Below are positions 1 through 32,000 of a DNA stretch of 32,000 bases, piece by piece. Source of the stretch: Paenibacillus sp. PCH8 (lineage in GTDB: Bacteria; Bacillota; Bacilli; Paenibacillales; Paenibacillaceae). The translations under genes were made by a program, and so were the position numbers. The notes under the pieces are model-generated. The model worked only from the letters and a program-made list of their open reading frames with translations. It did not search any database and was not told the DNA's origin. Each line of letters opens with the position of its first letter. Positions within the stretch are counted from its first letter, which is position 1. The stretch spans positions 8,357 to 40,356 of the forward strand of contig NZ_PKQK01000008.1 of NCBI RefSeq assembly GCF_002968835.1, in the 5' to 3' direction.

Positions 1-2
1 GT

Positions 3-494
3 GCAGACCTCTCGACAATTATTATCGACAACACCAATCCATATCAAACCATCAATTCCGTAAGCCGGGTGCTAATTGAAGATAGCCGCGGAAACGGGAA
101 AGGTTATCAATACAGTATGGATGTAACTGATTTCATTTCAGAACCAATGCAAGATAACTCAACAAACTCACAAAGCCTTGTGGTGAGTATTCCGGCCAAT
201 GCGCTGTCGGTCGAGGTACTAAATACCAAAACCTTAAACGGACCGGCAGCAGAGTTGTCTAACCTTGGAAAACATGTCTTCTCAGGTAGTGGACCAGAAA
301 TGCTGGCCACAGCAAGACAGTTTGAAGGCATGGGATACAACGAAATTCCGCTTAACTTCATGCTAGGTGTTCCAGATCGTGTGAAAATTGTCTCATCCGG
401 ATCTGGAAGCAAGTTCGTTCCAGGACAGTCTACGGGTCTGATGGCGGGGATTTATAAAGCGAAGGTTGTTAGTACATTAACATCAGGTATTTAG
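3..494 (+). CDS. 3' end of a larger ORF cut by the window edge; product unknown
   Basis: Frame 3 is open from base 3 (ADLSTIIIDNTNPYQ...) into the listed 69..494 ORF. A GC-rich hairpin follows. Confidence 0.45.
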   Translation, partial: ADLSTIIIDNTNPYQTINSVSRVLIEDSRGNGKGYQYSMDVTDFISEPMQDNSTNSQSLVVSIPANALSVEVLNTKTLNGPAAELSNLGKHVFSGSGPEMLATARQFEGMGYNEIPLNFMLGVPDRVKIVSSGSGSKFVPGQSTGLMAGIYKAKVVSTLTSGI

Positions 495-504
495 GAACTT
501 TGAG

Positions 505-530
505 GGGGCTTCGCTTTTATGAAGCCCCTT
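505..530 (+). terminator. Hairpin terminator candidate
   Basis: GGGGCTTC (505-512) pairs with GAAGCCCC (521-528) directly after the stop at 494. The T-run is weak. Confidence 0.5.
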
Positions 531-713
531 CCAATTGTTTCATATTGAGGGCAAGTGTAAAGGATATTTACAGTAATGAAGAAAATTGAGATGCTTCTCT
601 TCCTACAACCTATCCACCATCCCCACTACCAAATCGATTTCAAATAATCATATGAATATCCATAAAATAGTGTTAGTATATTAGTATATTAATTAATAAG
701 AAATGGAAAGCGA

Positions 714-1061
714 GTGATTCATTTGCTTAATACATATGAGCAATTGGAAAAATCAATCAGGGCCACAAGCAACGGTATTATTGAGAAATACCAGGATAAC
801 ATGATAGACACGTTTCAATGCATGGAACAATTACATACTTGCTGTACGATGGTCGGGACGCTCATTGATAATGAAAGGAAAAGCGGTTCAGATAAAGAGT
901 TGATTATCCGCTTAATTAAACTCCGTGATGATATATCTCAACCAGTCATGCAGATGGTATACGATCAAATTCAATCACTGAATACAAAGAAAAATAAAGT
1001 TAAAAAAGAAATATATAAATTAGAAGTTAGAAAGAATTTATTAAGTGCTGCAGCTGGCTAA
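714..1061 (+). CDS. Hypothetical helical or coiled-coil protein
   Basis: 115-codon ORF with a GTG start and a weak SD, followed by a terminator. No recognisable motif. Confidence 0.4.
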   Translation: MIHLLNTYEQLEKSIRATSNGIIEKYQDNMIDTFQCMEQLHTCCTMVGTLIDNERKSGSDKELIIRLIKLRDDISQPVMQMVYDQIQSLNTKKNKVKKEIYKLEVRKNLLSAAAG

Positions 1062-1099
1062 TCATCAGTACATAATTAAATAGCTTAGATTAGAAAAGG

Positions 1100-1130
1100 A
1101 GGTTGCTTTATAATTTAGCAACTTCTTTTT
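1100..1130 (+). terminator. Rho-independent terminator
   Basis: AGGTTGCT (1100-1107) pairs with AGCAACTT (1117-1124) with one G-U pair, then CTTTTT. Confidence 0.55.
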
Positions 1131-1392
1131 GAATCTGGAAAATAGCTTTGAGCAGAGCTATTAGATAATTTAATGATTAATTAAATAGAGGAGAGTTTTG
1201 AATGGTAGAAGGTATTCTGTTACCTCTTGCATGGTAGGGTTAATTATTGGCGTTGCTATAGTAGCATCTGGATTAACGAATGGCTCAAACGGGAAAGATA
1301 AGTTTGATTGGTCAGCAACCATCAAGCCTGTTTCTTGGGGACTCTAAATGCTTATTGTGTCAATCTATTGGATAGTTAGTAGGGGATAATAC

Positions 1393-1422
1393 TTAGCACT
1401 TTTATTGTAATTGTGTTATAAT
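1393..1422 (+). promoter_or_regulatory. Sigma-A-type promoter candidate for the Ubl/E2/E1 operon
   Basis: TTAGCA (1393-1398), 18-nt spacer, and an extended -10 TGtTATAAT with TATAAT at 1417-1422. Confidence 0.4.
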
Positions 1423-1513
1423 CAGATCATTATGATTTGAGATTAATTTTCTTTGCCTTTTTTAAAAGACAAAGAGTGGTTCCCGGTGAAAACCGGTTTA
1501 AATTTTGGCAATG

Positions 1514-1577
1514 AAGCCGTGGAGAACAATAGCATGCCTATTTAGGTGTGCTTTTTTTGTTTTCTGCGGCTTTTTTT
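1514..1577 (+). promoter_or_regulatory. Nested hairpins with two T-runs in the operon leader (attenuator or terminator-like)
   Basis: Inner hairpin AGCATGCC...GGTGTGCT (1531-1552) is followed by T7. Outer stem AAGCCG (1514-1519) pairs with CGGCTT (1567-1572) and is followed by T7. The structure lies 20-80 nt upstream of the ATG at 1600. Confidence 0.4.
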
Positions 1578-1599
1578 GCTTCTACTGGAGGATAAATAA

Positions 1600-1932
1600 A
1601 TGACATTTGTAAACTTGTCAAAGTTTAAAGAAAACTTAACTACTCAACAACCGCATAGTTCATACTCCAATGGACTGTTCAAAGTAATTGATGCGGCTAT
1701 GTGCAATGTTGAGAGTAATGAGGTTGATTGGAATTCATTCTCTCTACAGGAGGCTCAGCAAGCTCTTAACGAGGCCTTAGCTTATGTAGCAGATGAAATA
1801 GCTGATGAATATTCAGTACGTCCCAATGAAGGGAATGCTATTCATGTGTACCTACATAACAATGAGTCAATGTACCGGTTAAGAAGAATGAAACCAGTAA
1901 ACCAAGAGACGGAAGATAACGAGTTTTTCTAA
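1600..1932 (+). CDS. Hypothetical protein, first gene of the operon
   Basis: GGAGG SD 9 nt upstream of the ATG; 110 aa; acidic C-terminus; no recognised motif. Confidence 0.55.
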   Translation: MTFVNLSKFKENLTTQQPHSSYSNGLFKVIDAAMCNVESNEVDWNSFSLQEAQQALNEALAYVADEIADEYSVRPNEGNAIHVYLHNNESMYRLRRMKPVNQETEDNEFF

Positions 1933-1964
1933 AGATTTCAAATTAGAGAAAGTTAGGTGAGGGT

Positions 1965-2687
1965 ATGAACCGGGCTTATTTTTGTGATGAACAAGTAGGT
2001 CAGATGCAAGCAACGTATGATGCAATCACAATGGTCAAGATGTTACATGAAGCTGGGATAGATGTCCGTAACAATCCGATTAATTATTATTGTTACGGAT
2101 GGGGTGATCAGGCGGATATCTTCCATGAGGCGATCAAAAGAATGTTGTTTGAAAGCTGCAACCAATCCTACTCGGACAATCTCCAAGGAGAGACTTGGGA
2201 GTATAGCATCGTATTTCCGGAAATTGAAGAAATGATGCTTCTATCCAATAATGACGAGGCAAATGAACTGTTAAAAAAGGTAGATATTCTTTTGCATTAT
2301 GAATGTCCAAATTTTGAAATGGGGATGAGCGGAGTTATAAAGGGAAAGAACATCTACATCAAGATAACAGGAAACTATGGGATATATTCGAATTTCTTAG
2401 GCAGAATTATTGAACTGAGAACTATCGTACTTGGGTTCATTGCACATAAGAAGAAGATGCTCATGCAAAAAATCCAAAATATTTTCATGATAAAAATGTT
2501 GTCTCTTAGTCGGCCAATACCATTAGGTATCTCAATTTGGGCACCTAATTCATTCGTATTCATACAACTTATGAAAACGTGTGGGGTAGATTTCTCCACC
2601 GAGATTGCAGAAAATCTCAGTCTAAAGAAGATGTGTTCTTTGTTAAGGGACGTTATAAAAATTGATGAAAAGGATGAGGTAGCATGA
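1965..2687 (+). CDS. Hypothetical protein, second gene of the operon
   Basis: AGGTGAGGG SD. Its stop overlaps the next start (ATGA at 2684-2687), which suggests translational coupling. It is the only open frame across this stretch. Confidence 0.55.
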   Translation: MNRAYFCDEQVGQMQATYDAITMVKMLHEAGIDVRNNPINYYCYGWGDQADIFHEAIKRMLFESCNQSYSDNLQGETWEYSIVFPEIEEMMLLSNNDEANELLKKVDILLHYECPNFEMGMSGVIKGKNIYIKITGNYGIYSNFLGRIIELRTIVLGFIAHKKKMLMQKIQNIFMIKMLSLSRPIPLGISIWAPNSFVFIQLMKTCGVDFSTEIAENLSLKKMCSLLRDVIKIDEKDEVA

Positions 2688-3415
2688 GTTTAATTCTAAC
2701 GGATAATAAAGCGGGTACTGTTGAGCATTCGCTAAGTATTAGTGAAGAAGGTAATGAATATGTAATCAGGTTGCGAGATCATAGCCTACCCTTGGTAGCT
2801 GAATTTCAGAACGGTATTAAGGTAGGAGAAGGTTTTTATACGAATGAGGATTTAGCTGAAGCATTATTACATGCTCAAAACCTCAGTGTCTTTAAAACAC
2901 CTATCCTGCCACGGGGTTGTATTTCATACCTGGAGAGTACATTTAAAACCTATTGTTTCTTCGAAGTTCCATCACATCGCAGAACTGTGTTTTACCATGA
3001 TGCGGTTATCGATGATGTGCCTTTTCCAAATTTAATTTTTGGTTATGAACTTAGGTCAAGAACAGATAGGTTTGAAATATGTAAGGTATTTGTGGGTGCT
3101 TTAGAGAAGGGCTTAACCAATGAAGAGTCGGAAGTATATTTTTATCCCTATACAAACGTAGATAGAACCTATGAAGTATGTTTAGGGTCATCTCAGTTAC
3201 CCCAAATCACACGCATTTCTCAATTATCGACAGTGCCAGAGGTTTTTTTCAATTCACAGAACTCTGACTGTTACTATGGTCATGCAAATGGTAGTGGGCT
3301 TACCTATAGGGAACTATTAGAGAAAGTCAAAGGCAAAGAATTCCTGGATAATTATCTGAAAACGACTGGCCTGACCCTCGCTGATTGGATAAGTGGACTG
3401 ACTTCTCTATCTTAG
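2684..3415 (+). CDS. E2/UBC-like protein (PRTRC protein B-like)
   Basis: YPYTNVDRTYEVCLGSS resembles the E2 catalytic signature (HPN-like Asn, then Cys about 8 residues later, followed by L/G). The Cys166 codon is at 3179-3181. VPFPNLIFGY and RRTVFYHD resemble segments I recall from PRTRC-B-type prokaryotic E2s. The gene sits immediately upstream of the JAB and E1 genes. Confidence 0.65.
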   Translation: MSLILTDNKAGTVEHSLSISEEGNEYVIRLRDHSLPLVAEFQNGIKVGEGFYTNEDLAEALLHAQNLSVFKTPILPRGCISYLESTFKTYCFFEVPSHRRTVFYHDAVIDDVPFPNLIFGYELRSRTDRFEICKVFVGALEKGLTNEESEVYFYPYTNVDRTYEVCLGSSQLPQITRISQLSTVPEVFFNSQNSDCYYGHANGSGLTYRELLEKVKGKEFLDNYLKTTGLTLADWISGLTSLS

Positions 3416-3462
3416 GCCAAATACAACTCAAATAAATTAGAAATAAGCTGGAGGTAATAGAT

Positions 3463-4758
3463 ATGTCTAACGAATTATTTGGTGGTTCTGATCTCTTTTC
3501 ATACTTTGGGGGAGGTTTCGTAGAGCCAACGAAAGTTGATAAGGAAGAAACACTAAAATCAGTGGGTAATACGATCGACATCACTAAACGCATTCAATCC
3601 AGAAGTAAATCCGACAAATCAATTGATGGACCTGGTGTAGACACATGTGAGGGCTCAACTCAGGATGAAATTAATGCTCTATCGGATGAAACACCTATAA
3701 GTGAGTCATCAGCCGATACTGCAGAACTAGGAGTAAAAAAAGATTCGTCCAAAAATGCAGATAGCAAAGATAAAAAGCCCGTCTTTACTAACACAACATA
3801 TATTTGCTACGCCGGTACGTCCAAGCTTTTAACTAAATATTTTGATATTGAAAAGATAGGGCTACTCAGTTTAGAGGATGTTCGCAAACAGTTAGAAAAA
3901 GACTTTCCTGAGATGTCAAAACAAAGAACGTTCATGAGTTTTGACGAGAAGAAGAATATAATAGTACCGGCCATCACAGGTGGGAAGAAGGGGGCTTTGC
4001 CCGTTTACTTCAACGATTCGAGAGCATACTTCTACTCTGCGAGCCAGCTCGTCGAGCATAAAGATAAGTATTCAATCTGTTACCTGGCTGCCAAAAACGG
4101 TTACTATGAGATCCGTGAGAATGGGATCGGGGTTTTTATCTCCAAATGCAACAAGGAAGAGTTAGAAGGATGGAGCAATGCTGATGAATTTTTTGCACAG
4201 CAGCCCAGGGCCCAAGAACTTGATTCTTGTCGCACCGGCTTTAAATCCAAGTTGCCGAAAATCCCTGAATCATTGGTACACCAACTAATATCATTTTTTA
4301 TGGACTATTCTGATAATGATGTAGAAGTGATGGGTGTATTCTACTGGGATACCAAGCAAGGTGTTTATCTATTGGATGTTCCTAATCAAAGTGTGTCGAA
4401 GACTTCAATCGATCAGCATTATACGAGTATGCCATATTGGATTATTAAAGTTTGTGAGATACATTCTCATAATAAAATGGAAGCATATTTCAGTTCTGTA
4501 GATAACGAAGATGAACTAGGCACCCATCTATATGGTGTAATAGGAAACTTAAAACATGCAAAAGGACTCATTCGGTTTGATATTCAAACACGAGCTGGTA
4601 TGGCAGGGAAATTTATTTCCTTGCTTCCTTCAGCACTTCTAGAGGGAGACTATGATAATCAAGAAGATTCATGGAACCTCATTAAAAAAGTGCAGTACCC
4701 TGCAGCCTGGCATGATCGTGTCTTGCTTGATCAGGTGGAGGTGGTTAACCATGATTAA
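3463..4758 (+). CDS. Fusion protein: disordered N-terminus, ubiquitin-like beta-grasp ending in an internal Gly-Gly, linker domain, then JAB/JAMM metalloprotease (PRTRC C + A-like)
   Basis: Complete JAMM motif EIHSHNKMEAYFSSVD (HxHx7Sx2D, nt 4462-4503) with an upstream Glu in DVEVMG. Residues about 106-174 (TYICYAG...LSLEDVRKQLEKDFPEM...NIIVPAITGG) have Ubl/ThiS-like length and pattern and end in GG (nt 3979-3984). GGAGGT SD. Confidence 0.75.
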   Translation: MSNELFGGSDLFSYFGGGFVEPTKVDKEETLKSVGNTIDITKRIQSRSKSDKSIDGPGVDTCEGSTQDEINALSDETPISESSADTAELGVKKDSSKNADSKDKKPVFTNTTYICYAGTSKLLTKYFDIEKIGLLSLEDVRKQLEKDFPEMSKQRTFMSFDEKKNIIVPAITGGKKGALPVYFNDSRAYFYSASQLVEHKDKYSICYLAAKNGYYEIRENGIGVFISKCNKEELEGWSNADEFFAQQPRAQELDSCRTGFKSKLPKIPESLVHQLISFFMDYSDNDVEVMGVFYWDTKQGVYLLDVPNQSVSKTSIDQHYTSMPYWIIKVCEIHSHNKMEAYFSSVDNEDELGTHLYGVIGNLKHAKGLIRFDIQTRAGMAGKFISLLPSALLEGDYDNQEDSWNLIKKVQYPAAWHDRVLLDQVEVVNHD

Positions 4759-5611
4759 TCTACTTGATTATCACGCTAAGAATGATGATTCAGAGGTTCG
4801 CCAATCACGGATACAGAGTATGTACTACTACATTGTAATTATTGGGGCCGGCGGTACCGGTGGCTATGCAGTTCAACGAATTACCAAAATGTTAAGTGCA
4901 TTTGCATCCGTAGATTCATTTCTTATGATTGCTGATCCGGATATGGTAGAGGAAAAGAATTTGCTACGACAGCCTTTCGTTAACCAGGATATAGGCGGAA
5001 AAAAGGCAAGTGTTCTTACCCAACGCTATGGTAGAACATACGGACTGAAAATCGGTTCTTATGTTGATAAATATGTGGAATCGGTTGAACAACTAGATCA
5101 GTTATTTTCATTAACTGATTTTCGTCACAAGACCGGGCAACACATTCAGAAGGTGTTAATCGGGGCAGTTGATAATGACTTTACGCGAAATGTAATGCAT
5201 GAGTACTTTATGCAGACTGATGACCTGATTTATATTGACGCAGGTATCGAAGGGGTCTTTTTACCATCAGGTGATAAACCAAAGAGTGAGTGGGGAGAAG
5301 AAGAAATAACAGATCATATGGAAAGCGGATATTCCGGGCAAGTGGTAGTGGGTCTGAGGAAAAATGGAACAGAAATCCTTGAACCACTTAATAGAATTTA
5401 CCCGATCGATGCAACGGATCTTATTGCGCCTTCACATAATTGTGGTCTGGAACCTTATCAACCTCAACGTATGATCGCAAATGAGATGGCAGCATTCCAT
5501 ATCTCAACGATTTTAAATGAGCTGTTGAGTACAAATACAATCATCGTACACTATGCAAACTTCAATGCTAGGACTGGCAGTTGCCGGCCACAGTACGTGC
5601 AAGAAGTATAG
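4751..5611 (+). CDS. ThiF/MoeB/E1-like adenylyltransferase
   Basis: Rossmann motif IIGAGGTGG and the DPDMVEEKNLLRQ motif (D.D.V...NL.RQ) typical of E1/ThiF. GGAGGTG SD 8 nt before the ATG at 4751. The start overlaps the upstream stop region. Confidence 0.85.
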   Translation: MINLLDYHAKNDDSEVRQSRIQSMYYYIVIIGAGGTGGYAVQRITKMLSAFASVDSFLMIADPDMVEEKNLLRQPFVNQDIGGKKASVLTQRYGRTYGLKIGSYVDKYVESVEQLDQLFSLTDFRHKTGQHIQKVLIGAVDNDFTRNVMHEYFMQTDDLIYIDAGIEGVFLPSGDKPKSEWGEEEITDHMESGYSGQVVVGLRKNGTEILEPLNRIYPIDATDLIAPSHNCGLEPYQPQRMIANEMAAFHISTILNELLSTNTIIVHYANFNARTGSCRPQYVQEV

Positions 5612-5617
5612 AACAGA

Positions 5618-5656
5618 AACCCCTGAATTTCTCATTTTGAGAGATCAGGGGTTTTT
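5618..5656 (+). terminator. Rho-independent terminator of the operon
   Basis: AAACCCCTGA (5618-5626 region) pairs with TCAGGGGTTT (5645-5654), followed by TTTTT. Confidence 0.8.
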
Positions 5657-5695
5657 GTGAACAATAAAAAATGATGGAAATAATATAAAAATTTA

Positions 5696-5860
5696 TTATT
5701 TCTTCATGCGGTTCTTTTGTTTGGGGTTCGCTTTTTTCTTGTTGTCAGACTTTTCTGACCATTTGGATACAATAGATCTAATTAACTCTTGTGCCACCGC
5801 TTCTAAACAATGATCTCCAAATTGGTTCAGCAATTCCTTTAGGATCTCGCACCAGTCCAT
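5696..5860 (-). CDS. Small hypothetical protein (54 aa) with a basic C-terminus
   Basis: AAAGGAG SD 8 nt upstream of the ATG at 5860 (MDWCEILKELL...). I shortened the listed 80-aa ORF to this start. Confidence 0.4.
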   Translation of the reverse strand: MDWCEILKELLNQFGDHCLEAVAQELIRSIVSKWSEKSDNKKKANPKQKNRMKK

Positions 5861-6007
5861 ATGTAACACTCCTTTCATATAAATGAAATTTTTCAGTATT
5901 TCTGAACAGCAGGTGTAATTGCCCAAACCGTAATTCAAATGATTGCTGTACGACCGGAAGATAGATTTCTAGTAACAAGTCAGTTTGAGAATGCCAATTC
6001 ACCCATG

Positions 6008-6180
6008 TACATAGTTCATCTCCGTAGTTAGTTGACCGAATGAGAATCAACACTGAATATTGATATAGACAGTTTTTAGTACTAAAAAAAAATCTTCAGA
6101 ACAAGTCCCTTCGAGAAATGCAAACTCATGCATTTACATAGTTCATCTCAATAGTTAGTTGACCGAATTGAAATGAACAC
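6008..6180. repeat. Two 46-nt imperfect direct repeats (6008-6053 and 6135-6180), 127-bp period
   Basis: TACATAGTTCATCTC..TAGTTAGTTGACCGAAT.....AACAC, 40/46 identical. On the minus strand both copies read as a gene start (MLILIRSTNYGDEL versus VFISIRSTNY*). Confidence 0.7.
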
Positions 6181-6815
6181 CAGCATTTTTGGTGGTCGAC
6201 CTCCTCAGGAAGTTCCTCCATGTCACTCCTTCAGCGATTTGCAAAGCAATGTAAATTGCGTAAATGTGTTTCAGGGTCTTGCCTTCCAAATCAAAAATGG
6301 TTAAATTCGCGGTTTCAAAGCTCAAATATCGATATTAGAAAACATTTGTGACCAAACAACAAAAAAAGACCACTTCTAAATTGAAGTAGCCTTTCTCTAT
6401 TATTCTGTTTTCTCCAACAGGGTTTTTCTGTTGATTCGAAGTATTGGATAACAAAACGTTGTATAATTAGGATTGTGATTCTGAGAACATCGGACTAGGA
6501 GAAATCGTTGGCCAACTGAATTTTGGACTGTTAGATTAACATTGAATTAGTTAATTTTTTTTGTCGATAAGAGATTAAGTGTGCATGAGCTATGTGATCT
6601 GTAGCTTACCGATTTGACCATTAGTGACGGCAATAGCGTATATTCGAGGAAAGGCGACAAAGATAGGAGCTTCCGATGAGTTTCGAACTCCGAATTGCTC
6701 TTCAGGCGTACCAGGACATCCGGGACGATGATCTATAGGACACCGAGTTTTGAGGATCTGGAGGGTGAGGTAGAGTCAATCAGCTGGACTTAAAAAATTG
6801 AAGGAGGAAATATAG

Positions 6816-7199
6816 ATGATATTTGAAGTGAACGTTGACAATGAGCAATGGAACGGAGAGGTGAAAAGTTCCAAGAATTATGGAAGTCATTATGAGCTCC
6901 GACTGAGCGCAAGAGGATCGGGAATTACTGTGTTCTTCGGACATGCTTCTTATGGCCAATGGTTTGTTGCAGTTCCAGATTGGGAGGCTTCGGTGGTTGT
7001 TGGTAACCTACAAGATACGTACTATACAGCAGAAAAACTTGGCCGAGCAATGGAAAGTGAAATAGATGGTTGGTCTGTTGCTGCGGCAATAACTGCATAT
7101 GCTAATCAAGAAGGAATTAATGAAGTAGACGGACAGCAAGAAGTTTTGGATGAATTGGAAGCTGCAGGGTACGTTATTGTTGATCCAGAAGAAAAATAG
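6816..7199 (+). CDS. Hypothetical protein
   Basis: Strong GAAGGAGGAAA SD; 127 aa; no recognised motif. Confidence 0.6.
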   Translation: MIFEVNVDNEQWNGEVKSSKNYGSHYELRLSARGSGITVFFGHASYGQWFVAVPDWEASVVVGNLQDTYYTAEKLGRAMESEIDGWSVAAAITAYANQEGINEVDGQQEVLDELEAAGYVIVDPEEK

Positions 7200-7213
7200 A
7201 ATAGGTAGGATTG

Positions 7214-7254
7214 TACTCCACAGGTGTTGGTAAACTTCATGAATCTGTGGAGTA
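7214..7254 (+). other. Perfect 10-bp stem hairpin
   Basis: TACTCCACAG (7214-7223) pairs with CTGTGGAGTA (7245-7254) around a 21-nt loop. There is no T-run. Confidence 0.3.
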
Positions 7255-7295
7255 GATCAGCTTGACTTAAATGTTTTATGAATCTGGAGGATATT

Positions 7296-8024
7296 ATGAG
7301 CGAGATTTATTTTAACTATGATAGGTACTTTGAAGAAATTCTGGTTCGCCTTACTCATTATGATAGACTTGTAGATTTTGTTACAGATGAAGATGCCATA
7401 AGAGCAAATATTGAAAAAAACAAATGGTTGATGTTTTTCACAGGAAATGTAGAGCAAGAGATAAATAATCGAAAAAATGAATACACAAACACTTTAATTC
7501 TTTTTGGAAATCAAATGGTTGTATATTATTGCACGCTTATTGAATCTATGGTTGAGAATTTCTTCTTCACTATCTTTGCAAGTAAACCAGAAAGATTAAA
7601 CGAATTCTTTTCTTCCAAAGGCGAATTGAAAGATAATTTAGGTTTCTCTTTAAAGAAATTTTTGGAATCAGAATCCAAAGACGCATACGTTAATGATCTT
7701 TCAATAAAGGGAGCTAATCTATGTTTAGAAGGAGGTCCAAATAAATTTATTAAAAGAATTAAAGAACTAACAGGTTTCCAGATCTCGCAGGAAGTAAAGG
7801 AGATTCTGGATGACTTATATTATAAGCGTAACAGAATTATTCATAATAACGAGAAATTTGAAATTAGTACTGAAGACTTATATAAATATAGAGATGTGTT
7901 ATTTGAAATACTAGGTAAATTCCACGAGCAACTCACAAAATTAGGAGCTGAAATAAAAGATGATTATATAAAACCCTTTAGAGTTGAAGCTGTCAATACA
8001 GTAGGCAACAGCCACGCCCATTGA
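7296..8024 (+). CDS. HEPN-domain protein (RiboL-PSP/Abi-like)
   Basis: GGAGG SD before the ATG at 7296. C-terminal YYKRNRIIHNNE contains the HEPN Rx4H motif (RNRIIH, nt 7827-7844). AT-rich gene. Confidence 0.55.
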   Translation: MSEIYFNYDRYFEEILVRLTHYDRLVDFVTDEDAIRANIEKNKWLMFFTGNVEQEINNRKNEYTNTLILFGNQMVVYYCTLIESMVENFFFTIFASKPERLNEFFSSKGELKDNLGFSLKKFLESESKDAYVNDLSIKGANLCLEGGPNKFIKRIKELTGFQISQEVKEILDDLYYKRNRIIHNNEKFEISTEDLYKYRDVLFEILGKFHEQLTKLGAEIKDDYIKPFRVEAVNTVGNSHAH

Positions 8025-8076
8025 AGATTTTAAATATAATACGCCAGATGCGTCTATGGTTGAGGGGGAAGTAAGA

Positions 8077-8583
8077 ATGTTTTATGAAAATAGTATTAAA
8101 ATTTCATCTCAGGATGATATCACTCAGGAATCATTGATCAATAATGAGTATTACGTATTTAGTACTAGTATTAATTGTCTTGATAAAAAATCAAGCATTC
8201 AAAGTAGAGATAATAATATATACATTGTGGCAGTGGCTTACAGTAATGATAAAGGAGAAAAATATATTAATTGGTTTATTGCAAGAGAATCGAATATTAC
8301 TGTAATTGATGATGATGATGAGTATACAGAAAAAAAGGAAGTTGAACTAGATCTTTTAGGGATAGAAAATTTGAAAATTAGTGAACCAACAAAACCCAGA
8401 CATCAAATCAAGTTTTGTAAGGGGGTTACGGATACCATTAATGATAGTTATAGACATAGTCGTGGTTTTGGAATAATTGAAATACTAAGAGAAACACACC
8501 CTTATAATTTTACTTTTTATATTCCAGAACATATCAAAGATGCAAGTTACATCCACTTTAAGCAAAATAAGCGGATTATATAA
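8077..8583 (+). CDS. Hypothetical protein
   Basis: GAGGGGGAAG SD before the ATG at 8077; 168 aa; poly-Asp patch; no recognised motif. Confidence 0.5.
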   Translation: MFYENSIKISSQDDITQESLINNEYYVFSTSINCLDKKSSIQSRDNNIYIVAVAYSNDKGEKYINWFIARESNITVIDDDDEYTEKKEVELDLLGIENLKISEPTKPRHQIKFCKGVTDTINDSYRHSRGFGIIEILRETHPYNFTFYIPEHIKDASYIHFKQNKRII

Positions 8584-8636
8584 TCGCATTAACTAATAGG
8601 CTGATATCAAAATCATCTGAATTTGGAGCAAAAATT

Positions 8637-9647
8637 ATGAATAGTGAAGTGGTTAAACCAATTGATAGAAAGATGAGAAAGAGAATTTTTTTAAGTACTA
8701 TTGTTATCTTGGTTGTCGTGCTGGTAATTCCGTCATTGATTAAAATAGAATTGAGGACATATGAACTCCCTGGCAAACTTGACTCAGCACAAGAATTATT
8801 TCGCAACAAAACTCAAAGCTTTATTTATATTCCTGGTGTGTATGAGCAAAGAGTAAGTCGATTGTCCGATTATCTTATACTTAAAATTAGATATAGGGGT
8901 TTACTTCAAGAGTTTGAACAACCAAAACAACAACAGGAAACGCCCTATGTTTCCCCAGAAGATCCTCCAGGAAGGTTGGAATATGTTGATACAGAAGAAC
9001 TCAGAGATAGTCAACTTTTTGTTGCTATACCGGCATACATAGCAGGAAGTAATGAAGCGGACCGTCCAATTCAATACGGATTTGAGTTTGAAATTACAGG
9101 TATTCCATCAGAAGAAACTGAAGATTTATTAAACTCGACTATAGTAACAATAGATGGTTCCTCTCCTACACTTGAAAGAGTGGAGCAAATATTGGCTTCT
9201 AAAGCGCTTCACCGAATTGAAGGAAGATCCTATGATGGGAAAACTATTTTTTTAGATACTTCGCTTTACAATACTACAGTTTCTGCACACTACACAATAA
9301 AAGAATTATGGAAATTTAGTGACTTAATGAGATTTGACTTGGCCAATATTGAAGGTAATTCAGGTGGTGCCGCCACAGCCTATCAAGTCATGCTTAAACA
9401 ACAGGGAAGACCAAATGAACATGGGGAATTTGTTATTACTGGAGCTATTGAAGTTGAGGGTGATATTACAAGTGTTGGGGGAGTAAAAGCTAAAACATAT
9501 CTGGCCATTAAGAATTCAATTCCGGTCATGTTTGTCCCTAAGGGTATAAATTATACAGAAGCCATAGAAATGAAAAGTCTGATGAAGAGTAATATTGATA
9601 TCGTCCCAATTCAGAAGCTTGGTGATATTGAGGCATATTGGAAGTAA
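8637..9647 (+). CDS. Membrane-anchored Lon-type (S16) serine protease domain protein
   Basis: N-terminal TM helix IFLSTIVILVVVLVIPSLI. The C-terminus has GNSGGAATAY (Ser codon 9360-9362) and ITGAIEVEGDITSVGGVKAKTYLA...VMFVPKGN (Lys codon 9486-9488). These match the Lon proteolytic-domain pattern. Confidence 0.75.
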   Translation: MNSEVVKPIDRKMRKRIFLSTIVILVVVLVIPSLIKIELRTYELPGKLDSAQELFRNKTQSFIYIPGVYEQRVSRLSDYLILKIRYRGLLQEFEQPKQQQETPYVSPEDPPGRLEYVDTEELRDSQLFVAIPAYIAGSNEADRPIQYGFEFEITGIPSEETEDLLNSTIVTIDGSSPTLERVEQILASKALHRIEGRSYDGKTIFLDTSLYNTTVSAHYTIKELWKFSDLMRFDLANIEGNSGGAATAYQVMLKQQGRPNEHGEFVITGAIEVEGDITSVGGVKAKTYLAIKNSIPVMFVPKGINYTEAIEMKSLMKSNIDIVPIQKLGDIEAYWK

Positions 9648-10237
9648 CTAGGGTGTATGTGACTCCAGAGATTGATCTGAAAGTTTATTGATTACACATT
9701 GAGCACCCTAAGCTTGCAGGTGTAAGATGTTCATGGTGAACAAGTGTTAATGTATGCCGTAGTAACATTTATATCATGCTGTGTAGGGCGATACTTGCAA
9801 AGGCACGCACTAAGCCTGCAGCAGTTGCTTCTGCAGACTAATGGGCTACCTGCGGTGTTAAGTTTCGTAAATCCTACAATATTAAAACGCAGTACTTATC
9901 TTTTCCTAATCGATCAGGATCTTCAGGAGGAGATAGTCCTTCCAATGACCGCAAGGGTATTATTGTTTCTTACCCTGGAGCGAATGTCCTTCAAAAAGAC
10001 CGAGAAGAGCCAATTATGGTACAGCAACATCAAAACGATAATCTCGCTGCTGCGTTGCGAAGTCAGTCGCACTATCCGTATCCATCCTCCGCTCATGAAG
10101 ATTTGAATCAGCATTGTGAAAATGCATCAATAATCTATAAAGATAGATATAACACCTGGGCAATTAGGTATTTATTCCTTCGATCTATTTGCCTATATAA
10201 TTTGACGAAATAAGTAGTATATGGTACAAATATATTA

Positions 10238-10380
10238 TTACGAAACACTTTGATTTACTTTGTCGTTATTGCTCGACAGAGTTGGAGACATACTGATCGG
10301 GAACATCCATGTATCAGTATATTTAAATAGGGCTATTTTCGCCATGGAGACTATAGACACCCAAAATAGGTGTCTTTTTG
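10238..10380 (+). ncRNA. Candidate small RNA or leader of about 140 nt
   Basis: Promoter TTGACG (10202-10207), 17-nt spacer, TGgTACAAA (-10 at 10225-10230). Terminator AGACACC (10355-10361) pairs with GGTGTCT (10369-10375), then TTTT. Internal hairpin ATACTGAT/ATCAGTAT. Confidence 0.25.
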
Positions 10381-10567
10381 TGTTTCCATTTTTTTTATAC
10401 CTAAAATGTAGAAATTTTATTTTTGAGCAACTTATATCTTGAGTTAACTTAGTATTTAATAGTGGGATATTTATAAAAGAAGCGAGGATTTCAATTTACT
10501 TCGATTCTTTCAATAAGTTGCCCATCTTGGTAGCTGTACTTTGATGAAATTTAAGGGGGATCAACAC

Positions 10568-11002
10568 ATGAAAGATGTTTTAGAACTGTTGGTTATGTTT
10601 GAAGAGGAAAAAGCTGAGAAAAACGTAACCGCGTACGTACCATCGCTACGTCTCGGAGTACATGGAGATACATTGGAGGAAGCTCGAACGAATGCGATTG
10701 AACTAATTGAGTTGGAACTGGAGGGGCGGCAGGAGCGGTTACCAGAGGATACAGCAGTCATTGAGACAATAAAGGGAAGTACAGGTGTGGATTTACTTGT
10801 TCTGTTTGAAGTGCTTGAAGAAGAAAATGATGTGACAGCTTACATTCCTGCATTGAGACTTGGTGTTAAAGGAACGACACTGTCTGAAGCACGCTCTAAC
10901 GCTGAAGACTTGATCAGGCTGGAATCTAAAAATCGCGTACATCCATATTCTCAAGAAACAGTAACGATCGATACTTTAAAGATAAAGGTTAAAGTTTCAT
11001 AA
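10568..11002 (+). CDS. Protein with two tandem HicB-like (UPF0150-type) domains
   Basis: AAGGGGGA SD before the ATG at 10568. It has two copies of the ...VTAY(V/I)P(S/A)LRLGV.G.TL.EAR.NA..LI.LE pattern, typical of the HicB antitoxin N-domain. Confidence 0.6.
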   Translation: MKDVLELLVMFEEEKAEKNVTAYVPSLRLGVHGDTLEEARTNAIELIELELEGRQERLPEDTAVIETIKGSTGVDLLVLFEVLEEENDVTAYIPALRLGVKGTTLSEARSNAEDLIRLESKNRVHPYSQETVTIDTLKIKVKVS

Positions 11003-11050
11003 ATACTAAAGTCACGCCAAAAGGGTTGAATTAACAAGGAGGAAATCAGT

Positions 11051-11272
11051 GTGGAAAGTAAATTTGATTTTTTTAAAGATGATGAGAGCGGTAAATGGCA
11101 GCTACCTTTGAATATCTGTAGTTTAGGTGGTTGTTATTATAACTTCCTTGAATTTGATACCAAGGATGAAGCAAGAGAAAAGGCTATAGAACTAACTAAA
11201 CATGGAAAGGAAATATCGGGTAATTATCCTTGCCAGGAGTGTCACACCCAATACTTACTCGATTGTGAGTGA
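11051..11272 (+). CDS. Hypothetical small protein
   Basis: AAGGAGGAAA SD, GTG start, 73 aa. Confidence 0.5.
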   Translation: MESKFDFFKDDESGKWQLPLNICSLGGCYYNFLEFDTKDEAREKAIELTKHGKEISGNYPCQECHTQYLLDCE

Positions 11273-11367
11273 CCTAATAAATTATCACGATACTTTGACA
11301 GGAGAATCCGATCATGCTATTATTTCTTCAATTGAATATCCATCTTAAACGATGGTTTTATAAGCGG

Positions 11368-11414
11368 AAGCACCGCTTCATGCCCTTTAGGGTCTGAAGT
11401 GGTGCTTTTTTTTT
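11368..11414 (+). terminator. Rho-independent terminator
   Basis: AAGCACCGCTTC (11368-11379) pairs with GAAGTGGTGCTT (11396-11407) in a 12-bp stem with one G-U, then T9. Confidence 0.8.
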
Positions 11415-11439
11415 ATTTTATTGATAAGGAGTGGACAGT

Positions 11440-11934
11440 ATGATGAAAAAATTTACAGGCAGCAACGCTGAGGTAAACCTTGAATTGAATGGATACATTA
11501 ATGAGTTTAAAGGCTTGATTTTAGAACAAGCAGAAGCAAAAGGGATGAAATGTTTTCTATGTAAGGACTGTTTAGCAATCGATGTGAAAATTGAAACTCT
11601 ATTCACCGGTGACGCCATCCATTATGTTTTAATGTACACGCATGCGGAAACAGATAAAAGTGCCCTATTGATATGGAAAGACTTTCTCGATCTAAAAGAG
11701 ATTGTGATGAATACCTATGAGTTGATTGAATCATTTATCTCGAAGGAGCTTAGAACCCGTACCGGATCCCTAACAGTGTTCACGATGAGATTAATGTATG
11801 ATATGTTAAATTTCATAAGAGGGATTCGAGAAGACAAAGATGGAGCGGAGGGACTCCCTTATAAAGTAATTTATGATCCGTTTATTCAACTTAAAAGCGA
11901 TAGATGGATACAGTCTATAATAGAAGAAAGATAG
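11440..11934 (+). CDS. Hypothetical protein
   Basis: AAGGAG SD about 9 nt before the ATG at 11440; 164 aa. Confidence 0.55.
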   Translation: MMKKFTGSNAEVNLELNGYINEFKGLILEQAEAKGMKCFLCKDCLAIDVKIETLFTGDAIHYVLMYTHAETDKSALLIWKDFLDLKEIVMNTYELIESFISKELRTRTGSLTVFTMRLMYDMLNFIRGIREDKDGAEGLPYKVIYDPFIQLKSDRWIQSIIEER

Positions 11935-12113
11935 AACGGTGTAACTTTGATCAGGAAGGCACATTGTGCCCTCCTGACATCCCATCAAACTACTAATATA
12001 GGTGTGGTAGATTGGAACGTGGTAATGGCTTGTTCTACTTCTTTACTCGTCATTCCTGCACTGTACAGTGTTTGTTCGATAATATGTAGATCATTATTGC
12101 ATAATTCTTGGAT

Positions 12114-12611
12114 TTAATTTATAAGAGATTTCTCTGAATTATTCAAAGCGCTTTCAGGTATTGGGTCACAGATTCCAAAATCAAGACGTTTAACCTTTCC
12201 AGTAGCAATCCAGACGATACTTTTAAAATCCCACTCTTTTAAACGGGCAATAAGCAGGGAAATTTCTGTACTAAAGAGGTCGTAAATCAAGTTAGGGGGA
12301 AAGTGACCATTTATATTTTTATATTGAGTCAAATTTAAACCATCAATCCATTCTGTTAAAATAAAAACTCCGGATGAATATGCGTACAAATATGGGGCAA
12401 CGCCGGTTTGTAAGGCTGTTTTTACTTTATATTCATTTTCTCCGTCTATTCTTCCTTTTTTGGTGTATACCTTTAAACAGTATTCATCAATCTTTTAAAC
12501 CGTGAATCTACTACCTGCCTCAAATGGTATCAGGTTTGGTCGCGTTCCATCTTCAACAAGTTGCTTAATGACTTGCTCGATATCATGAGGGATTTGTATG
12601 AGTATGTTCAT
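12114..12611 (-). pseudogene. Small protein-kinase-fold-like gene interrupted by one in-frame TAA
   Basis: The frame runs continuously from the ATG at 12611 to the stop at 12114, apart from a TAA at 12495-12497. The N-part EAGSRFTV*KIDEYCLKVYTKK looks like a Gly-loop plus VxK. The C-part ILTEWIDGLNL ... RLDFG looks like a hinge and a DFG. Confidence 0.45.
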
Positions 12612-12614
12612 GTC

Positions 12615-12660
12615 ATATTTCCAGTTATTATAGGTTTAAACTAATAATAACTGGAAATAT
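12615..12660. promoter_or_regulatory. 46-bp near-perfect palindrome immediately upstream of the kinase-like gene
   Basis: ATATTTCCAGTTATTAT (12615-12631) is the exact reverse complement of ATAATAACTGGAAATAT (12644-12660). The spacer contains the palindrome GTTTAAAC. Confidence 0.5.
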
Positions 12661-12902
12661 ATTAACATAATAATTGATAATACCTCTCTATTCGATTGGT
12701 ATATATCTTAACAAAGTGGATATATTAGCTGCTCGCTTAAGAGGATCATCTCATTGAGGTGATCCTTTTGAGCTTCTATACACACTCATTATATTTAGTA
12801 GTTTTTATGTTGTTATGTGCACAAGCATTTAGTAAATCATGATATAATTACTGGTAATGAATTTACCGGAAGTGATAGCTCATATTTCTGTTTTTTAATT
12901 CA

Positions 12903-13985
12903 AGACGGATTGTAATATGAAGTGCGACACCCACTGGAAATAAATAAAAAATGGCCCATGGCCGGATTCGTGTAGAATGAAGTCACCACAACAACCATTC
13001 ACACAAGGAGAATCCACCATGAGCTACACACATCTTAGCATAATCGAACGCAGCAAGCTAGAAATCCTCCACCAGCAAGGCAAAAGTTCACGAGCGATTG
13101 CCAAGGAGCTGGGCCGTCATCATTCGACCATCTGTCGTGAATTGGAACGCATGGTTTCATCGCAATCTTATCAGGCAGAGCATGCCCAGAGTGCTTATCG
13201 GGAACGACGTAAGGCTTCGGTCTCTCGTGGTAAATGGTCAGAAGCCTTAGGGGCTTCTTTTGCGGAAAAACTAGAGGCAACGTGGTCTCCAGAACAAATC
13301 ACAGAACGTTTCCGCGCCGAAGATCTACCTGCGGTTTCCTTTAAAACGATTTATCGCTGGATCTATGCAGGACGTCTTGTTCAAGGTAAATTACAAGTTT
13401 TACGTCACAAAGGGAAGCGTCGGAAACCCGCAGAAACTCGTGGTAAATTCACCATAGGCAGAACCATTTCAGATCGTCCAAAAGAGGTTCGTTCTCGTGA
13501 AACGTTTGGACACTGGGAATTGGATACCGTTGTATCGGGCCGCGGGAGAAGTAAAGGATGCGTAGCCACACTCATTGAACGCAAAACGCGTCTGTTTACC
13601 GCTGTTCTCATGACTGATCGTACCGCATTGTCCATGGAGATTGCGCTTGGTGTAGCCATATCACAGTACCCCAAAGGGACATTTCTCACGGCCACCGCTG
13701 ACCGTGGAAAAGAGTTTGCTTGCTACGCCAATCTGGAAATAACCCATGGCCTGCATGTTTATTTTGCTGACCCGTATTCATCCTGGCAACGCGGTTCCAA
13801 TGAGAATGGGAATGGATTACTTCGAGAGTTCCACCCCAAGGGCACCGATTTCGCTCAAGTAGAGGATGATGCTCTCGCCCACTGCCTTGATTTAATCAAT
13901 CACAGGCCAAGAAAATGCTTAGGTTGGAAAACTGCTCACGAATCTTTCATAGAGGAACTGTCGCACTTCGCTTTACAATCCGTCT
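12903..13985 (+). mobile_element. IS30-family insertion sequence (1083 bp)
   Basis: 27-bp terminal inverted repeats match 24/27: IRL AGACGGATTGTAATATGAAGTGCGACA (12903-12929) versus the reverse complement of 13959-13985. The element encodes a DDE transposase and is visibly more GC-rich than its flanks. Confidence 0.9.
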
Positions 13986-14119
13986 CAATAAAGCGGATAA
14001 TTGTTGTTACTGAAATTTGTGATCTTGCTAATAGGCTTAGGTTCTTTTTTGAAATTAATGAAGAGCACAGTGATCAAAGAAAAACATTATTTAGAAATTT
14101 AGCTATCACTAAAGATTAA
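13019..14119 (+). CDS. IS30-family DDE transposase
   Basis: AAGGAGAA SD before the ATG at 13019. N-terminal HTH (SSRAIAKELGRHHSTICRE), HWELDTV, TADRGKEF and YSSWQRGSNENGNGLLRE match IS30-family signatures. The ORF has no stop inside the IS and continues about 44 codons into flanking DNA. Confidence 0.9.
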   Translation: MSYTHLSIIERSKLEILHQQGKSSRAIAKELGRHHSTICRELERMVSSQSYQAEHAQSAYRERRKASVSRGKWSEALGASFAEKLEATWSPEQITERFRAEDLPAVSFKTIYRWIYAGRLVQGKLQVLRHKGKRRKPAETRGKFTIGRTISDRPKEVRSRETFGHWELDTVVSGRGRSKGCVATLIERKTRLFTAVLMTDRTALSMEIALGVAISQYPKGTFLTATADRGKEFACYANLEITHGLHVYFADPYSSWQRGSNENGNGLLREFHPKGTDFAQVEDDALAHCLDLINHRPRKCLGWKTAHESFIEELSHFALQSVSIKRIIVVTEICDLANRLRFFFEINEEHSDQRKTLFRNLAITKD

Positions 14120-14136
14120 TATAACAAGGAGAACTT

Positions 14137-15999
14137 ATGGAGATATTATATATTTGGTTTAATAATTATGGACCATTTCGACAGCAGGGCTTTCAATTGT
14201 GCGGGGATCTCCGTTTCAAATATGATTTTAATCATGAAGTACTATCAGTTACTAGGAATACGGATTATGTGCAGGATTTCTTTCGAGATCGTATGGCTCT
14301 GGAGAGCGAAACAGCCGTTGTAAAGAACATTACAGGTCTCATTGGTATTAATGGCGCAGGAAAGACAAGTCTACTCAATTATATCAAGCGTTATCTTGTT
14401 CGGGCTATGGGGCGAAAAATTAAAGAAGCACTGGTGGTGATTCGGAATGAGAAAGATGAGACGATTATTCTATATGATAAAAAAGTTATCAACTTAGAGT
14501 CTGTGAATCATGAAGGGCTACTTCATCACATTAAGATTTACAGTGGTACAGAAACCAATCAGCACTTACCGGATAGCTCGGTCATATACTTTTCAAATAT
14601 TTTTGATCACTCTCATGAGGAGACAGCAACAAACTATTACAATCTTTCAACTAACTACCTTATCCAAGGTGATTACCGTAGCAGGTTGGATTTACAGAAT
14701 GGGAATCCGAAGCAAAGTCCAATCGACGTTCATCGGGATGAAGACTTGTGCCGTCAGGTATTTTTCGTCTATGACTACCCTATTCGATTTCCAGAACAGG
14801 AACTGCCCTTCCGTTTGCCCAAGAATCTAGTGATTAAAATCCGAAACATCGATAGGGATGATTTGGGTAAGCTCGGGCAATTCGCAAATTTCTACTTAGA
14901 TCTTAATAAATATGTAACCGGTAAGATTGATGAAATATCATCACGTAACTCTGATAGGAAGTATAGCCCTAACCTGGATAGGAGAAGAGAAATATTTATA
15001 TTAACAACCTATCGCGCTATGATTTACTCTTTCTTGAAGGAAATAACTGTCTTTTCAAATCTTACGCTATTAGAGGAAGATGATCCGAATCTTTCTCTTA
15101 CAAATGTTCAGAGCGAACAAGCGACTTTCACCAATTATGTGAGGAATTTGTTTAATTCTACACTGAGTCGTTTTAATGATGATCCAACTATTAAATTGTG
15201 GCTTGATAATCTAATATTTATGGTAGATCATATATATGATTACTCGATATACTTAATACGTACAGCTAATACGCCAGATGAATATTCCCTCAAGTTACCA
15301 ATTATGCAAGGCGAAATCATGAAAAGCCCTTCATATGATTTCATAAATGTATATCGACGCTCGTACACTGTATTTCCATACCTTGATTTCGAATGGCAAC
15401 TCAGTTCAGGACAACGAGCGTTTTTAAATGTTTTCTCCAGATTGTATTCGAGAAATGACGGAGAAGTATTTGGCGACAACGTCAAGTTAACGAAACATGT
15501 TCTGCTACTAATTGATGAGGGAGAATTATACTTCCATCCAGAGTGGCAACGTCGGTTTATAGATACACTCATTCGATTCTTGTCCGTAGTCTATGGTTCT
15601 AAACGAAGAGTACAGATCCTGTTGACCTCGCATTCTCCATTCATACTGTCGGACTTACCCAACTATTGCGTCTCTTTACTCCAGCATAACGATAGACGGA
15701 CGAAAGTTAAAGATGGAACGGTAGAATTTAATACTCTTGCTGCTAATATCCACGATTTGCTGGCAAATGGCTTTTTCATGAAAGCAAACATTGGCGAATT
15801 CGCTCTGCAAAAGATTAATGACGCGATTACAAGGCTAAGGTCTCTTCAAGTTCACTCAGGTGTGGAAACTATTCGCTCACTCAGCAGTCGCGAAGAAGAA
15901 ATTGACTATCTCCGTTCCATAATCCAGCTTGTTGGTGAACCAATCATTGCTGGTCGGATGCTTGAGTTGTTAGATGAGCGGGACATAGATATGGAGTGA
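14137..15999 (+). CDS. ptuA: Septu-like PtuA (AAA15/21, ABC-type ATPase)
   Basis: AAGGAGAA SD. Walker A GINGAGKTS, Walker B-like LLLIDEGELYFHPEWQ, TSHSPF. Directly abuts an HNH gene. Confidence 0.75.
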   Translation: MEILYIWFNNYGPFRQQGFQLCGDLRFKYDFNHEVLSVTRNTDYVQDFFRDRMALESETAVVKNITGLIGINGAGKTSLLNYIKRYLVRAMGRKIKEALVVIRNEKDETIILYDKKVINLESVNHEGLLHHIKIYSGTETNQHLPDSSVIYFSNIFDHSHEETATNYYNLSTNYLIQGDYRSRLDLQNGNPKQSPIDVHRDEDLCRQVFFVYDYPIRFPEQELPFRLPKNLVIKIRNIDRDDLGKLGQFANFYLDLNKYVTGKIDEISSRNSDRKYSPNLDRRREIFILTTYRAMIYSFLKEITVFSNLTLLEEDDPNLSLTNVQSEQATFTNYVRNLFNSTLSRFNDDPTIKLWLDNLIFMVDHIYDYSIYLIRTANTPDEYSLKLPIMQGEIMKSPSYDFINVYRRSYTVFPYLDFEWQLSSGQRAFLNVFSRLYSRNDGEVFGDNVKLTKHVLLLIDEGELYFHPEWQRRFIDTLIRFLSVVYGSKRRVQILLTSHSPFILSDLPNYCVSLLQHNDRRTKVKDGTVEFNTLAANIHDLLANGFFMKANIGEFALQKINDAITRLRSLQVHSGVETIRSLSSREEEIDYLRSIIQLVGEPIIAGRMLELLDERDIDME

Positions 16000-16935
16000 A
16001 TGAATATGATTAATATTTACGAAGTGTCACAGCAAGTTCTAGCAGAAAGGCATTATGAGGCTGTTGTCGAAGAATTAATGAAGAAAGACTCTAAAAGCCC
16101 TGCGACTCTAGAAAAATGGTTCAAAGCATTCAATGTTAACTATACTTTGAAGCATATCATCACGGCGAGACCAGAAGATCTGAGGATAATGATGAGTAAG
16201 TGCAAATCAGACAAGTATCCCGAATGTATTCTGGAACTTTACGATATGTATGTGAAGAAGTTCTCAAAATCGGATCGATACATCGGTGACCGTAAACAAA
16301 AGTATAATGCAGTACAACTTATGAAGAGCCTAGAGATTAAGGTATGTCCTCTTTGTAACCGGAATTATATTAACAATGTAAAATCGAAGGGGCGGTTGGA
16401 AAAGCGTACAGGGCAGCTTGATCATTTTCATAATAAGTCATCTTACCCATTTCTTTCAATGTCATTCTTCAACTTAGTACCTGCCTGCTATGGGTGCAAT
16501 CATACGAAGGCTAGGTTTGAGCTTGAACAGACGCCCTACGCCGAGGTTGATTTGGATCCGCTCATTCGGTTTAGCGTGTCATTTAACAAAATTGAAGATA
16601 TATTTGATGAGCAACACTTAAGGGTTTCTCTAGACAATCATCCGTCCATTCAGCAGAATGTTGATGTTTTGGGTCTTTTAGAAACGTACACAGAGGAACA
16701 TAATGAAGATGCCTTTGCAGTTGTGAAGGCTTTCAAAAATTATAACGACGTTTGGCAGAATTCGATGATTGGAAATATAAAAGGACTGTTTAAAGATAAG
16801 GATCACTTGTCTGATATGTTATTAAGCGAATATATTGGTCTGAAGGATAGACTAAAGTCTAAGCCATTAGCGAAATTAAAAAAGGATATTTATGAGCAAC
16901 TGGAAGCGTACCAGCAGAGTAGTATATCAAGATAG
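16000..16935 (+). CDS. ptuB: Septu-like PtuB (HNH nuclease)
   Basis: CPLCNRNY...QLDHFHNKSSYPF...NLVPACYGCNHTK matches an HNH/TIGR02646-like pattern. The start is adjacent to the ptuA stop (TGAATG). Confidence 0.75.
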   Translation: MNMINIYEVSQQVLAERHYEAVVEELMKKDSKSPATLEKWFKAFNVNYTLKHIITARPEDLRIMMSKCKSDKYPECILELYDMYVKKFSKSDRYIGDRKQKYNAVQLMKSLEIKVCPLCNRNYINNVKSKGRLEKRTGQLDHFHNKSSYPFLSMSFFNLVPACYGCNHTKARFELEQTPYAEVDLDPLIRFSVSFNKIEDIFDEQHLRVSLDNHPSIQQNVDVLGLLETYTEEHNEDAFAVVKAFKNYNDVWQNSMIGNIKGLFKDKDHLSDMLLSEYIGLKDRLKSKPLAKLKKDIYEQLEAYQQSSISR

Positions 16936-17145
16936 ATAAAGTTTAGTTGATAGTTTTGACTATTAACAGTTTCTAAGCCCTGAGGATTGTCAGATTTCTT
17001 CCTCACTCTTAGCAGAGTAAGATTATTGGTGGTTCGTATGCTATACTATTCTTTTTCGCTCATTTTCTGTAATTTGATGTTTGATATCAATGAGAAGTGT
17101 TTCTTCAATATTGATGGAATGAGCCATTAATTAAATTCATAAATT

Positions 17146-17169
17146 CACTTATTCATATTACAATCCGTC
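17146..17169 (-). repeat. Solo IS30-type terminal repeat (IRL-like, inverted)
   Basis: The reverse complement of 17152-17169 (GACGGATTGTAATATGAA) is identical to 18 nt of the IS left end (12904-12921). After a 3-nt insertion, AAGTG matches again. Confidence 0.75.
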
Positions 17170-17184
17170 ACAAGTAAAAGATTT

Positions 17185-17216
17185 GTGGAAGTATTTATAT
17201 TCTTCCACTTCTTTTT
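17185..17216 (+). terminator. Rho-independent terminator
   Basis: GTGGAAG (17185-17191) pairs with CTTCCAC (17202-17208), then TTCTTTTT. Confidence 0.55.
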
Positions 17217-17584
17217 GTATTTTCATATGAAATAAGAGAATATATAGGATACTAACTTAAATTTCACATTTTAAAAGCTGAATAAGAATTTTTGTGAGTA
17301 GAAATTTGAATTGGAGAACATTGGGTTTAAGTCACAATTCCCGAGCAGTTTTTTTGTGATATAATCGAAGAATTATAAGTTCCGATAATTTAAAGGTATT
17401 GGAACTTACGAGAGTTAACTTACTTACATTTTAAAGATACTTTACATAATAATATGTATGTTAACTAAGTTGAACATGATTATCTTTTTATTGATAATTT
17501 ACACTTCCATGTATTATGCCCAATTTACTTAATTAAATACATTTAAGTGCACAATATTACAAAAAAGGAGTTGAGTTATACTAC

Positions 17585-18108
17585 ATGTATGAAAACTGGA
17601 AATCATCGGATTCCTTAATTGAAGAATATGAGAGTAGCGGATTGTACATGTCCATTGAATTAGGAATTAGAATGATTGATCCAAAGTCCATTATCGCTTT
17701 ATCACGAATTCCGGTGGAATCACAATTAGAGAGTCTTCGAAATAAAGTCAATAAGCATGGGTGGAAGGATCCAACCCCCGAGGGTTGCACCTTGTACTTC
17801 TTCCGGCCACTGCACATCACGTAGTCTGCAGTGGTGGTAACCACAGAGCAGTAATCAGTAATGAGTTGAAAATAGAGAAAATTCAGGCTAGTGTTTCTGC
17901 TTATTTAAAAATCGATTTACTGTCTGAAGATGAGCTTCTTTATATAGAAGAAAAAGAAAAGGAAATTAGAAGAGTTTTTATGAATATTCGTCAAAAAACT
18001 GAATGTGAGACGAATAACTTACATTCACGGCTGATGGATTTGGAAGAAGAGGTTGATGATTTTAAGAAGAATCTATACTTCAAATATATTCAAAAGCATG
18101 ATGGGTAA
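17585..18108 (+). pseudogene. ParB-like nuclease-domain (ParB/Srx fold) gene split by a frameshift at a C5 run
   Basis: The two listed ORFs (17585..17824 and 17761..18108) join if the C5 at 17775-17779 is read as C6. The joined sequence is ...WKDPTPRGLHLVLLPATAHHVVCSGGNHRAVISNELKIEKIQASV, with a GGNHRA motif like the ParB GxxR box. Confidence 0.55.
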
Positions 18109-18219
18109 AGCATTCCTAAATTGGAGGTGGTTGGGGTTGGTACTTATAAAATATGATTCTACTGACGTAGAAAACCCCAGATAAACCTGGAGCTACTTAT
18201 AGAGCAGAGTAAACACTAT

Positions 18220-19110
18220 ATGTCCAAATCAAAAGCGGACAATACAGTTATATCTTACAAAAGTGACTGGGCACATTTTAAATCATGGTGTATCAAGTAT
18301 GAGCAACCATACTTGCCAACCACCGATGAAGCTTACGGGTCCTATTTAACAAGCTTAGCAGCTTCCGGGTATAAAGTTAGTACGATTCAACGTAGGATCT
18401 CCTCCATATCTCGAGCACATATAATGAAGAAACTAGAATCACCTAATACTATTCATATCAAAACGATATGGTCCGGAATTAAAAGAATCCATGGTTCTGC
18501 CGAGGTAGGAAAGAGTCCAATCACAGTTGACACATTAAAAGAGATATTACAGCATGTTCCGGAGAATAGAATGATAGGTTATCGTGATAGGGCTCTGCTA
18601 TTAATCGGCTTTAGTGGGGCATACAGAAGGTCCGAATTAGTGAATTTTGATGTGAAGGACATCCGAATTACTCCTGAAGGGATGATTATGCGGATCGCAA
18701 AATCAAAAACAGACCAGGAGGGGAAAGGTGAATTCATTGGTATTCCATATGGATCACGGTTAGAGACTTGCCCGGTCCGTAGTTATAATGAATGGATAAA
18801 ACAATCAGGCATCACTGATGGAGCAATATTCAGACCTGTTAATAAACATAGCCATGTTTCAGAAAAGAGACTCTCAGACAAGGCCGTAGCATTGATAATT
18901 AAGAAGTATGTAGCTGCTGTAGGATTGGACCCAGCACTTTATGCCGGCCACAGCATACGTTCAGGTTTTGCTACCTCAGCTGCTATGCTTGGTAAAAGTG
19001 AAAGGTCGATAAAGGAACAAACACGTCATGCTTCTGATGCCATGGTTAGAAGATATATTCGGATGGGTTCTTTATTTACCGAGAATGCTGCTCAAAATAT
19101 CGGCCTTTAG
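18220..19110 (+). CDS. Tyrosine recombinase / integrase
   Basis: N-terminal SAM-like domain, then R (AYRRSEL), HSIRSGFAT (HxxR) and TRHASDAMVRRY (catalytic Tyr). Confidence 0.85.
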   Translation: MSKSKADNTVISYKSDWAHFKSWCIKYEQPYLPTTDEAYGSYLTSLAASGYKVSTIQRRISSISRAHIMKKLESPNTIHIKTIWSGIKRIHGSAEVGKSPITVDTLKEILQHVPENRMIGYRDRALLLIGFSGAYRRSELVNFDVKDIRITPEGMIMRIAKSKTDQEGKGEFIGIPYGSRLETCPVRSYNEWIKQSGITDGAIFRPVNKHSHVSEKRLSDKAVALIIKKYVAAVGLDPALYAGHSIRSGFATSAAMLGKSERSIKEQTRHASDAMVRRYIRMGSLFTENAAQNIGL

Positions 19111-19169
19111 ATAGATTGTAGTATAATGCTATGAATAATAGATATAATTTTATTAACAGGAGGAATCAC

Positions 19170-19748
19170 ATGAGTGAGTATAAGGTCGTGAAAACTGATG
19201 ATGGTTACACAGTTGATTTAGGAGATGGGAACCTTGTTACTGTAAGTAAAGATGAGTTAATTGGTAATATTGATTCCCCTGCACCAAAATTTCAATGGAA
19301 AAATACATTGCAAAGTGTGAAATCAAAATTTCAATTGCCTAAGCCGGTTCGAGCCCTGCTATTTCTTAGAACAGAAGAAGAACGGATGAACTATCTCAGA
19401 AGCATGCCTTCGCGATCTGTTGAGTCATTAACTACTGCCATTGCTTATGTTATTTTAAAGGGCAACGTACTTGAGAAAGCAGTTGAGATGGGAATTGCAA
19501 TACCAGAGAAGGTGCAGCTTTTTATAAATGAAATTGACGCTAAAGTTAGAAAAAGCGGGGAATTAACGGTTGCTGGTGTTAAGTCTGCTGTTCAAACGAC
19601 AAAAAATATTATTGGTGCAGCTGCTGTTGTCCTGTTCGGTATTGTGCTTCTTACTAATCCTGCAATAATGGTCGTATTGCTCCCACTTTTCCTAGCAGCT
19701 GATGTCATAGGACTATTTAAGGACTTTTCAGATAAAAAAGAGAAATAA
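19170..19748 (+). CDS. Hypothetical protein with C-terminal TM segments
   Basis: AGGAGG SD before the ATG at 19170. C-terminal hydrophobic stretch IIGAAAVVLFGIVLLTNPAIMVVLLPLFLAADVIGLF. Confidence 0.55.
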   Translation: MSEYKVVKTDDGYTVDLGDGNLVTVSKDELIGNIDSPAPKFQWKNTLQSVKSKFQLPKPVRALLFLRTEEERMNYLRSMPSRSVESLTTAIAYVILKGNVLEKAVEMGIAIPEKVQLFINEIDAKVRKSGELTVAGVKSAVQTTKNIIGAAAVVLFGIVLLTNPAIMVVLLPLFLAADVIGLFKDFSDKKEK

Positions 19749-19841
19749 TATATCAAGCTGATTTACTTAGATCTATATTCGATTCAGCTAACCCTATATT
19801 GTTTGTAACTTAAAGAAAATTGAAGGGGAACGGTCCTACAT

Positions 19842-20342
19842 ATGTCCAATGACAACAATACGCGGAGTACTGATAGTGAGAAAAGTACCGAAACAATGAT
19901 GTATACACTTCATAGTGGGGTCACGGGAAACATAGAACTGAACAGTACTCAACAAAAGGAATGGTTCAAACACTATGCGGATGGTCGTAAATATATCACT
20001 ACAGAAGGTGGATATATCAGAGGTTTGAATCCCAAACTTGTTTCTATATGTAAAATTAAGAAGAATAGTGAGCTTGGTAATACCTCAGAACCAAATAAAG
20101 AAGTAGTCGATGAAACAAAAACTATTCAACAAAATGAATCAATATTGGACGTAGTTGCTATAACTAAAGTCTCATACAAAATTCAATGTGTCTGCAGCGC
20201 CAGGTATGTCTCTACTTTAAGAGATGAATTAACTAAATTGAACTGTAAATACTGCGGTAAATTACTATATCCGGATCGTTCACGTAATAAAGTGGATACT
20301 ATCTATGGCAAAGCCTGGATAACCACTAATTTAGATTCATAA
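19842..20342 (+). CDS. Hypothetical protein with a C-terminal CxC...CxxC zinc-ribbon-like motif
   Basis: GAAGGGGA SD; 166 aa; CVCSARY...CKYCGK. Confidence 0.5.
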   Translation: MSNDNNTRSTDSEKSTETMMYTLHSGVTGNIELNSTQQKEWFKHYADGRKYITTEGGYIRGLNPKLVSICKIKKNSELGNTSEPNKEVVDETKTIQQNESILDVVAITKVSYKIQCVCSARYVSTLRDELTKLNCKYCGKLLYPDRSRNKVDTIYGKAWITTNLDS

Positions 20343-20385
20343 ATACAGGGATACGATGTTCACGATATTCCCCTTATGGATCTAC

Positions 20386-20414
20386 TTGGCTAAAAAATAA
20401 AGATGTTATACAAT
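20386..20414 (+). promoter_or_regulatory. Promoter of the riboswitch RNA
   Basis: TTGGCT (20386-20391), 17-nt spacer, TACAAT (20409-20414). Confidence 0.55.
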
Positions 20415-20424
20415 GAATAGTACG

Positions 20425-20512
20425 TTAAAAAGCAAACTTACTGAAAAGTGAGGACGCAAAGCCGAGGGTCTAATGTTCCTGTTGGAACTATGACAGCCTG
20501 GTTACCGAAGTT
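20425..20512 (+). promoter_or_regulatory. c-di-GMP-I (GEMM-I) riboswitch aptamer
   Basis: AGCAAAC-CUUACU-GAAA-AGUGAG-GACGCAAAGCC...GGGUCUAA...GUUCC-UGUU-GGAAC...GCCUGGUUACCGA. This parallels the Vc2-type consensus (GGCAAACC..GAAA..GGGACGCAAAGCC..GGCCUAA..GGGGUUACCGA), including the GNRA tetraloop helix. Confidence 0.8.
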
Positions 20513-20541
20513 GAAAATCAATTGATTTAAACCGGTGGAAT

Positions 20542-20571
20542 GGGCTGATCTCTTTAGAGAGGCCCTTTTTT
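20542..20571 (+). terminator. Riboswitch expression-platform terminator
   Basis: GGGC (20542-20545) pairs with GCCC (20562-20565), with an inner TCTC/GAGA stem, then T6. Confidence 0.6.
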
Positions 20572-20576
20572 ATTGC

Positions 20577-20622
20577 AAAAAATCAGCTCCCCATGTTCTT
20601 TGGCGGCCGGGAGCTGATTTTT
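20577..20622. terminator. Bidirectional terminator
   Basis: AATCAGCTCCC (20581-20591) pairs with GGGAGCTGATT (20609-20619). It is flanked by an A-run upstream and a T-run downstream, and it lies directly after the minus-strand stop at 20634. Confidence 0.8.
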
Positions 20623-20633
20623 ACAAGAGCCAT

Positions 20634-20867
20634 CTATACTGCTGTTAATGGCAGGCTGGATTCCAATGGCATTGAAACAAATTTAGAAGAGAATCTCTTC
20701 ACATTCACTGATTTGTCCAATTCTAATTTGATAAGATCCTTTAAACTTTCAAGGACTTCCGTCTCTGTATCTCCAACAACGCTCAACCGAAACTCTGGAG
20801 CGTATGCGCTGACGTTCTTAGAAGAATAGTCTTCTTCAACCAAAATCATAACTTCTCTGCTGTTCAT
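20634..20867 (-). CDS. Single-domain HicB-like (UPF0150-type) protein, paralog of 10568..11002
   Basis: GGAGGG SD 7 nt before the ATG at 20867. VMILVEEDYSSKNVSAYAPEFRLSVVGDTETEVLESLKDLIKLEL shows the same pattern as the tandem domains. Confidence 0.6.
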   Translation of the reverse strand: MNSREVMILVEEDYSSKNVSAYAPEFRLSVVGDTETEVLESLKDLIKLELDKSVNVKRFSSKFVSMPLESSLPLTAV

Positions 20868-21052
20868 ATATTGCCCTCCATGGATAGTGTGTGAGTTATC
20901 TTTTTTATAGTGAAAATGTACTACTTTTAGTACGATTATACCGCATGAATGGGTCATTAGTATGATATGGCATATTTGGACGAAGGTTGACCTTATATGG
21001 AGAAAAATTTGTCGAATAACAGCGAATTAAACAGTAATAGGGGGAAGTCCAC

Positions 21053-21844
21053 GTGCCAAACAAAATATTGACCGCAATTATTGCTGAAGATAACATTGAA
21101 AACCGTGAACAAATGGTGATTTACGCAAATAGGATAGGGATTAGCGTTCTAAGTACCGTCGCGTCCGGCGAATGGCTTATTGACGATTGTATCCGTTACA
21201 ATCCAGATATTGTATTTTTGAAAAATGATCTTAATGGTACTCCAGGATTGATTGCTTATGAAAGACTAATTGATTATGGAGTTAAACCGTATTTGATCAT
21301 CATGGCTGATGAATTGAATACAGAGTTAATGCTAGCAGGGCTTCAGCTGAATTGTCTTGATTTTTTGAATAAACCTGTGAATTTAGTTCGTATGACTGAA
21401 GCCGTAGACAAGGTTAGAATGACATTGGATAGAGACCTGAGCATTACACATGGATCGCCTGGAAGAATCATAAGTCTAAAATCGAGTTACAAGACCATCT
21501 ATGTGAACGAGCATAATCTTATTTATGCAAGTAAGCTTAAAGGGGAGCATCGGACTATCATTTATGCTGAAGGCAGTGAGGATGAGATCATATCTACCAG
21601 CTCACTTAAAGATATCATGAGTCAGTGCTCAAGCAGCTTTTTTATGCCTAATCAGTCTAACATCATTAACATGAACTATGTGTCTAAAGTGTTTGCTAGT
21701 GAGAATACGATTGGGAACTATATCATCTTGTTGCACAATGCTGTTGAAATTGATTTGCCTAGACGTAAACGCAAACTCTTTGAAGAGGCCTTCAAGCTCA
21801 ATAACAAAGATTCTAGTACTTTAAATATATCAAATGAAGATTAA
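21053..21844 (+). CDS. LytTR-family DNA-binding regulator with an atypical pseudo-receiver domain
   Basis: REC-like N-domain (IIAEDN..., DFLNKPV) with Lys at the CheY-D57-equivalent position 57 (DIVFLKNDLNG, codon 21221-21223). C-terminal LytTR pattern (ISLKSSYKTIYVNEHNLIYA...FFMPNQSNIINMNYV). Confidence 0.8.
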   Translation: MPNKILTAIIAEDNIENREQMVIYANRIGISVLSTVASGEWLIDDCIRYNPDIVFLKNDLNGTPGLIAYERLIDYGVKPYLIIMADELNTELMLAGLQLNCLDFLNKPVNLVRMTEAVDKVRMTLDRDLSITHGSPGRIISLKSSYKTIYVNEHNLIYASKLKGEHRTIIYAEGSEDEIISTSSLKDIMSQCSSSFFMPNQSNIINMNYVSKVFASENTIGNYIILLHNAVEIDLPRRKRKLFEEAFKLNNKDSSTLNISNED

Positions 21845-22027
21845 CACCTTATACTGGGACAGCTAATCATCAAGGTATTTATTTGACCAGCTCTTTTAGC
21901 CTGGTCTATTTGCTTTTCATTTCAAGTTTCATAGTACAATGTTTTGTTAGGGGTACCGAGCATGTTATAAAGATCCGTTCGTTGTCCTGCTAAATTTATA
22001 AGAATCAGAAATTTCGCATAAAAGGCA

Positions 22028-22056
22028 TTGACCTATGGTAGATTAATCCATAGTAT
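22028..22056 (+). promoter_or_regulatory. Promoter with an embedded inverted repeat upstream of the HTH-TPR regulator
   Basis: TTGACC (22028-22033), 17-nt spacer, TAGTAT (22051-22056). The spacer contains CTATGG-N9-CCATAG. Confidence 0.5.
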
Positions 22057-22116
22057 TACTTATAAAGAGAAAAACATATAAAAAATGGTTTATTATCTGT
22101 GGAGGTGGAATCTCAC

Positions 22117-23490
22117 TTGGAATCAAATAATGTAAAGACGATCCGAACAGAATTGCTACACTACATAGATCAGAATAAACTACTTATTTATCATTTTGCT
22201 GAGAAATCCGGAATTAATTCAGGTACCTTGAGTAGGATCATTAATGGATCGAAACCTATGCCGATCAGAACCCTTGACAAATTGACTTCAACTATGGGAT
22301 TAGAAGAAGGGGCTTACTATGACCTCTATGTTGAAGAGCTGATGCAGGATCCCTCAACAGATTGGAGAAGATTAAGACCATTCATTGCACGGTGTGCTGA
22401 ATTGAATAAACTTGCATGTGTTGAGCAAGTTGTTGATTTGATGCTGGAAAAATCATATTATATCTCTTCGCTTTTTGATTTTGCAGAAATGTTATACGCA
22501 GAAGGGGATAAATCTGTTGCATTAATTATTTACAAGAAAGTCTCCGAGGGAGAGCGATATCAACATGCAGAGCGACTGGCTGTATGCCAATACAGAATTT
22601 TTAAGTCTACATTAAATGATAACCAAGACCTAAATTTAGAGCGTGCCTTGATATTTGAACCGTTTGTTACAAGACTGAGTGAAACCGAACAGTTAGATGC
22701 ATTAAAGGATCTAGCAAATTTGTATTTGTCACTTAGACGTTGGGACAAAGCATTGAGTCTTGGTGGCGAAATGGGAAGAATTGCAAAAAATCAGTATGAG
22801 CAGAATCATAATCGCAAGCGACAAGACAGAAGCGAAGCCACCCCACAAAAACCCCTCTTTGGCTATATTCTTTACTCACATTTAATTCTTGGGGCTATTG
22901 CTGAAGAGAAACAAGAGTATGTACAAGCCTTACAACATGTTGCACAGTACGAAAATCATGATTGGATTATAGAAAGTGATGCAGCAGCTGAGCAAACAAA
23001 AAAACAATTTCTATCATGGGCTACCGCTAACAAAACTCTTTATAGGTTGATGTCAGGTGAAACTGATCTAATTGATGATTATGTTGAATCCCTGGCAACT
23101 AACGATAGTGAAATATTACGTGCACTTTTTAAGATAGTTAAGGCTGCTCTGAGATATGACATGAACATTGATCATATACTTGAACGGTTTGATGAAACAA
23201 TCCAATCTCAGGTGGTTTCACAATGTAAAGTAGGGTCGTATTCTTCACAGATTATCAATGACCGGTTTGTAATTTTCTTAGCCGACATAGGGGAGTATTT
23301 TTCAAAGAGTTTACGCCCAAAGGTTGGAATTCTCTTTATACTAGATAGTTTGGCAATCTCTGCTAAGATCAAAAATGATGCTTGTATGGTAAGATGCTTC
23401 TGTTTATTTGATGAAGTAAGGGATTCAGCAACAGAAGAGCAGCTCAATAGGTACAAAGCAATTTTAAGGGAGGTTCAATCACACAGATGA
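22117..23490 (+). CDS. HTH (XRE-type) plus TPR-like peptide-sensing regulator (RNPP/AimR-like)
   Basis: N-terminal HTH FAEKSGINSGTLSRIINGSKPMPIRTLDKL, followed by about 380 aa of helical-repeat-like sequence. A secreted pro-peptide gene overlaps its stop. The likely start is the TTG at 22117, after GGAGGTGG; the alternative is the GTG at 22099. Confidence 0.65.
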   Translation: MESNNVKTIRTELLHYIDQNKLLIYHFAEKSGINSGTLSRIINGSKPMPIRTLDKLTSTMGLEEGAYYDLYVEELMQDPSTDWRRLRPFIARCAELNKLACVEQVVDLMLEKSYYISSLFDFAEMLYAEGDKSVALIIYKKVSEGERYQHAERLAVCQYRIFKSTLNDNQDLNLERALIFEPFVTRLSETEQLDALKDLANLYLSLRRWDKALSLGGEMGRIAKNQYEQNHNRKRQDRSEATPQKPLFGYILYSHLILGAIAEEKQEYVQALQHVAQYENHDWIIESDAAAEQTKKQFLSWATANKTLYRLMSGETDLIDDYVESLATNDSEILRALFKIVKAALRYDMNIDHILERFDETIQSQVVSQCKVGSYSSQIINDRFVIFLADIGEYFSKSLRPKVGILFILDSLAISAKIKNDACMVRCFCLFDEVRDSATEEQLNRYKAILREVQSHR

Positions 23491-23651
23491 AAAAAAAATC
23501 AATTTTAGTCTCTGCGTTTGTGGTTCTGGCAATCCTGGTATTCACTCCATTAAACCAGGTATCAGCAAATACGGATGTTACTAAACCTGCTGTCCCCGTT
23601 TCTCCGAACACCACAGTAACGACCACTTCACACGGTGAAGGCGGTTGGTAG
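23487..23651 (+). CDS. Secreted signalling pro-peptide (54 aa), not in the ORF track
   Basis: ATGA overlap with the regulator stop. MKKKSILVSAFVVLAILVFTPLNQVSA|NTDVTKPAVPVSPNTTVTTTSHGEGGW has an n-h-c signal peptide with a VSA cleavage motif. Terminator directly downstream. Confidence 0.6.
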   Translation: MKKKSILVSAFVVLAILVFTPLNQVSANTDVTKPAVPVSPNTTVTTTSHGEGGW

Positions 23652-23669
23652 AAGTTTAACGACCTTCGT

Positions 23670-23698
23670 AAGCCTCCATGTTAAAGGAGGCTTTTTTT
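23670..23698 (+). terminator. Rho-independent terminator
   Basis: AAGCCTCC (23670-23677) pairs with GGAGGCTT (23686-23693), then T7. Confidence 0.8.
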
Positions 23699-23773
23699 AT
23701 TGAATTTTTGTTCATATGATTAAGTCAATAATTTGAGCAGAAACCGATAGGATATATATTGAGGTGAATCATT

Positions 23774-23944
23774 ATGATTAAAAGTTCAGATATGAGCACT
23801 TTGGAACAAGAGAGACAGTGCCTAAATAAATTAGTAAACTTATATGGGCTTGCACACCCTTTAGTCATAAAACAATCTGAACGATTAGATGAAGTAATAA
23901 ATCAGCACTATAAAAATTACATAAATCGTATCAATGAGGGTTAA
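23774..23944 (+). CDS. Spo0E-like aspartyl-phosphate phosphatase (56 aa), not in the ORF track
   Basis: GAGGTG SD. LEQERQCLNKLVNLYGLAHPLVIKQSERLDEVINQHY fits the Spo0E family pattern (...SQ.LD.LI..Y). Confidence 0.6.
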   Translation: MIKSSDMSTLEQERQCLNKLVNLYGLAHPLVIKQSERLDEVINQHYKNYINRINEG

Positions 23945-24351
23945 CTCGCTCTTGTATCTGGTAGAGTCCCTGAATTAAATTACGTTATCTTTCATCTGAT
24001 AAGTCCAGGCTAAATAGAAATTTATTGAGGTGTTCACCCCATCATTTAATGTTGGGGTATCTTTTTGATTGTTCAAATAGTCTGATTGTAGGGATACCCT
24101 TACTCGCTTTAATGTTGCTGGTGCTTTTTGGTTTAGCGGGAATTGTTGATTTATTACTACAAAACTAATTGATGTAATCAGTGGATTGAGTGGAAAGTTC
24201 TATGGTTACTTTGAGGAATTTAATACCAAACAACAATGAAGACTGGGTATTATAATGTAGGCAGACCTCTCATTAAAATAAGTATAGAGAGCGATTGCGT
24301 TCAAGAAATGTAACTGATTGTTCAGAATTAATTCATTATTACCCCAAGGTT

Positions 24352-24428
24352 GCATATACATTGTATATGTTATATAGTGGTGCTATAATTGCCATAACGT
24401 TATAAGTAACGTTACCTAGTAACGTTAC
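24352..24428 (+). promoter_or_regulatory. Strong extended -10 promoter embedded in four palindromes (operator cluster)
   Basis: TGcTATAAT (24381-24389). CATATAC-ATT-GTATATG (24352-24368) overlaps the -35 region. ATAACGTTAT (24394-24403), GTAACGTTAC (24406-24415) and GTAACGTTAC (24419-24428) lie just downstream. Confidence 0.55.
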
Positions 24429-24572
24429 ATAAAGACAGATTAAAGCAGTAGCAGTAGTGCCACTCTTATTTACAGCTAGGATTCCCTCGCTAAAAGTAGT
24501 CCTAGCAGTAATGCATTAAGTAAGTCAAAAATGAGCATTTAACAGTTGGCGCTGTTAATGCTTCTTTTTTTT
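24396..24572 (+). ncRNA. Candidate small RNA of about 175 nt (possible type I antitoxin)
   Basis: Bounded by the promoter above and a terminator hairpin at 24534-24562 plus a T-run. It contains no ORF and is convergent with the small hydrophobic ORF on the minus strand. Confidence 0.35.
24534..24572. terminator. Bidirectional terminator shared by convergent transcripts
   Basis: AGCATTTAACAG (24534-24545) pairs with CTGTTAATGCT (24552-24562) with one bulge. There is a T-run after it on the plus strand and a TTTTT after it on the minus strand. Confidence 0.65.
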
Positions 24573-24713
24573 GCGAGAAGAAGACTTACTCGGCAAAAAG
24601 AATGTGCGAAGGGTATGAATAAATCTTAATGATGCTGTACCAAGGTTCAACAATGTTGTTAGAAATATTGCTGCATTCGAAACAATAAATATAATAAAAA
24701 AAATCTTGCTAAT
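24555..24713 (-). CDS. Candidate small hydrophobic toxin-like peptide (52 codons, apparent ATT start)
   Basis: GGGAGGGG SD (24727-24720) lies 8 nt upstream of the ATT at 24713. (I)SKIFFIIFIVSNAAIFLTTLLNLGTASLRFIHTLRTFFLPSKSSSRKKKKH has a TM helix and a poly-Lys tail. The stop lies inside the shared terminator hairpin. Confidence 0.3.
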   Translation of the reverse strand: MSKIFFIIFIVSNAAIFLTTLLNLGTASLRFIHTLRTFFLPSKSSSRKKKKH

Positions 24714-25028
24714 GTTTGTCCCCTCCCTTCATAGAGGGCACCACAGCTACTACTATCATACTGTAACCCAACATATGCTATTTTGTAAACAAGACTTTAT
24801 CGACATAATTAATAGCGAAATACACTTCCTGACTCAAATGCTATGGGAGAGTAAGAAGGCTATAGACAAAGGATTATTAAAAAAAAAACAGAAAAATAAA
24901 TCGTTTTTCTACGTAATTCATCAATAAACTTCCGAAGTTTGAACATACCATATGTAGTATCCGGTTTAAATAGAATAATTCGGGTCATTATGCATTAACT
25001 TATGCTTACTTAACTACTGAGAAATAAC

Positions 25029-25058
25029 GATACCCCTGGTGTATACCCCAGGGGTATC
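25029..25058 (-). terminator. Hairpin terminator of the membrane-protein gene
   Basis: GATACCCCTGG (25029-25039) pairs with CCAGGGGTATC (25048-25058), a perfect 11-bp stem just after the stop at 25074. Confidence 0.6.
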
Positions 25059-25073
25059 TTGCATTTGTTGAAT

Positions 25074-25847
25074 TTAGAATGTTTTTACTGTCCGGAGAAT
25101 CGTTGCCAATTGAAGATATTTAATCGGCTTATAAAAAATTATTGGTTCAATAACTTTTCGAAATAGCCAGACTATAATAGTTGCTGCAAGTATAAGACTT
25201 AAAATAATCCCTATTGCAGTACTTAAATTAGAAGCAGCAAAAAGTTTATTCAATGAGATGTTCCATAGTGGGAATAAAAATGCTGTGAAAATGGCTACTG
25301 GCAACCATCGCAATTTGCGGAGGCTATCGCTTCGTTCTGTGTAGTAGGCAATAAGATAATCAATGTAATTCTTATCCATCTTGCTATTATTATTTAAGTA
25401 TTTATGAATAACACTACACTGGATAGAGAAGAGGACTTCTTTGTTGAAGTTTAAGATCCAGAACTTAACTAGAAAGGAGAGCTCGCGATATTCCTTTTTC
25501 ACAAATAAATTTGAAGCAGTACCTGATCCAATAAGACCGACGAATCCTCCTAAGAACATGACTAAAAAAATTATACCCCAATAACCGGGTGTCTCTTTAT
25601 CAGTCCACCATGAAAAGATTAGGTTACCGAAGATTGATAAAATTAATAAACTTAAATTTATTACAGCAATCCATTCAAAAACCTTAGCTGTAGTATTCAT
25701 GAGCATTTTACTTCTTGAATTCTCATTTAATAGAGAGTACAGATCTCGTTTAATAATCTGGTCTTGAACTGATTCATTTGACAGTATTTTTTCTGGTTTA
25801 TTATTAATTTTTACTGGACGTATGTATCTTCCATACATGCTTAACAT
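25074..25847 (-). CDS. Hypothetical multi-pass membrane protein
   Basis: GGGAGGA SD 6 nt before the ATG at 25847. Several hydrophobic helices, for example WIAVINLSLLILSIFGNLIF, IIFLVMFLGGFVGLIGSG and AIGIILSLILAATIIVWLF. Confidence 0.65.
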   Translation of the reverse strand: MLSMYGRYIRPVKINNKPEKILSNESVQDQIIKRDLYSLLNENSRSKMLMNTTAKVFEWIAVINLSLLILSIFGNLIFSWWTDKETPGYWGIIFLVMFLGGFVGLIGSGTASNLFVKKEYRELSFLVKFWILNFNKEVLFSIQCSVIHKYLNNNSKMDKNYIDYLIAYYTERSDSLRKLRWLPVAIFTAFLFPLWNISLNKLFAASNLSTAIGIILSLILAATIIVWLFRKVIEPIIFYKPIKYLQLATILRTVKTF

Positions 25848-26009
25848 CAAATTCCTCCCTTAAACTATATATATCCATGGACAGATACTATTCGTAGTAT
25901 CTGGGTGGTATCTTTGCCAGTACAATTTGTACAATTTTAATTAATGGTCTATTAATAGTTGTTGTTGTATATTAAAGGTAATATAGCATATAACTTAGGG
26001 GGTAAGGAA

Positions 26010-26228
26010 TTGTCTTTTAAAACCTCACATTCTATCATGAAAAAGAAGGGACGCTGGAACAAAAAAGGGAAGGTTCCTTCGCGAGTATTTTCATGCCCAA
26101 CTTGCTTTTCGAAGTACACTGAACCACCTCGCTCGTCAAGCAACAATAAGACCTACTGCTCCCAATGCCTGGTGAAAACAAATGAATTTGTAAATTTGAA
26201 ACAGATTACCGTTTACAAATCAAAATAA
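26010..26228 (+). CDS. Small basic zinc-ribbon protein (start uncertain)
   Basis: CPTC...CSQC motif. GGGGG lies 7 nt before the TTG at 26010. The alternative ATG at 26037 lacks an SD. Confidence 0.35.
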   Translation: MSFKTSHSIMKKKGRWNKKGKVPSRVFSCPTCFSKYTEPPRSSSNNKTYCSQCLVKTNEFVNLKQITVYKSK

Positions 26229-26302
26229 TAAATTCTTATAAAGATGTTAACTCACTTGTTATCAGAACACGGGTTAAATTAATGGAGGAAGGACAGGTAG
26301 AT

Positions 26303-26626
26303 ATGATAATGGGAACATGCCCTAAATGTGGAGGAGACTTGCAAGAAACAAGACAATCTACGGAAGTCCAAATTAATGAGCAGAAGAAGATTAAGATGCC
26401 GGAGCTCTCTGCTCTTAAGTGTATATCGTGTAGTGATGTATATTTTACCCCTTCCGCGAATCAAGAGATGGAAAGAATACTAATGCGTGAAATTCTAAAT
26501 ACGGAAATAGATGAACTGGAAAAAGAATGCCGATCCTGTAGCAGCCAAGAACGGTATGAAGAACTTCTTATAGAAATTGAAAATCTTAGAAAACAACTGG
26601 AAGACATCATAGAGAACTCATTGTAA
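26303..26626 (+). CDS. YgiT/MqsA-type zinc-finger protein with a C-terminal coiled coil
   Basis: CPKCGGDLQETRQSTEVQINEQKKIKMPELSALKCISCSDVYF fits the YgiT-type finger pattern (CxxCG...C..C.e.yf). GGAGGAAGGA SD. Confidence 0.5.
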   Translation: MIMGTCPKCGGDLQETRQSTEVQINEQKKIKMPELSALKCISCSDVYFTPSANQEMERILMREILNTEIDELEKECRSCSSQERYEELLIEIENLRKQLEDIIENSL

Positions 26627-26885
26627 TGGCTAAACAACCCAATATTCGTTCTACTGGATCTTATTAAAGCCTGGTTCGGGTGTGGTCCTTTAGATAGTAA
26701 AAAAGGGTACCTAACGTGGGGGCCAGGCTCAACGTTTCCTAGTTAAGATTGACCTTGGAGTTGTTTGTCTTTTATTGAGCTTGAGAGATGTTGCAATCTT
26801 ATAGCCAAGATAATGTATGGAAGCTTCAGTATGCCCAAAATTCATGAATAAACTTTAAATCTTTAATCAGGAGCGGATTTATAAA

Positions 26886-27783
26886 TTGAAATCGATAATT
26901 ATAACTATAGGGATAGGCTATTTTTATATAGTCATTTCTATTATGAGATGGATCATTGAGGTTCCAACATTGTTTATTGCATTACTATCCATAGCTGCAG
27001 CATTATTTACCTTAGCGGATTATTACAGCGATGTGAAAAGCAATGAAAAGTGGGCCACTAACACATTTGTTAGCGGTCTGGTTTTTCTTATCGCATCTCT
27101 CGTCTCGTTATTACCAATCCCTGTATTCAACAATCTAACAGGGTTTTGGATTGTACAAAGAGCTGGAGATTGGGCTACACTATTTGGCCTTGGCATCGTT
27201 GTTATCACAATCGGATATAAAGAAATGGCAAAAACTAAATTAGTTGAATCTCTCAAAGTGCAGGAGGAACAGGTTCCCCCATTGATACTGAACCTATCAA
27301 AGTGCAGGAAGAACAAGACTCCCCAATTATTATTGTCAAAAAAATGACTGAAATTGAGTACAACACGATGATGGAATTGAATGACGTCATTACTCAATTA
27401 AAAAAATAGATCCTCATGTCTTCGGGAATGGTAAGGTTTACAATGGCTGGTCGGTATTCTACGATATTCTGGTAGACATTTATAATGCAGGAGGCCCTTT
27501 TTATGACGGTTTAAATCGGCAGTTATTTTTTGAATTCTTAGAGTCGTTGGATAGTACTACAGAAATTATAGTGAATCTTGCTGACCCTGATTTTGATGAT
27601 GATCGCGATTTAGGTGATATCGTCTTATGGGGTACGAGCTACGAGGTTTACTCACAGTCTTCTATTAAATATATTGAAGGACCGACTGTTCAGGATGTCA
27701 TTGAAAATTTGGGTGAAACACTTGAGCGGTGGAAATCTCTTAAAGATAACATTACGAAACAGTATGAACAAACTCGAGTATAA
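26886..27783 (+). pseudogene. One membrane-protein gene (4 TM, KVQEEQ repeat linker, soluble C-domain) broken by two homopolymer frameshifts
   Basis: Reading C5 (27276-27280) as C6 and A7 (27400-27406) as A8 joins three frames. The result is ...ESLKVQEEQVPPIDTEPIKVQEEQDSPIIIVKKMTEIEYNTMMELNDVITQLKKIDPHVFGNG...QTRV. A 44-bp direct repeat (27253 and 27297) encodes the same KVQEEQ peptide only after that correction. Confidence 0.55.
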
Positions 27784-28000
27784 TGACAAACCCTGCTTTG
27801 GATGTAGATTTTGGAGAATCTTGAAGACGAAATCAAGCCCTCAAGCGAATGCCGTTGTTTATTATCTTATCTTTAAAGTGAGGGGGACTGTAGAATTACG
27901 ATTAGAGTTTAGGACTTAAACGTAATCATGATGCCGGAATTACCATACATTGAACTAGTCGCTTACCAAAAAAGAGTACGTTGGAAAGGAGTGGAATGAT

Positions 28001-29290
28001 TTGCAAATTGCCAATTACGAGAATACTCTAATCTCTCTTTTTGACGAATTCAATAAGTATCCCCGGAAAGATCTGGCTATCACAGAGATCAGGAAAAAGG
28101 GGAGAAAAGATGGTTTTAGATGTCCTTTCTGTGATGAATATCTCATACTTCGTGCGGGGAACATGAATGAACCTCATTTTGCACATAAACAGGGGAAGTC
28201 CTGTACAGTTGCCCGTTCATATGAACAATACGAGCGGCAAGTAAAGAGGGAATCAGCTCAGCACTCGGTAATACGGGACGTCATTTACGATGACTTGAGA
28301 ACGCAGGAGAGATATAAGCCTGATCTTAAAGTGGAGCATGGCTATAAAGCGAAAGCTGAGGGAAGTTGGAAGGTTGTCCCCGATATCATTGTAAAAAAGG
28401 GGCACTATGAGTTTGGTATATCAGTCCTGACCAATGTATATCAGGAGGGTGATGAGTCACTCGTAAAGATAATTCGAAAAAGGAATCAATATTTCGATGA
28501 GAAAGGCTTAAATAATATCTGGTTTATAGAGGATCAAGAGCTGAGTTTAGATTTATCGTATAGAGTATTGTTTCTTTGGGAATCTGAGACCCTTCTTAGT
28601 ACCAAAACAGATTGGGATCACAAATGGGATAAACTACTGAATAATCTATCTGGTAAAGATACTTACTCGATATCAGAGGCGTTTAATTATAATGAGAAAC
28701 AGATTCTCCAAAATGATGTCCGCAGCCTGTACTATGTTCATTCCACGCCTGATGGAATATCGTTTTCTGTTCATAGAATCATCTTTGATGAACTTGAACC
28801 CCCATACCGAGCTTTTGCTGTAACAACGGGGTATAAGATGCAACTTACAGAAGCTTTGGTAATCCAGGATTACCTTCAGTTATCTAATGATGATTTCGAA
28901 AATCGGCAAATGGATATTTTTAAATTAGATTTTGCTAAGGGAATAGATCGCATCACGCAAATTGATGAAGGAAGAACAGAGGACACCAATCAATTGAATG
29001 ATATTGAAATACCACTACCACAAATTGTAAGACAGAACAAACCTCAAAAGGATCTTCCGGTGATCTACTGGGATGATGGGACCGTTACATACCTCATCGA
29101 AAGGCTTAAACGAAAGTACATATCTGTAGAGGATGCCGCCTTACTGGCGCAATATTTGAGACATAACAGGGAGCTAGTTATTTTTAAGGGATGGGACCTT
29201 CGTGATATTAAAAAAATGGCTTTTGAAGCACTGGGAAAAATATCGGATCCCAATGTGAGGATACATCTTATTGAGATTGTAGATTTATAG
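28001..29290 (+). CDS. CoiA-like competence-family nuclease-fold protein
   Basis: AAAGGAG SD, TTG start. FRCPFCDEYLILRAGNMNEPHFAHKQGKSC matches the CoiA N-terminal signature. Confidence 0.7.
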   Translation: MQIANYENTLISLFDEFNKYPRKDLAITEIRKKGRKDGFRCPFCDEYLILRAGNMNEPHFAHKQGKSCTVARSYEQYERQVKRESAQHSVIRDVIYDDLRTQERYKPDLKVEHGYKAKAEGSWKVVPDIIVKKGHYEFGISVLTNVYQEGDESLVKIIRKRNQYFDEKGLNNIWFIEDQELSLDLSYRVLFLWESETLLSTKTDWDHKWDKLLNNLSGKDTYSISEAFNYNEKQILQNDVRSLYYVHSTPDGISFSVHRIIFDELEPPYRAFAVTTGYKMQLTEALVIQDYLQLSNDDFENRQMDIFKLDFAKGIDRITQIDEGRTEDTNQLNDIEIPLPQIVRQNKPQKDLPVIYWDDGTVTYLIERLKRKYISVEDAALLAQYLRHNRELVIFKGWDLRDIKKMAFEALGKISDPNVRIHLIEIVDL

Positions 29291-29346
29291 TTTGTTATAA
29301 TAATAGACGTAGTTCGACCAATTAGAGTATGGAAGGGCGGTTAACG

Positions 29347-29919
29347 ATGAAGGATACATTCAAGGTTGGCAGTACATACGATTGTGTTGTAAATGGACAG
29401 ATCTGGGCGTTTACTGTAGTCGAAGTAGATGAAGAAAATGAGGGAAACCTTTGGATTACCTGGAGTACTGATTGGAGTACCGGTATTACTGGTGAGGAAG
29501 AAGATGAAGAATGTCATTCCATTGATGACTTGGTCAAAAAGGTTGAAGATCATAAAAATAATGTGGCTGCAGGAATCATCTATCCACGAGGAGATAGCGA
29601 AGAAGCTCAATTTAATGGATTAACTGAGTTAATATCAAAGCCGAGATACTATTTCGGGCAAATGGAAGTTCCTCGGGCTTTTGTACTTACAGACCATTTT
29701 TCACCTGAAGGGTACAGACCGGACAGAGAGTATCTAGAATTCGTTTTTGATCCCGAAAGCTCCCTGTTAAGAGTGTCAAGTCCAGATCCTGCGGCAGACG
29801 TTCCTAGCTGGGTAATTGAACGGTTTGATGTATCTGGTGTTACTAGGGTGAAACCCGAAACACGTACAGAGAAGGTAGTTTATCTTCTTAAGATTAGCCA
29901 GGTAAAGAGTAGCATCTAA
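29347..29919 (+). CDS. Hypothetical protein
   Basis: ATG at 29347 after GGAAGGG; 190 aa; acidic patch; no recognised motif. Confidence 0.5.
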   Translation: MKDTFKVGSTYDCVVNGQIWAFTVVEVDEENEGNLWITWSTDWSTGITGEEEDEECHSIDDLVKKVEDHKNNVAAGIIYPRGDSEEAQFNGLTELISKPRYYFGQMEVPRAFVLTDHFSPEGYRPDREYLEFVFDPESSLLRVSSPDPAADVPSWVIERFDVSGVTRVKPETRTEKVVYLLKISQVKSSI

Positions 29920-30337
29920 TAAGGATGCGCATTCTGGAGTACAGCTTCAGCAAATATGAGAAAGACGATAAATAGTTTTCAAGAATATAGTAACGGCTAT
30001 CATAACCCAATAAAAGGAGGAACTTAGATGAAAAGTCACGGATTGGGTAACTAAAGGCGGTTTTAAAGGATTTCTAGGAATAATATATAGAAAAAGCGAA
30101 ACAGTAGTTTAGATTGTTAAAGCAAAATGCTAAATATGGTTGTTAAGTCTCTACTAATAAATTTGTATTTTTTATAACGATTGCTGCCCGGGATCTCTGG
30201 ATAGGGTAATATTGCACAGAGCATGGGTACCGCAGGGCTAAATACTTAATATGAAACCTCATTGTGGTTTTTGATAGGATACACAATACCACAATCGGTT
30301 AAGAGACTAATCTATCATTCATCATTGTTCCATTCAT

Positions 30338-30361
30338 AGTCACCTAATCGGGTGGCTTTTT
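30338..30361 (+). terminator. Terminator-like hairpin in the kinase upstream region
   Basis: AGTCACC (30338-30344) pairs with GGTGGCT (30351-30357) with one G-U, then TTTTT. Confidence 0.45.
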
Positions 30362-30499
30362 AGTTTTAAGGATCCAGTTATTTGTCCCTGAAGAAAAATA
30401 TTGCGTAATTTAATGGAATGTACATTATCAATATTGTTTGAGGAAATTAAAAATTTGTCTTATACTAATTCGGAAGCAAAATAGAAAGGAAGGTATCTC

Positions 30500-31704
30500 G
30501 TGGCTAATTGGGCAAAGAGTGGTACATATTCGAATGTTACTGAGATTCAATATAATGGAATCGAATGTGTGAAAAAAGAGTTAAAGGAAGAACGGTTCAC
30601 TGAAAAGAACTTGGCAAGATTTCAGAGGGAATATGAGATACTAAAGAGCATTAGTCATCCCAATATCACACGGGTATATGAAATCAATGGAGCATCTTAC
30701 ATTATGGAGAAGGCTGACTGTGATTTGGAAGAATACGTTCTAAAGAATGAACTTTCAGAAGAGGAAATTGAACGTATTATCGATGGTATTGCATCGGGGC
30801 TCGCGTGTTTGCATGATCATGAGGATCAGATCATTCATCGGGATTTAAAACCGTCGAATGTGCTTATGTTCAACGGTATTCCAAAAATATCTGATTTAGG
30901 CGTATGTAAGCCCTTACTCAATAATTTTATTAAAACAAGTGCTTATAGTAAGGAATTGATGGGCTCCATGCGGTATATGAGTGATGCGCATAAAGAGGGT
31001 GACGCTGAGCCTACATTTCATTACGATATTTTCGCACTTGGACGTTTAATCTATTTTTTAGAGAAAAAAGAACACCCCCCATTGGAGCGATCAACAATTA
31101 CGATCACATGCGTTATCAAGCTCTTGTTCTTATGACTGAGCAGCAATATCCGGTTGTCATACATAACATGGAGACATTCAATCGAAAGCGCTTGAATGTC
31201 ATTTCATCAAAATTAACAATTGAGGATTCAATCACAAAGTTTATCGAAAGACAGATAGGCATAACTGATTTGTTCGCCAGCTTTAGCCAACGGAAGTCTC
31301 CAAGGGTTTTTGAAGTGTTAAATCGCGGAGCTGCAAGCATTATTGAATGCATTCCTAATCAAGATGATCAATCCTTAGGACTTTTCTTTGAGCTATATAT
31401 GGACTTATTTGAATCCTTCCGGCAACCCCCTTATTGGAAGTTCCAGATTTGTACTGATGTAACCGAACGGTTACTTGAAATGTTCGAAAAGGCAAAAGGT
31501 GTTGAAATTCGCAGAAAGTTGTTTCTTGCGGCATATGAATGGTCATACGGTAGCAATCAGTATGATCCCATTAAAAAATTAGATAATTATATGCGACGTA
31601 TGAAAAGAAATGATGACTATGAATCATTTTTTTTGGAACTCGTAGAATATCTTGATATTTCGGATATGAGTAGAGTTAGTGAATTTATTGAACGTCACGG
31701 ATAG
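30500..31704 (+). pseudogene. Hanks-type Ser/Thr protein kinase fused to a helical C-domain, split by a frameshift at a C6 run
   Basis: VKKELK, HRDLKPSNVLM, ISDLGVCK and SMRYMSDAH match kinase subdomains. Reading C6 (31075-31080) as C7 joins ...YFLEKKEHPPIGAINNYDHMRYQALVLMTEQ... to ORF 31108..31704. Confidence 0.75.
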
Positions 31705-32000
31705 AAGCTGATCCAAGCACAATTATAATATTTAGCCGAGAACTGATCGAGTGTAGATATGTGATATTTGTCTAGGGCAAGAACATTGTCCCATTGAAGT
31801 CGCTAATTTTGCGGCTTTGTTATTTTATCGGTACAAGTTCCTGTCCTGAACCAAGGACACGAACATGTCCGATTTCCGATTAGATGAATATCTAAAATAA
31901 AGATGATGTAGTTAAAACCTCAACATGCTGCATAGCCCCACTAACTGCGCCTGAAGCTTTTTTGCTAAGGTAGAAAATTCAGGAGAAATGGGCGAAAGCT

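Follow-up and report, generated by a model that had tools for sequence, protein, structure and literature searches.

The 32,000-nucleotide stretch of Paenibacillus sp. PCH8 DNA analyzed here (the window) contains an operon of five co-oriented genes on the + strand (1600-5611), flanked by a promoter and its structured leader on one side and by a terminator on the other. These genes, designated A (1600-1932; 110 aa), B (1965-2687; 240 aa), C (2684-3415; 243 aa), D (3463-4758; 431 aa) and E (4751-5611; 286 aa), are all preceded by a Shine-Dalgarno sequence (GGAGG, AGGTGAGG, GGATGAGG, GGAGG and GGTGGAGGTGG, respectively). The B/C junction consists of an ATGA overlap (2684-2687), and D and E overlap by 8 nt (4751-4758). 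The operon ends in a terminator-like hairpin and T-run (AAACCCCTGA...TCAGGGGTTTTTG; + strand, about 5617-5656), read from the sequence and absent from the output of the terminator scan because its loop is too long for that scan. A preliminary description of this locus, made from sequence alone, had proposed this arrangement; the open reading frame coordinates, Shine-Dalgarno sequences, promoter-like site and terminal hairpin bear it out, and the E2, JAMM and E1 motifs reported in the last three genes were each located at the site claimed.

Transcription is predicted to start from a sigma-A-type promoter with an extended -10 element (TTAGCA-18-TGTTATAAT; 1393..1422, + strand), comprising TATAAT with TG and presenting 10 of 12 consensus matches. 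The structured 5' leader RNA (1431..1602, + strand; covariance model R1, 115 bits, E 5e-21) is composed of two small hairpins, after which comes a long, nested hairpin of terminator type bearing U-tracts, a region able to pair with the Shine-Dalgarno sequence, and its 3' end is the gene A start codon. A sequence scan identified two terminator-like hairpins within it. Across 18 aligned leaders, paired cells amount to 92.5%, compared to 50-58% in slid controls, compensatory changes are present in 27 of 41 pairs, and none of 500 shuffled alignments reached the observed values; the alignment was fitted to the model, so that pair counts are somewhat inflated. The excess of G:U over A:C cells (115 vs. 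10) favors the sense strand. No family in Rfam matches the leader, a covarying RNA motif newly described here. In other loci, nearly all inspected leader copies are preceded by [TG]nTATAAT and then a CATTAC-like sequence, which is CATTAC itself in most copies and ATCATTAT in the window. A second, more degenerate leader copy is found in the window at 10236..10425 (+ strand; R1, 54 bits, E 1.6e-8), and in related plasmids the second copy lies 5' of a PAPS-reductase-family gene.

Gene C encodes an E2-like protein matching Pfam Prok-E2_D (PF14460; E 7e-9), scoring 36 bits against a gathering threshold of 25. Its best NCBIfam match is PRTRC_B (TIGR03737; E 2.9e-9), far under the curated cut-off. 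The motif YTNVDRTYEVCLG (residues 156-168) includes Asn159 and the candidate catalytic Cys166; its Pro, Asn and Cys are invariant in 11 distant homologues, and the Pro...Asn...Cys signature is unchanged between Paenibacillus and both a jumbo phage and a Deinococcus protein that carries the PRTRC_B annotation. Gene E encodes a single-domain ThiF-type E1 that likewise exceeds the Pfam ThiF gathering score (E 1e-8; 35 bits vs. 28.1) and has PRTRC_ThiF (TIGR03736; E 1.2e-18) as its best NCBIfam match, far under cut-off. It presents the adenylation motifs GAGGTGG (residues 32-38) and DPDMVEEKNLLRQ (62-74), with D62/D64, N70, R73/Q74 and D141 present, as well as a cysteine, Cys231, conserved in 99% of 123 homologues. 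The best match of its profile is the active adenylation domain of Uba1, followed by MccB and ThiF. The earlier proposal was to be abandoned if C lacked a significant HMM or structural match to the UBC fold and E one to the E1 fold, or if the five genes did not co-occur in related genomes; with the above-threshold Prok-E2_D and ThiF matches, the first condition does not apply.

The product of gene D is a pro-protein, described here for the first time, whose cleavage is inferred. It begins with a conserved motif, DLFSYFGG (residues ~8-17; 3463..3540, + strand), for which an alignment of 41 sequences shows no change at F12 and F15 and almost none at L11 and Y14; residues 11-15 form a short helix in the structural model, and a B. 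cereus plasmid homologue begins with MTDLFGFFD. The motif is followed by an acidic linker of variable length (residues ~27-102; 3541..3768, + strand), predicted to be disordered (pLDDT <50) and aligning poorly with many gaps, and by a Ubl-like ββαββ domain (residues 103-177; 3769..3993, + strand; AF2 pLDDT 86 in isolation) ending in GGKKG177. The model has a low-confidence hinge at residues 174-178, K176 and G177 are invariant, and stand-alone Ubl homologues terminate exactly at the G177 equivalent (...SGAKKG* in B. subtilis and ...PGRKG* in an Anaerolineae MAG). Furthermore, gp211 of the jumbo Bacillus phage vB_BceM_WH1 consists of five head-to-tail Ubl copies, each with an AGTKG end, in a layout resembling that of polyubiquitin, and its unit matches the Ubl domain of D by hhalign (E 2.5e-5). 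GGKKG177 is thus the predicted cleavage and activation site, and the glycine for processing and conjugation, previously assigned to the GG at 173-174, is corrected to G177. The β-grasp fold of residues 103-177 could not be confirmed statistically: the best Foldseek match in the PDB was not significant (E 0.38), TM values for PB1 and protein L/G domains reached only 0.3-0.46, hhalign comparisons with ubiquitin, ThiS and MoaD were negative, and PRTRC_C touched just one of 13 family members (E 0.047).

The remainder of D comprises an α+β domain of mixed strands and helices, JAB-N (residues ~178-268; 3994..4266, + strand), modeled confidently and homologous to the N-terminal part of the Ubl-less phage protein gp215, and a JAB/JAMM metallopeptidase domain (4267..4758, + strand). 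The JAMM motif HSHx7SxxD (residues 334-347; His334, His336, Ser344 and Asp347, with Glu288 upstream) is invariant or nearly so. Sequence matches to Prok-JAB (Pfam; E 0.0019, under the gathering score) and PRTRC_A (TIGR03735; E 2.5e-8, residues 261-371, the best NCBIfam match, far under cut-off) are complemented by Foldseek matches of the JAB model in the PDB to AMSH/Sst2, bacterial BilC (8tyx_B) and Rpn11 homologues (E 3e-5 to 1e-3, probability 1.00). This deubiquitinase-like model strengthens the earlier E2 / Ubl-JAB / E1 reading, as do the invariant signature of C and the adenylation motifs, Cys231 and Uba1-like profile of E.

For genes A and B, no relatives of known function were detectable: nothing matched A in Pfam, NCBIfam or the PDB, nor B in the PDB or Pfam. 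Syntenic orthologues of A are present in every Paenibacillaceae locus examined, and its acidic-aromatic C-terminal tail (...EDNEFF) conserves E-x-x-F-[FI]. Homology of A to 109-aa proteins in Bacillus loci is unsupported (hhalign probability 0.9%). Gene B is also syntenic across loci and translationally coupled to C through the ATGA overlap. It has only 24 cluster representatives among 1.84 billion proteins, with no invariant residue in the family alignment and an E-[DE]-[VA]-A(A) C-terminal tail, and is a fast-evolving protein of unknown function. Their strict synteny would fit the earlier, purely inferential suggestion that these two genes supply coupled adaptors or targets; neither an E3 nor a conjugation target was identified.

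The matches of C, D and E to the PRTRC models, although the best in NCBIfam, attain 25-45% of the cut-off scores, and the window ORFs tested did not include a ParB-related gene. "PRTRC-like" was therefore the right level of claim, and on sequence grounds the cassette is best regarded as a distant Bacillota relative of PRTRC, not a TIGRFAM-grade member. It matches operon type 6d of Iyer et al. (2006), which has the same component set, including the JAB-N domain and a small β-grasp protein with a conserved C-terminal glycine, and whose listed carriers already included B. cereus and B. thuringiensis (PMC1779556). The accessory protein described as "rapidly diverging" in that operon type is a possible counterpart of gene B. 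No functional, biochemical or genetic study of this cassette family was found in the literature; to the cassette type predicted in 2006 we now add a leader shared with plasmid anti-restriction-type genes. The distinction drawn earlier from CBASS Cap2/Cap3 and Bil also stands, with PADLOC yielding no match for C or D and only weak Cap2 E1-E2 matches for E. The Bil E1 is a two-domain protein, whereas gene E encodes a single 286-aa domain; BilC is among the best structural matches of the JAB domain.

Genes A-E are syntenic in seven additional Paenibacillaceae loci, so that the condition of missing co-occurrence does not apply either. Plasmids on which this synteny is seen come from Thermobacillus, P. 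peoriae, P. rhizovicinus and P. sonchi. The E1 has relatives in jumbo phages and on 248 plasmid records, of which Bacillus accounts for 152, at odds with a system described as mostly proteobacterial; in vB_BceM_WH1, gp211 is adjoined by an E2, a JAB-N-JAB protein without Ubl and an E1. Most carrier plasmids were typed as non-mobilizable by MOB-suite. HicB-type antitoxin genes are often found near the cassette. The window is 94% identical to a related element (L001) up to exactly 5656, beyond which its sequence is replaced, with homology resuming at 10129, so that the flank 3' of the terminator is exchanged between close relatives. The second leader copy is located where this homology resumes. 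The defense-type genes following the cassette in the window (HEPN, Lon-like and PDC-M62) are absent from L001 and, as far as this comparison indicates, constitute variable cargo; one of them, formerly called Septu, is matched far better by the PADLOC candidate system PDC-M62A/B than by PtuA/B.

The leader occurs in two copies per locus and in seven, all on the same strand, on the conjugative plasmid pTHECO01, where it precedes the cassette, dnaN, a Mom-family gene, a DUF6094 methyltransferase with ResIII, two PAPS-reductase-like genes and a DUF4258/YgiT pair. All seven copies have an upstream -10-like element (TATAAT in six) and a CATTAC-like sequence. What is conserved around the cassette is an array of DNA-metabolism and anti-restriction-type genes of the plasmid backbone that carry this leader as well, which places the cassette in a putatively co-regulated set. 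In pLS20-family plasmids, multi-copy structured sequences lie upstream of variable establishment operons (PMC8708921), and anti-defense genes are enriched in plasmid leading regions (PMC11541004). By analogy, the leader set resembles these establishment regulons in being repeated before several plasmid operons, a comparison resting on one fully inspected plasmid in which oriT and the leading region were not located.

We consider it probable that the operon encodes a Ubl conjugation module of a Bacillota megaplasmid or integrated-element backbone, acting in establishment or counter-defense. The conserved neighbors sharing its leader in a plasmid backbone array favor a function on behalf of the mobile element, and establishment is the most likely purpose, with protection of the host from phages less likely. 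The "immune or counter-immune" role first suggested can be narrowed toward one serving the element, the defense genes directly downstream being variable cargo. In the inferred mechanism, transcription from the sigma-A promoter would have to traverse the ~170-nt leader, whose long hairpin and U-tracts may act as an attenuator and could also sequester the Shine-Dalgarno sequence. The D pro-protein would be cut after Gly177 by its own JAB domain or by one in trans, releasing a Ubl that keeps the DLFSYFGG motif, for docking, and the acidic tail. E, as a homodimer-type E1, would adenylate Gly177 and load the Ubl onto Cys231, from which it would move to Cys166 of C and then to lysines of at least one target, with A and B as putative specificity factors or substrates and JAB additionally removing the modification. 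The data establish the domain identities, the conserved catalytic residues, where the C-terminal glycine lies, the synteny, the leader's structure and multi-copy distribution, and the plasmid context; cleavage, thioester transfer, conjugation, the parts played by A and B, the regulatory logic and the biological role are inferences. Such tagging might serve counter-defense, or control over DNA replication and repair proteins, during establishment.

A Bil-like antiphage system of the host, placing Ubl on phage structural proteins at infection and thereby spoiling virion assembly, would agree with the BilC match and with the "virion structural protein" label that the depositors gave to gp211, and is not excluded, given the defense-type genes after the cassette in the window. 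We regard it as unlikely, however, because those genes are missing from the 94%-identical relative while the conserved neighbors are same-leader plasmid genes, jumbo phages themselves carry complete cassettes, and neither the PADLOC results nor the single-domain E1 fit known systems of this kind. TtuABCD and SAMP/UbaA/NcsA thiolation systems combine an E1, a Ubl, a JAMM protein and a PP-loop ATPase, a similar component make-up. The Ubl could act as a thiocarboxylate sulfur carrier (as ThiS, MoaD, TtuB and SAMP do) instead of a protein tag, feeding a neighboring PAPS-reductase-like PP-loop ATPase that thio-modifies plasmid DNA or RNA to evade restriction. A same-leader PAPS_reduct gene does lie just downstream in the pTHECO01, P. 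rhizovicinus and P. urinalis plasmids, another is near the cassette in B. cereus pPER272, and the 280-aa pTHECO01 protein also matches the tRNA_Me_trans HUP domain. Yet no such gene is annotated beside the P. peoriae and P. sonchi plasmid cassettes or in the phage stretch shown, called in the B. subtilis locus, or present among the window ORFs tested. This relay is rendered improbable by the E2-like protein, conserved throughout with invariant Asn and Cys and having, to our knowledge, no role in known sulfur relays, and by the poly-Ubl precursor and DUB-type JAB, both hallmarks of conjugation systems. Furthermore, the E1 lacks a rhodanese domain, and with Pfam and NCBIfam neither a sulfurtransferase nor a cysteine desulfurase was found in the operon, an absence also noted by Iyer et al. 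for these operon types (PMC1779556).

The same authors speculated on addiction or selfish maintenance (PMC1779556), in which E1/E2 and JAB would act in opposition on a host protein, making loss of the element harmful. The sporadic, mobile-element-tied distribution, the co-encoded opposed activities and the frequent HicB-type neighbors are compatible with this idea, which we nonetheless consider very improbable relative to the conjugation module of the element backbone favored here: no pair resembling a stable toxin and labile antitoxin is apparent, and five genes under tight leader control within a multi-operon set differ from known addiction modules. In one close relative, moreover, gene D is split by a 1-nt deletion that is apparently tolerated.

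ORF calling recovered all five plus-strand genes previously read from the sequence, namely A (1600-1932, 110 aa), B (1965-2687, 240 aa), C (2684-3415, 243 aa), D (3463-4758, 431 aa) and E (4751-5611, 286 aa, for which a longer ORF opens at 4652). Both gene overlaps noted in the preliminary description are real, with B and C sharing an ATGA (2684-2687) and D and E sharing 8 nt (4751-4758), and a purine-rich Shine-Dalgarno sequence precedes each of the five start codons. A promoter-like site with an extended -10 (1393-1422) lies ahead of a structured leader (1431-1602) that contains two terminator-like hairpins, and the stop codon of E is followed by a hairpin and T-run (~5617-5656). The catalytic motifs ascribed to the last three genes were likewise found in place: YTNVDRTYEVCLG in C, with Cys166 within it; the JAMM motif HSHNKMEAYFSSVD (HxHx7SxxD) at residues 334-347 of D, with Glu288 farther upstream; and GAGGTGG and DPDMVEEKNLLRQ at residues 32-38 and 62-74 of E.

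The cassette matches operon type 6d (Iyer, Burroughs & Aravind 2006, Genome Biol 7:R60, PMC1779556). As described there, the type comprises a small β-grasp protein whose C-terminal glycine is conserved, a JAB protein headed by an α+β JAB-N domain, a rhodanese-free E1, an E2-like protein that keeps a Cys but lacks the HPN histidine, and an accessory protein that diverges rapidly; it was reported from β-proteobacteria, Bacteroides, Anabaena, B. cereus and B. thuringiensis, and the operons frequently lay on mobile elements (PMC1779556). The cassette is also borne by mobile elements and has the same components, including the conserved C-terminal glycine, a JAB-N-JAB protein, a rhodanese-free E1 adjoining the JAB gene and a fast-diverging protein, B, that may correspond to the accessory one. 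The defining features of the E2-like protein (a Cys without HPN histidine), of the JAB protein (JAB-N present) and of the E1 (rhodanese-free and adjacent to JAB) are satisfied; for the small ubiquitin-like (Ubl) protein the C-terminal glycine is conserved, but no significant β-grasp match supports the fold. Unlike the type as described, the cassette has its Ubl fused ahead of JAB-N-JAB in a single 431-aa pro-protein with an additional N-terminal motif and acidic linker, it carries two accessory genes, A and B, and its B protein lacks invariant charged residues.

PRTRC is the TIGRFAM name for the proteobacterial branch of type 6d, and the E2/JAB/ThiF gene order had been taken to be PRTRC-like. 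This assignment stands insofar as the best NCBIfam models for C, D and E are PRTRC_B, PRTRC_A and PRTRC_ThiF, respectively, but scores of 34-67 bits fall well below cut-offs of 102-145, and the formal definition is not met by any of the three. PRTRC_B (TIGR03737) was the only or best match of C (36.6 bits, cut-off 131.45), PRTRC_A (TIGR03735) the only or best match of D, over residues 261-371 alone (33.7 bits, cut-off 101.8), and PRTRC_ThiF (TIGR03736) the best model for E (E 1.2e-18, 67.3 bits, cut-off 144.75). No match at E <= 1 was obtained for A or B with PRTRC_C, D, E or F in NCBIfam, no ParB-type Pfam domain was detected in the 35 window ORFs scanned, and TIGR03734, which was run on A-E only, was not met. 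The cassette resembles the PRTRC system (TIGR03734-03742) in being plasmid- and ICE-borne, and 'PRTRC genetic system protein A' is the JGI annotation of some D homologues. The Deinococcus 'PRTRC' locus is interrupted by IS elements and is hence unusable as a canonical reference, and literature searches did not return any functional or experimental study of PRTRC or 6d systems.

In Pfam, protein C passes the gathering score of Prok-E2_D (E 7e-9). We aligned it with 11 distant homologues, drawn from Paenibacillaceae, B. subtilis, a plasmid of B. cereus, an Anaerolineae MAG, a jumbo phage and Deinococcus (a protein annotated as PRTRC_B), and the Pro, Asn and Cys of YPYTN-x6-C (C166) proved invariant. 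Judged by sequence, this motif is the E2 'HPN...C' signature minus its histidine. The histidine downstream of the E2 Cys, described as 'absolutely conserved' in 6d, is not invariant in the 11-sequence alignment. In a phmmer search of PDB sequences, the only matches of C were to ribosomal protein eS7 (E 7e-5), and residues 94-152 (2963-3139) matched Pfam Ribosomal_S7e at E 0.006; this likeness to a eukaryotic protein remains unexplained and probably reflects chance or a common β-meander.

Protein E exceeds the gathering score of Pfam ThiF and consists of the ThiF domain only, with no rhodanese domain. Its nucleotide-binding and Mg/ATP residues are conserved across 123 homologues, 99% of which also keep Cys231. 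No related solved structure was identified by phmmer at E <= 0.01. The E profile had the active adenylation domain of Uba1 as its top match (1.4e-8), followed by Uba6, MccB, NAE, UBA5 and ThiF. Among PADLOC models, E gave weak matches to Cap2-type E1-E2 models only.

The architecture of D was dissected using a 41-sequence alignment and an AlphaFold2 model (mean pLDDT 79.9). A conserved N-terminal motif, DLFSYFGG (residues ~8-17), is followed by an acidic linker of variable length that is predicted to be disordered (residues ~27-102), a compact ββ-α-ββ domain (residues 103-173), a low-confidence GGKKG hinge (residues 174-178) in which K176 and G177 are invariant, a confidently modelled α+β domain corresponding to JAB-N (residues ~180-262) and a JAB fold (residues 269-425). 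R218 and W295 are conserved in at least 90% of sequences. The match to Pfam Prok-JAB is weak; in Foldseek searches, the full model resembled JAMM deubiquitinases, including AMSH/Sst2, the Rpn11 enzymes of archaea and eukaryotes, and bacterial BilC as seen in the Ubl-DUB structure 8tyx, with BubCD among the weak structural matches.

The identity of the domain preceding the hinge is less secure. In isolation it was modelled as ββαββ (pLDDT 86), but Foldseek returned no significant PDB neighbour (best E >= 0.38), the top non-significant ones being PB1 and the protein L/G B1 domains, of the β-grasp class. The best BFVD match, an unnamed 82-aa viral protein (TM 0.55, E 0.038), was not significant, and neither was any β-grasp match of the domain profile against PDB sequences or any hhalign comparison of the family with ubiquitin, NEDD8, ThiS and MoaD. 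In NCBIfam searches at E <= 10, only one of 13 family members touched PRTRC_C (E 0.047). A β-grasp fold for residues 103-177 is therefore predicted but not proven.

Relatives of this domain, however, suggest from their sequences that residues 103-177 form a separable, C-terminally activated unit. A ~206-kb B. subtilis contig encodes a stand-alone 128-aa homologue ending in VVSGAKKG, the stop of which aligns exactly with G177 of D, and an Anaerolineae MAG encodes an 88-aa homologue ending in QPGRKG, whereas the unit encoded by B. cereus plasmid pPER272 resembles that of D in being joined to JAB. In Bacillus phage vB_BceM_WH1 (LC597490.1), gp211 (778-1677 of the extracted locus) is composed of five near-identical, head-to-tail 57-aa Ubl units, every one of which terminates in AGTKG with Ala as the next residue, and lies three genes upstream of the E2-like gp214, a JAB-N-JAB protein without Ubl (gp215) and the ThiF protein gp216. 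An hhalign comparison of the Ubl family alignment with one phage unit gave E 2.5e-5. The proposal that the Ubl terminates in the 'GG' at residues 173-174 has consequently to be revised, since the conserved end is G-x-K-G (G177), where the stand-alone homologues stop. The occurrence of poly-unit precursors, protease fusions and stand-alone forms with a common end glycine is the pattern of ubiquitin genes, from which we infer JAB-mediated release at G177.

Two further observations concern these genes. The record annotates gp211 as a 'virion structural protein', although it resembles a polyubiquitin precursor. In the Paenibacillus sp. 1A_MP2 contig, a 1-nt deletion at ~9238 (~3988 in the window), just past the GGK codons at the end of the Ubl (GGGAAGAAGGGGG to GGGAAG-AGGGGG), breaks gene D up into one ORF with the Ubl and another with JAB, a split that could represent a sequencing error, a pseudogene or natural uncoupling of Ubl and JAB.

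The best-supported reading of the cassette is that it constitutes a bona fide Ubl conjugation pathway, the enzymology of which we infer from conserved residues and homology to characterised systems. According to this model, D would be processed at G177, E would adenylate the released Ubl and hold it as a thioester on Cys231, and the Ubl would then move to Cys166 of the E2 and form an isopeptide on a target, with JAB reversing the modification. The same E1/E2/peptidase logic and bacterial origin are found in type II CBASS Cap2/Cap3 and in Bub (6E/DUF6527), but the cassette has no E1-E2 fusion, CD-NTase or DUF6527 serine protease. Its separation from Cap2/Cap3, drawn in the preliminary description, is thus upheld: E1 and E2 are on separate genes, and no CD-NTase domain occurs among the window ORFs scanned. 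Unlike Bub, which forms Tyr and Ser oxyesters (PMC11601596), the cassette keeps conserved cysteines in both E1 and E2.

Neither of the two upstream genes, A and B, had a match in Pfam, NCBIfam or, by profile, the PDB, and none of A-D had one in PADLOC. Homology of A to Bacillus 109-aa proteins was not supported. The B family is small and fast-evolving, with 24 representatives at 21-51% identity among 1.84 billion proteins; its alignment contains no invariant residue, though D19 and K25 reach at least 90% conservation. C-terminal tails are nevertheless kept across orthologues, E-x-x-F-[FI] in A (1903-1932) and E-[DE]-[VA]-A(A) in B (2658-2687), and these, together with the N-terminal motif of D (3484-3513), look like docking peptides, a resemblance that is untested.

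D is 100% identical to a protein of Paenibacillus sp. PCH8. The five genes co-occur in unchanged order in seven further places, as anticipated if they form a unit. The carriers are Paenibacillus sp. 1A_MP2 (94% DNA identity), Cohnella soli, P. ihuae and P. gansuensis, and plasmids of Thermobacillus composti (pTHECO01), P. peoriae, P. rhizovicinus and P. sonchi. More distant versions, with E1 ~40% identical, were found in 152 Bacillus plasmid records out of a total of 248 plasmid records, and E1 versions ~27% identical occur in jumbo phages; megablast of positions 1-12000 against plasmids and phages returned nothing. The E1 scan of genome contigs gave only 4 loci, and neighbourhoods were taken from plasmid tblastn matches and contig look-ups. 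Conserved upstream neighbours on the plasmids are a DinG-type helicase, a YdjM-like hydrolase, an SNF2 helicase and an HTH gene, and pPER272 carries the cassette in the same gene array as Rad52 and DnaN. All seven close Paenibacillaceae carrier plasmids encode a DnaN paralogue, a co-occurrence that may reflect only a common backbone of related plasmids.

The ~170-nt leader retains its structure across loci whose proteins are just 45-70% identical. Two small hairpins are followed by a long nested one with U-tracts, and the final tract is able to base-pair with the Shine-Dalgarno sequence. From eight leaders we built a covariance model, which recovered the known copies and, in every locus, a second copy downstream of the cassette (10236-10425 in the window), which in plasmids lies directly ahead of a PAPS-reductase-family operon. 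In a set of 18 sequences, canonical pairs fill 92.5% of pair cells, compared to 50-58% in slid controls, and compensatory changes occur at 27 of 41 pairs. No shuffle attains these values, with the caveat that the model had been used to fit the alignment. G:U pairs far outnumber A:C pairs (115 vs 10) and pairing would drop to 77.7% of cells on the antisense strand, indicating that the structure forms in the transcript from the sense strand. A Frpo-type single-strand DNA promoter was considered and rejected, because the promoter hexamers are upstream of the hairpins, not inside them, and the G:U/A:C ratio favours the sense strand. The leader belongs to no Rfam family, with chance-level matches of 23 bits or less.

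On pTHECO01, a conjugative plasmid with TcpE, T4CP and relaxase genes, the leader is present in seven copies, all in the orientation of a long unidirectional gene array. Each copy has a -10-like element (TATAAT in 6 of 7) followed by a CATTAC-like sequence. Behind them are the cassette, two PAPS_reduct-family genes, dnaN, a Mom-family (XF1762) gene, a DUF6094 methyltransferase gene followed by one for a ResIII protein, and a DUF4258/YgiT pair; the array also contains ssb, toprim, adenine and cytosine methylase, RadC, thermonuclease and RecF-like genes and, at its end, a Y-family polymerase gene. This arrangement is reminiscent of the establishment regulons of the pLS20 family, in which the operons behind multi-copy structured sequences (EGeRS1) or repressor-controlled promoters (EGeRS2) are variable and contain, among others, genes of methylase, anti-restriction and thermonuclease type (PMC8708921, PMC6294495). 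Like these elements, the leader is multi-copy, has predicted secondary structure and stands directly upstream of several operons on a conjugative plasmid. EGeRS1 elements are 400-600 bp long, EGeRS1-B has no constitutive promoter, and EGeRS2 is under a repressor and operators (PMC8708921, PMC6294495), whereas the leader spans ~180 nt and has its own promoter-like -10 in each copy. The likeness does not rest on direct sequence comparison, and no transient expression has been shown for the leader. By analogy, the leader is a candidate new cis-regulatory RNA that may define establishment regulons of Paenibacillaceae plasmids.

The surroundings of the cassette in the window are less conserved. The window is 94% identical to the 1A_MP2 contig from position 3 up to the last base of the terminator, exactly at 5656; homology resumes at 10129, after ~4.5 kb of differing sequence. 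In the window this slot (5657-10128) holds genes for DUF6618, HEPN (RiboL-PSP), a 175-aa unknown protein and a Lon_C-like protein; in 1A_MP2 it holds a protein kinase gene and others. The defence-type neighbours are therefore swappable cargo, not conserved partners.

Three rival explanations were considered. A Bil-like host defence system would involve the same four activities as BilABCD (a Ubl, an E2, a JAB deubiquitinase that pre-processes the Ubl, and an E1), and BilC (8tyx_B) is among the top structural matches of the JAB domain of D. The E2 of the cassette, however, comes from another family, its E1 is single-domain and ThiF-like, its Ubl is one small four-stranded domain ending in G-x-K-G, and it sits in a plasmid or phage backbone rather than in a defence island; moreover, PADLOC Bil/ISG15-like models match neither C nor D, in agreement with the distinction from Bil made earlier. 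The cassette might alternatively be a sulfur-carrier relay that supplies the neighbouring PP-loop (PAPS-reductase-like) enzyme for nucleic-acid thio-modification, or it might be an addiction module; a PAPS-reductase-family gene and HicB genes are its conserved downstream neighbours on the plasmids. A Ubl conjugation pathway that serves the mobile element remains better supported than any of these.

From its genomic context, we infer that this conjugation cassette is owned by mobile elements and co-regulated with DNA-modification and replication accessory genes, which makes a role in establishment or counter-defence the most likely; plasmid leading regions are known to be rich in anti-defence genes (PMC11541004). 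A more specific proposal, which we advance only tentatively and consider doubtful as it stands, is that conjugative megaplasmids and jumbo phages use the cassette as a weapon for establishment, which would be switched on through the leader together with anti-restriction genes and would tag proteins of the newly entered cell or of the element's own replisome. In our own, untested observation, the DLF of D resembles the last residues of bacterial β-clamp-binding peptides. Together with the DnaN paralogues of the carriers, leader-borne in pTHECO01, and the Y-family polymerase of its array, this likeness makes clamp-associated proteins possible targets, and their modification could, by analogy, be a bacterial counterpart to PCNA ubiquitination.

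Recent work has shown bacterial Ubl conjugation in Bub operons and, as a defence against phages, in CBASS Cap2 and Bil. If the establishment hypothesis were true, the cassette would be the first case in which a mobile element uses Ubl conjugation for offence or establishment, not host defence. The PRTRC/6d family was predicted in 2006 and occurs commonly on plasmids and ICEs and in some jumbo phages; the leader ties the cassette to anti-restriction-type and replication genes, leading to the hypothesis that mobile elements establish via Ubl conjugation. The locus is compact and testable, with a Ubl-JAB pro-protein that has a defined cleavage glycine and with single-domain E1 and E2 proteins that have obvious catalytic cysteines, and the stand-alone B. 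subtilis Ubl and the five-unit phage poly-Ubl provide natural comparators. The system type has been known from computation since 2006, is represented by TIGRFAM and Pfam models, and has some homologues auto-annotated as PRTRC protein A. In later literature, 6b became type II CBASS, 6E became Bub and Bil was recognised as the ISG15-like family, and 2024 preprints list other Ubl-system families as still uncharacterised. We found no description of the tailed Ubl-JAB-N-JAB pro-protein with its G-x-K-G end, of the phage poly-Ubl, of the A/B accessory pair or of a common leader RNA joining the cassette to a plasmid gene set.

Several other features of the window were noted. The genes at 14137-16935, initially read as Septu, do match PtuA and PtuB (~1e-18 and ~1e-7), but the 620-aa AAA_21/AAA_15 ATPase and the following 311-aa protein match the PADLOC candidate system PDC-M62A and PDC-M62B far better (1.6e-131 and 4.7e-44). 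The IS30-like transposase reported nearby was located at 12977-14119, just upstream of this pair. A 153-aa protein (10541-11002) with two ~70-aa repeats (VTAY[VI]P[SA]LRLGV...) and a weak PHD_like antitoxin match follows the second leader copy, the position taken by HicB-family antitoxin genes in related plasmids. A seemingly truncated or split protein-kinase ORF (Pkinase 1e-26; PADLOC Stk2 7.5e-33) spans 30500-31135 and 31108-31704. Finally, the sole gathering-level Rfam match in the window is a c-di-GMP-I riboswitch (RF01051; 20421-20509, plus strand, 82.9 bits, E 4e-15), located between an ORF at 19842-20342 and a LytTR response-regulator gene at 21053-21844.

Follow-up and report, generated by a model that had tools for sequence, protein, structure and literature searches.

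A predicted ubiquitin-like modifier fused to its neighbouring JAB protease in a plasmid-borne E2–Ubl–JAB–E1 operon

Genes of the operon

The window, meaning the whole 32,000-nt stretch of DNA that was analysed, belongs to a Paenibacillus megaplasmid. Between the genes for an E2 of the Prok-E2_D family and an E1 of the ThiF type it carries a gene for a 431-aa protein (positions 3463–4758, forward strand, as are all operon features given below), with a GGAGG ribosome-binding site 8 nt 5′ of the ATG. The product is 100% identical to a protein of Paenibacillus sp. PCH8. It consists of an N-terminal motif, a probably disordered linker, a predicted ubiquitin-like (Ubl) domain, a JAB-N subdomain and a JAMM protease, and this five-part layout is common to 41 homologues. 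An assembly or frameshift artefact was considered as the origin of the fusion and rejected, the reading frame being unbroken in 41 close homologues. The same domains are likewise joined in frame on plasmids of Bacillus, Lysinibacillus, Alkalihalophilus, Virgibacillus and Halobacillus.

Two conserved genes stand ahead of the E2 gene. The first (1600–1932) encodes 110 aa with an acidic C-terminus ending in EDNEFF, and is kept upstream of E2 in Paenibacillus plasmids. BLASTP related its product to a P. lautus counterpart (E = 1e-19) and to the product of a small gene directly 3′ of dnaN in Virgibacillus (E = 1.8e-6), while no match was found in Pfam or NCBIfam. By position it was a candidate equivalent of PRTRC_C, and it was rejected as such on account of its non-Gly end and the absence of a profile match. 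The second gene (1965–2687), syntenic in the related loci L001 and L002, encodes 240 aa without a significant family match in Pfam, NCBIfam, PADLOC or PHROGs. It occupies the place of the 'alpha-helical protein' of the operon type 6d of Iyer, a putative equivalence drawn from gene order only.

The E2-like conjugating enzyme (2684–3415) has a predicted catalytic cysteine, Cys166, at 3179–3181. It matched PF14460 above the curated cut-off (E = 7e-9) and TIGR03737, PRTRC protein B, with E = 3e-9 and a score of 36.6, below the cut-off of 131.45. Residues P155, N158, V159 and C166 were invariant across seven divergent operons, one of them a canonical PRTRC operon. The gene for the E1-like adenylating enzyme (4751–5611) starts 8 nt inside the end of the JAB gene. 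Its product matched PF00899 above the cut-off (E = 1e-8) and TIGR03736, PRTRC ThiF, with E = 1e-18 and a score of 67.3 against a cut-off of 144.75. The catalytic residues of the E1, the GxGGxG motif (4844–4861) and Cys231 (5441–5443), are kept, with invariant residues across seven operons.

Searches of the operon as a whole gave no match to phage genomes by blastn, and no system-level match of its proteins with PADLOC or PHROGs. No parB was detected in the window by tblastn with the Xanthomonas PRTRC ParB. A 115-aa ORF at 714–1061, the sole operon-adjacent ORF ending in Gly (AAAG), was considered as a free modifier and discarded, as the profile of the Ubl domain described below does not match it.

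Domains of the 431-aa protein

Residues 106–177 (3778–3993), ending in IVPAITGGKKG, form the predicted Ubl modifier domain. In an AlphaFold2 model built with 41 homologues, the domain contained strands at residues 113–116, 119–122, 156–161 and 166–171 and helices at 129–134 and 137–147, with pLDDT values of ~88–94 that fell below 50 at residues 174–178. Modelled in isolation, it kept the same order of elements, with a mean pLDDT of 86 and a pTM of 0.71. The order, beta-beta-alpha-beta-beta, is the minimal one of the beta-grasp. At the sequence level, conservation of the domain is far above chance: T112, Y116, R141, K142, E150, K153, R155, D161, P169, K176 and G177 were invariant in 41 of 41 homologues.

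Structural comparison of the isolated domain by Foldseek found nothing significant, the best E-values being 0.3 in the PDB and 0.24 in BFVD. The weak matches included the beta-grasp-type folds of NBR1 PB1, p47 and the protein L/G B1 domains (E 0.3–1, TM 0.3–0.47). A preliminary description of this DNA had proposed a beta-grasp at residues 106–174; the order of elements in the predicted compact domain agrees with it, but the assignment to the beta-grasp received no significant Foldseek support in the PDB or BFVD. A beta-grasp fold of residues 106–177 is thus plausible, if unproven.

Profile searches placed the domain outside existing models. Residues 101–177, 175–266 and 1–106 gave nothing relevant in Pfam and NCBIfam at E ≤ 10, and Prok_Ub (PF14454, equivalent to PRTRC_C) did not match the window domain even at E ≤ 10. 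Three of 10 free-standing relatives scored ~15 bits with Prok_Ub at the matching region, below the cut-off of 25. An hhalign comparison with the Xanthomonas PRTRC_C (Prok_Ub) was non-significant with both the narrow and the broad Ubl profile (probability <1%); the segment that was aligned is topologically sensible despite this score. Profile searches of PDB sequences with the domain returned chance-level matches only. These results point to a previously unmodelled Ubl family, without a match in Pfam, NCBIfam, PHROGs or PADLOC.

The JAB-N subdomain, an alpha+beta unit with which the JAB protein begins, covers residues 178–254 (3994–4224). Its assignment follows from the AlphaFold2 model, in which strands and a helix occur at residues 182–245 (pLDDT 87–95) within a folded region spanning 182–250, from an HMM search and from the JAB-N described for operon type 6d (Iyer 2006, PMC1779556). 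At loci L010 and L012, the HMM of the 178–254 region matched the N-terminal part of JAB proteins that have a gene of their own. A domain of about 100 aa between modifier and JAMM, noted previously, is therefore present, but it is the JAB protein's own JAB-N, which separate JAB genes also encode.

The JAMM/MPN+ metalloprotease core follows at 4225–4755. E288 (4324–4326), H334 (4462–4464), H336 (4468–4470), S344 (4492–4494) and D347 (4501–4503) give the E...HxH...S..D pattern and showed little or no variation among the 41 homologues. Foldseek matched the domain to AMSH/Sst2, BilC (8tyx_B) and a Caldiarchaeum Rpn11 homologue, with E-values of 3e-5 to 3e-4; its nearest structural neighbours are deubiquitinases, among them BilC in complex with its Ubl. 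Family profiles were matched below threshold, Pfam Prok-JAB with E = 0.002 and 18.5 bits against a cut-off of 25, and PRTRC_A, over the fusion protein, with E = 2.5e-8 and a score of 33.7 against 101.8. Judged by its motif residues and predicted fold, the protein contains an intact JAMM protease.

Fusion junction and predicted processing

A profile of the small domain retrieved 276 protein clusters, and the forms it takes were counted in the best 145. Fusion to JAB was found in 63 of these 145 cluster representatives, so that within the family the Ubl–JAB fusion is, by this count, common and not rare. With the 431-aa protein as query, 129 plasmid records were matched, and in eight of these the match covered 80% or more of the query. 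Genes for an E1 adenylase and an E2 accompany that of the Ubl in the window and at loci L007, L010–L014, L015 and L016. At L010/L011, L012/L013 and L014 the Ubl is free-standing in the gene order E2–Ubl–JAB–E1; split and fused forms thus alternate among related operons of otherwise identical gene order. Since the free-standing versions share this order, the 431-aa protein is best described as a gene fusion of a modifier and its neighbouring protease. The fusion junction corresponds to the gene boundary of the split relatives, as L010–L014 keep the order and at L010/L011 the stop codon of the Ubl overlaps the start codon of JAB (GGATGA), at L010 at exactly the point equivalent to G177. At a single locus where the Ubl ends at Gly, E1 and E2 are present and no JAB occurs within 12 kb, as might be expected if JAB can be dispensed with where nothing needs processing.

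The earlier proposal of a Ubl fused in cis to a JAB protease therefore holds, free-standing homologues ending at the fusion junction. So does the absence of a separate Ubl gene, the domain profile having matched the window, read in all frames, at this one place only. Because free-standing homologues end at the junction, the fused form would have to be cut to expose an activatable C-terminal Gly. We consider it probable that the 431-aa protein is a fused Ubl precursor and JAB protease of an E2–Ubl–JAB–E1 operon, processed by its JAMM domain at G177|A178.

The position of the cut can be judged from the ends of the family. The preliminary description had placed the mature terminus after the Gly-Gly at G173–G174 (ggt ggg, 3979–3984), which would preserve fusion and self-processing with the classical GG end of Ubls. 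G174 is indeed nearly invariant in 41 close homologues, and model confidence falls from this residue on. Position 173, however, is G, K or L among close homologues, position 174 is A in homologue P0020, and in the wider family both positions turn into A, G, S, K or L. The sequence continues past G174 with aag aag ggg gct (K175 K176 G177 A178), and it is the Gly three residues on, G177 (3991–3993), that is constant. Its equivalent is Gly in 136 of 140 family members, with terminal pentamers such as AKKKG, GAKKG, AAKKG and SSRKG. Among the best 145 of the 276 clusters, 29 free-standing proteins end exactly at this Gly (motif KKG), none having been seen to end at the G174 equivalent, and a further 33 carry tails of 1–9 aa past it, including short pro-peptide-like ones (GR, CC, GC, AGR). 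A cut after G174 thus appears very unlikely. The mature modifier should end at G177 (GGKKG|A), the predicted scissile bond lying at 3991–3996 (ggg gct), and comparative evidence would thereby fix the mature end of a new Ubl family.

Two further readings of the domain were weighed. The Ubl-like domain could be permanently attached, for instance to inhibit its own protease as a pseudo-substrate or to serve in docking, with the E1 and E2 of fused operons acting elsewhere. Eukaryotic USPs, with their internal UBL domains, provide a parallel, and in type II CBASS the E1 and E2 enzymes can conjugate the C-terminus of a non-Ubl protein. The very short linker after G177 and the stable retention of the fusion in many lineages would also suit permanent attachment. 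Against this, the window holds neither an alternative KG-ended substrate nor a second copy of the domain (the 714–1061 ORF fails the profile), and the KG terminus is as invariant in fused as in free forms, which would be unexpected if it were never exposed. With split and fused forms alternating in the same operon context as well, we regard this reading as unlikely. It is most improbable that residues 106–177 are instead an unrelated small alpha/beta adaptor that precedes JAB by chance. The failure of any significant structural or profile match to a Ubl would be expected of such a domain, but not its consistent location between or beside E2, JAB and E1, the conservation of a terminal Gly that is the protein end in free forms, or the pro-peptide-like tails. 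The weak Prok_Ub matches of free members and the minimal beta-grasp order likewise argue for a modifier.

Processing at G177|A178, the reading preferred here, would proceed as follows. Residues 1–177 would be the modifier precursor, composed of a short linear motif, a linker of ~90 aa and a four-stranded alpha/beta domain ending in KKG, and residues 178–431 would comprise JAB-N and the JAMM protease. The JAMM domain would cut G177|A178 either within the same polypeptide or in another molecule of the protein. In the AlphaFold2 model about four low-confidence residues connect G177 to the first JAB-N strand, and with so little separating the two, cleavage in cis may be sterically difficult and cleavage in trans is at least as likely. 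The cut would free a 177-aa modifier with a C-terminal Gly; the ThiF-type E1 would adenylate G177 and hand it over, probably via Cys231, to Cys166 of the E2, which would join the modifier to a target amine. These E1 and E2 steps are modelled on the conserved residues and on established E1/E2/Ubl chemistry, for example that of BilABCD. The freed JAB could also be able to reverse conjugation. Fusion would guarantee 1:1 synthesis and make the output of active modifier dependent on protease activity. With its natural series of split and fused forms, the family lends itself to a direct test, on one construct, of whether maturation depends on the protease.

Possible target and relation to known systems

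The biochemical demonstration of ubiquitin-like conjugation in bacteria, by type II CBASS, Bil and Bub systems, is recent, and we know of no function or target for plasmid PRTRC-type systems. A lead comes from the N-terminus of the modifier. Residues 9–16, SDLFSYFG (3487–3510), form a short motif in which L11, F12, Y14 and F15 showed no or next to no variation among 41 homologues. Across the family, 123 of 133 members have the motif where shuffled sequences would give 43, and 41 have the form Q..[LIMF]F where 1.6 would be expected. The family consensus is Q-[LM]-[DNS]-[LI]-F-[SDG]-[LM]-F-G; the window copy is a degenerate form, reading G-S-D-L-F without the Gln. Residues 17–105 (3511–3777) are a Lys/Glu/Ser/Asp-rich linker, variable in length and sequence among homologues (family-wide K 13.5%, E 13%), with pLDDT below 50 at residues 26–66, 75–82 and 89–102, and this stretch of ~90 aa is probably disordered. 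The N-terminal ~105 residues had been taken as probably disordered throughout; this applies to the linker and not to the whole tail, since a conserved motif opens it.

The motif resembles the beta-sliding-clamp-binding pentapeptide Q-L-[SD]-L-F, which Dalrymple and colleagues reportedly described in 2001, and which sits in a disordered terminus. Clamp binding by the modifier would be consistent with this resemblance. A plasmid dnaN often directly precedes related operons, and none was found inside the window. On a tentative reading of these sequence features, the modifier would be aimed at the replisome: the N-terminal motif would bind the clamp, often plasmid-encoded directly upstream of the operon, the linker would tether an activatable Ubl, and the E1 and E2 would conjugate it onto the clamp or onto clamp-bound replication or repair proteins, the JAB fusion gating release of the active form. 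If true, this would be a bacterial counterpart, borne on mobile elements, of the ubiquitylation and SUMOylation of PCNA, a prokaryotic parallel to eukaryotic clamp modification and a first function for the widespread PRTRC-type cassettes. The clamp-like motif, together with the adjoining plasmid dnaN of related operons, offers a concrete lead to a target.

Among known systems, the best NCBIfam matches of the window's E2, JAB and E1 were PRTRC_B, PRTRC_A and PRTRC_ThiF, yet far below the curated cut-offs, and for this reason the locus is assigned, from its sequence, as a distant Bacillales relative of PRTRC or Iyer 'type 6d' systems. Type 6d comprises a Ubl (PRTRC_C, Prok_Ub), an alpha-helical protein, an E2 of family D (PRTRC_B), JAB-N with JAB (PRTRC_A) and a ThiF-type E1, and already includes B. 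cereus and B. thuringiensis (Iyer 2006, PMC1779556). The window shares with PRTRC the order of small genes, E2, JAB and E1, the JAB-N subdomain and a plasmid location beside replication genes such as dnaN and SSB. It differs in lacking ParB and a separate PRTRC_C gene, and its Ubl has no significant profile similarity to PRTRC_C. The PRTRC Ubl is encoded upstream, whereas the window modifier lies between E2 and JAB, is fused to JAB and has a long N-terminal motif and linker.

The BilABCD systems, Type II in particular, have the same four parts, Ubl, E2, JAB and E1. In Bil, the protease BilC trims the BilA precursor behind a conserved Gly (G97|A98) and does so even with a C-terminal fusion as large as GFP, and homologues of BilA have as many as nine residues beyond this Gly (PMC10557695). 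A G|A cut is likewise predicted here, the tails match the 1–9 aa of the window's Ubl family, and in the structural comparison BilC ranked among the top matches to the JAMM domain. Unlike Bil, the operon has an E2 of the Prok-E2_D family, a short E1 of the ThiF type (286 aa) and a cis fusion of Ubl and protease, and it lies in a plasmid replication region and not in a defence island. The PADLOC Bil models did not match the Ubl–JAB protein or the E2, and the E1 gave only weak generic E1-E2 matches. With protease pre-processing after a conserved Gly already known for BilC and BilA, the maturation logic, previously put forward as unusual, is not novel; because the fusion is common in the family, it is a variant of the PRTRC/Bil kind and not a new kind.

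Other fusions of Ubls have been described. Bub and Bil Ubls have between one and three beta-grasp domains and N-terminal extensions of various kinds, and Ubl–E2 fusions occur among them (PMC11601603). Shared with the window's family are N-terminal extensions, C-terminal fusion to an enzyme of the pathway and Ubl repeats, some family members having 3–4 tandem Ubl-like repeats ahead of the final KG; the fusion partner, however, is the E2 there and the protease here. In one E. coli prophage, the lambda-like tail assembly protein I, a Ubl, is fused to a JAB-containing tail protein (Iyer 2006, PMC1779556). A Ubl-like domain is there too joined directly to a JAB domain, but in a phage tail-assembly setting without E1 or E2, in a single prophage and with an unrelated Ubl family. 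Polyubiquitin, ubiquitin–ribosomal protein fusions and the sulfur-carrier precursors QbsE/QbsD are all C-terminally extended, and a protease exposes their terminal Gly. The window's modifier would similarly be made as an extended precursor, with the difference that the fusion partner is here the processing protease itself.

Architecture of the fusion protein and its operon

An AlphaFold2 model of the 431-aa protein (3463–4758, + strand), built with 41 homologues, had a mean pLDDT of 80. A short structured element of moderate confidence (residues 10–15) was followed by the Ser/Asp/Lys-rich stretch, which is probably disordered (residues 26–102, pLDDT <50), as the preliminary description had supposed. 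A compact beta-beta-alpha-alpha-beta-beta unit (residues 113–171, pLDDT ~90) was joined by a low-confidence linker (174–178, pLDDT <50) to an alpha+beta region (182–250, pLDDT 87–95) and a high-confidence JAMM core from residue ~255. The JAMM assignment made earlier held: E288, H334, H336, S344 and D347 are conserved in homologues, and the full model gave deubiquitinase-type matches to AMSH/Sst2, Ubl-bound BilC (8tyx_B) and an archaeal Rpn11 homologue (E = 3e-5 to 3e-4).

The Ubl domain was again confident when modelled by itself (pLDDT 86, pTM 0.71). The structural check proposed for residues 100–180 returned a well-defined unit, but Foldseek against PDB and BFVD found no significant match for it; the best weak matches (E 0.3–1) included domains of beta-grasp type (PB1, UBX and protein L/G). 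The domain's profile did not align significantly with that of Xanthomonas PRTRC_C (Pfam Prok_Ub), Prok_Ub matched the corresponding region below threshold in 3 of 10 free-standing relatives, and searches of the operon proteins and domains found no model of the family in Pfam, NCBIfam, PHROGs or PADLOC. Secondary-structure order and genomic context suggest a beta-grasp fold, if weakly.

The operon begins with genes for proteins of 110 aa (1600–1932) and 240 aa (1965–2687), both on the + strand like those that follow. The E2 gene (2684–3415; Pfam Prok-E2_D, E=7e-9), the fusion gene (residues 261–371) and the ThiF-type E1 gene (4751–5611) had PRTRC_B, PRTRC_A and PRTRC_ThiF, respectively, as top NCBIfam matches, all three scoring far under the NCBI cut-offs. 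Invariant Cys166 in the E2, and GxGGxG and Cys231 in the E1, are retained and common to canonical Xanthomonas PRTRC. Judged by sequence, the operon is a distant relative of PRTRC and not a member; we propose that it works like both Bil and PRTRC, although by curated thresholds it belongs to neither. The nearest relatives of the 431-aa protein lie on circular plasmids (150–250 kb) of Paenibacillus, Thermobacillus and Cohnella, and a tblastn query with it matched 129 plasmid records. The small first gene, found also in comparison loci L001 (4138–4494), L006 (1034–1363), L015 (6219–6560) and L016 (6362–6691), encodes an acidic run and a hydrophobic dipeptide at the C-terminus (EDNEFF, EVQFF, EDEIFI, DDDFI, DEDVFI), resembling the SSB tail DDDIPF.

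Terminus and proposed release of the modifier

The Gly-Gly codons lie at 3979–3984, as first reported, and are followed by K175 K176 G177 A178. K176 and G177 are unchanged in all 41 close homologues, while several have K or L in place of G173 and one has A in place of G174. A profile of residues 103–178, run on 1.84 billion cluster representatives, found 276 proteins (E<=1e-3), and the best 145 of these were locally re-aligned. Among these 145, the G177-equivalent position is Gly in 136/140. Free-standing proteins ending exactly at this Gly number 29 (43–180 aa, the shortest being fragments from short contigs), with C-termini such as ...VIPVVTGGKKG, ...IFPIISGGKKG and ...VIPVLQARKKG; 33 members carry a tail of just 1–9 residues past it (e.g. 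GR, CC, CR, GC, AGR), and 63 run on into an HxH...S..D domain or a JAB-HMM match. Family-wide, the supposed 'GG' positions hold A, G, S, K or L. Because Gly is nearly constant at G177, 29 free ends fall there and the 'GG' positions vary, the conserved terminus is, on these alignments, KG at G177, and the processing site earlier placed after G174 should move accordingly.

E1 enzymes require a free C-terminal carboxylate. Since a domain search found no further Ubl copy in the window, in agreement with the earlier view that the operon shows no free-standing Ubl gene ending in GG, and since the E1 and E2 residues are retained, most simply the JAMM domain would cut G177|A178, freeing a 177-aa modifier to be activated by the E1 and then conjugated through the E2. 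This cut would parallel Bil, in which pre-processing of BilA by BilC takes place after a conserved Gly (G97|A98); BilC also cleaves BilA fused to GFP and processes BilA homologues whose tails have up to nine residues (PMC10557695). As the stretch between G177 and the first strand of the JAB N-terminal subdomain (JAB-N) is only ~4 low-confidence residues long in the model, cleavage in trans rather than in cis may be favoured.

In the close relative P0061 (233 aa), ...ITGGKRG is followed by LCPFTST..., the alternative frame of the window (3980–4165), which places a frame shift at a G-run (aag ggg gct), precisely where Ubl and JAB meet. This is probably a sequencing error or mutation, though the junction is a homopolymer.

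Separate and fused gene orders

The preliminary description had noted a domain of about 100 aa between Ubl and JAMM. Such a domain is present, but it is the JAB protein's own JAB-N, as an HMM of window residues 179–254 matches separately encoded JAB proteins; JAB-N was described for type 6d operons by Iyer et al. (PMC1779556). Loci L010 and L011 encode, in order, E2 (Prok-E2_D), a 104-aa Ubl, a 227-aa JAB and ThiF, the Ubl stop codon overlapping the JAB start codon (..AAA GGA TGA AA..). In L012 and L013, the stop codon of a 102-aa Ubl (...SRKG-GR) leads straight into the gene for a Prok-JAB protein of 189 aa, with ThiF next, and L014 has the order dnaN ... Ubl (QARKKG end), Fic, JAB, ThiF. A Ubl that stops at the conserved Gly lies with ThiF and E2 in L007, with no JAB gene within 12 kb of it. 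The fusion is real, and the shared gene order of free-standing members shows the 431-aa protein to be a fusion of neighbouring genes. Fused forms also occur on plasmids of Bacillus cereus-group, Lysinibacillus, Alkalihalophilus, Virgibacillus and Halobacillus, some without JAB-N.

In some relatives of 470–612 aa (P0071, P0082, P0089, P0105, P0108, P0129), the final ...RKG and JAB are preceded by three or four tandem Ubl-like repeats, of which only the last ends in the KG motif. Several related plasmids have group II intron reverse transcriptases inside the ThiF gene region or immediately downstream of it (L001 8482–10302, L004 7997–9793 and L006 8374–10305); the annotated P. lautus ThiF is only 135 aa and may be interrupted.

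Eukaryotic ubiquitin is made as fusion precursors. Ubl-E2 fusions are known in Bub/Bil operons (PMC11601603), and a TAPI-JAB fusion in one prophage (Iyer 2006, PMC1779556); in the literature searched, we found no description of a widespread fusion between a Ubl and its own JAB protease within an E1/E2 operon. Xanthomonas PRTRC_C (Prok_Ub; L005 3893–4288) has an internal conserved ...VQTKG and then a ~60-aa extension ending IDSFLIPMA, so precursor-like forms exist in canonical PRTRC as well. In the adjacent PRTRC protein E (3339–3881), a long tail rich in Ala, Lys and Ser ends with ...SFELF.

N-terminal motif and other genes of the window

Across the Ubl family (P0057–P0201), nearly all proteins start with the consensus Q-[LM]-[DNS]-[LI]-F-[SDG]-[LM]-F-G (e.g. 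QLDLF, QMSLF, QTDIF), and a Lys/Glu-rich linker comes next. Within the first 60 aa, [LIMF]F occurred in 123/133 sequences (43 expected from shuffles) and Q..[LIMF]F in 41/133 (1.6 expected). The consensus fits QL[SD]LF, reportedly the bacterial sliding-clamp (beta-clamp)-binding pentapeptide of Dalrymple et al. 2001. The window's copy, SDLFSYFG (3487–3510, + strand; context GSDLFSYFG), is without Gln. Plasmid dnaN lies directly 5′ of the operon on plasmids of B. paranthracis, Virgibacillus and Halobacillus, as it does in the canonical Xanthomonas PRTRC cassette; on the L014 contig it lies ~3 kb upstream, with an IS605 insertion between (L005 56–1180; L006 11–1021; L014 974–2095; L015 4986–6110; L016 5170–6300); dnaX or SSB genes are near the operon on plasmids of Lysinibacillus (L003) and C. 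perfringens (L017). There is no dnaN within the window, and a literature search found no bacterial Ubl-clamp link. Tethering of the modifier to the clamp is a tentative idea, and rather doubtful.

Just downstream of the operon, a RiboL-PSP-type HEPN protein (7278–8024) and a Lon-protease C-terminal (S16) domain protein (8637–9647) are a possible defence or toxin module. A 153-aa ORF (10541–11002) has an internal tandem duplication (...VTAYVPSLRLGVHGDTLEEARTNA... and ...VTAYIPALRLGVKGTTLSEARSNA...), and the genes syntenic with it on related plasmids carry HicB-family antitoxin annotations. G+C is 0.48 around an IS30-like transposase gene (HTH_38 + rve integrase core; 12977–14119) versus ~0.37 in the remaining window. 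A 620-aa AAA_21/AAA_15 (AbiEii-like) ATPase (14137–15999) and the unannotated 311-aa gene directly after it (16000–16935) may constitute a two-gene defence system.

What the first reader, a model, noticed from the sequence alone, without database searches (positions are those of the whole stretch)
12903..17169. Septu-like ptuAB pair bracketed by inverted IS30-family ends (intact IS on the left, solo IR remnant on the right)
The intact IS (12903-13985) has 27-bp inverted repeats. A third copy of the terminal sequence lies 234 bp downstream of ptuB, facing inward: the reverse complement of 17152-17169 is identical to 18 nt of IRL (GACGGATTGTAATATGAA). It is IRL-type rather than IRR-type, because it carries TATG where IRR has AGCG. 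This implies the remnant of a second copy in inverted orientation. Next to it, a 28-codon minus-strand ORF (17041-17127, MAHSINIEETLLIDIKHQ...) faintly resembles the transposase N-terminus (HLSIIERSKLEILHQ). This is a composite-transposon-like arrangement of 4.27 kb carrying an anti-phage system. It suggests IS30-mediated capture or mobilisation of Septu. The transposase could still act on IRL plus the distal IR.
Basis: partly seen in the sequence, partly recalled or inferred. Interest (0 to 1): 0.65.

Follow-up and report, generated by a model that had tools for sequence, protein, structure and literature searches.

The report
IS insertion plus IS scar flanking Septu-like genes
A two-gene Septu-like anti-phage operon on a Paenibacillus plasmid has one whole IS30-family insertion sequence just upstream and an 18-base scar of a second copy downstream, but the evidence favours two separate, ordinary insertions over a transposon that captured or moves the defence genes.

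Summary
The sequence observation holds. An IS30-family element lies at 12904-13984. An exact 18-nt copy of its left end faces inward at 17152-17169, 234 bp after ptuB. That 18-mer occurs 7 times in the 6.75-Mb genome, and the other 6 are IS termini. It is IRL-type (AATATG block in 24/24 left ends, 1/24 right ends), and its outer flank fits the element's A-rich target. So a second, inverted copy once sat here.

The composite-transposon reading is not supported.
- The whole IS has its own perfect 4-bp target duplication (TCAA|TCAA). This is the usual length for this IS group (16 of 24 copies).
- The 4.27-kb unit has no duplication (TCAA vs ACAA).
- The scar lacks the conserved inner IR block (positions 17-26).
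- No IS sequence follows the 18 nt, and the 28-codon ORF matches the transposase no better than chance.
- The unit occurs nowhere else in the databases searched.
- ptuAB relatives elsewhere carry no IS30 ends.

The likelier link is regulatory. The IS sits between a TGATATAAT promoter and ptuA, has lost its own stop codon, and forms a hybrid TTTACA-18-GATAAT promoter facing ptuA.

The gene pair best matches PADLOC candidate PDC-M62. This is ordinary and of low interest.

The parts
12840..12848 (+). TGATATAAT extended -10 box. Candidate native promoter of the ptuAB operon, now cut off from ptuA by the IS.
   Evidence: One of only five TGNTATAAT boxes on the + strand of the window. At least three of the others sit just upstream of an operon start (1414, 17357, 29293). 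Consensus match only; this is inference.
12900..12903 (.). Left copy of the 4-bp target-site duplication (TCAA) of the whole IS
   Evidence: Identical to 13985-13988. 16 of 24 copies of this IS group have an exact 4-bp duplication.
12904..13984 (+). IS30-family insertion sequence, 1081 bp, G+C 48%. IRL is 12904-12929 and IRR is 13959-13984.
   Evidence: Ends defined against 23 other copies. It is 99.4% identical to a copy in genome G096. The transposase scores 290 bits against NCBIfam NF033563 (cut-off 80) and hits Pfam HTH_38 plus rve.
13019..14119 (+). Transposase ORF, 366 codons with an SD-preceded ATG. The last 45 codons are encoded by flanking DNA because the stop inside IRR is lost (T at 13974; other copies have G, giving TGA).
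13972..14001 (+). Hybrid outward promoter. The -35 box TTTACA lies inside IRR (TTGACA in most other copies), followed by an 18-nt spacer and the -10 box GATAAT in flanking DNA, pointing at ptuA.
   Evidence: (10 of 12 matches), for the other copies. Precedent for an IS30-family -35 donation: ISAba125 (PMC9330008). Function is inferred.
13985..13988 (.). Right copy of the 4-bp target-site duplication (TCAA)
14137..15999 (+). PtuA-like ABC-type ATPase, 620 aa. Motifs: Walker A GINGAGKT at residue 70, LSSGQ at 422, Walker B LLLIDE at 456, SHS at 498.
   Evidence: PADLOC PDC-M62A 1.6e-131 over the full length; PtuA models 1e-19. Pfam AAA_21 and AAA_15. The top 11 PDB sequence hits are all PtuA chains. 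Motifs.
16000..16935 (+). PtuB-like HNH nuclease, 311 aa (or 309 aa from the ATG at 16006). Motifs: CPLC at 116, DH at 141, NLVPAC at 158, CYGCNHTK at 163. Abuts ptuA.
   Evidence: PADLOC PDC-M62B 4.7e-44; PtuB 1e-7. Weak TIGR02646 match. The motif residues are invariant in 13 homologues.
17041..17127 (-). 28-codon ORF. No evidence that it is a transposase remnant or a gene.
   Evidence: 340 of 2000 shuffles score at least as well against the transposase N-terminus.
17152..17169 (-). Solo IRL remnant covering positions 1-18 of the 26-bp IR, with its outer end at 17169. Scar of a lost, inverted IS copy.
17170..17180 (.). Outer flank of the scar (ACAAGTAAAAG). ACAA would be the surviving half of the lost copy's duplication, and the A-run fits the target preference.
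   Evidence: outward positions +7 to +9 are A in 31-35 of 48 ends. Similar flanks are seen at IS ends in G007 and G015.

Best explanation
A resident two-gene Septu-like operon (ABC ATPase plus HNH nuclease; PADLOC candidate type PDC-M62) lies in the cargo and defence array of a low-G+C Paenibacillus plasmid. It was hit twice, independently, by a genus-wide IS30-family element that prefers T-run/A-run spacers.

The older insertion went in 234 bp downstream of ptuB, in inverted orientation. A later deletion or replacement, not made by the transposase, removed all of it except the outer 18 nt of its left end.

The younger insertion is a simple transposition with its own TCAA duplication. It went into the leader between a TGATATAAT promoter and ptuA.

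The bracket of inverted ends is therefore a by-product of two hits in neighbouring AT-rich spacers. It is not a vehicle. The scar lacks the inner transposase-binding block and should be inert.

The present-day link between the IS and the defence genes is most likely transcriptional. The IS has lost its stop codon, so translation runs to 18 nt before the ptuA ATG. Its right end also donates a -35 box to a hybrid promoter facing ptuA.

Shown: the anatomy, the duplications, IR conservation, and the absence of other copies in the databases searched. Inferred: the order of events, inertness of the scar, and promoter function.
For: - The IS's own 4-bp TSD is TCAA|TCAA, and 4 bp is the norm for this group (16/24 copies).
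- The 18-mer is IS-terminus-specific and IRL-type (24/24 vs 1/24), and its outer flank fits the A-rich target consensus.
- Similarity ends after 18 nt, and there are no other IS fragments on the 158-kb contig.
- IR positions 17-26 are conserved in 47-48 of 48 ends and are missing from the scar. In IS30 the inner IR is the binding domain (PMC3299598).
- The IS is at 48% G+C; ptuAB is at 38%, against 37% for the window.
- The IS is widespread in the genus (75 of 93 genomes matched a 12-kb query spanning the locus, nearly all hits falling on the IS segment), with many truncated copies, so scars are expected.
- ptuAB relatives in three other contexts have no IS30 ends.
- Hybrid promoter and stop loss.
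Against: - No empty-site allele or sister plasmid could be found, so the order of events and the pre-insertion state rest on duplication logic alone.
- The outer flanks TCAA and ACAA agree at 3 of 4 positions. A once-perfect duplication with one later mutation is not excluded.
- The promoters are consensus matches only.
- What truncated the second copy is unknown.
Confidence: 0.65

Rival explanations
1. In-situ or fossil composite transposon (a softened form of the first reader's idea). Two complete, inverted IS copies once bracketed ptuAB and could have moved it as a unit. The right copy then decayed to 18 nt, leaving a dead composite.
For: A second, inverted copy did exist. IS30-family composites are known, for example the ISAba125-bounded aminoglycoside-resistance transposon (PMC9330008). 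In the same genome, two copies on contig C2 share the outer flank ATAT, a possible 29-kb composite.
Against: The two copies may never have been whole at the same time. The whole IS is 99.4% identical to a copy in another species and has its own TSD, which suggests a recent arrival. There is no TSD around the unit and no second copy of the unit. The candidate native promoter lies outside the unit.
Confidence: 0.17
2. The unit was delivered to this site as one transposition event using IRL (12904) and the distal IRL-type end (17169), either as a composite or as a 'transporter IS' with passenger genes.
For: The inverted ends face outward. The outer flanks TCAA and ACAA match at 3 of 4 positions.
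Against: The perfect TCAA|TCAA duplication around the short IS would have to be coincidence (about 1 in 256 by uniform odds). The distal end has only 18 of 26 IR positions. ptuAB has the plasmid's composition. No other copy was found anywhere searched.
Confidence: 0.06
3. The scar did not arise here. It came in already truncated, on DNA brought by recombination or cassette exchange within the plasmid's shuffled cargo array.
For: Nucleotide similarity to ptuAB relatives stops at the gene borders (14123-16931). An earlier follow-up describes the neighbouring genes as shuffled cargo (e1-2457724, not tested here).
Against: Nothing marks a recombination border near 17152 or 17170. This reading differs from the best explanation only in where the truncation happened.
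Confidence: 0.1
4. The 18-nt match is chance or part of an unrelated repeat.
For: None found.
Against: 0 of 100 shuffles gave a match. All 6 other genomic occurrences are IS termini. The match starts exactly at the terminal base of the IS.
Confidence: 0.01

Closest known systems
ISAba125-bounded transposons of Acinetobacter (IS30 family): the aminoglycoside-resistance composite in which the left IS copy supplies a -35 box, and loci that keep only an ISAba125 end remnant upstream of aphA-6 (PMC9330008)
   Same: An IS30-family element sits next to cargo genes. A -35 hexamer in the IS end pairs with a -10 box in flanking DNA. Truncated IS remnants are left beside the cargo.
   Different: There, two IS copies and movement of the unit are documented. 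Here there is one copy plus an 18-nt scar, no duplication around the unit and no second locus. The cargo is a defence pair, not a resistance gene.
Restriction-modification genes flanked by IS elements or by inverted repeats with short target duplications (Furuta, Abe & Kobayashi 2010, PMC2853133)
   Same: Defence genes bracketed by inverted terminal sequences in a transposon-like layout.
   Different: Those cases were backed by empty-site alleles and matching duplications. Neither is available or present here.
Septu (PtuA ATPase plus PtuB HNH nuclease) and PADLOC candidate PDC-M62
   Same: An adjacent ABC-type ATPase and HNH nuclease. Both PDC-M62 models match over the full length. PDC-M62 calls largely coincide with Septu calls in the Bacillus cereus group (PMC11811056). 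The PDB hits are PtuA chains.
   Different: Septu and retron PtuA/PtuB models match only the ATPase C-terminal half and the HNH core, far below curated cut-offs. PDC-M62 is an untested candidate (bioRxiv 10.1101/2024.01.29.577857).
IS30 (E. coli) and typical IS30-family elements
   Same: A single HTH plus DDE transposase, about 1.1 kb, 26-bp IRs with an outer and an inner conserved block, strong target preference, and an ORF that ends in or at IRR.
   Different: The target duplication is 4 bp here (16/24 copies), against the 2-3 bp I recall as typical for the family (from memory, not checked). This copy has lost its stop codon.

Membership tests
IS30 family insertion sequence | Single transposase with an N-terminal HTH and a DDE (rve) catalytic domain that matches the family model | tested here: met
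   NCBIfam NF033563 at 290 bits (cut-off 80). Pfam HTH_38 2.5e-15 and rve 4e-9.
IS30 family insertion sequence | About 1.0-1.2 kb with terminal inverted repeats of 20-30 bp | tested here: met
   1081 bp with 26-bp IRs matching 23/26. The ends are shared with 23 other copies.
   A duplication is present but it is 4 bp in 16 of 24 copies, including this one. The family norm is from memory.
Composite (compound) transposon | Two IS copies flanking the cargo | tested here: not met
   One copy plus 18 nt. No further IS sequence is found in the window or on the 158-kb contig.
Composite (compound) transposon | Target-site duplication flanking the whole unit | tested here: not met
   TCAA on the left and ACAA on the right. 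The short IS instead has its own TCAA|TCAA.
Composite (compound) transposon | Both outer ends are complete, transposase-competent IRs | tested here: not met
   The distal end lacks IR positions 19-26, which fall in the block conserved in 47-48 of 48 ends. Competence itself was not assayed.
Composite (compound) transposon | The same unit at another locus, or an empty-site allele | tested here: not met
   None found in the own genome, 93 genus genomes, 400 family genomes, PLSDB, or the metagenome and viral scans. Close sister strains were not available.
Septu (PtuAB) | PtuA: ABC/AAA_15/AAA_21-type ATPase with intact Walker motifs | tested here: met
Septu (PtuAB) | PtuB: HNH nuclease encoded immediately downstream | tested here: met
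   The CxxC...DH...N...CxxCN motif is invariant in 13 homologues. PADLOC PtuB 1e-7. The genes abut at 15999/16000. The fold could not be confirmed because the AlphaFold model has pLDDT below 50 across the HNH core.
Septu (PtuAB) | Matches curated PtuA/PtuB models above their cut-offs | tested here: not met
   NCBIfam PtuA 53 bits (cut-off 500) and PtuB 15.9 bits (cut-off 150). These models are for the retron Ec78 type.
Septu (PtuAB) | Protects against phage | not testable with these tools
   Needs a plaque assay.
PADLOC candidate system PDC-M62 | Both component HMMs matched over the full length in adjacent genes | tested here: met
   PDC-M62A 1.6e-131 (residues 1-616) and PDC-M62B 4.7e-44 (residues 18-302).

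The most novel reading that the evidence does not exclude
The segment is the fossil of an IS30-family composite transposon that once carried a Septu-like system between Paenibacillus replicons. Alternatively or in addition, the surviving IS has taken over expression of the defence operon through its hybrid promoter and stop-less transposase read-through. Defence output would then be tied to IS transcription.
Probability: 0.15. Interest if true: 0.4.

Novelty: new member of a known kind. Interest (0 to 1): 0.2.

Why it matters
Little changes if the best explanation holds. IS insertions and IS scars beside defence genes on plasmids are routine, and IS- or repeat-flanked defence genes have been described since at least 2010 (PMC2853133).

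The useful points are practical:
- A bracket of inverted IS ends is not enough to call a composite transposon. The target duplications decide it.
- This IS group makes 4-bp duplications and has a clear T-run/A-run target preference.
- The IS probably rewires transcription of an untested Septu-like (PDC-M62) operon. That is cheap to test.

Tried and rejected
- **Empty-site or sister-allele search.**
  - Looked up the exact PtuA and PtuB products (not on record).
  - Ran exact-pattern scans of metagenome and viral contigs for the ptuA-upstream flank, and of metagenome contigs for the flank beyond the scar (none).
  - Searched PLSDB in near and distant mode (only IS hits).
  - Searched the genus and family genomes with the flanks (only the IS, the recombinase gene and small pieces match).
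- **MITE idea.** No second IR-like sequence occurs anywhere in the window.
- **Remnant transposase ORF.** Rejected by shuffling tests.
- **'IRL-type is undecidable'.** I first thought so because the C8 copy has TATGAA at both ends. I dropped this once 24 copies showed 24/24 vs 1/24.
- **PtuB structure.** The AlphaFold model (mean pLDDT 66.7) has pLDDT below 50 across residues 112-181, which is the HNH core. I ran no fold search because the matches would be meaningless.
- **IS30 IR paper.** Szabo et al. 2010 on IS30 IR organisation (PMC2897661) is not held. I relied on the summary in PMC3299598.
- **C2 composite as a positive control.** The alignment through the joined flanks in G025 is only about 65% identical beyond the junction, so it is suggestive and not proof.


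Full report
**Context**

The window is G000:C9:8357-40356. Contig C9 is 158.7 kb at 39.6% G+C, while the large contigs are at 45-47%. The only plasmid-database hits are Paenibacillus IS30-family elements, and the nearest ptuA relative in GTDB genomes is in Paenibacillus provencensis.

The window carries an E2/JAB/E1 cassette, a HEPN protein, a Lon-type protease, a ParB-like gene and a Xer-like recombinase. It therefore looks like the cargo and defence array of a plasmid.

**Checking the observation**

The inverted repeats of the IS and the 18-nt exact inverted match (12904-12921 against 17152-17169) are both present (I1 and I3). No shuffle of the window gives such a match.

In the whole 6.75-Mb genome the 18-mer occurs 7 times. 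Six of these are the termini of other copies of the same IS on C1, C2 and C8, and the seventh is the solo one.

I aligned 24 full copies, 6 from this genome and 18 from other species of the genus. This fixes the element as GACGG...CCGTC, 1081 bp, at 12904-13984.

The IR has three parts:
- an outer conserved block at positions 1-10;
- an end-specific middle block at positions 11-16, which reads AATATG in 24/24 left ends and CAAACC-like in 23/24 right ends;
- an inner conserved block AAGTGCGACA at positions 17-26, present in 47-48 of 48 ends.

The lost copy was therefore inverted relative to the whole one.

Its outer flank, ACAAGTAAAAG, fits the element's target preference. Outward positions +7 to +9 are A in 31-35 of 48 ends, and near-identical flanks occur at IS ends in G007 and G015. 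The outer junction of the scar thus looks like a genuine insertion junction.

Two details do not hold. First, similarity to the IS stops after 18 nt. The DNA inside the scar matches neither end of the IS better than shuffled sequence, and the 28-codon ORF scores no better against the transposase N-terminus than 340 of 2000 shuffles. There are no other IS fragments on C9 and no other IR-like sequences in the window.

Second, the 'intact' IS has a defect. It differs at 6 positions from a 99.4% identical copy in G096. All six changes alter the protein. One of them, T for G at 13974, turns the TGA stop inside IRR into TTA. The transposase therefore runs 45 codons into flanking DNA and stops at 14119, 18 nt before the ptuA ATG.

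**Is it a composite transposon?**

The target duplications decide this. Sixteen of the 24 copies have an exact 4-bp duplication, one has 5 bp, two have 3 bp and five have none.

The window's IS has TCAA on both sides (12900-12903 and 13985-13988). Its two flanks were therefore one continuous sequence, ...TTTTTTAATTCAATAAAGCGG..., before a simple insertion.

The outer flanks of the 4.27-kb unit are TCAA and ACAA, which is not a duplication. For the unit to have arrived as one piece, the perfect duplication around the short IS would have to be coincidence, and the unit's own duplication would have to have mutated.

Other lines of evidence point the same way:
- The scar lacks the inner IR block. 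For IS30, footprinting places transposase binding in the inner part of the IR, with the tips left unprotected (summarised in PMC3299598). So action on 'IRL plus the distal IR' is unlikely. I did not assay this.
- The unit, its junctions and its flanks occur nowhere else in what I searched. That covers the genome, 61 relatives, 93 genus genomes, 400 family genomes, PLSDB and the metagenome and viral contig scans.
- ptuAB relatives at 68-75% identity share only the coding region, 14123-16931. They lie in other contexts: after a TniQ gene in a Tn7-like setting, and in an element with RPA-type replication and FtsK/topoisomerase genes. None has IS30 ends or a transposase nearby.
- ptuAB has the plasmid's composition (38% against 37%), whereas the IS is at 48%.

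The order of events therefore remains an inference.

**What it most likely is**

My reading is two independent hits by a common IS in the AT-rich spacers on either side of a resident operon. Of 93 genus genomes, 75 matched a 12-kb query spanning the locus, and nearly all the listed hits fall on the IS segment, many as fragments.

The downstream copy is older and was cut down to 18 nt by an event that was not transposase-mediated, because transposase events keep IS ends whole. The upstream copy is recent.

The functional link is probably transcriptional. A TGATATAAT extended -10 box at 12840-12848 is one of only five such boxes on the + strand, and at least three of the others sit directly upstream of operon starts. 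The IS lies between this box and ptuA.

The right end of the IS carries TTTACA (TTGACA in most copies). It is spaced 18 nt from GATAAT in the flank, at 13972-14001, and this is among the best promoter matches in the region. IS30-family elements are known to donate such -35 boxes, with ISAba125 as the example (PMC9330008). All promoter statements here are consensus-based inference.

**The genes**

The 620-aa protein has complete ABC-ATPase motifs and Pfam AAA_21/AAA_15 domains. Its PDB sequence hits are PtuA chains from Septu and type I-A retrons.

The 311-aa protein has a zinc-ribbon HNH motif that is invariant across 13 homologues, and it weakly matches TIGR02646/PtuB.

Both proteins match PADLOC's PDC-M62A/B over the full length, at 1.6e-131 and 4.7e-44, far better than the PtuA/PtuB models. 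PDC-M62 is one of 145 untested candidates (bioRxiv 10.1101/2024.01.29.577857). Its calls largely coincide with Septu calls in the Bacillus cereus group (PMC11811056). 'Septu-like' is therefore fair, and 'Septu' in the strict sense is not shown.

**Verdict**

A second inverted copy did exist, but capture or mobilisation is not supported.

IS-flanked or repeat-flanked defence genes (PMC2853133), and IS30-family composites with remnants (PMC9330008), are known kinds. This locus does not meet the composite-transposon tests. Interest is low.

Noticed in passing
G000 contig C2:235491-264471 (outside the window): Two copies of the same IS group in inverted orientation share the outer 4-bp flank ATAT, with about 27 kb between them. 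This could be a real composite transposon of about 29 kb. In genome G025 an alignment runs through the joined flanks, but it is only about 65% identical beyond the junction.
   Followed up: partly
window 17357-17408: A TGATATAAT promoter box is followed by the palindrome AAGTTCCGATAAT..TATTGGAACTT. It lies upstream of the ParB-like gene and the Xer-like recombinase (18220-19110). The palindrome is conserved (81-89%) upstream of the recombinase homologues in G008 and G031. It may be a recombination site or an operator.
   Followed up: partly
L027 (Logan SRR31403844 contig), 492-4751: A 68%-identical ptuAB pair lies directly after a TniQ gene and next to SMC-like, MComp1 and CTD1 genes. This is the same defence pair as likely Tn7-like cargo in a defence cluster.
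   Followed up: no
window 12904-13984 vs L009 (G096:C36:68747-69827): All six nucleotide differences between these two 99.4%-identical IS copies change the protein: A26V, A100T, K124T, T145A, T199P, and stop-to-Leu at codon 319. G096:C36 also carries a 67%-identical homologue of the window's recombinase, so it may be a related plasmid.
   Followed up: partly
24 IS copies across the genus (L009-L026, G000 C1/C2/C8/C9): This IS30-family group makes 4-bp target duplications (16/24 copies). It inserts in T-run...A-run sites, and matches often extend 8-20 nt beyond the IS ends. I recall 2-3 bp as typical for the family.
   Followed up: partly
L036-L040 and L042 (Logan contigs with the 70% ptuAB homologue): Six independent assemblies break at exactly the same base, 670 nt upstream of ptuA. 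This suggests a repeat or a strain-variable boundary there. The longer NCBI contig L035 continues without a transposase.
   Followed up: no
own genome, IS copies on C1, C2 (263392 and 274549): Three of the six copies of this IS group in the genome have broken transposase frames (longest open frames 179-306 codons). Decay of copies is therefore common in this strain.
   Followed up: no

Follow-up and report, generated by a model that had tools for sequence, protein, structure and literature searches.

The window, a 32,000-nt stretch of DNA from Paenibacillus sp. PCH8, contains a c-di-GMP-I riboswitch downstream of a tyrosine integrase gene, followed by two tandem terminators, a small gene transcribed towards it and a divergent gene for a LytTR-type response regulator (Table 1). 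With the integrase, an IS30-type transposase and defence genes nearby, the term mobile island, used in the first-pass annotation, is a fair description of the setting. Upstream of the element lies a defence-island-like stretch that includes an E2 family D/ThiF (E1-like) cluster with unannotated neighbours (1965-5611) and RiboL-PSP HEPN and Lon-protease-C-domain proteins (7278-9647). Downstream of the LytTR gene, an XRE-HTH/TPR protein, a short signal-sequence peptide and a Spo0E-like gene form what looks like an RRNPP-type peptide quorum-sensing cassette. The same gene order recurs in two related loci (L003 and L004; related loci are referred to by L numbers). When the XRE-TPR protein was compared by sequence with solved structures, nothing informative came up.

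Table 1 Features of the riboswitch locus and its surroundings. Positions are those of the window unless a related locus is named.
Feature	Position	Strand	Description
IS30-type transposase	12977-14119		
Candidate defence pair	14137-16935		PDC-M62A (AAA ATPase, E = 1.6e-131) and PDC-M62B (E = 4.7e-44), directly after the IS30-type transposase
Tyrosine integrase	18220-19110		Upstream of the riboswitch
Promoter-like site	20386-20414	+	-35 TTGGCT at 20386-20391, 17-nt spacer, -10 TACAAT at 20409-20414
c-di-GMP-I (GEMM-I) aptamer	20421-20509	+	GAAA-capped helix, GACGCAAAGCC, GGGUCUAA, GACAGCCUGGUUACCG
Presumed Vc2 G20 equivalent (Rfam model position 11)	20431	+	A; directly 5' of the G21-C46 pair
Antiterminator (predicted)	20494-20547	+	CAGCCUGG-UUACCG (20494-20507) pairs with CGGUGG-AA-UGGGCUG (20533-20547)
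T1, intrinsic terminator (expression platform)	20542-20571	+	GGGCU..UCU/AGA..AGGCCC hairpin at 20542-20565, U6 at 20566-20571
T2, terminator of the convergent small gene	20577-20622		A6 tract, 14-bp stem, U5 tract
Conserved loop and 3' arm of T2, UCUUUGGCGGCCGGGAGC	20593-20616; L005 4515-4536; L016 4396-4417; L009 4566-4585		
Convergent 77-aa gene, proposed antisense target	20634-20867	-	Weakly HicB/PHD-like
Orphan response regulator with LytTR DNA-binding domain	21053-21844	+	Response_reg and LytTR domains; divergent from the small gene
XRE-HTH/TPR protein (463 aa) and the genes after it	22099-23944 region		Followed by an overlapping 54-aa signal-sequence peptide (23487-23651) and a Spo0E-like gene (23774-23944)
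T1 region of aptamer-less relatives	L001 8320-8450 (-); L004 4380-4520 (+)		-10-like box and T1

The aptamer was identified with an Rfam covariance scan, which returned a full-length match (model positions 1-87) to the c-di-GMP-I family RF01051 with a score of 82.9 bits and an E value of 4e-15. This is well over the gathering score of 35 bits, and RF01051 is the sole Rfam family above its gathering score in the window, so the GEMM-I aptamer proposed from the letters alone is borne out by Infernal. The two-helix architecture and the GNRA tetraloop (GAAA) are both present. The aptamers of the related loci L003, L005, L016 and L018 score 81.5-85.3 bits against the same model. In an alignment of eight aptamer sequences, 9 of the 23 consensus pairs show compensatory changes on both sides, which upholds the structure. 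The aptamer is the most conserved segment of the locus: between lineages it is 81-91% identical, compared with 60-73% for the small gene and the LytTR gene and 55-64% for the DNA further upstream. Sequence conservation thus indicates that the aptamer is under purifying selection wherever it is present.

A promoter-like site precedes the aptamer. The first-pass annotation regarded TTGGCT-17-TACAAT as a good promoter; the site is there and its -10 block is invariant, but it matches the consensus at only 9 of 12 positions and its -35 element is not conserved among the riboswitch-bearing loci. Matches of such quality are no commoner in the window than in shuffled sequence (8 found, 10.6 expected), and the consensus scan alone therefore proves no promoter. 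The stronger case for a putative promoter comes from conservation: the 12-nt block ATGTTATACAAT (20403-20414) is invariant in the window, L003, L005, L016 and L018, and the aptamer starts 7 nt past it.

Downstream of the aptamer, T1 and, directly after it, T2 of the convergent gene were found where the first-pass annotation had placed them, each as a hairpin with a U tract. T1 (dG = -12 kcal/mol) is kept in L003, L005, L016 and L018, and also in the aptamer-less loci L001 and L004. A polymerase leaving T1 reaches T2 (dG = about -17 to -24 kcal/mol) within 6 nt, and another 12 nt separate T2 from the stop codon of the minus-strand gene. With A6 on one side and U5 on the other, T2 is predicted to be able to act in both directions. 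The T2 loop, UCUUUGGCGGCC, is conserved in L003, L005, L016 and the riboswitch-less L009; as L009 has the same loop, its conservation is no evidence for sense-antisense pairing. The loop and the 3' arm are kept across diverged lineages while the outer stem varies, and they could form a protein or RNA recognition site in the 3' UTR of the small gene.

The aptamer is coupled to T1 by an alternative helix, found in 5 of 5 loci, in which the 3' strand of the aptamer pairs with a segment (20533-20547) that takes in the 5' half of T1. This antiterminator is the minimum free energy (MFE) structure of the window and L003 RNAs, and it is the MFE structure in all five loci when the RNA stops short of the 3' half of T1. 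One-sided changes preserve the pairing, with UUACCG:CGGUGG in the window and UUACCGU:ACGGUAA in L005 and L016; such covariation in the platform is anecdotal because only four independent sequences carry the riboswitch. Given that the aptamer 3' strand can pair with the T1 5' half in every lineage, structure predicts a c-di-GMP OFF switch.

The small gene that faces the riboswitch encodes a 77-aa protein that matches a hypothetical protein from Paenibacillus sp. PCH8 at 100% identity. Its nine homologues range from 68 to 83 aa, and every one is paired with a LytTR gene. Six of these nine family members match Pfam PHD_like, which speaks for the HicB-like label of the first-pass annotation, but the best E value is 0.0011 and just one of the nine matches HicB_lk_antitox. 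The AlphaFold2 model of the protein (pLDDT 52) is too poor for a fold search, and with family matches this weak the label HicB-like stays weak as well. Elsewhere in the window, a 153-aa protein at 10541-11002 has the same weak match to PHD_like, a HicB-fold antitoxin family (E = 2e-4).

The product of the LytTR gene lacks the phospho-acceptor Asp in its receiver domain, where D54 of Spo0F aligns with K57 and the family consensus is N. It is therefore an orphan pseudo-receiver regulator. On the contigs of the homologues, the LytTR gene and the 68-83 aa gene form a constant divergent pair, usually with an integrase adjacent. The intergenic region between them (20868-21052) and its equivalents in L001, L004, L005, L016, L017 and L018 contain conserved boxes. 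GTACTA..TAGTACGATTATA and TATTTGG..(N8)..TGTCGAA(T) occur in every lineage and may be operator or promoter elements; we read the second as similar to a sigma-H-type -10 (GAAT), a putative assignment.

Just two plus-strand ORFs lie downstream of the aptamer before the LytTR gene, 20535-20648 (37 aa) and 20593-20829 (78 aa). Both lack a ribosome-binding site as well as conservation in relatives, and no overlooked coding region conserved in relatives was found on the plus strand up to the LytTR start. A search for small hydrophobic ORFs like those of type I toxins found none, and the only minus-strand ORF of at least 20 aa in 20340-20640 is one within the aptamer. The earlier statement that the riboswitch has no gene to regulate thus stands for co-directional genes, with the plus strand devoid of conserved ORFs and ribosome-binding sites from the aptamer to the start of the LytTR gene.

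We compared the locus with its relatives. The order riboswitch, T1, T2, convergent 68-83 aa gene and divergent LytTR gene is shared by L003, L005/L006/L008, L016 and L018, so that four sequence-distinct lineages of Paenibacillus-type integrative elements, or five when the near-identical L003 is counted, have the riboswitch layout. The LytTR proteins of these loci are 98% (L003, which forms one lineage with the window), 56-60% (L005/L006/L008), 55-56% (L016) and 54-55% (L018) identical to that of the window. Their aptamers occupy the same place and orientation as that of the window, convergent with the small gene. In the metagenome contigs L013 and L015, the same aptamer subtype is part of conventional 5' leaders, ahead of surface-protein or pilin-like genes, so the convergent position belongs to the module and not to the aptamer subtype. 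A further metagenome contig, L014, carries two c-di-GMP-I aptamers about 850 nt apart (8129-8218 on the minus strand and 9065-9158 on the plus strand), transcribed away from each other beside sigma-70-like genes.

A blastn search of 19800-21900 against phage and plasmid records gave no match; tblastn of the LytTR protein returned nothing from phages and, from plasmids, Paenibacillus records only, all without the riboswitch. Scans of viral contigs with the LytTR alignment and the aptamer pattern found nothing, and among the genome contigs scanned only P. xylanilyticus and P. sinopodophylli matched, both without the aptamer. Exact-protein look-ups with the window's own proteins retrieved no record.

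Because this synteny is conserved, control of the small gene by cis-antisense transcription is the most economical reading of the locus. The first-pass annotation described a stand-alone, orphan RNA. Its promoter-like box, its own terminator and the lack of a co-directional gene agree with that description, but the conserved linkage of the riboswitch to the small gene and its LytTR partner favours another option that the annotation had named, a ligand-gated antisense regulator. We consider it about an even call that the locus is an antisense-acting c-di-GMP-I riboswitch and forms part of a regulatory module conserved among integrative elements of Paenibacillus. Transcription would start about 7 nt past the conserved -10 box. 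With c-di-GMP bound, the aptamer would hold its own 3' strand (CAGCCUGGUUACCG), T1 would form and a non-coding RNA of about 150 nt would be released. When the ligand is scarce, the aptamer 3' strand would instead pair with the 5' half of T1 as the antiterminator, and the polymerase would enter T2. If it stopped there, the product would be an RNA of about 205 nt able to pair through roughly its final 45 nt with the 3' end of the small-gene mRNA. If it read on, antisense RNA would cover the entire small gene and perhaps extend into the LytTR gene. Either through an RNA duplex or through convergent transcription, less of the small HicB-like protein, with which the LytTR regulator is always partnered, would then be made, and the regulatory switch of the element would be tied to the c-di-GMP state of the host. 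We infer the existence and the effect of the read-through RNA, like the role of the small protein, from sequence. Since T2 of the window is strong on the plus strand, the antisense overlap may come to about 45 nt of 3' UTR and its effect may be small.

The arrangement as such is already described, both as an enrichment of convergent c-di-GMP riboswitches (PMC9943018) and in C. difficile prophages (PMC7699646). In a 2023 survey, c-di-GMP was the riboswitch class most enriched in convergent positions, with 152 antisense and 2,554 sense cases (P = 4.6e-62), and one of the convergent c-di-GMP riboswitches faces the gene of an XRE regulator, a transcription factor, in Paenibacillus (PMC9943018). 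That survey placed convergent riboswitches within 500 nt of the 3' end of the opposite gene and looked for conservation of that gene (PMC9943018); here T1 ends at 20571 and the stop codon lies at 20634, and the convergent gene is conserved in four sequence-distinct lineages and the near-identical L003. Antisense action has been shown experimentally for the SAM/S-box riboswitch opposite ubiG-mccBA in Clostridium acetobutylicum and the B12 riboswitch of AspocR opposite pocR in Listeria monocytogenes. The window shares with them a promoter of its own (here putative) at the 3' end of a convergent gene, a terminator/antiterminator platform, a ligand that turns the antisense RNA off (here as predicted) and a target within a transcription-factor module. 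It differs in the target, here a 77-aa HicB-like protein with a LytTR regulator on an integrative element, and in the position of T2 directly after T1, by which the overlap may span the 3' UTR only; the present case is known from sequence.

The C. difficile riboswitches cdi1_4 and cdi1_5 provide a closer parallel. They lie in the prophages phiCD630-1 and phiCD630-2 and give rise to a terminated RNA of 140 nt and a c-di-GMP-repressed read-through antisense RNA of 400 nt (RCd11/RCd12); class I c-di-GMP riboswitches of this species are usually OFF switches (PMC7699646). Common to both systems are a c-di-GMP-I riboswitch of OFF polarity (predicted here) on a mobile element, a short terminated RNA (about 140 nt in C. 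difficile, predicted here), a longer read-through RNA antisense to a convergent gene (again predicted here) and the use, by the read-through form, of a terminator common to other RNAs. In C. difficile, however, the gene targeted encodes a small membrane toxin belonging to a type I toxin-antitoxin pair, and downstream of the riboswitch there is a second, stronger promoter, whereas no such promoter is evident in the window and the 77-aa product is charged and soluble-looking. As the target is no toxin, the locus is not a type I antitoxin. The riboswitch-driven antisense form is dispensable for toxin control in C. difficile (PMC7699646).

A further comparison concerns the geometry of the overlap. 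Antisense RNAs of Bacillus type I toxin-antitoxin systems, such as SR4/bsrG, overlap their targets at the 3' ends of convergent genes with a common bidirectional terminator. The window has the same convergent layout, with RNAs that would overlap solely at their 3' ends, but the SR4/bsrG-type antisense RNAs act on toxins and are not known to be ligand-gated.

The main rival to the antisense reading is a long leader for the LytTR gene, in which the transcript made at low c-di-GMP would pass T1 and T2, run antisense to the small gene and enter the LytTR gene, mainly raising LytTR expression, with or without lowering that of the small gene. The LytTR gene is always the next co-directional gene, and from T2 to its start there is no convincing plus-strand terminator, a weak candidate lying at 20897 (window and L003). 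U-richness past T2 on the plus strand differs among lineages: the tract is UUUUUACA in the window and weaker in L003 (UUAUUUAC) and L016 (UAUCAUUU). Such a leader would, however, have to follow a 480-nt path against an active convergent gene and across the divergent promoter region, and in the window it would first meet T2, a strong hairpin followed by U5. Moreover, whether or not a lineage has the riboswitch, its LytTR gene retains conserved boxes of its own upstream. On balance we consider the long leader unlikely.

The RNA of about 150 nt might instead act alone, as a merRNA-like buffer or sponge for c-di-GMP or as a trans-acting small RNA. It has its own promoter-like site and terminator and no downstream ORF, and precedents exist: Bdellovibrio bacteriovorus has the ORF-less merRNA (PMC3627812), and C. 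difficile is listed with an orphan c-di-GMP-I riboswitch (PMC11477304). Like merRNA, the window RNA would be a non-coding RNA that carries a c-di-GMP-I riboswitch and lacks a conserved downstream ORF. Unlike merRNA, which is 445 nt long, massively expressed and a proposed sponge, a role that its authors themselves called speculation (PMC3627812), the window RNA is short, has a conserved terminator/antiterminator, predicted to respond to ligand, and shows strict synteny with a convergent gene. A sponge needs massive expression, which fits poorly with a promoter match of 9/12 and an unconserved -35 element, and a pure sponge would give the conserved antiterminator no purpose; the sponge role has no positive support here. 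Pairing in trans with the two neighbours was rejected: the short RNA is no more complementary to the 5' regions of the small gene and the LytTR gene than shuffled controls are (z = -1.1 to +0.9). A stand-alone RNA would also leave the strict synteny with the small gene unexplained, and we regard it as distinctly improbable. A conserved, dispensable, antisense-acting OFF riboswitch of a mobile-element module explains the feature better than a free-standing orphan.

The ligand of the window copy deserves separate consideration. The motif GCAAAC, cited in the first-pass annotation, does contain the conserved opening G-C pair, but the base just 5' of it is A where the consensus has G (20431). We take this base to be the equivalent of G20 of Vc2, a presumed assignment that agrees with A47 as the first A downstream of GACGC. 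In the cmscan alignments the equivalent base is G in L003, L005, L016, L018, L013 and L014, and A in the window and L015. The window aptamer retains the equivalents of A47 and C92 and has A in place of the G20 contact. It differs from the L003 aptamer at three positions (20425, 20430 and 20431), all in the 5' tail.

In Vc2, G20 reads one guanine of c-di-GMP, and the G20A variant binds both c-di-GMP (Kd 53 nM) and 3'3'-cGAMP (Kd 120 nM), its affinities for the two being similar; natural A20 riboswitches are cGAMP-selective or bispecific (PMC6140456). Membership of the window aptamer in RF01051 stands, since the family also holds A20 sequences. In having A20 while keeping A47 and C92, the window copy is like the GEMM-Ib riboswitches (Geobacter Gs1761, C. 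beijerinckii Cbe 1-2 and Vc2 G20A; PMC6140456), but its sister copies in L003, L005, L016 and L018 have G, which argues for a recent change in a single lineage. Strict c-di-GMP selectivity of the window copy is thus in doubt. It may be less selective than its sisters, or weaker for c-di-GMP; A20 may equally be a recent neutral or damaging mutation. PADLOC identified no cGAMP synthase among the ten proteins of the upstream defence genes scanned.

The loss of the aptamer in other relatives bears on whether the riboswitch has any current target. In L001/L002/L011 (P. xylanilyticus) and in L004, a -10-like box, T1 and T2 remain and the aptamer is absent; alignment indicates a deletion of about 70 nt in L001. 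Scanned permissively with Rfam models, the RNAs of L001 and L004 showed no aptamer remnant and no other riboswitch class. The -10-like box of L004 is a perfect TGGTATAAT. L001 and L004 may still make a short, constitutively terminated RNA of about 80-115 nt. In L009, L010, L012, L017 and L019 there is no riboswitch/T1 unit. Since the aptamer was lost repeatedly in related elements, the riboswitch input is dispensable.

Elements that deleted the aptamer yet kept T1 and T2 would also be expected if the riboswitch were a decaying or neutral passenger, or a modulator of a T1 common to the upstream operon of the integrase and a 166-aa protein. The 166-aa gene (stop at 20342) and the riboswitch have no terminator between them, so this operon too ends at T1, and in L004 T1 comes after a 161-aa gene without any aptamer. 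That all three window-specific aptamer substitutions fall in the 5' tail, the ligand-contact position included, fits a passenger as well. A riboswitch without a current target nevertheless seems improbable to us: the aptamer still scores 80-85 bits where the proteins are only 54-60% identical, no other segment is as well conserved, its changes include compensatory ones, and the antiterminator is kept in all riboswitch-bearing lineages. Returning to the antisense reading, one can picture a wider scheme in which the element reads the cyclic-dinucleotide state of its host through a riboswitch-gated antisense RNA that flips a switch formed by the small HicB-like protein and the pseudo-receiver LytTR regulator, and combines this input with the adjacent RRNPP-type peptide quorum signal to decide on excision, transfer or host manipulation. 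We offer this scheme as speculation with little chance of holding in full.

Knowledge of the riboswitch class itself is unchanged by the locus. Only two antisense-acting riboswitches have been dissected experimentally, and the numerous convergent c-di-GMP examples are so far computational predictions. The window provides a compact, conserved example in which the putative promoter, aptamer, antiterminator, T1 and the terminator of the target all lie within 240 nt, and its relatives supply natural controls: sister copies with G20 or A20, and loci with the aptamer deleted and T1 kept. With this compactness and these variants, the locus could serve as a test case for second-messenger control of a mobile-element switch through antisense transcription at the 3' end of a gene.
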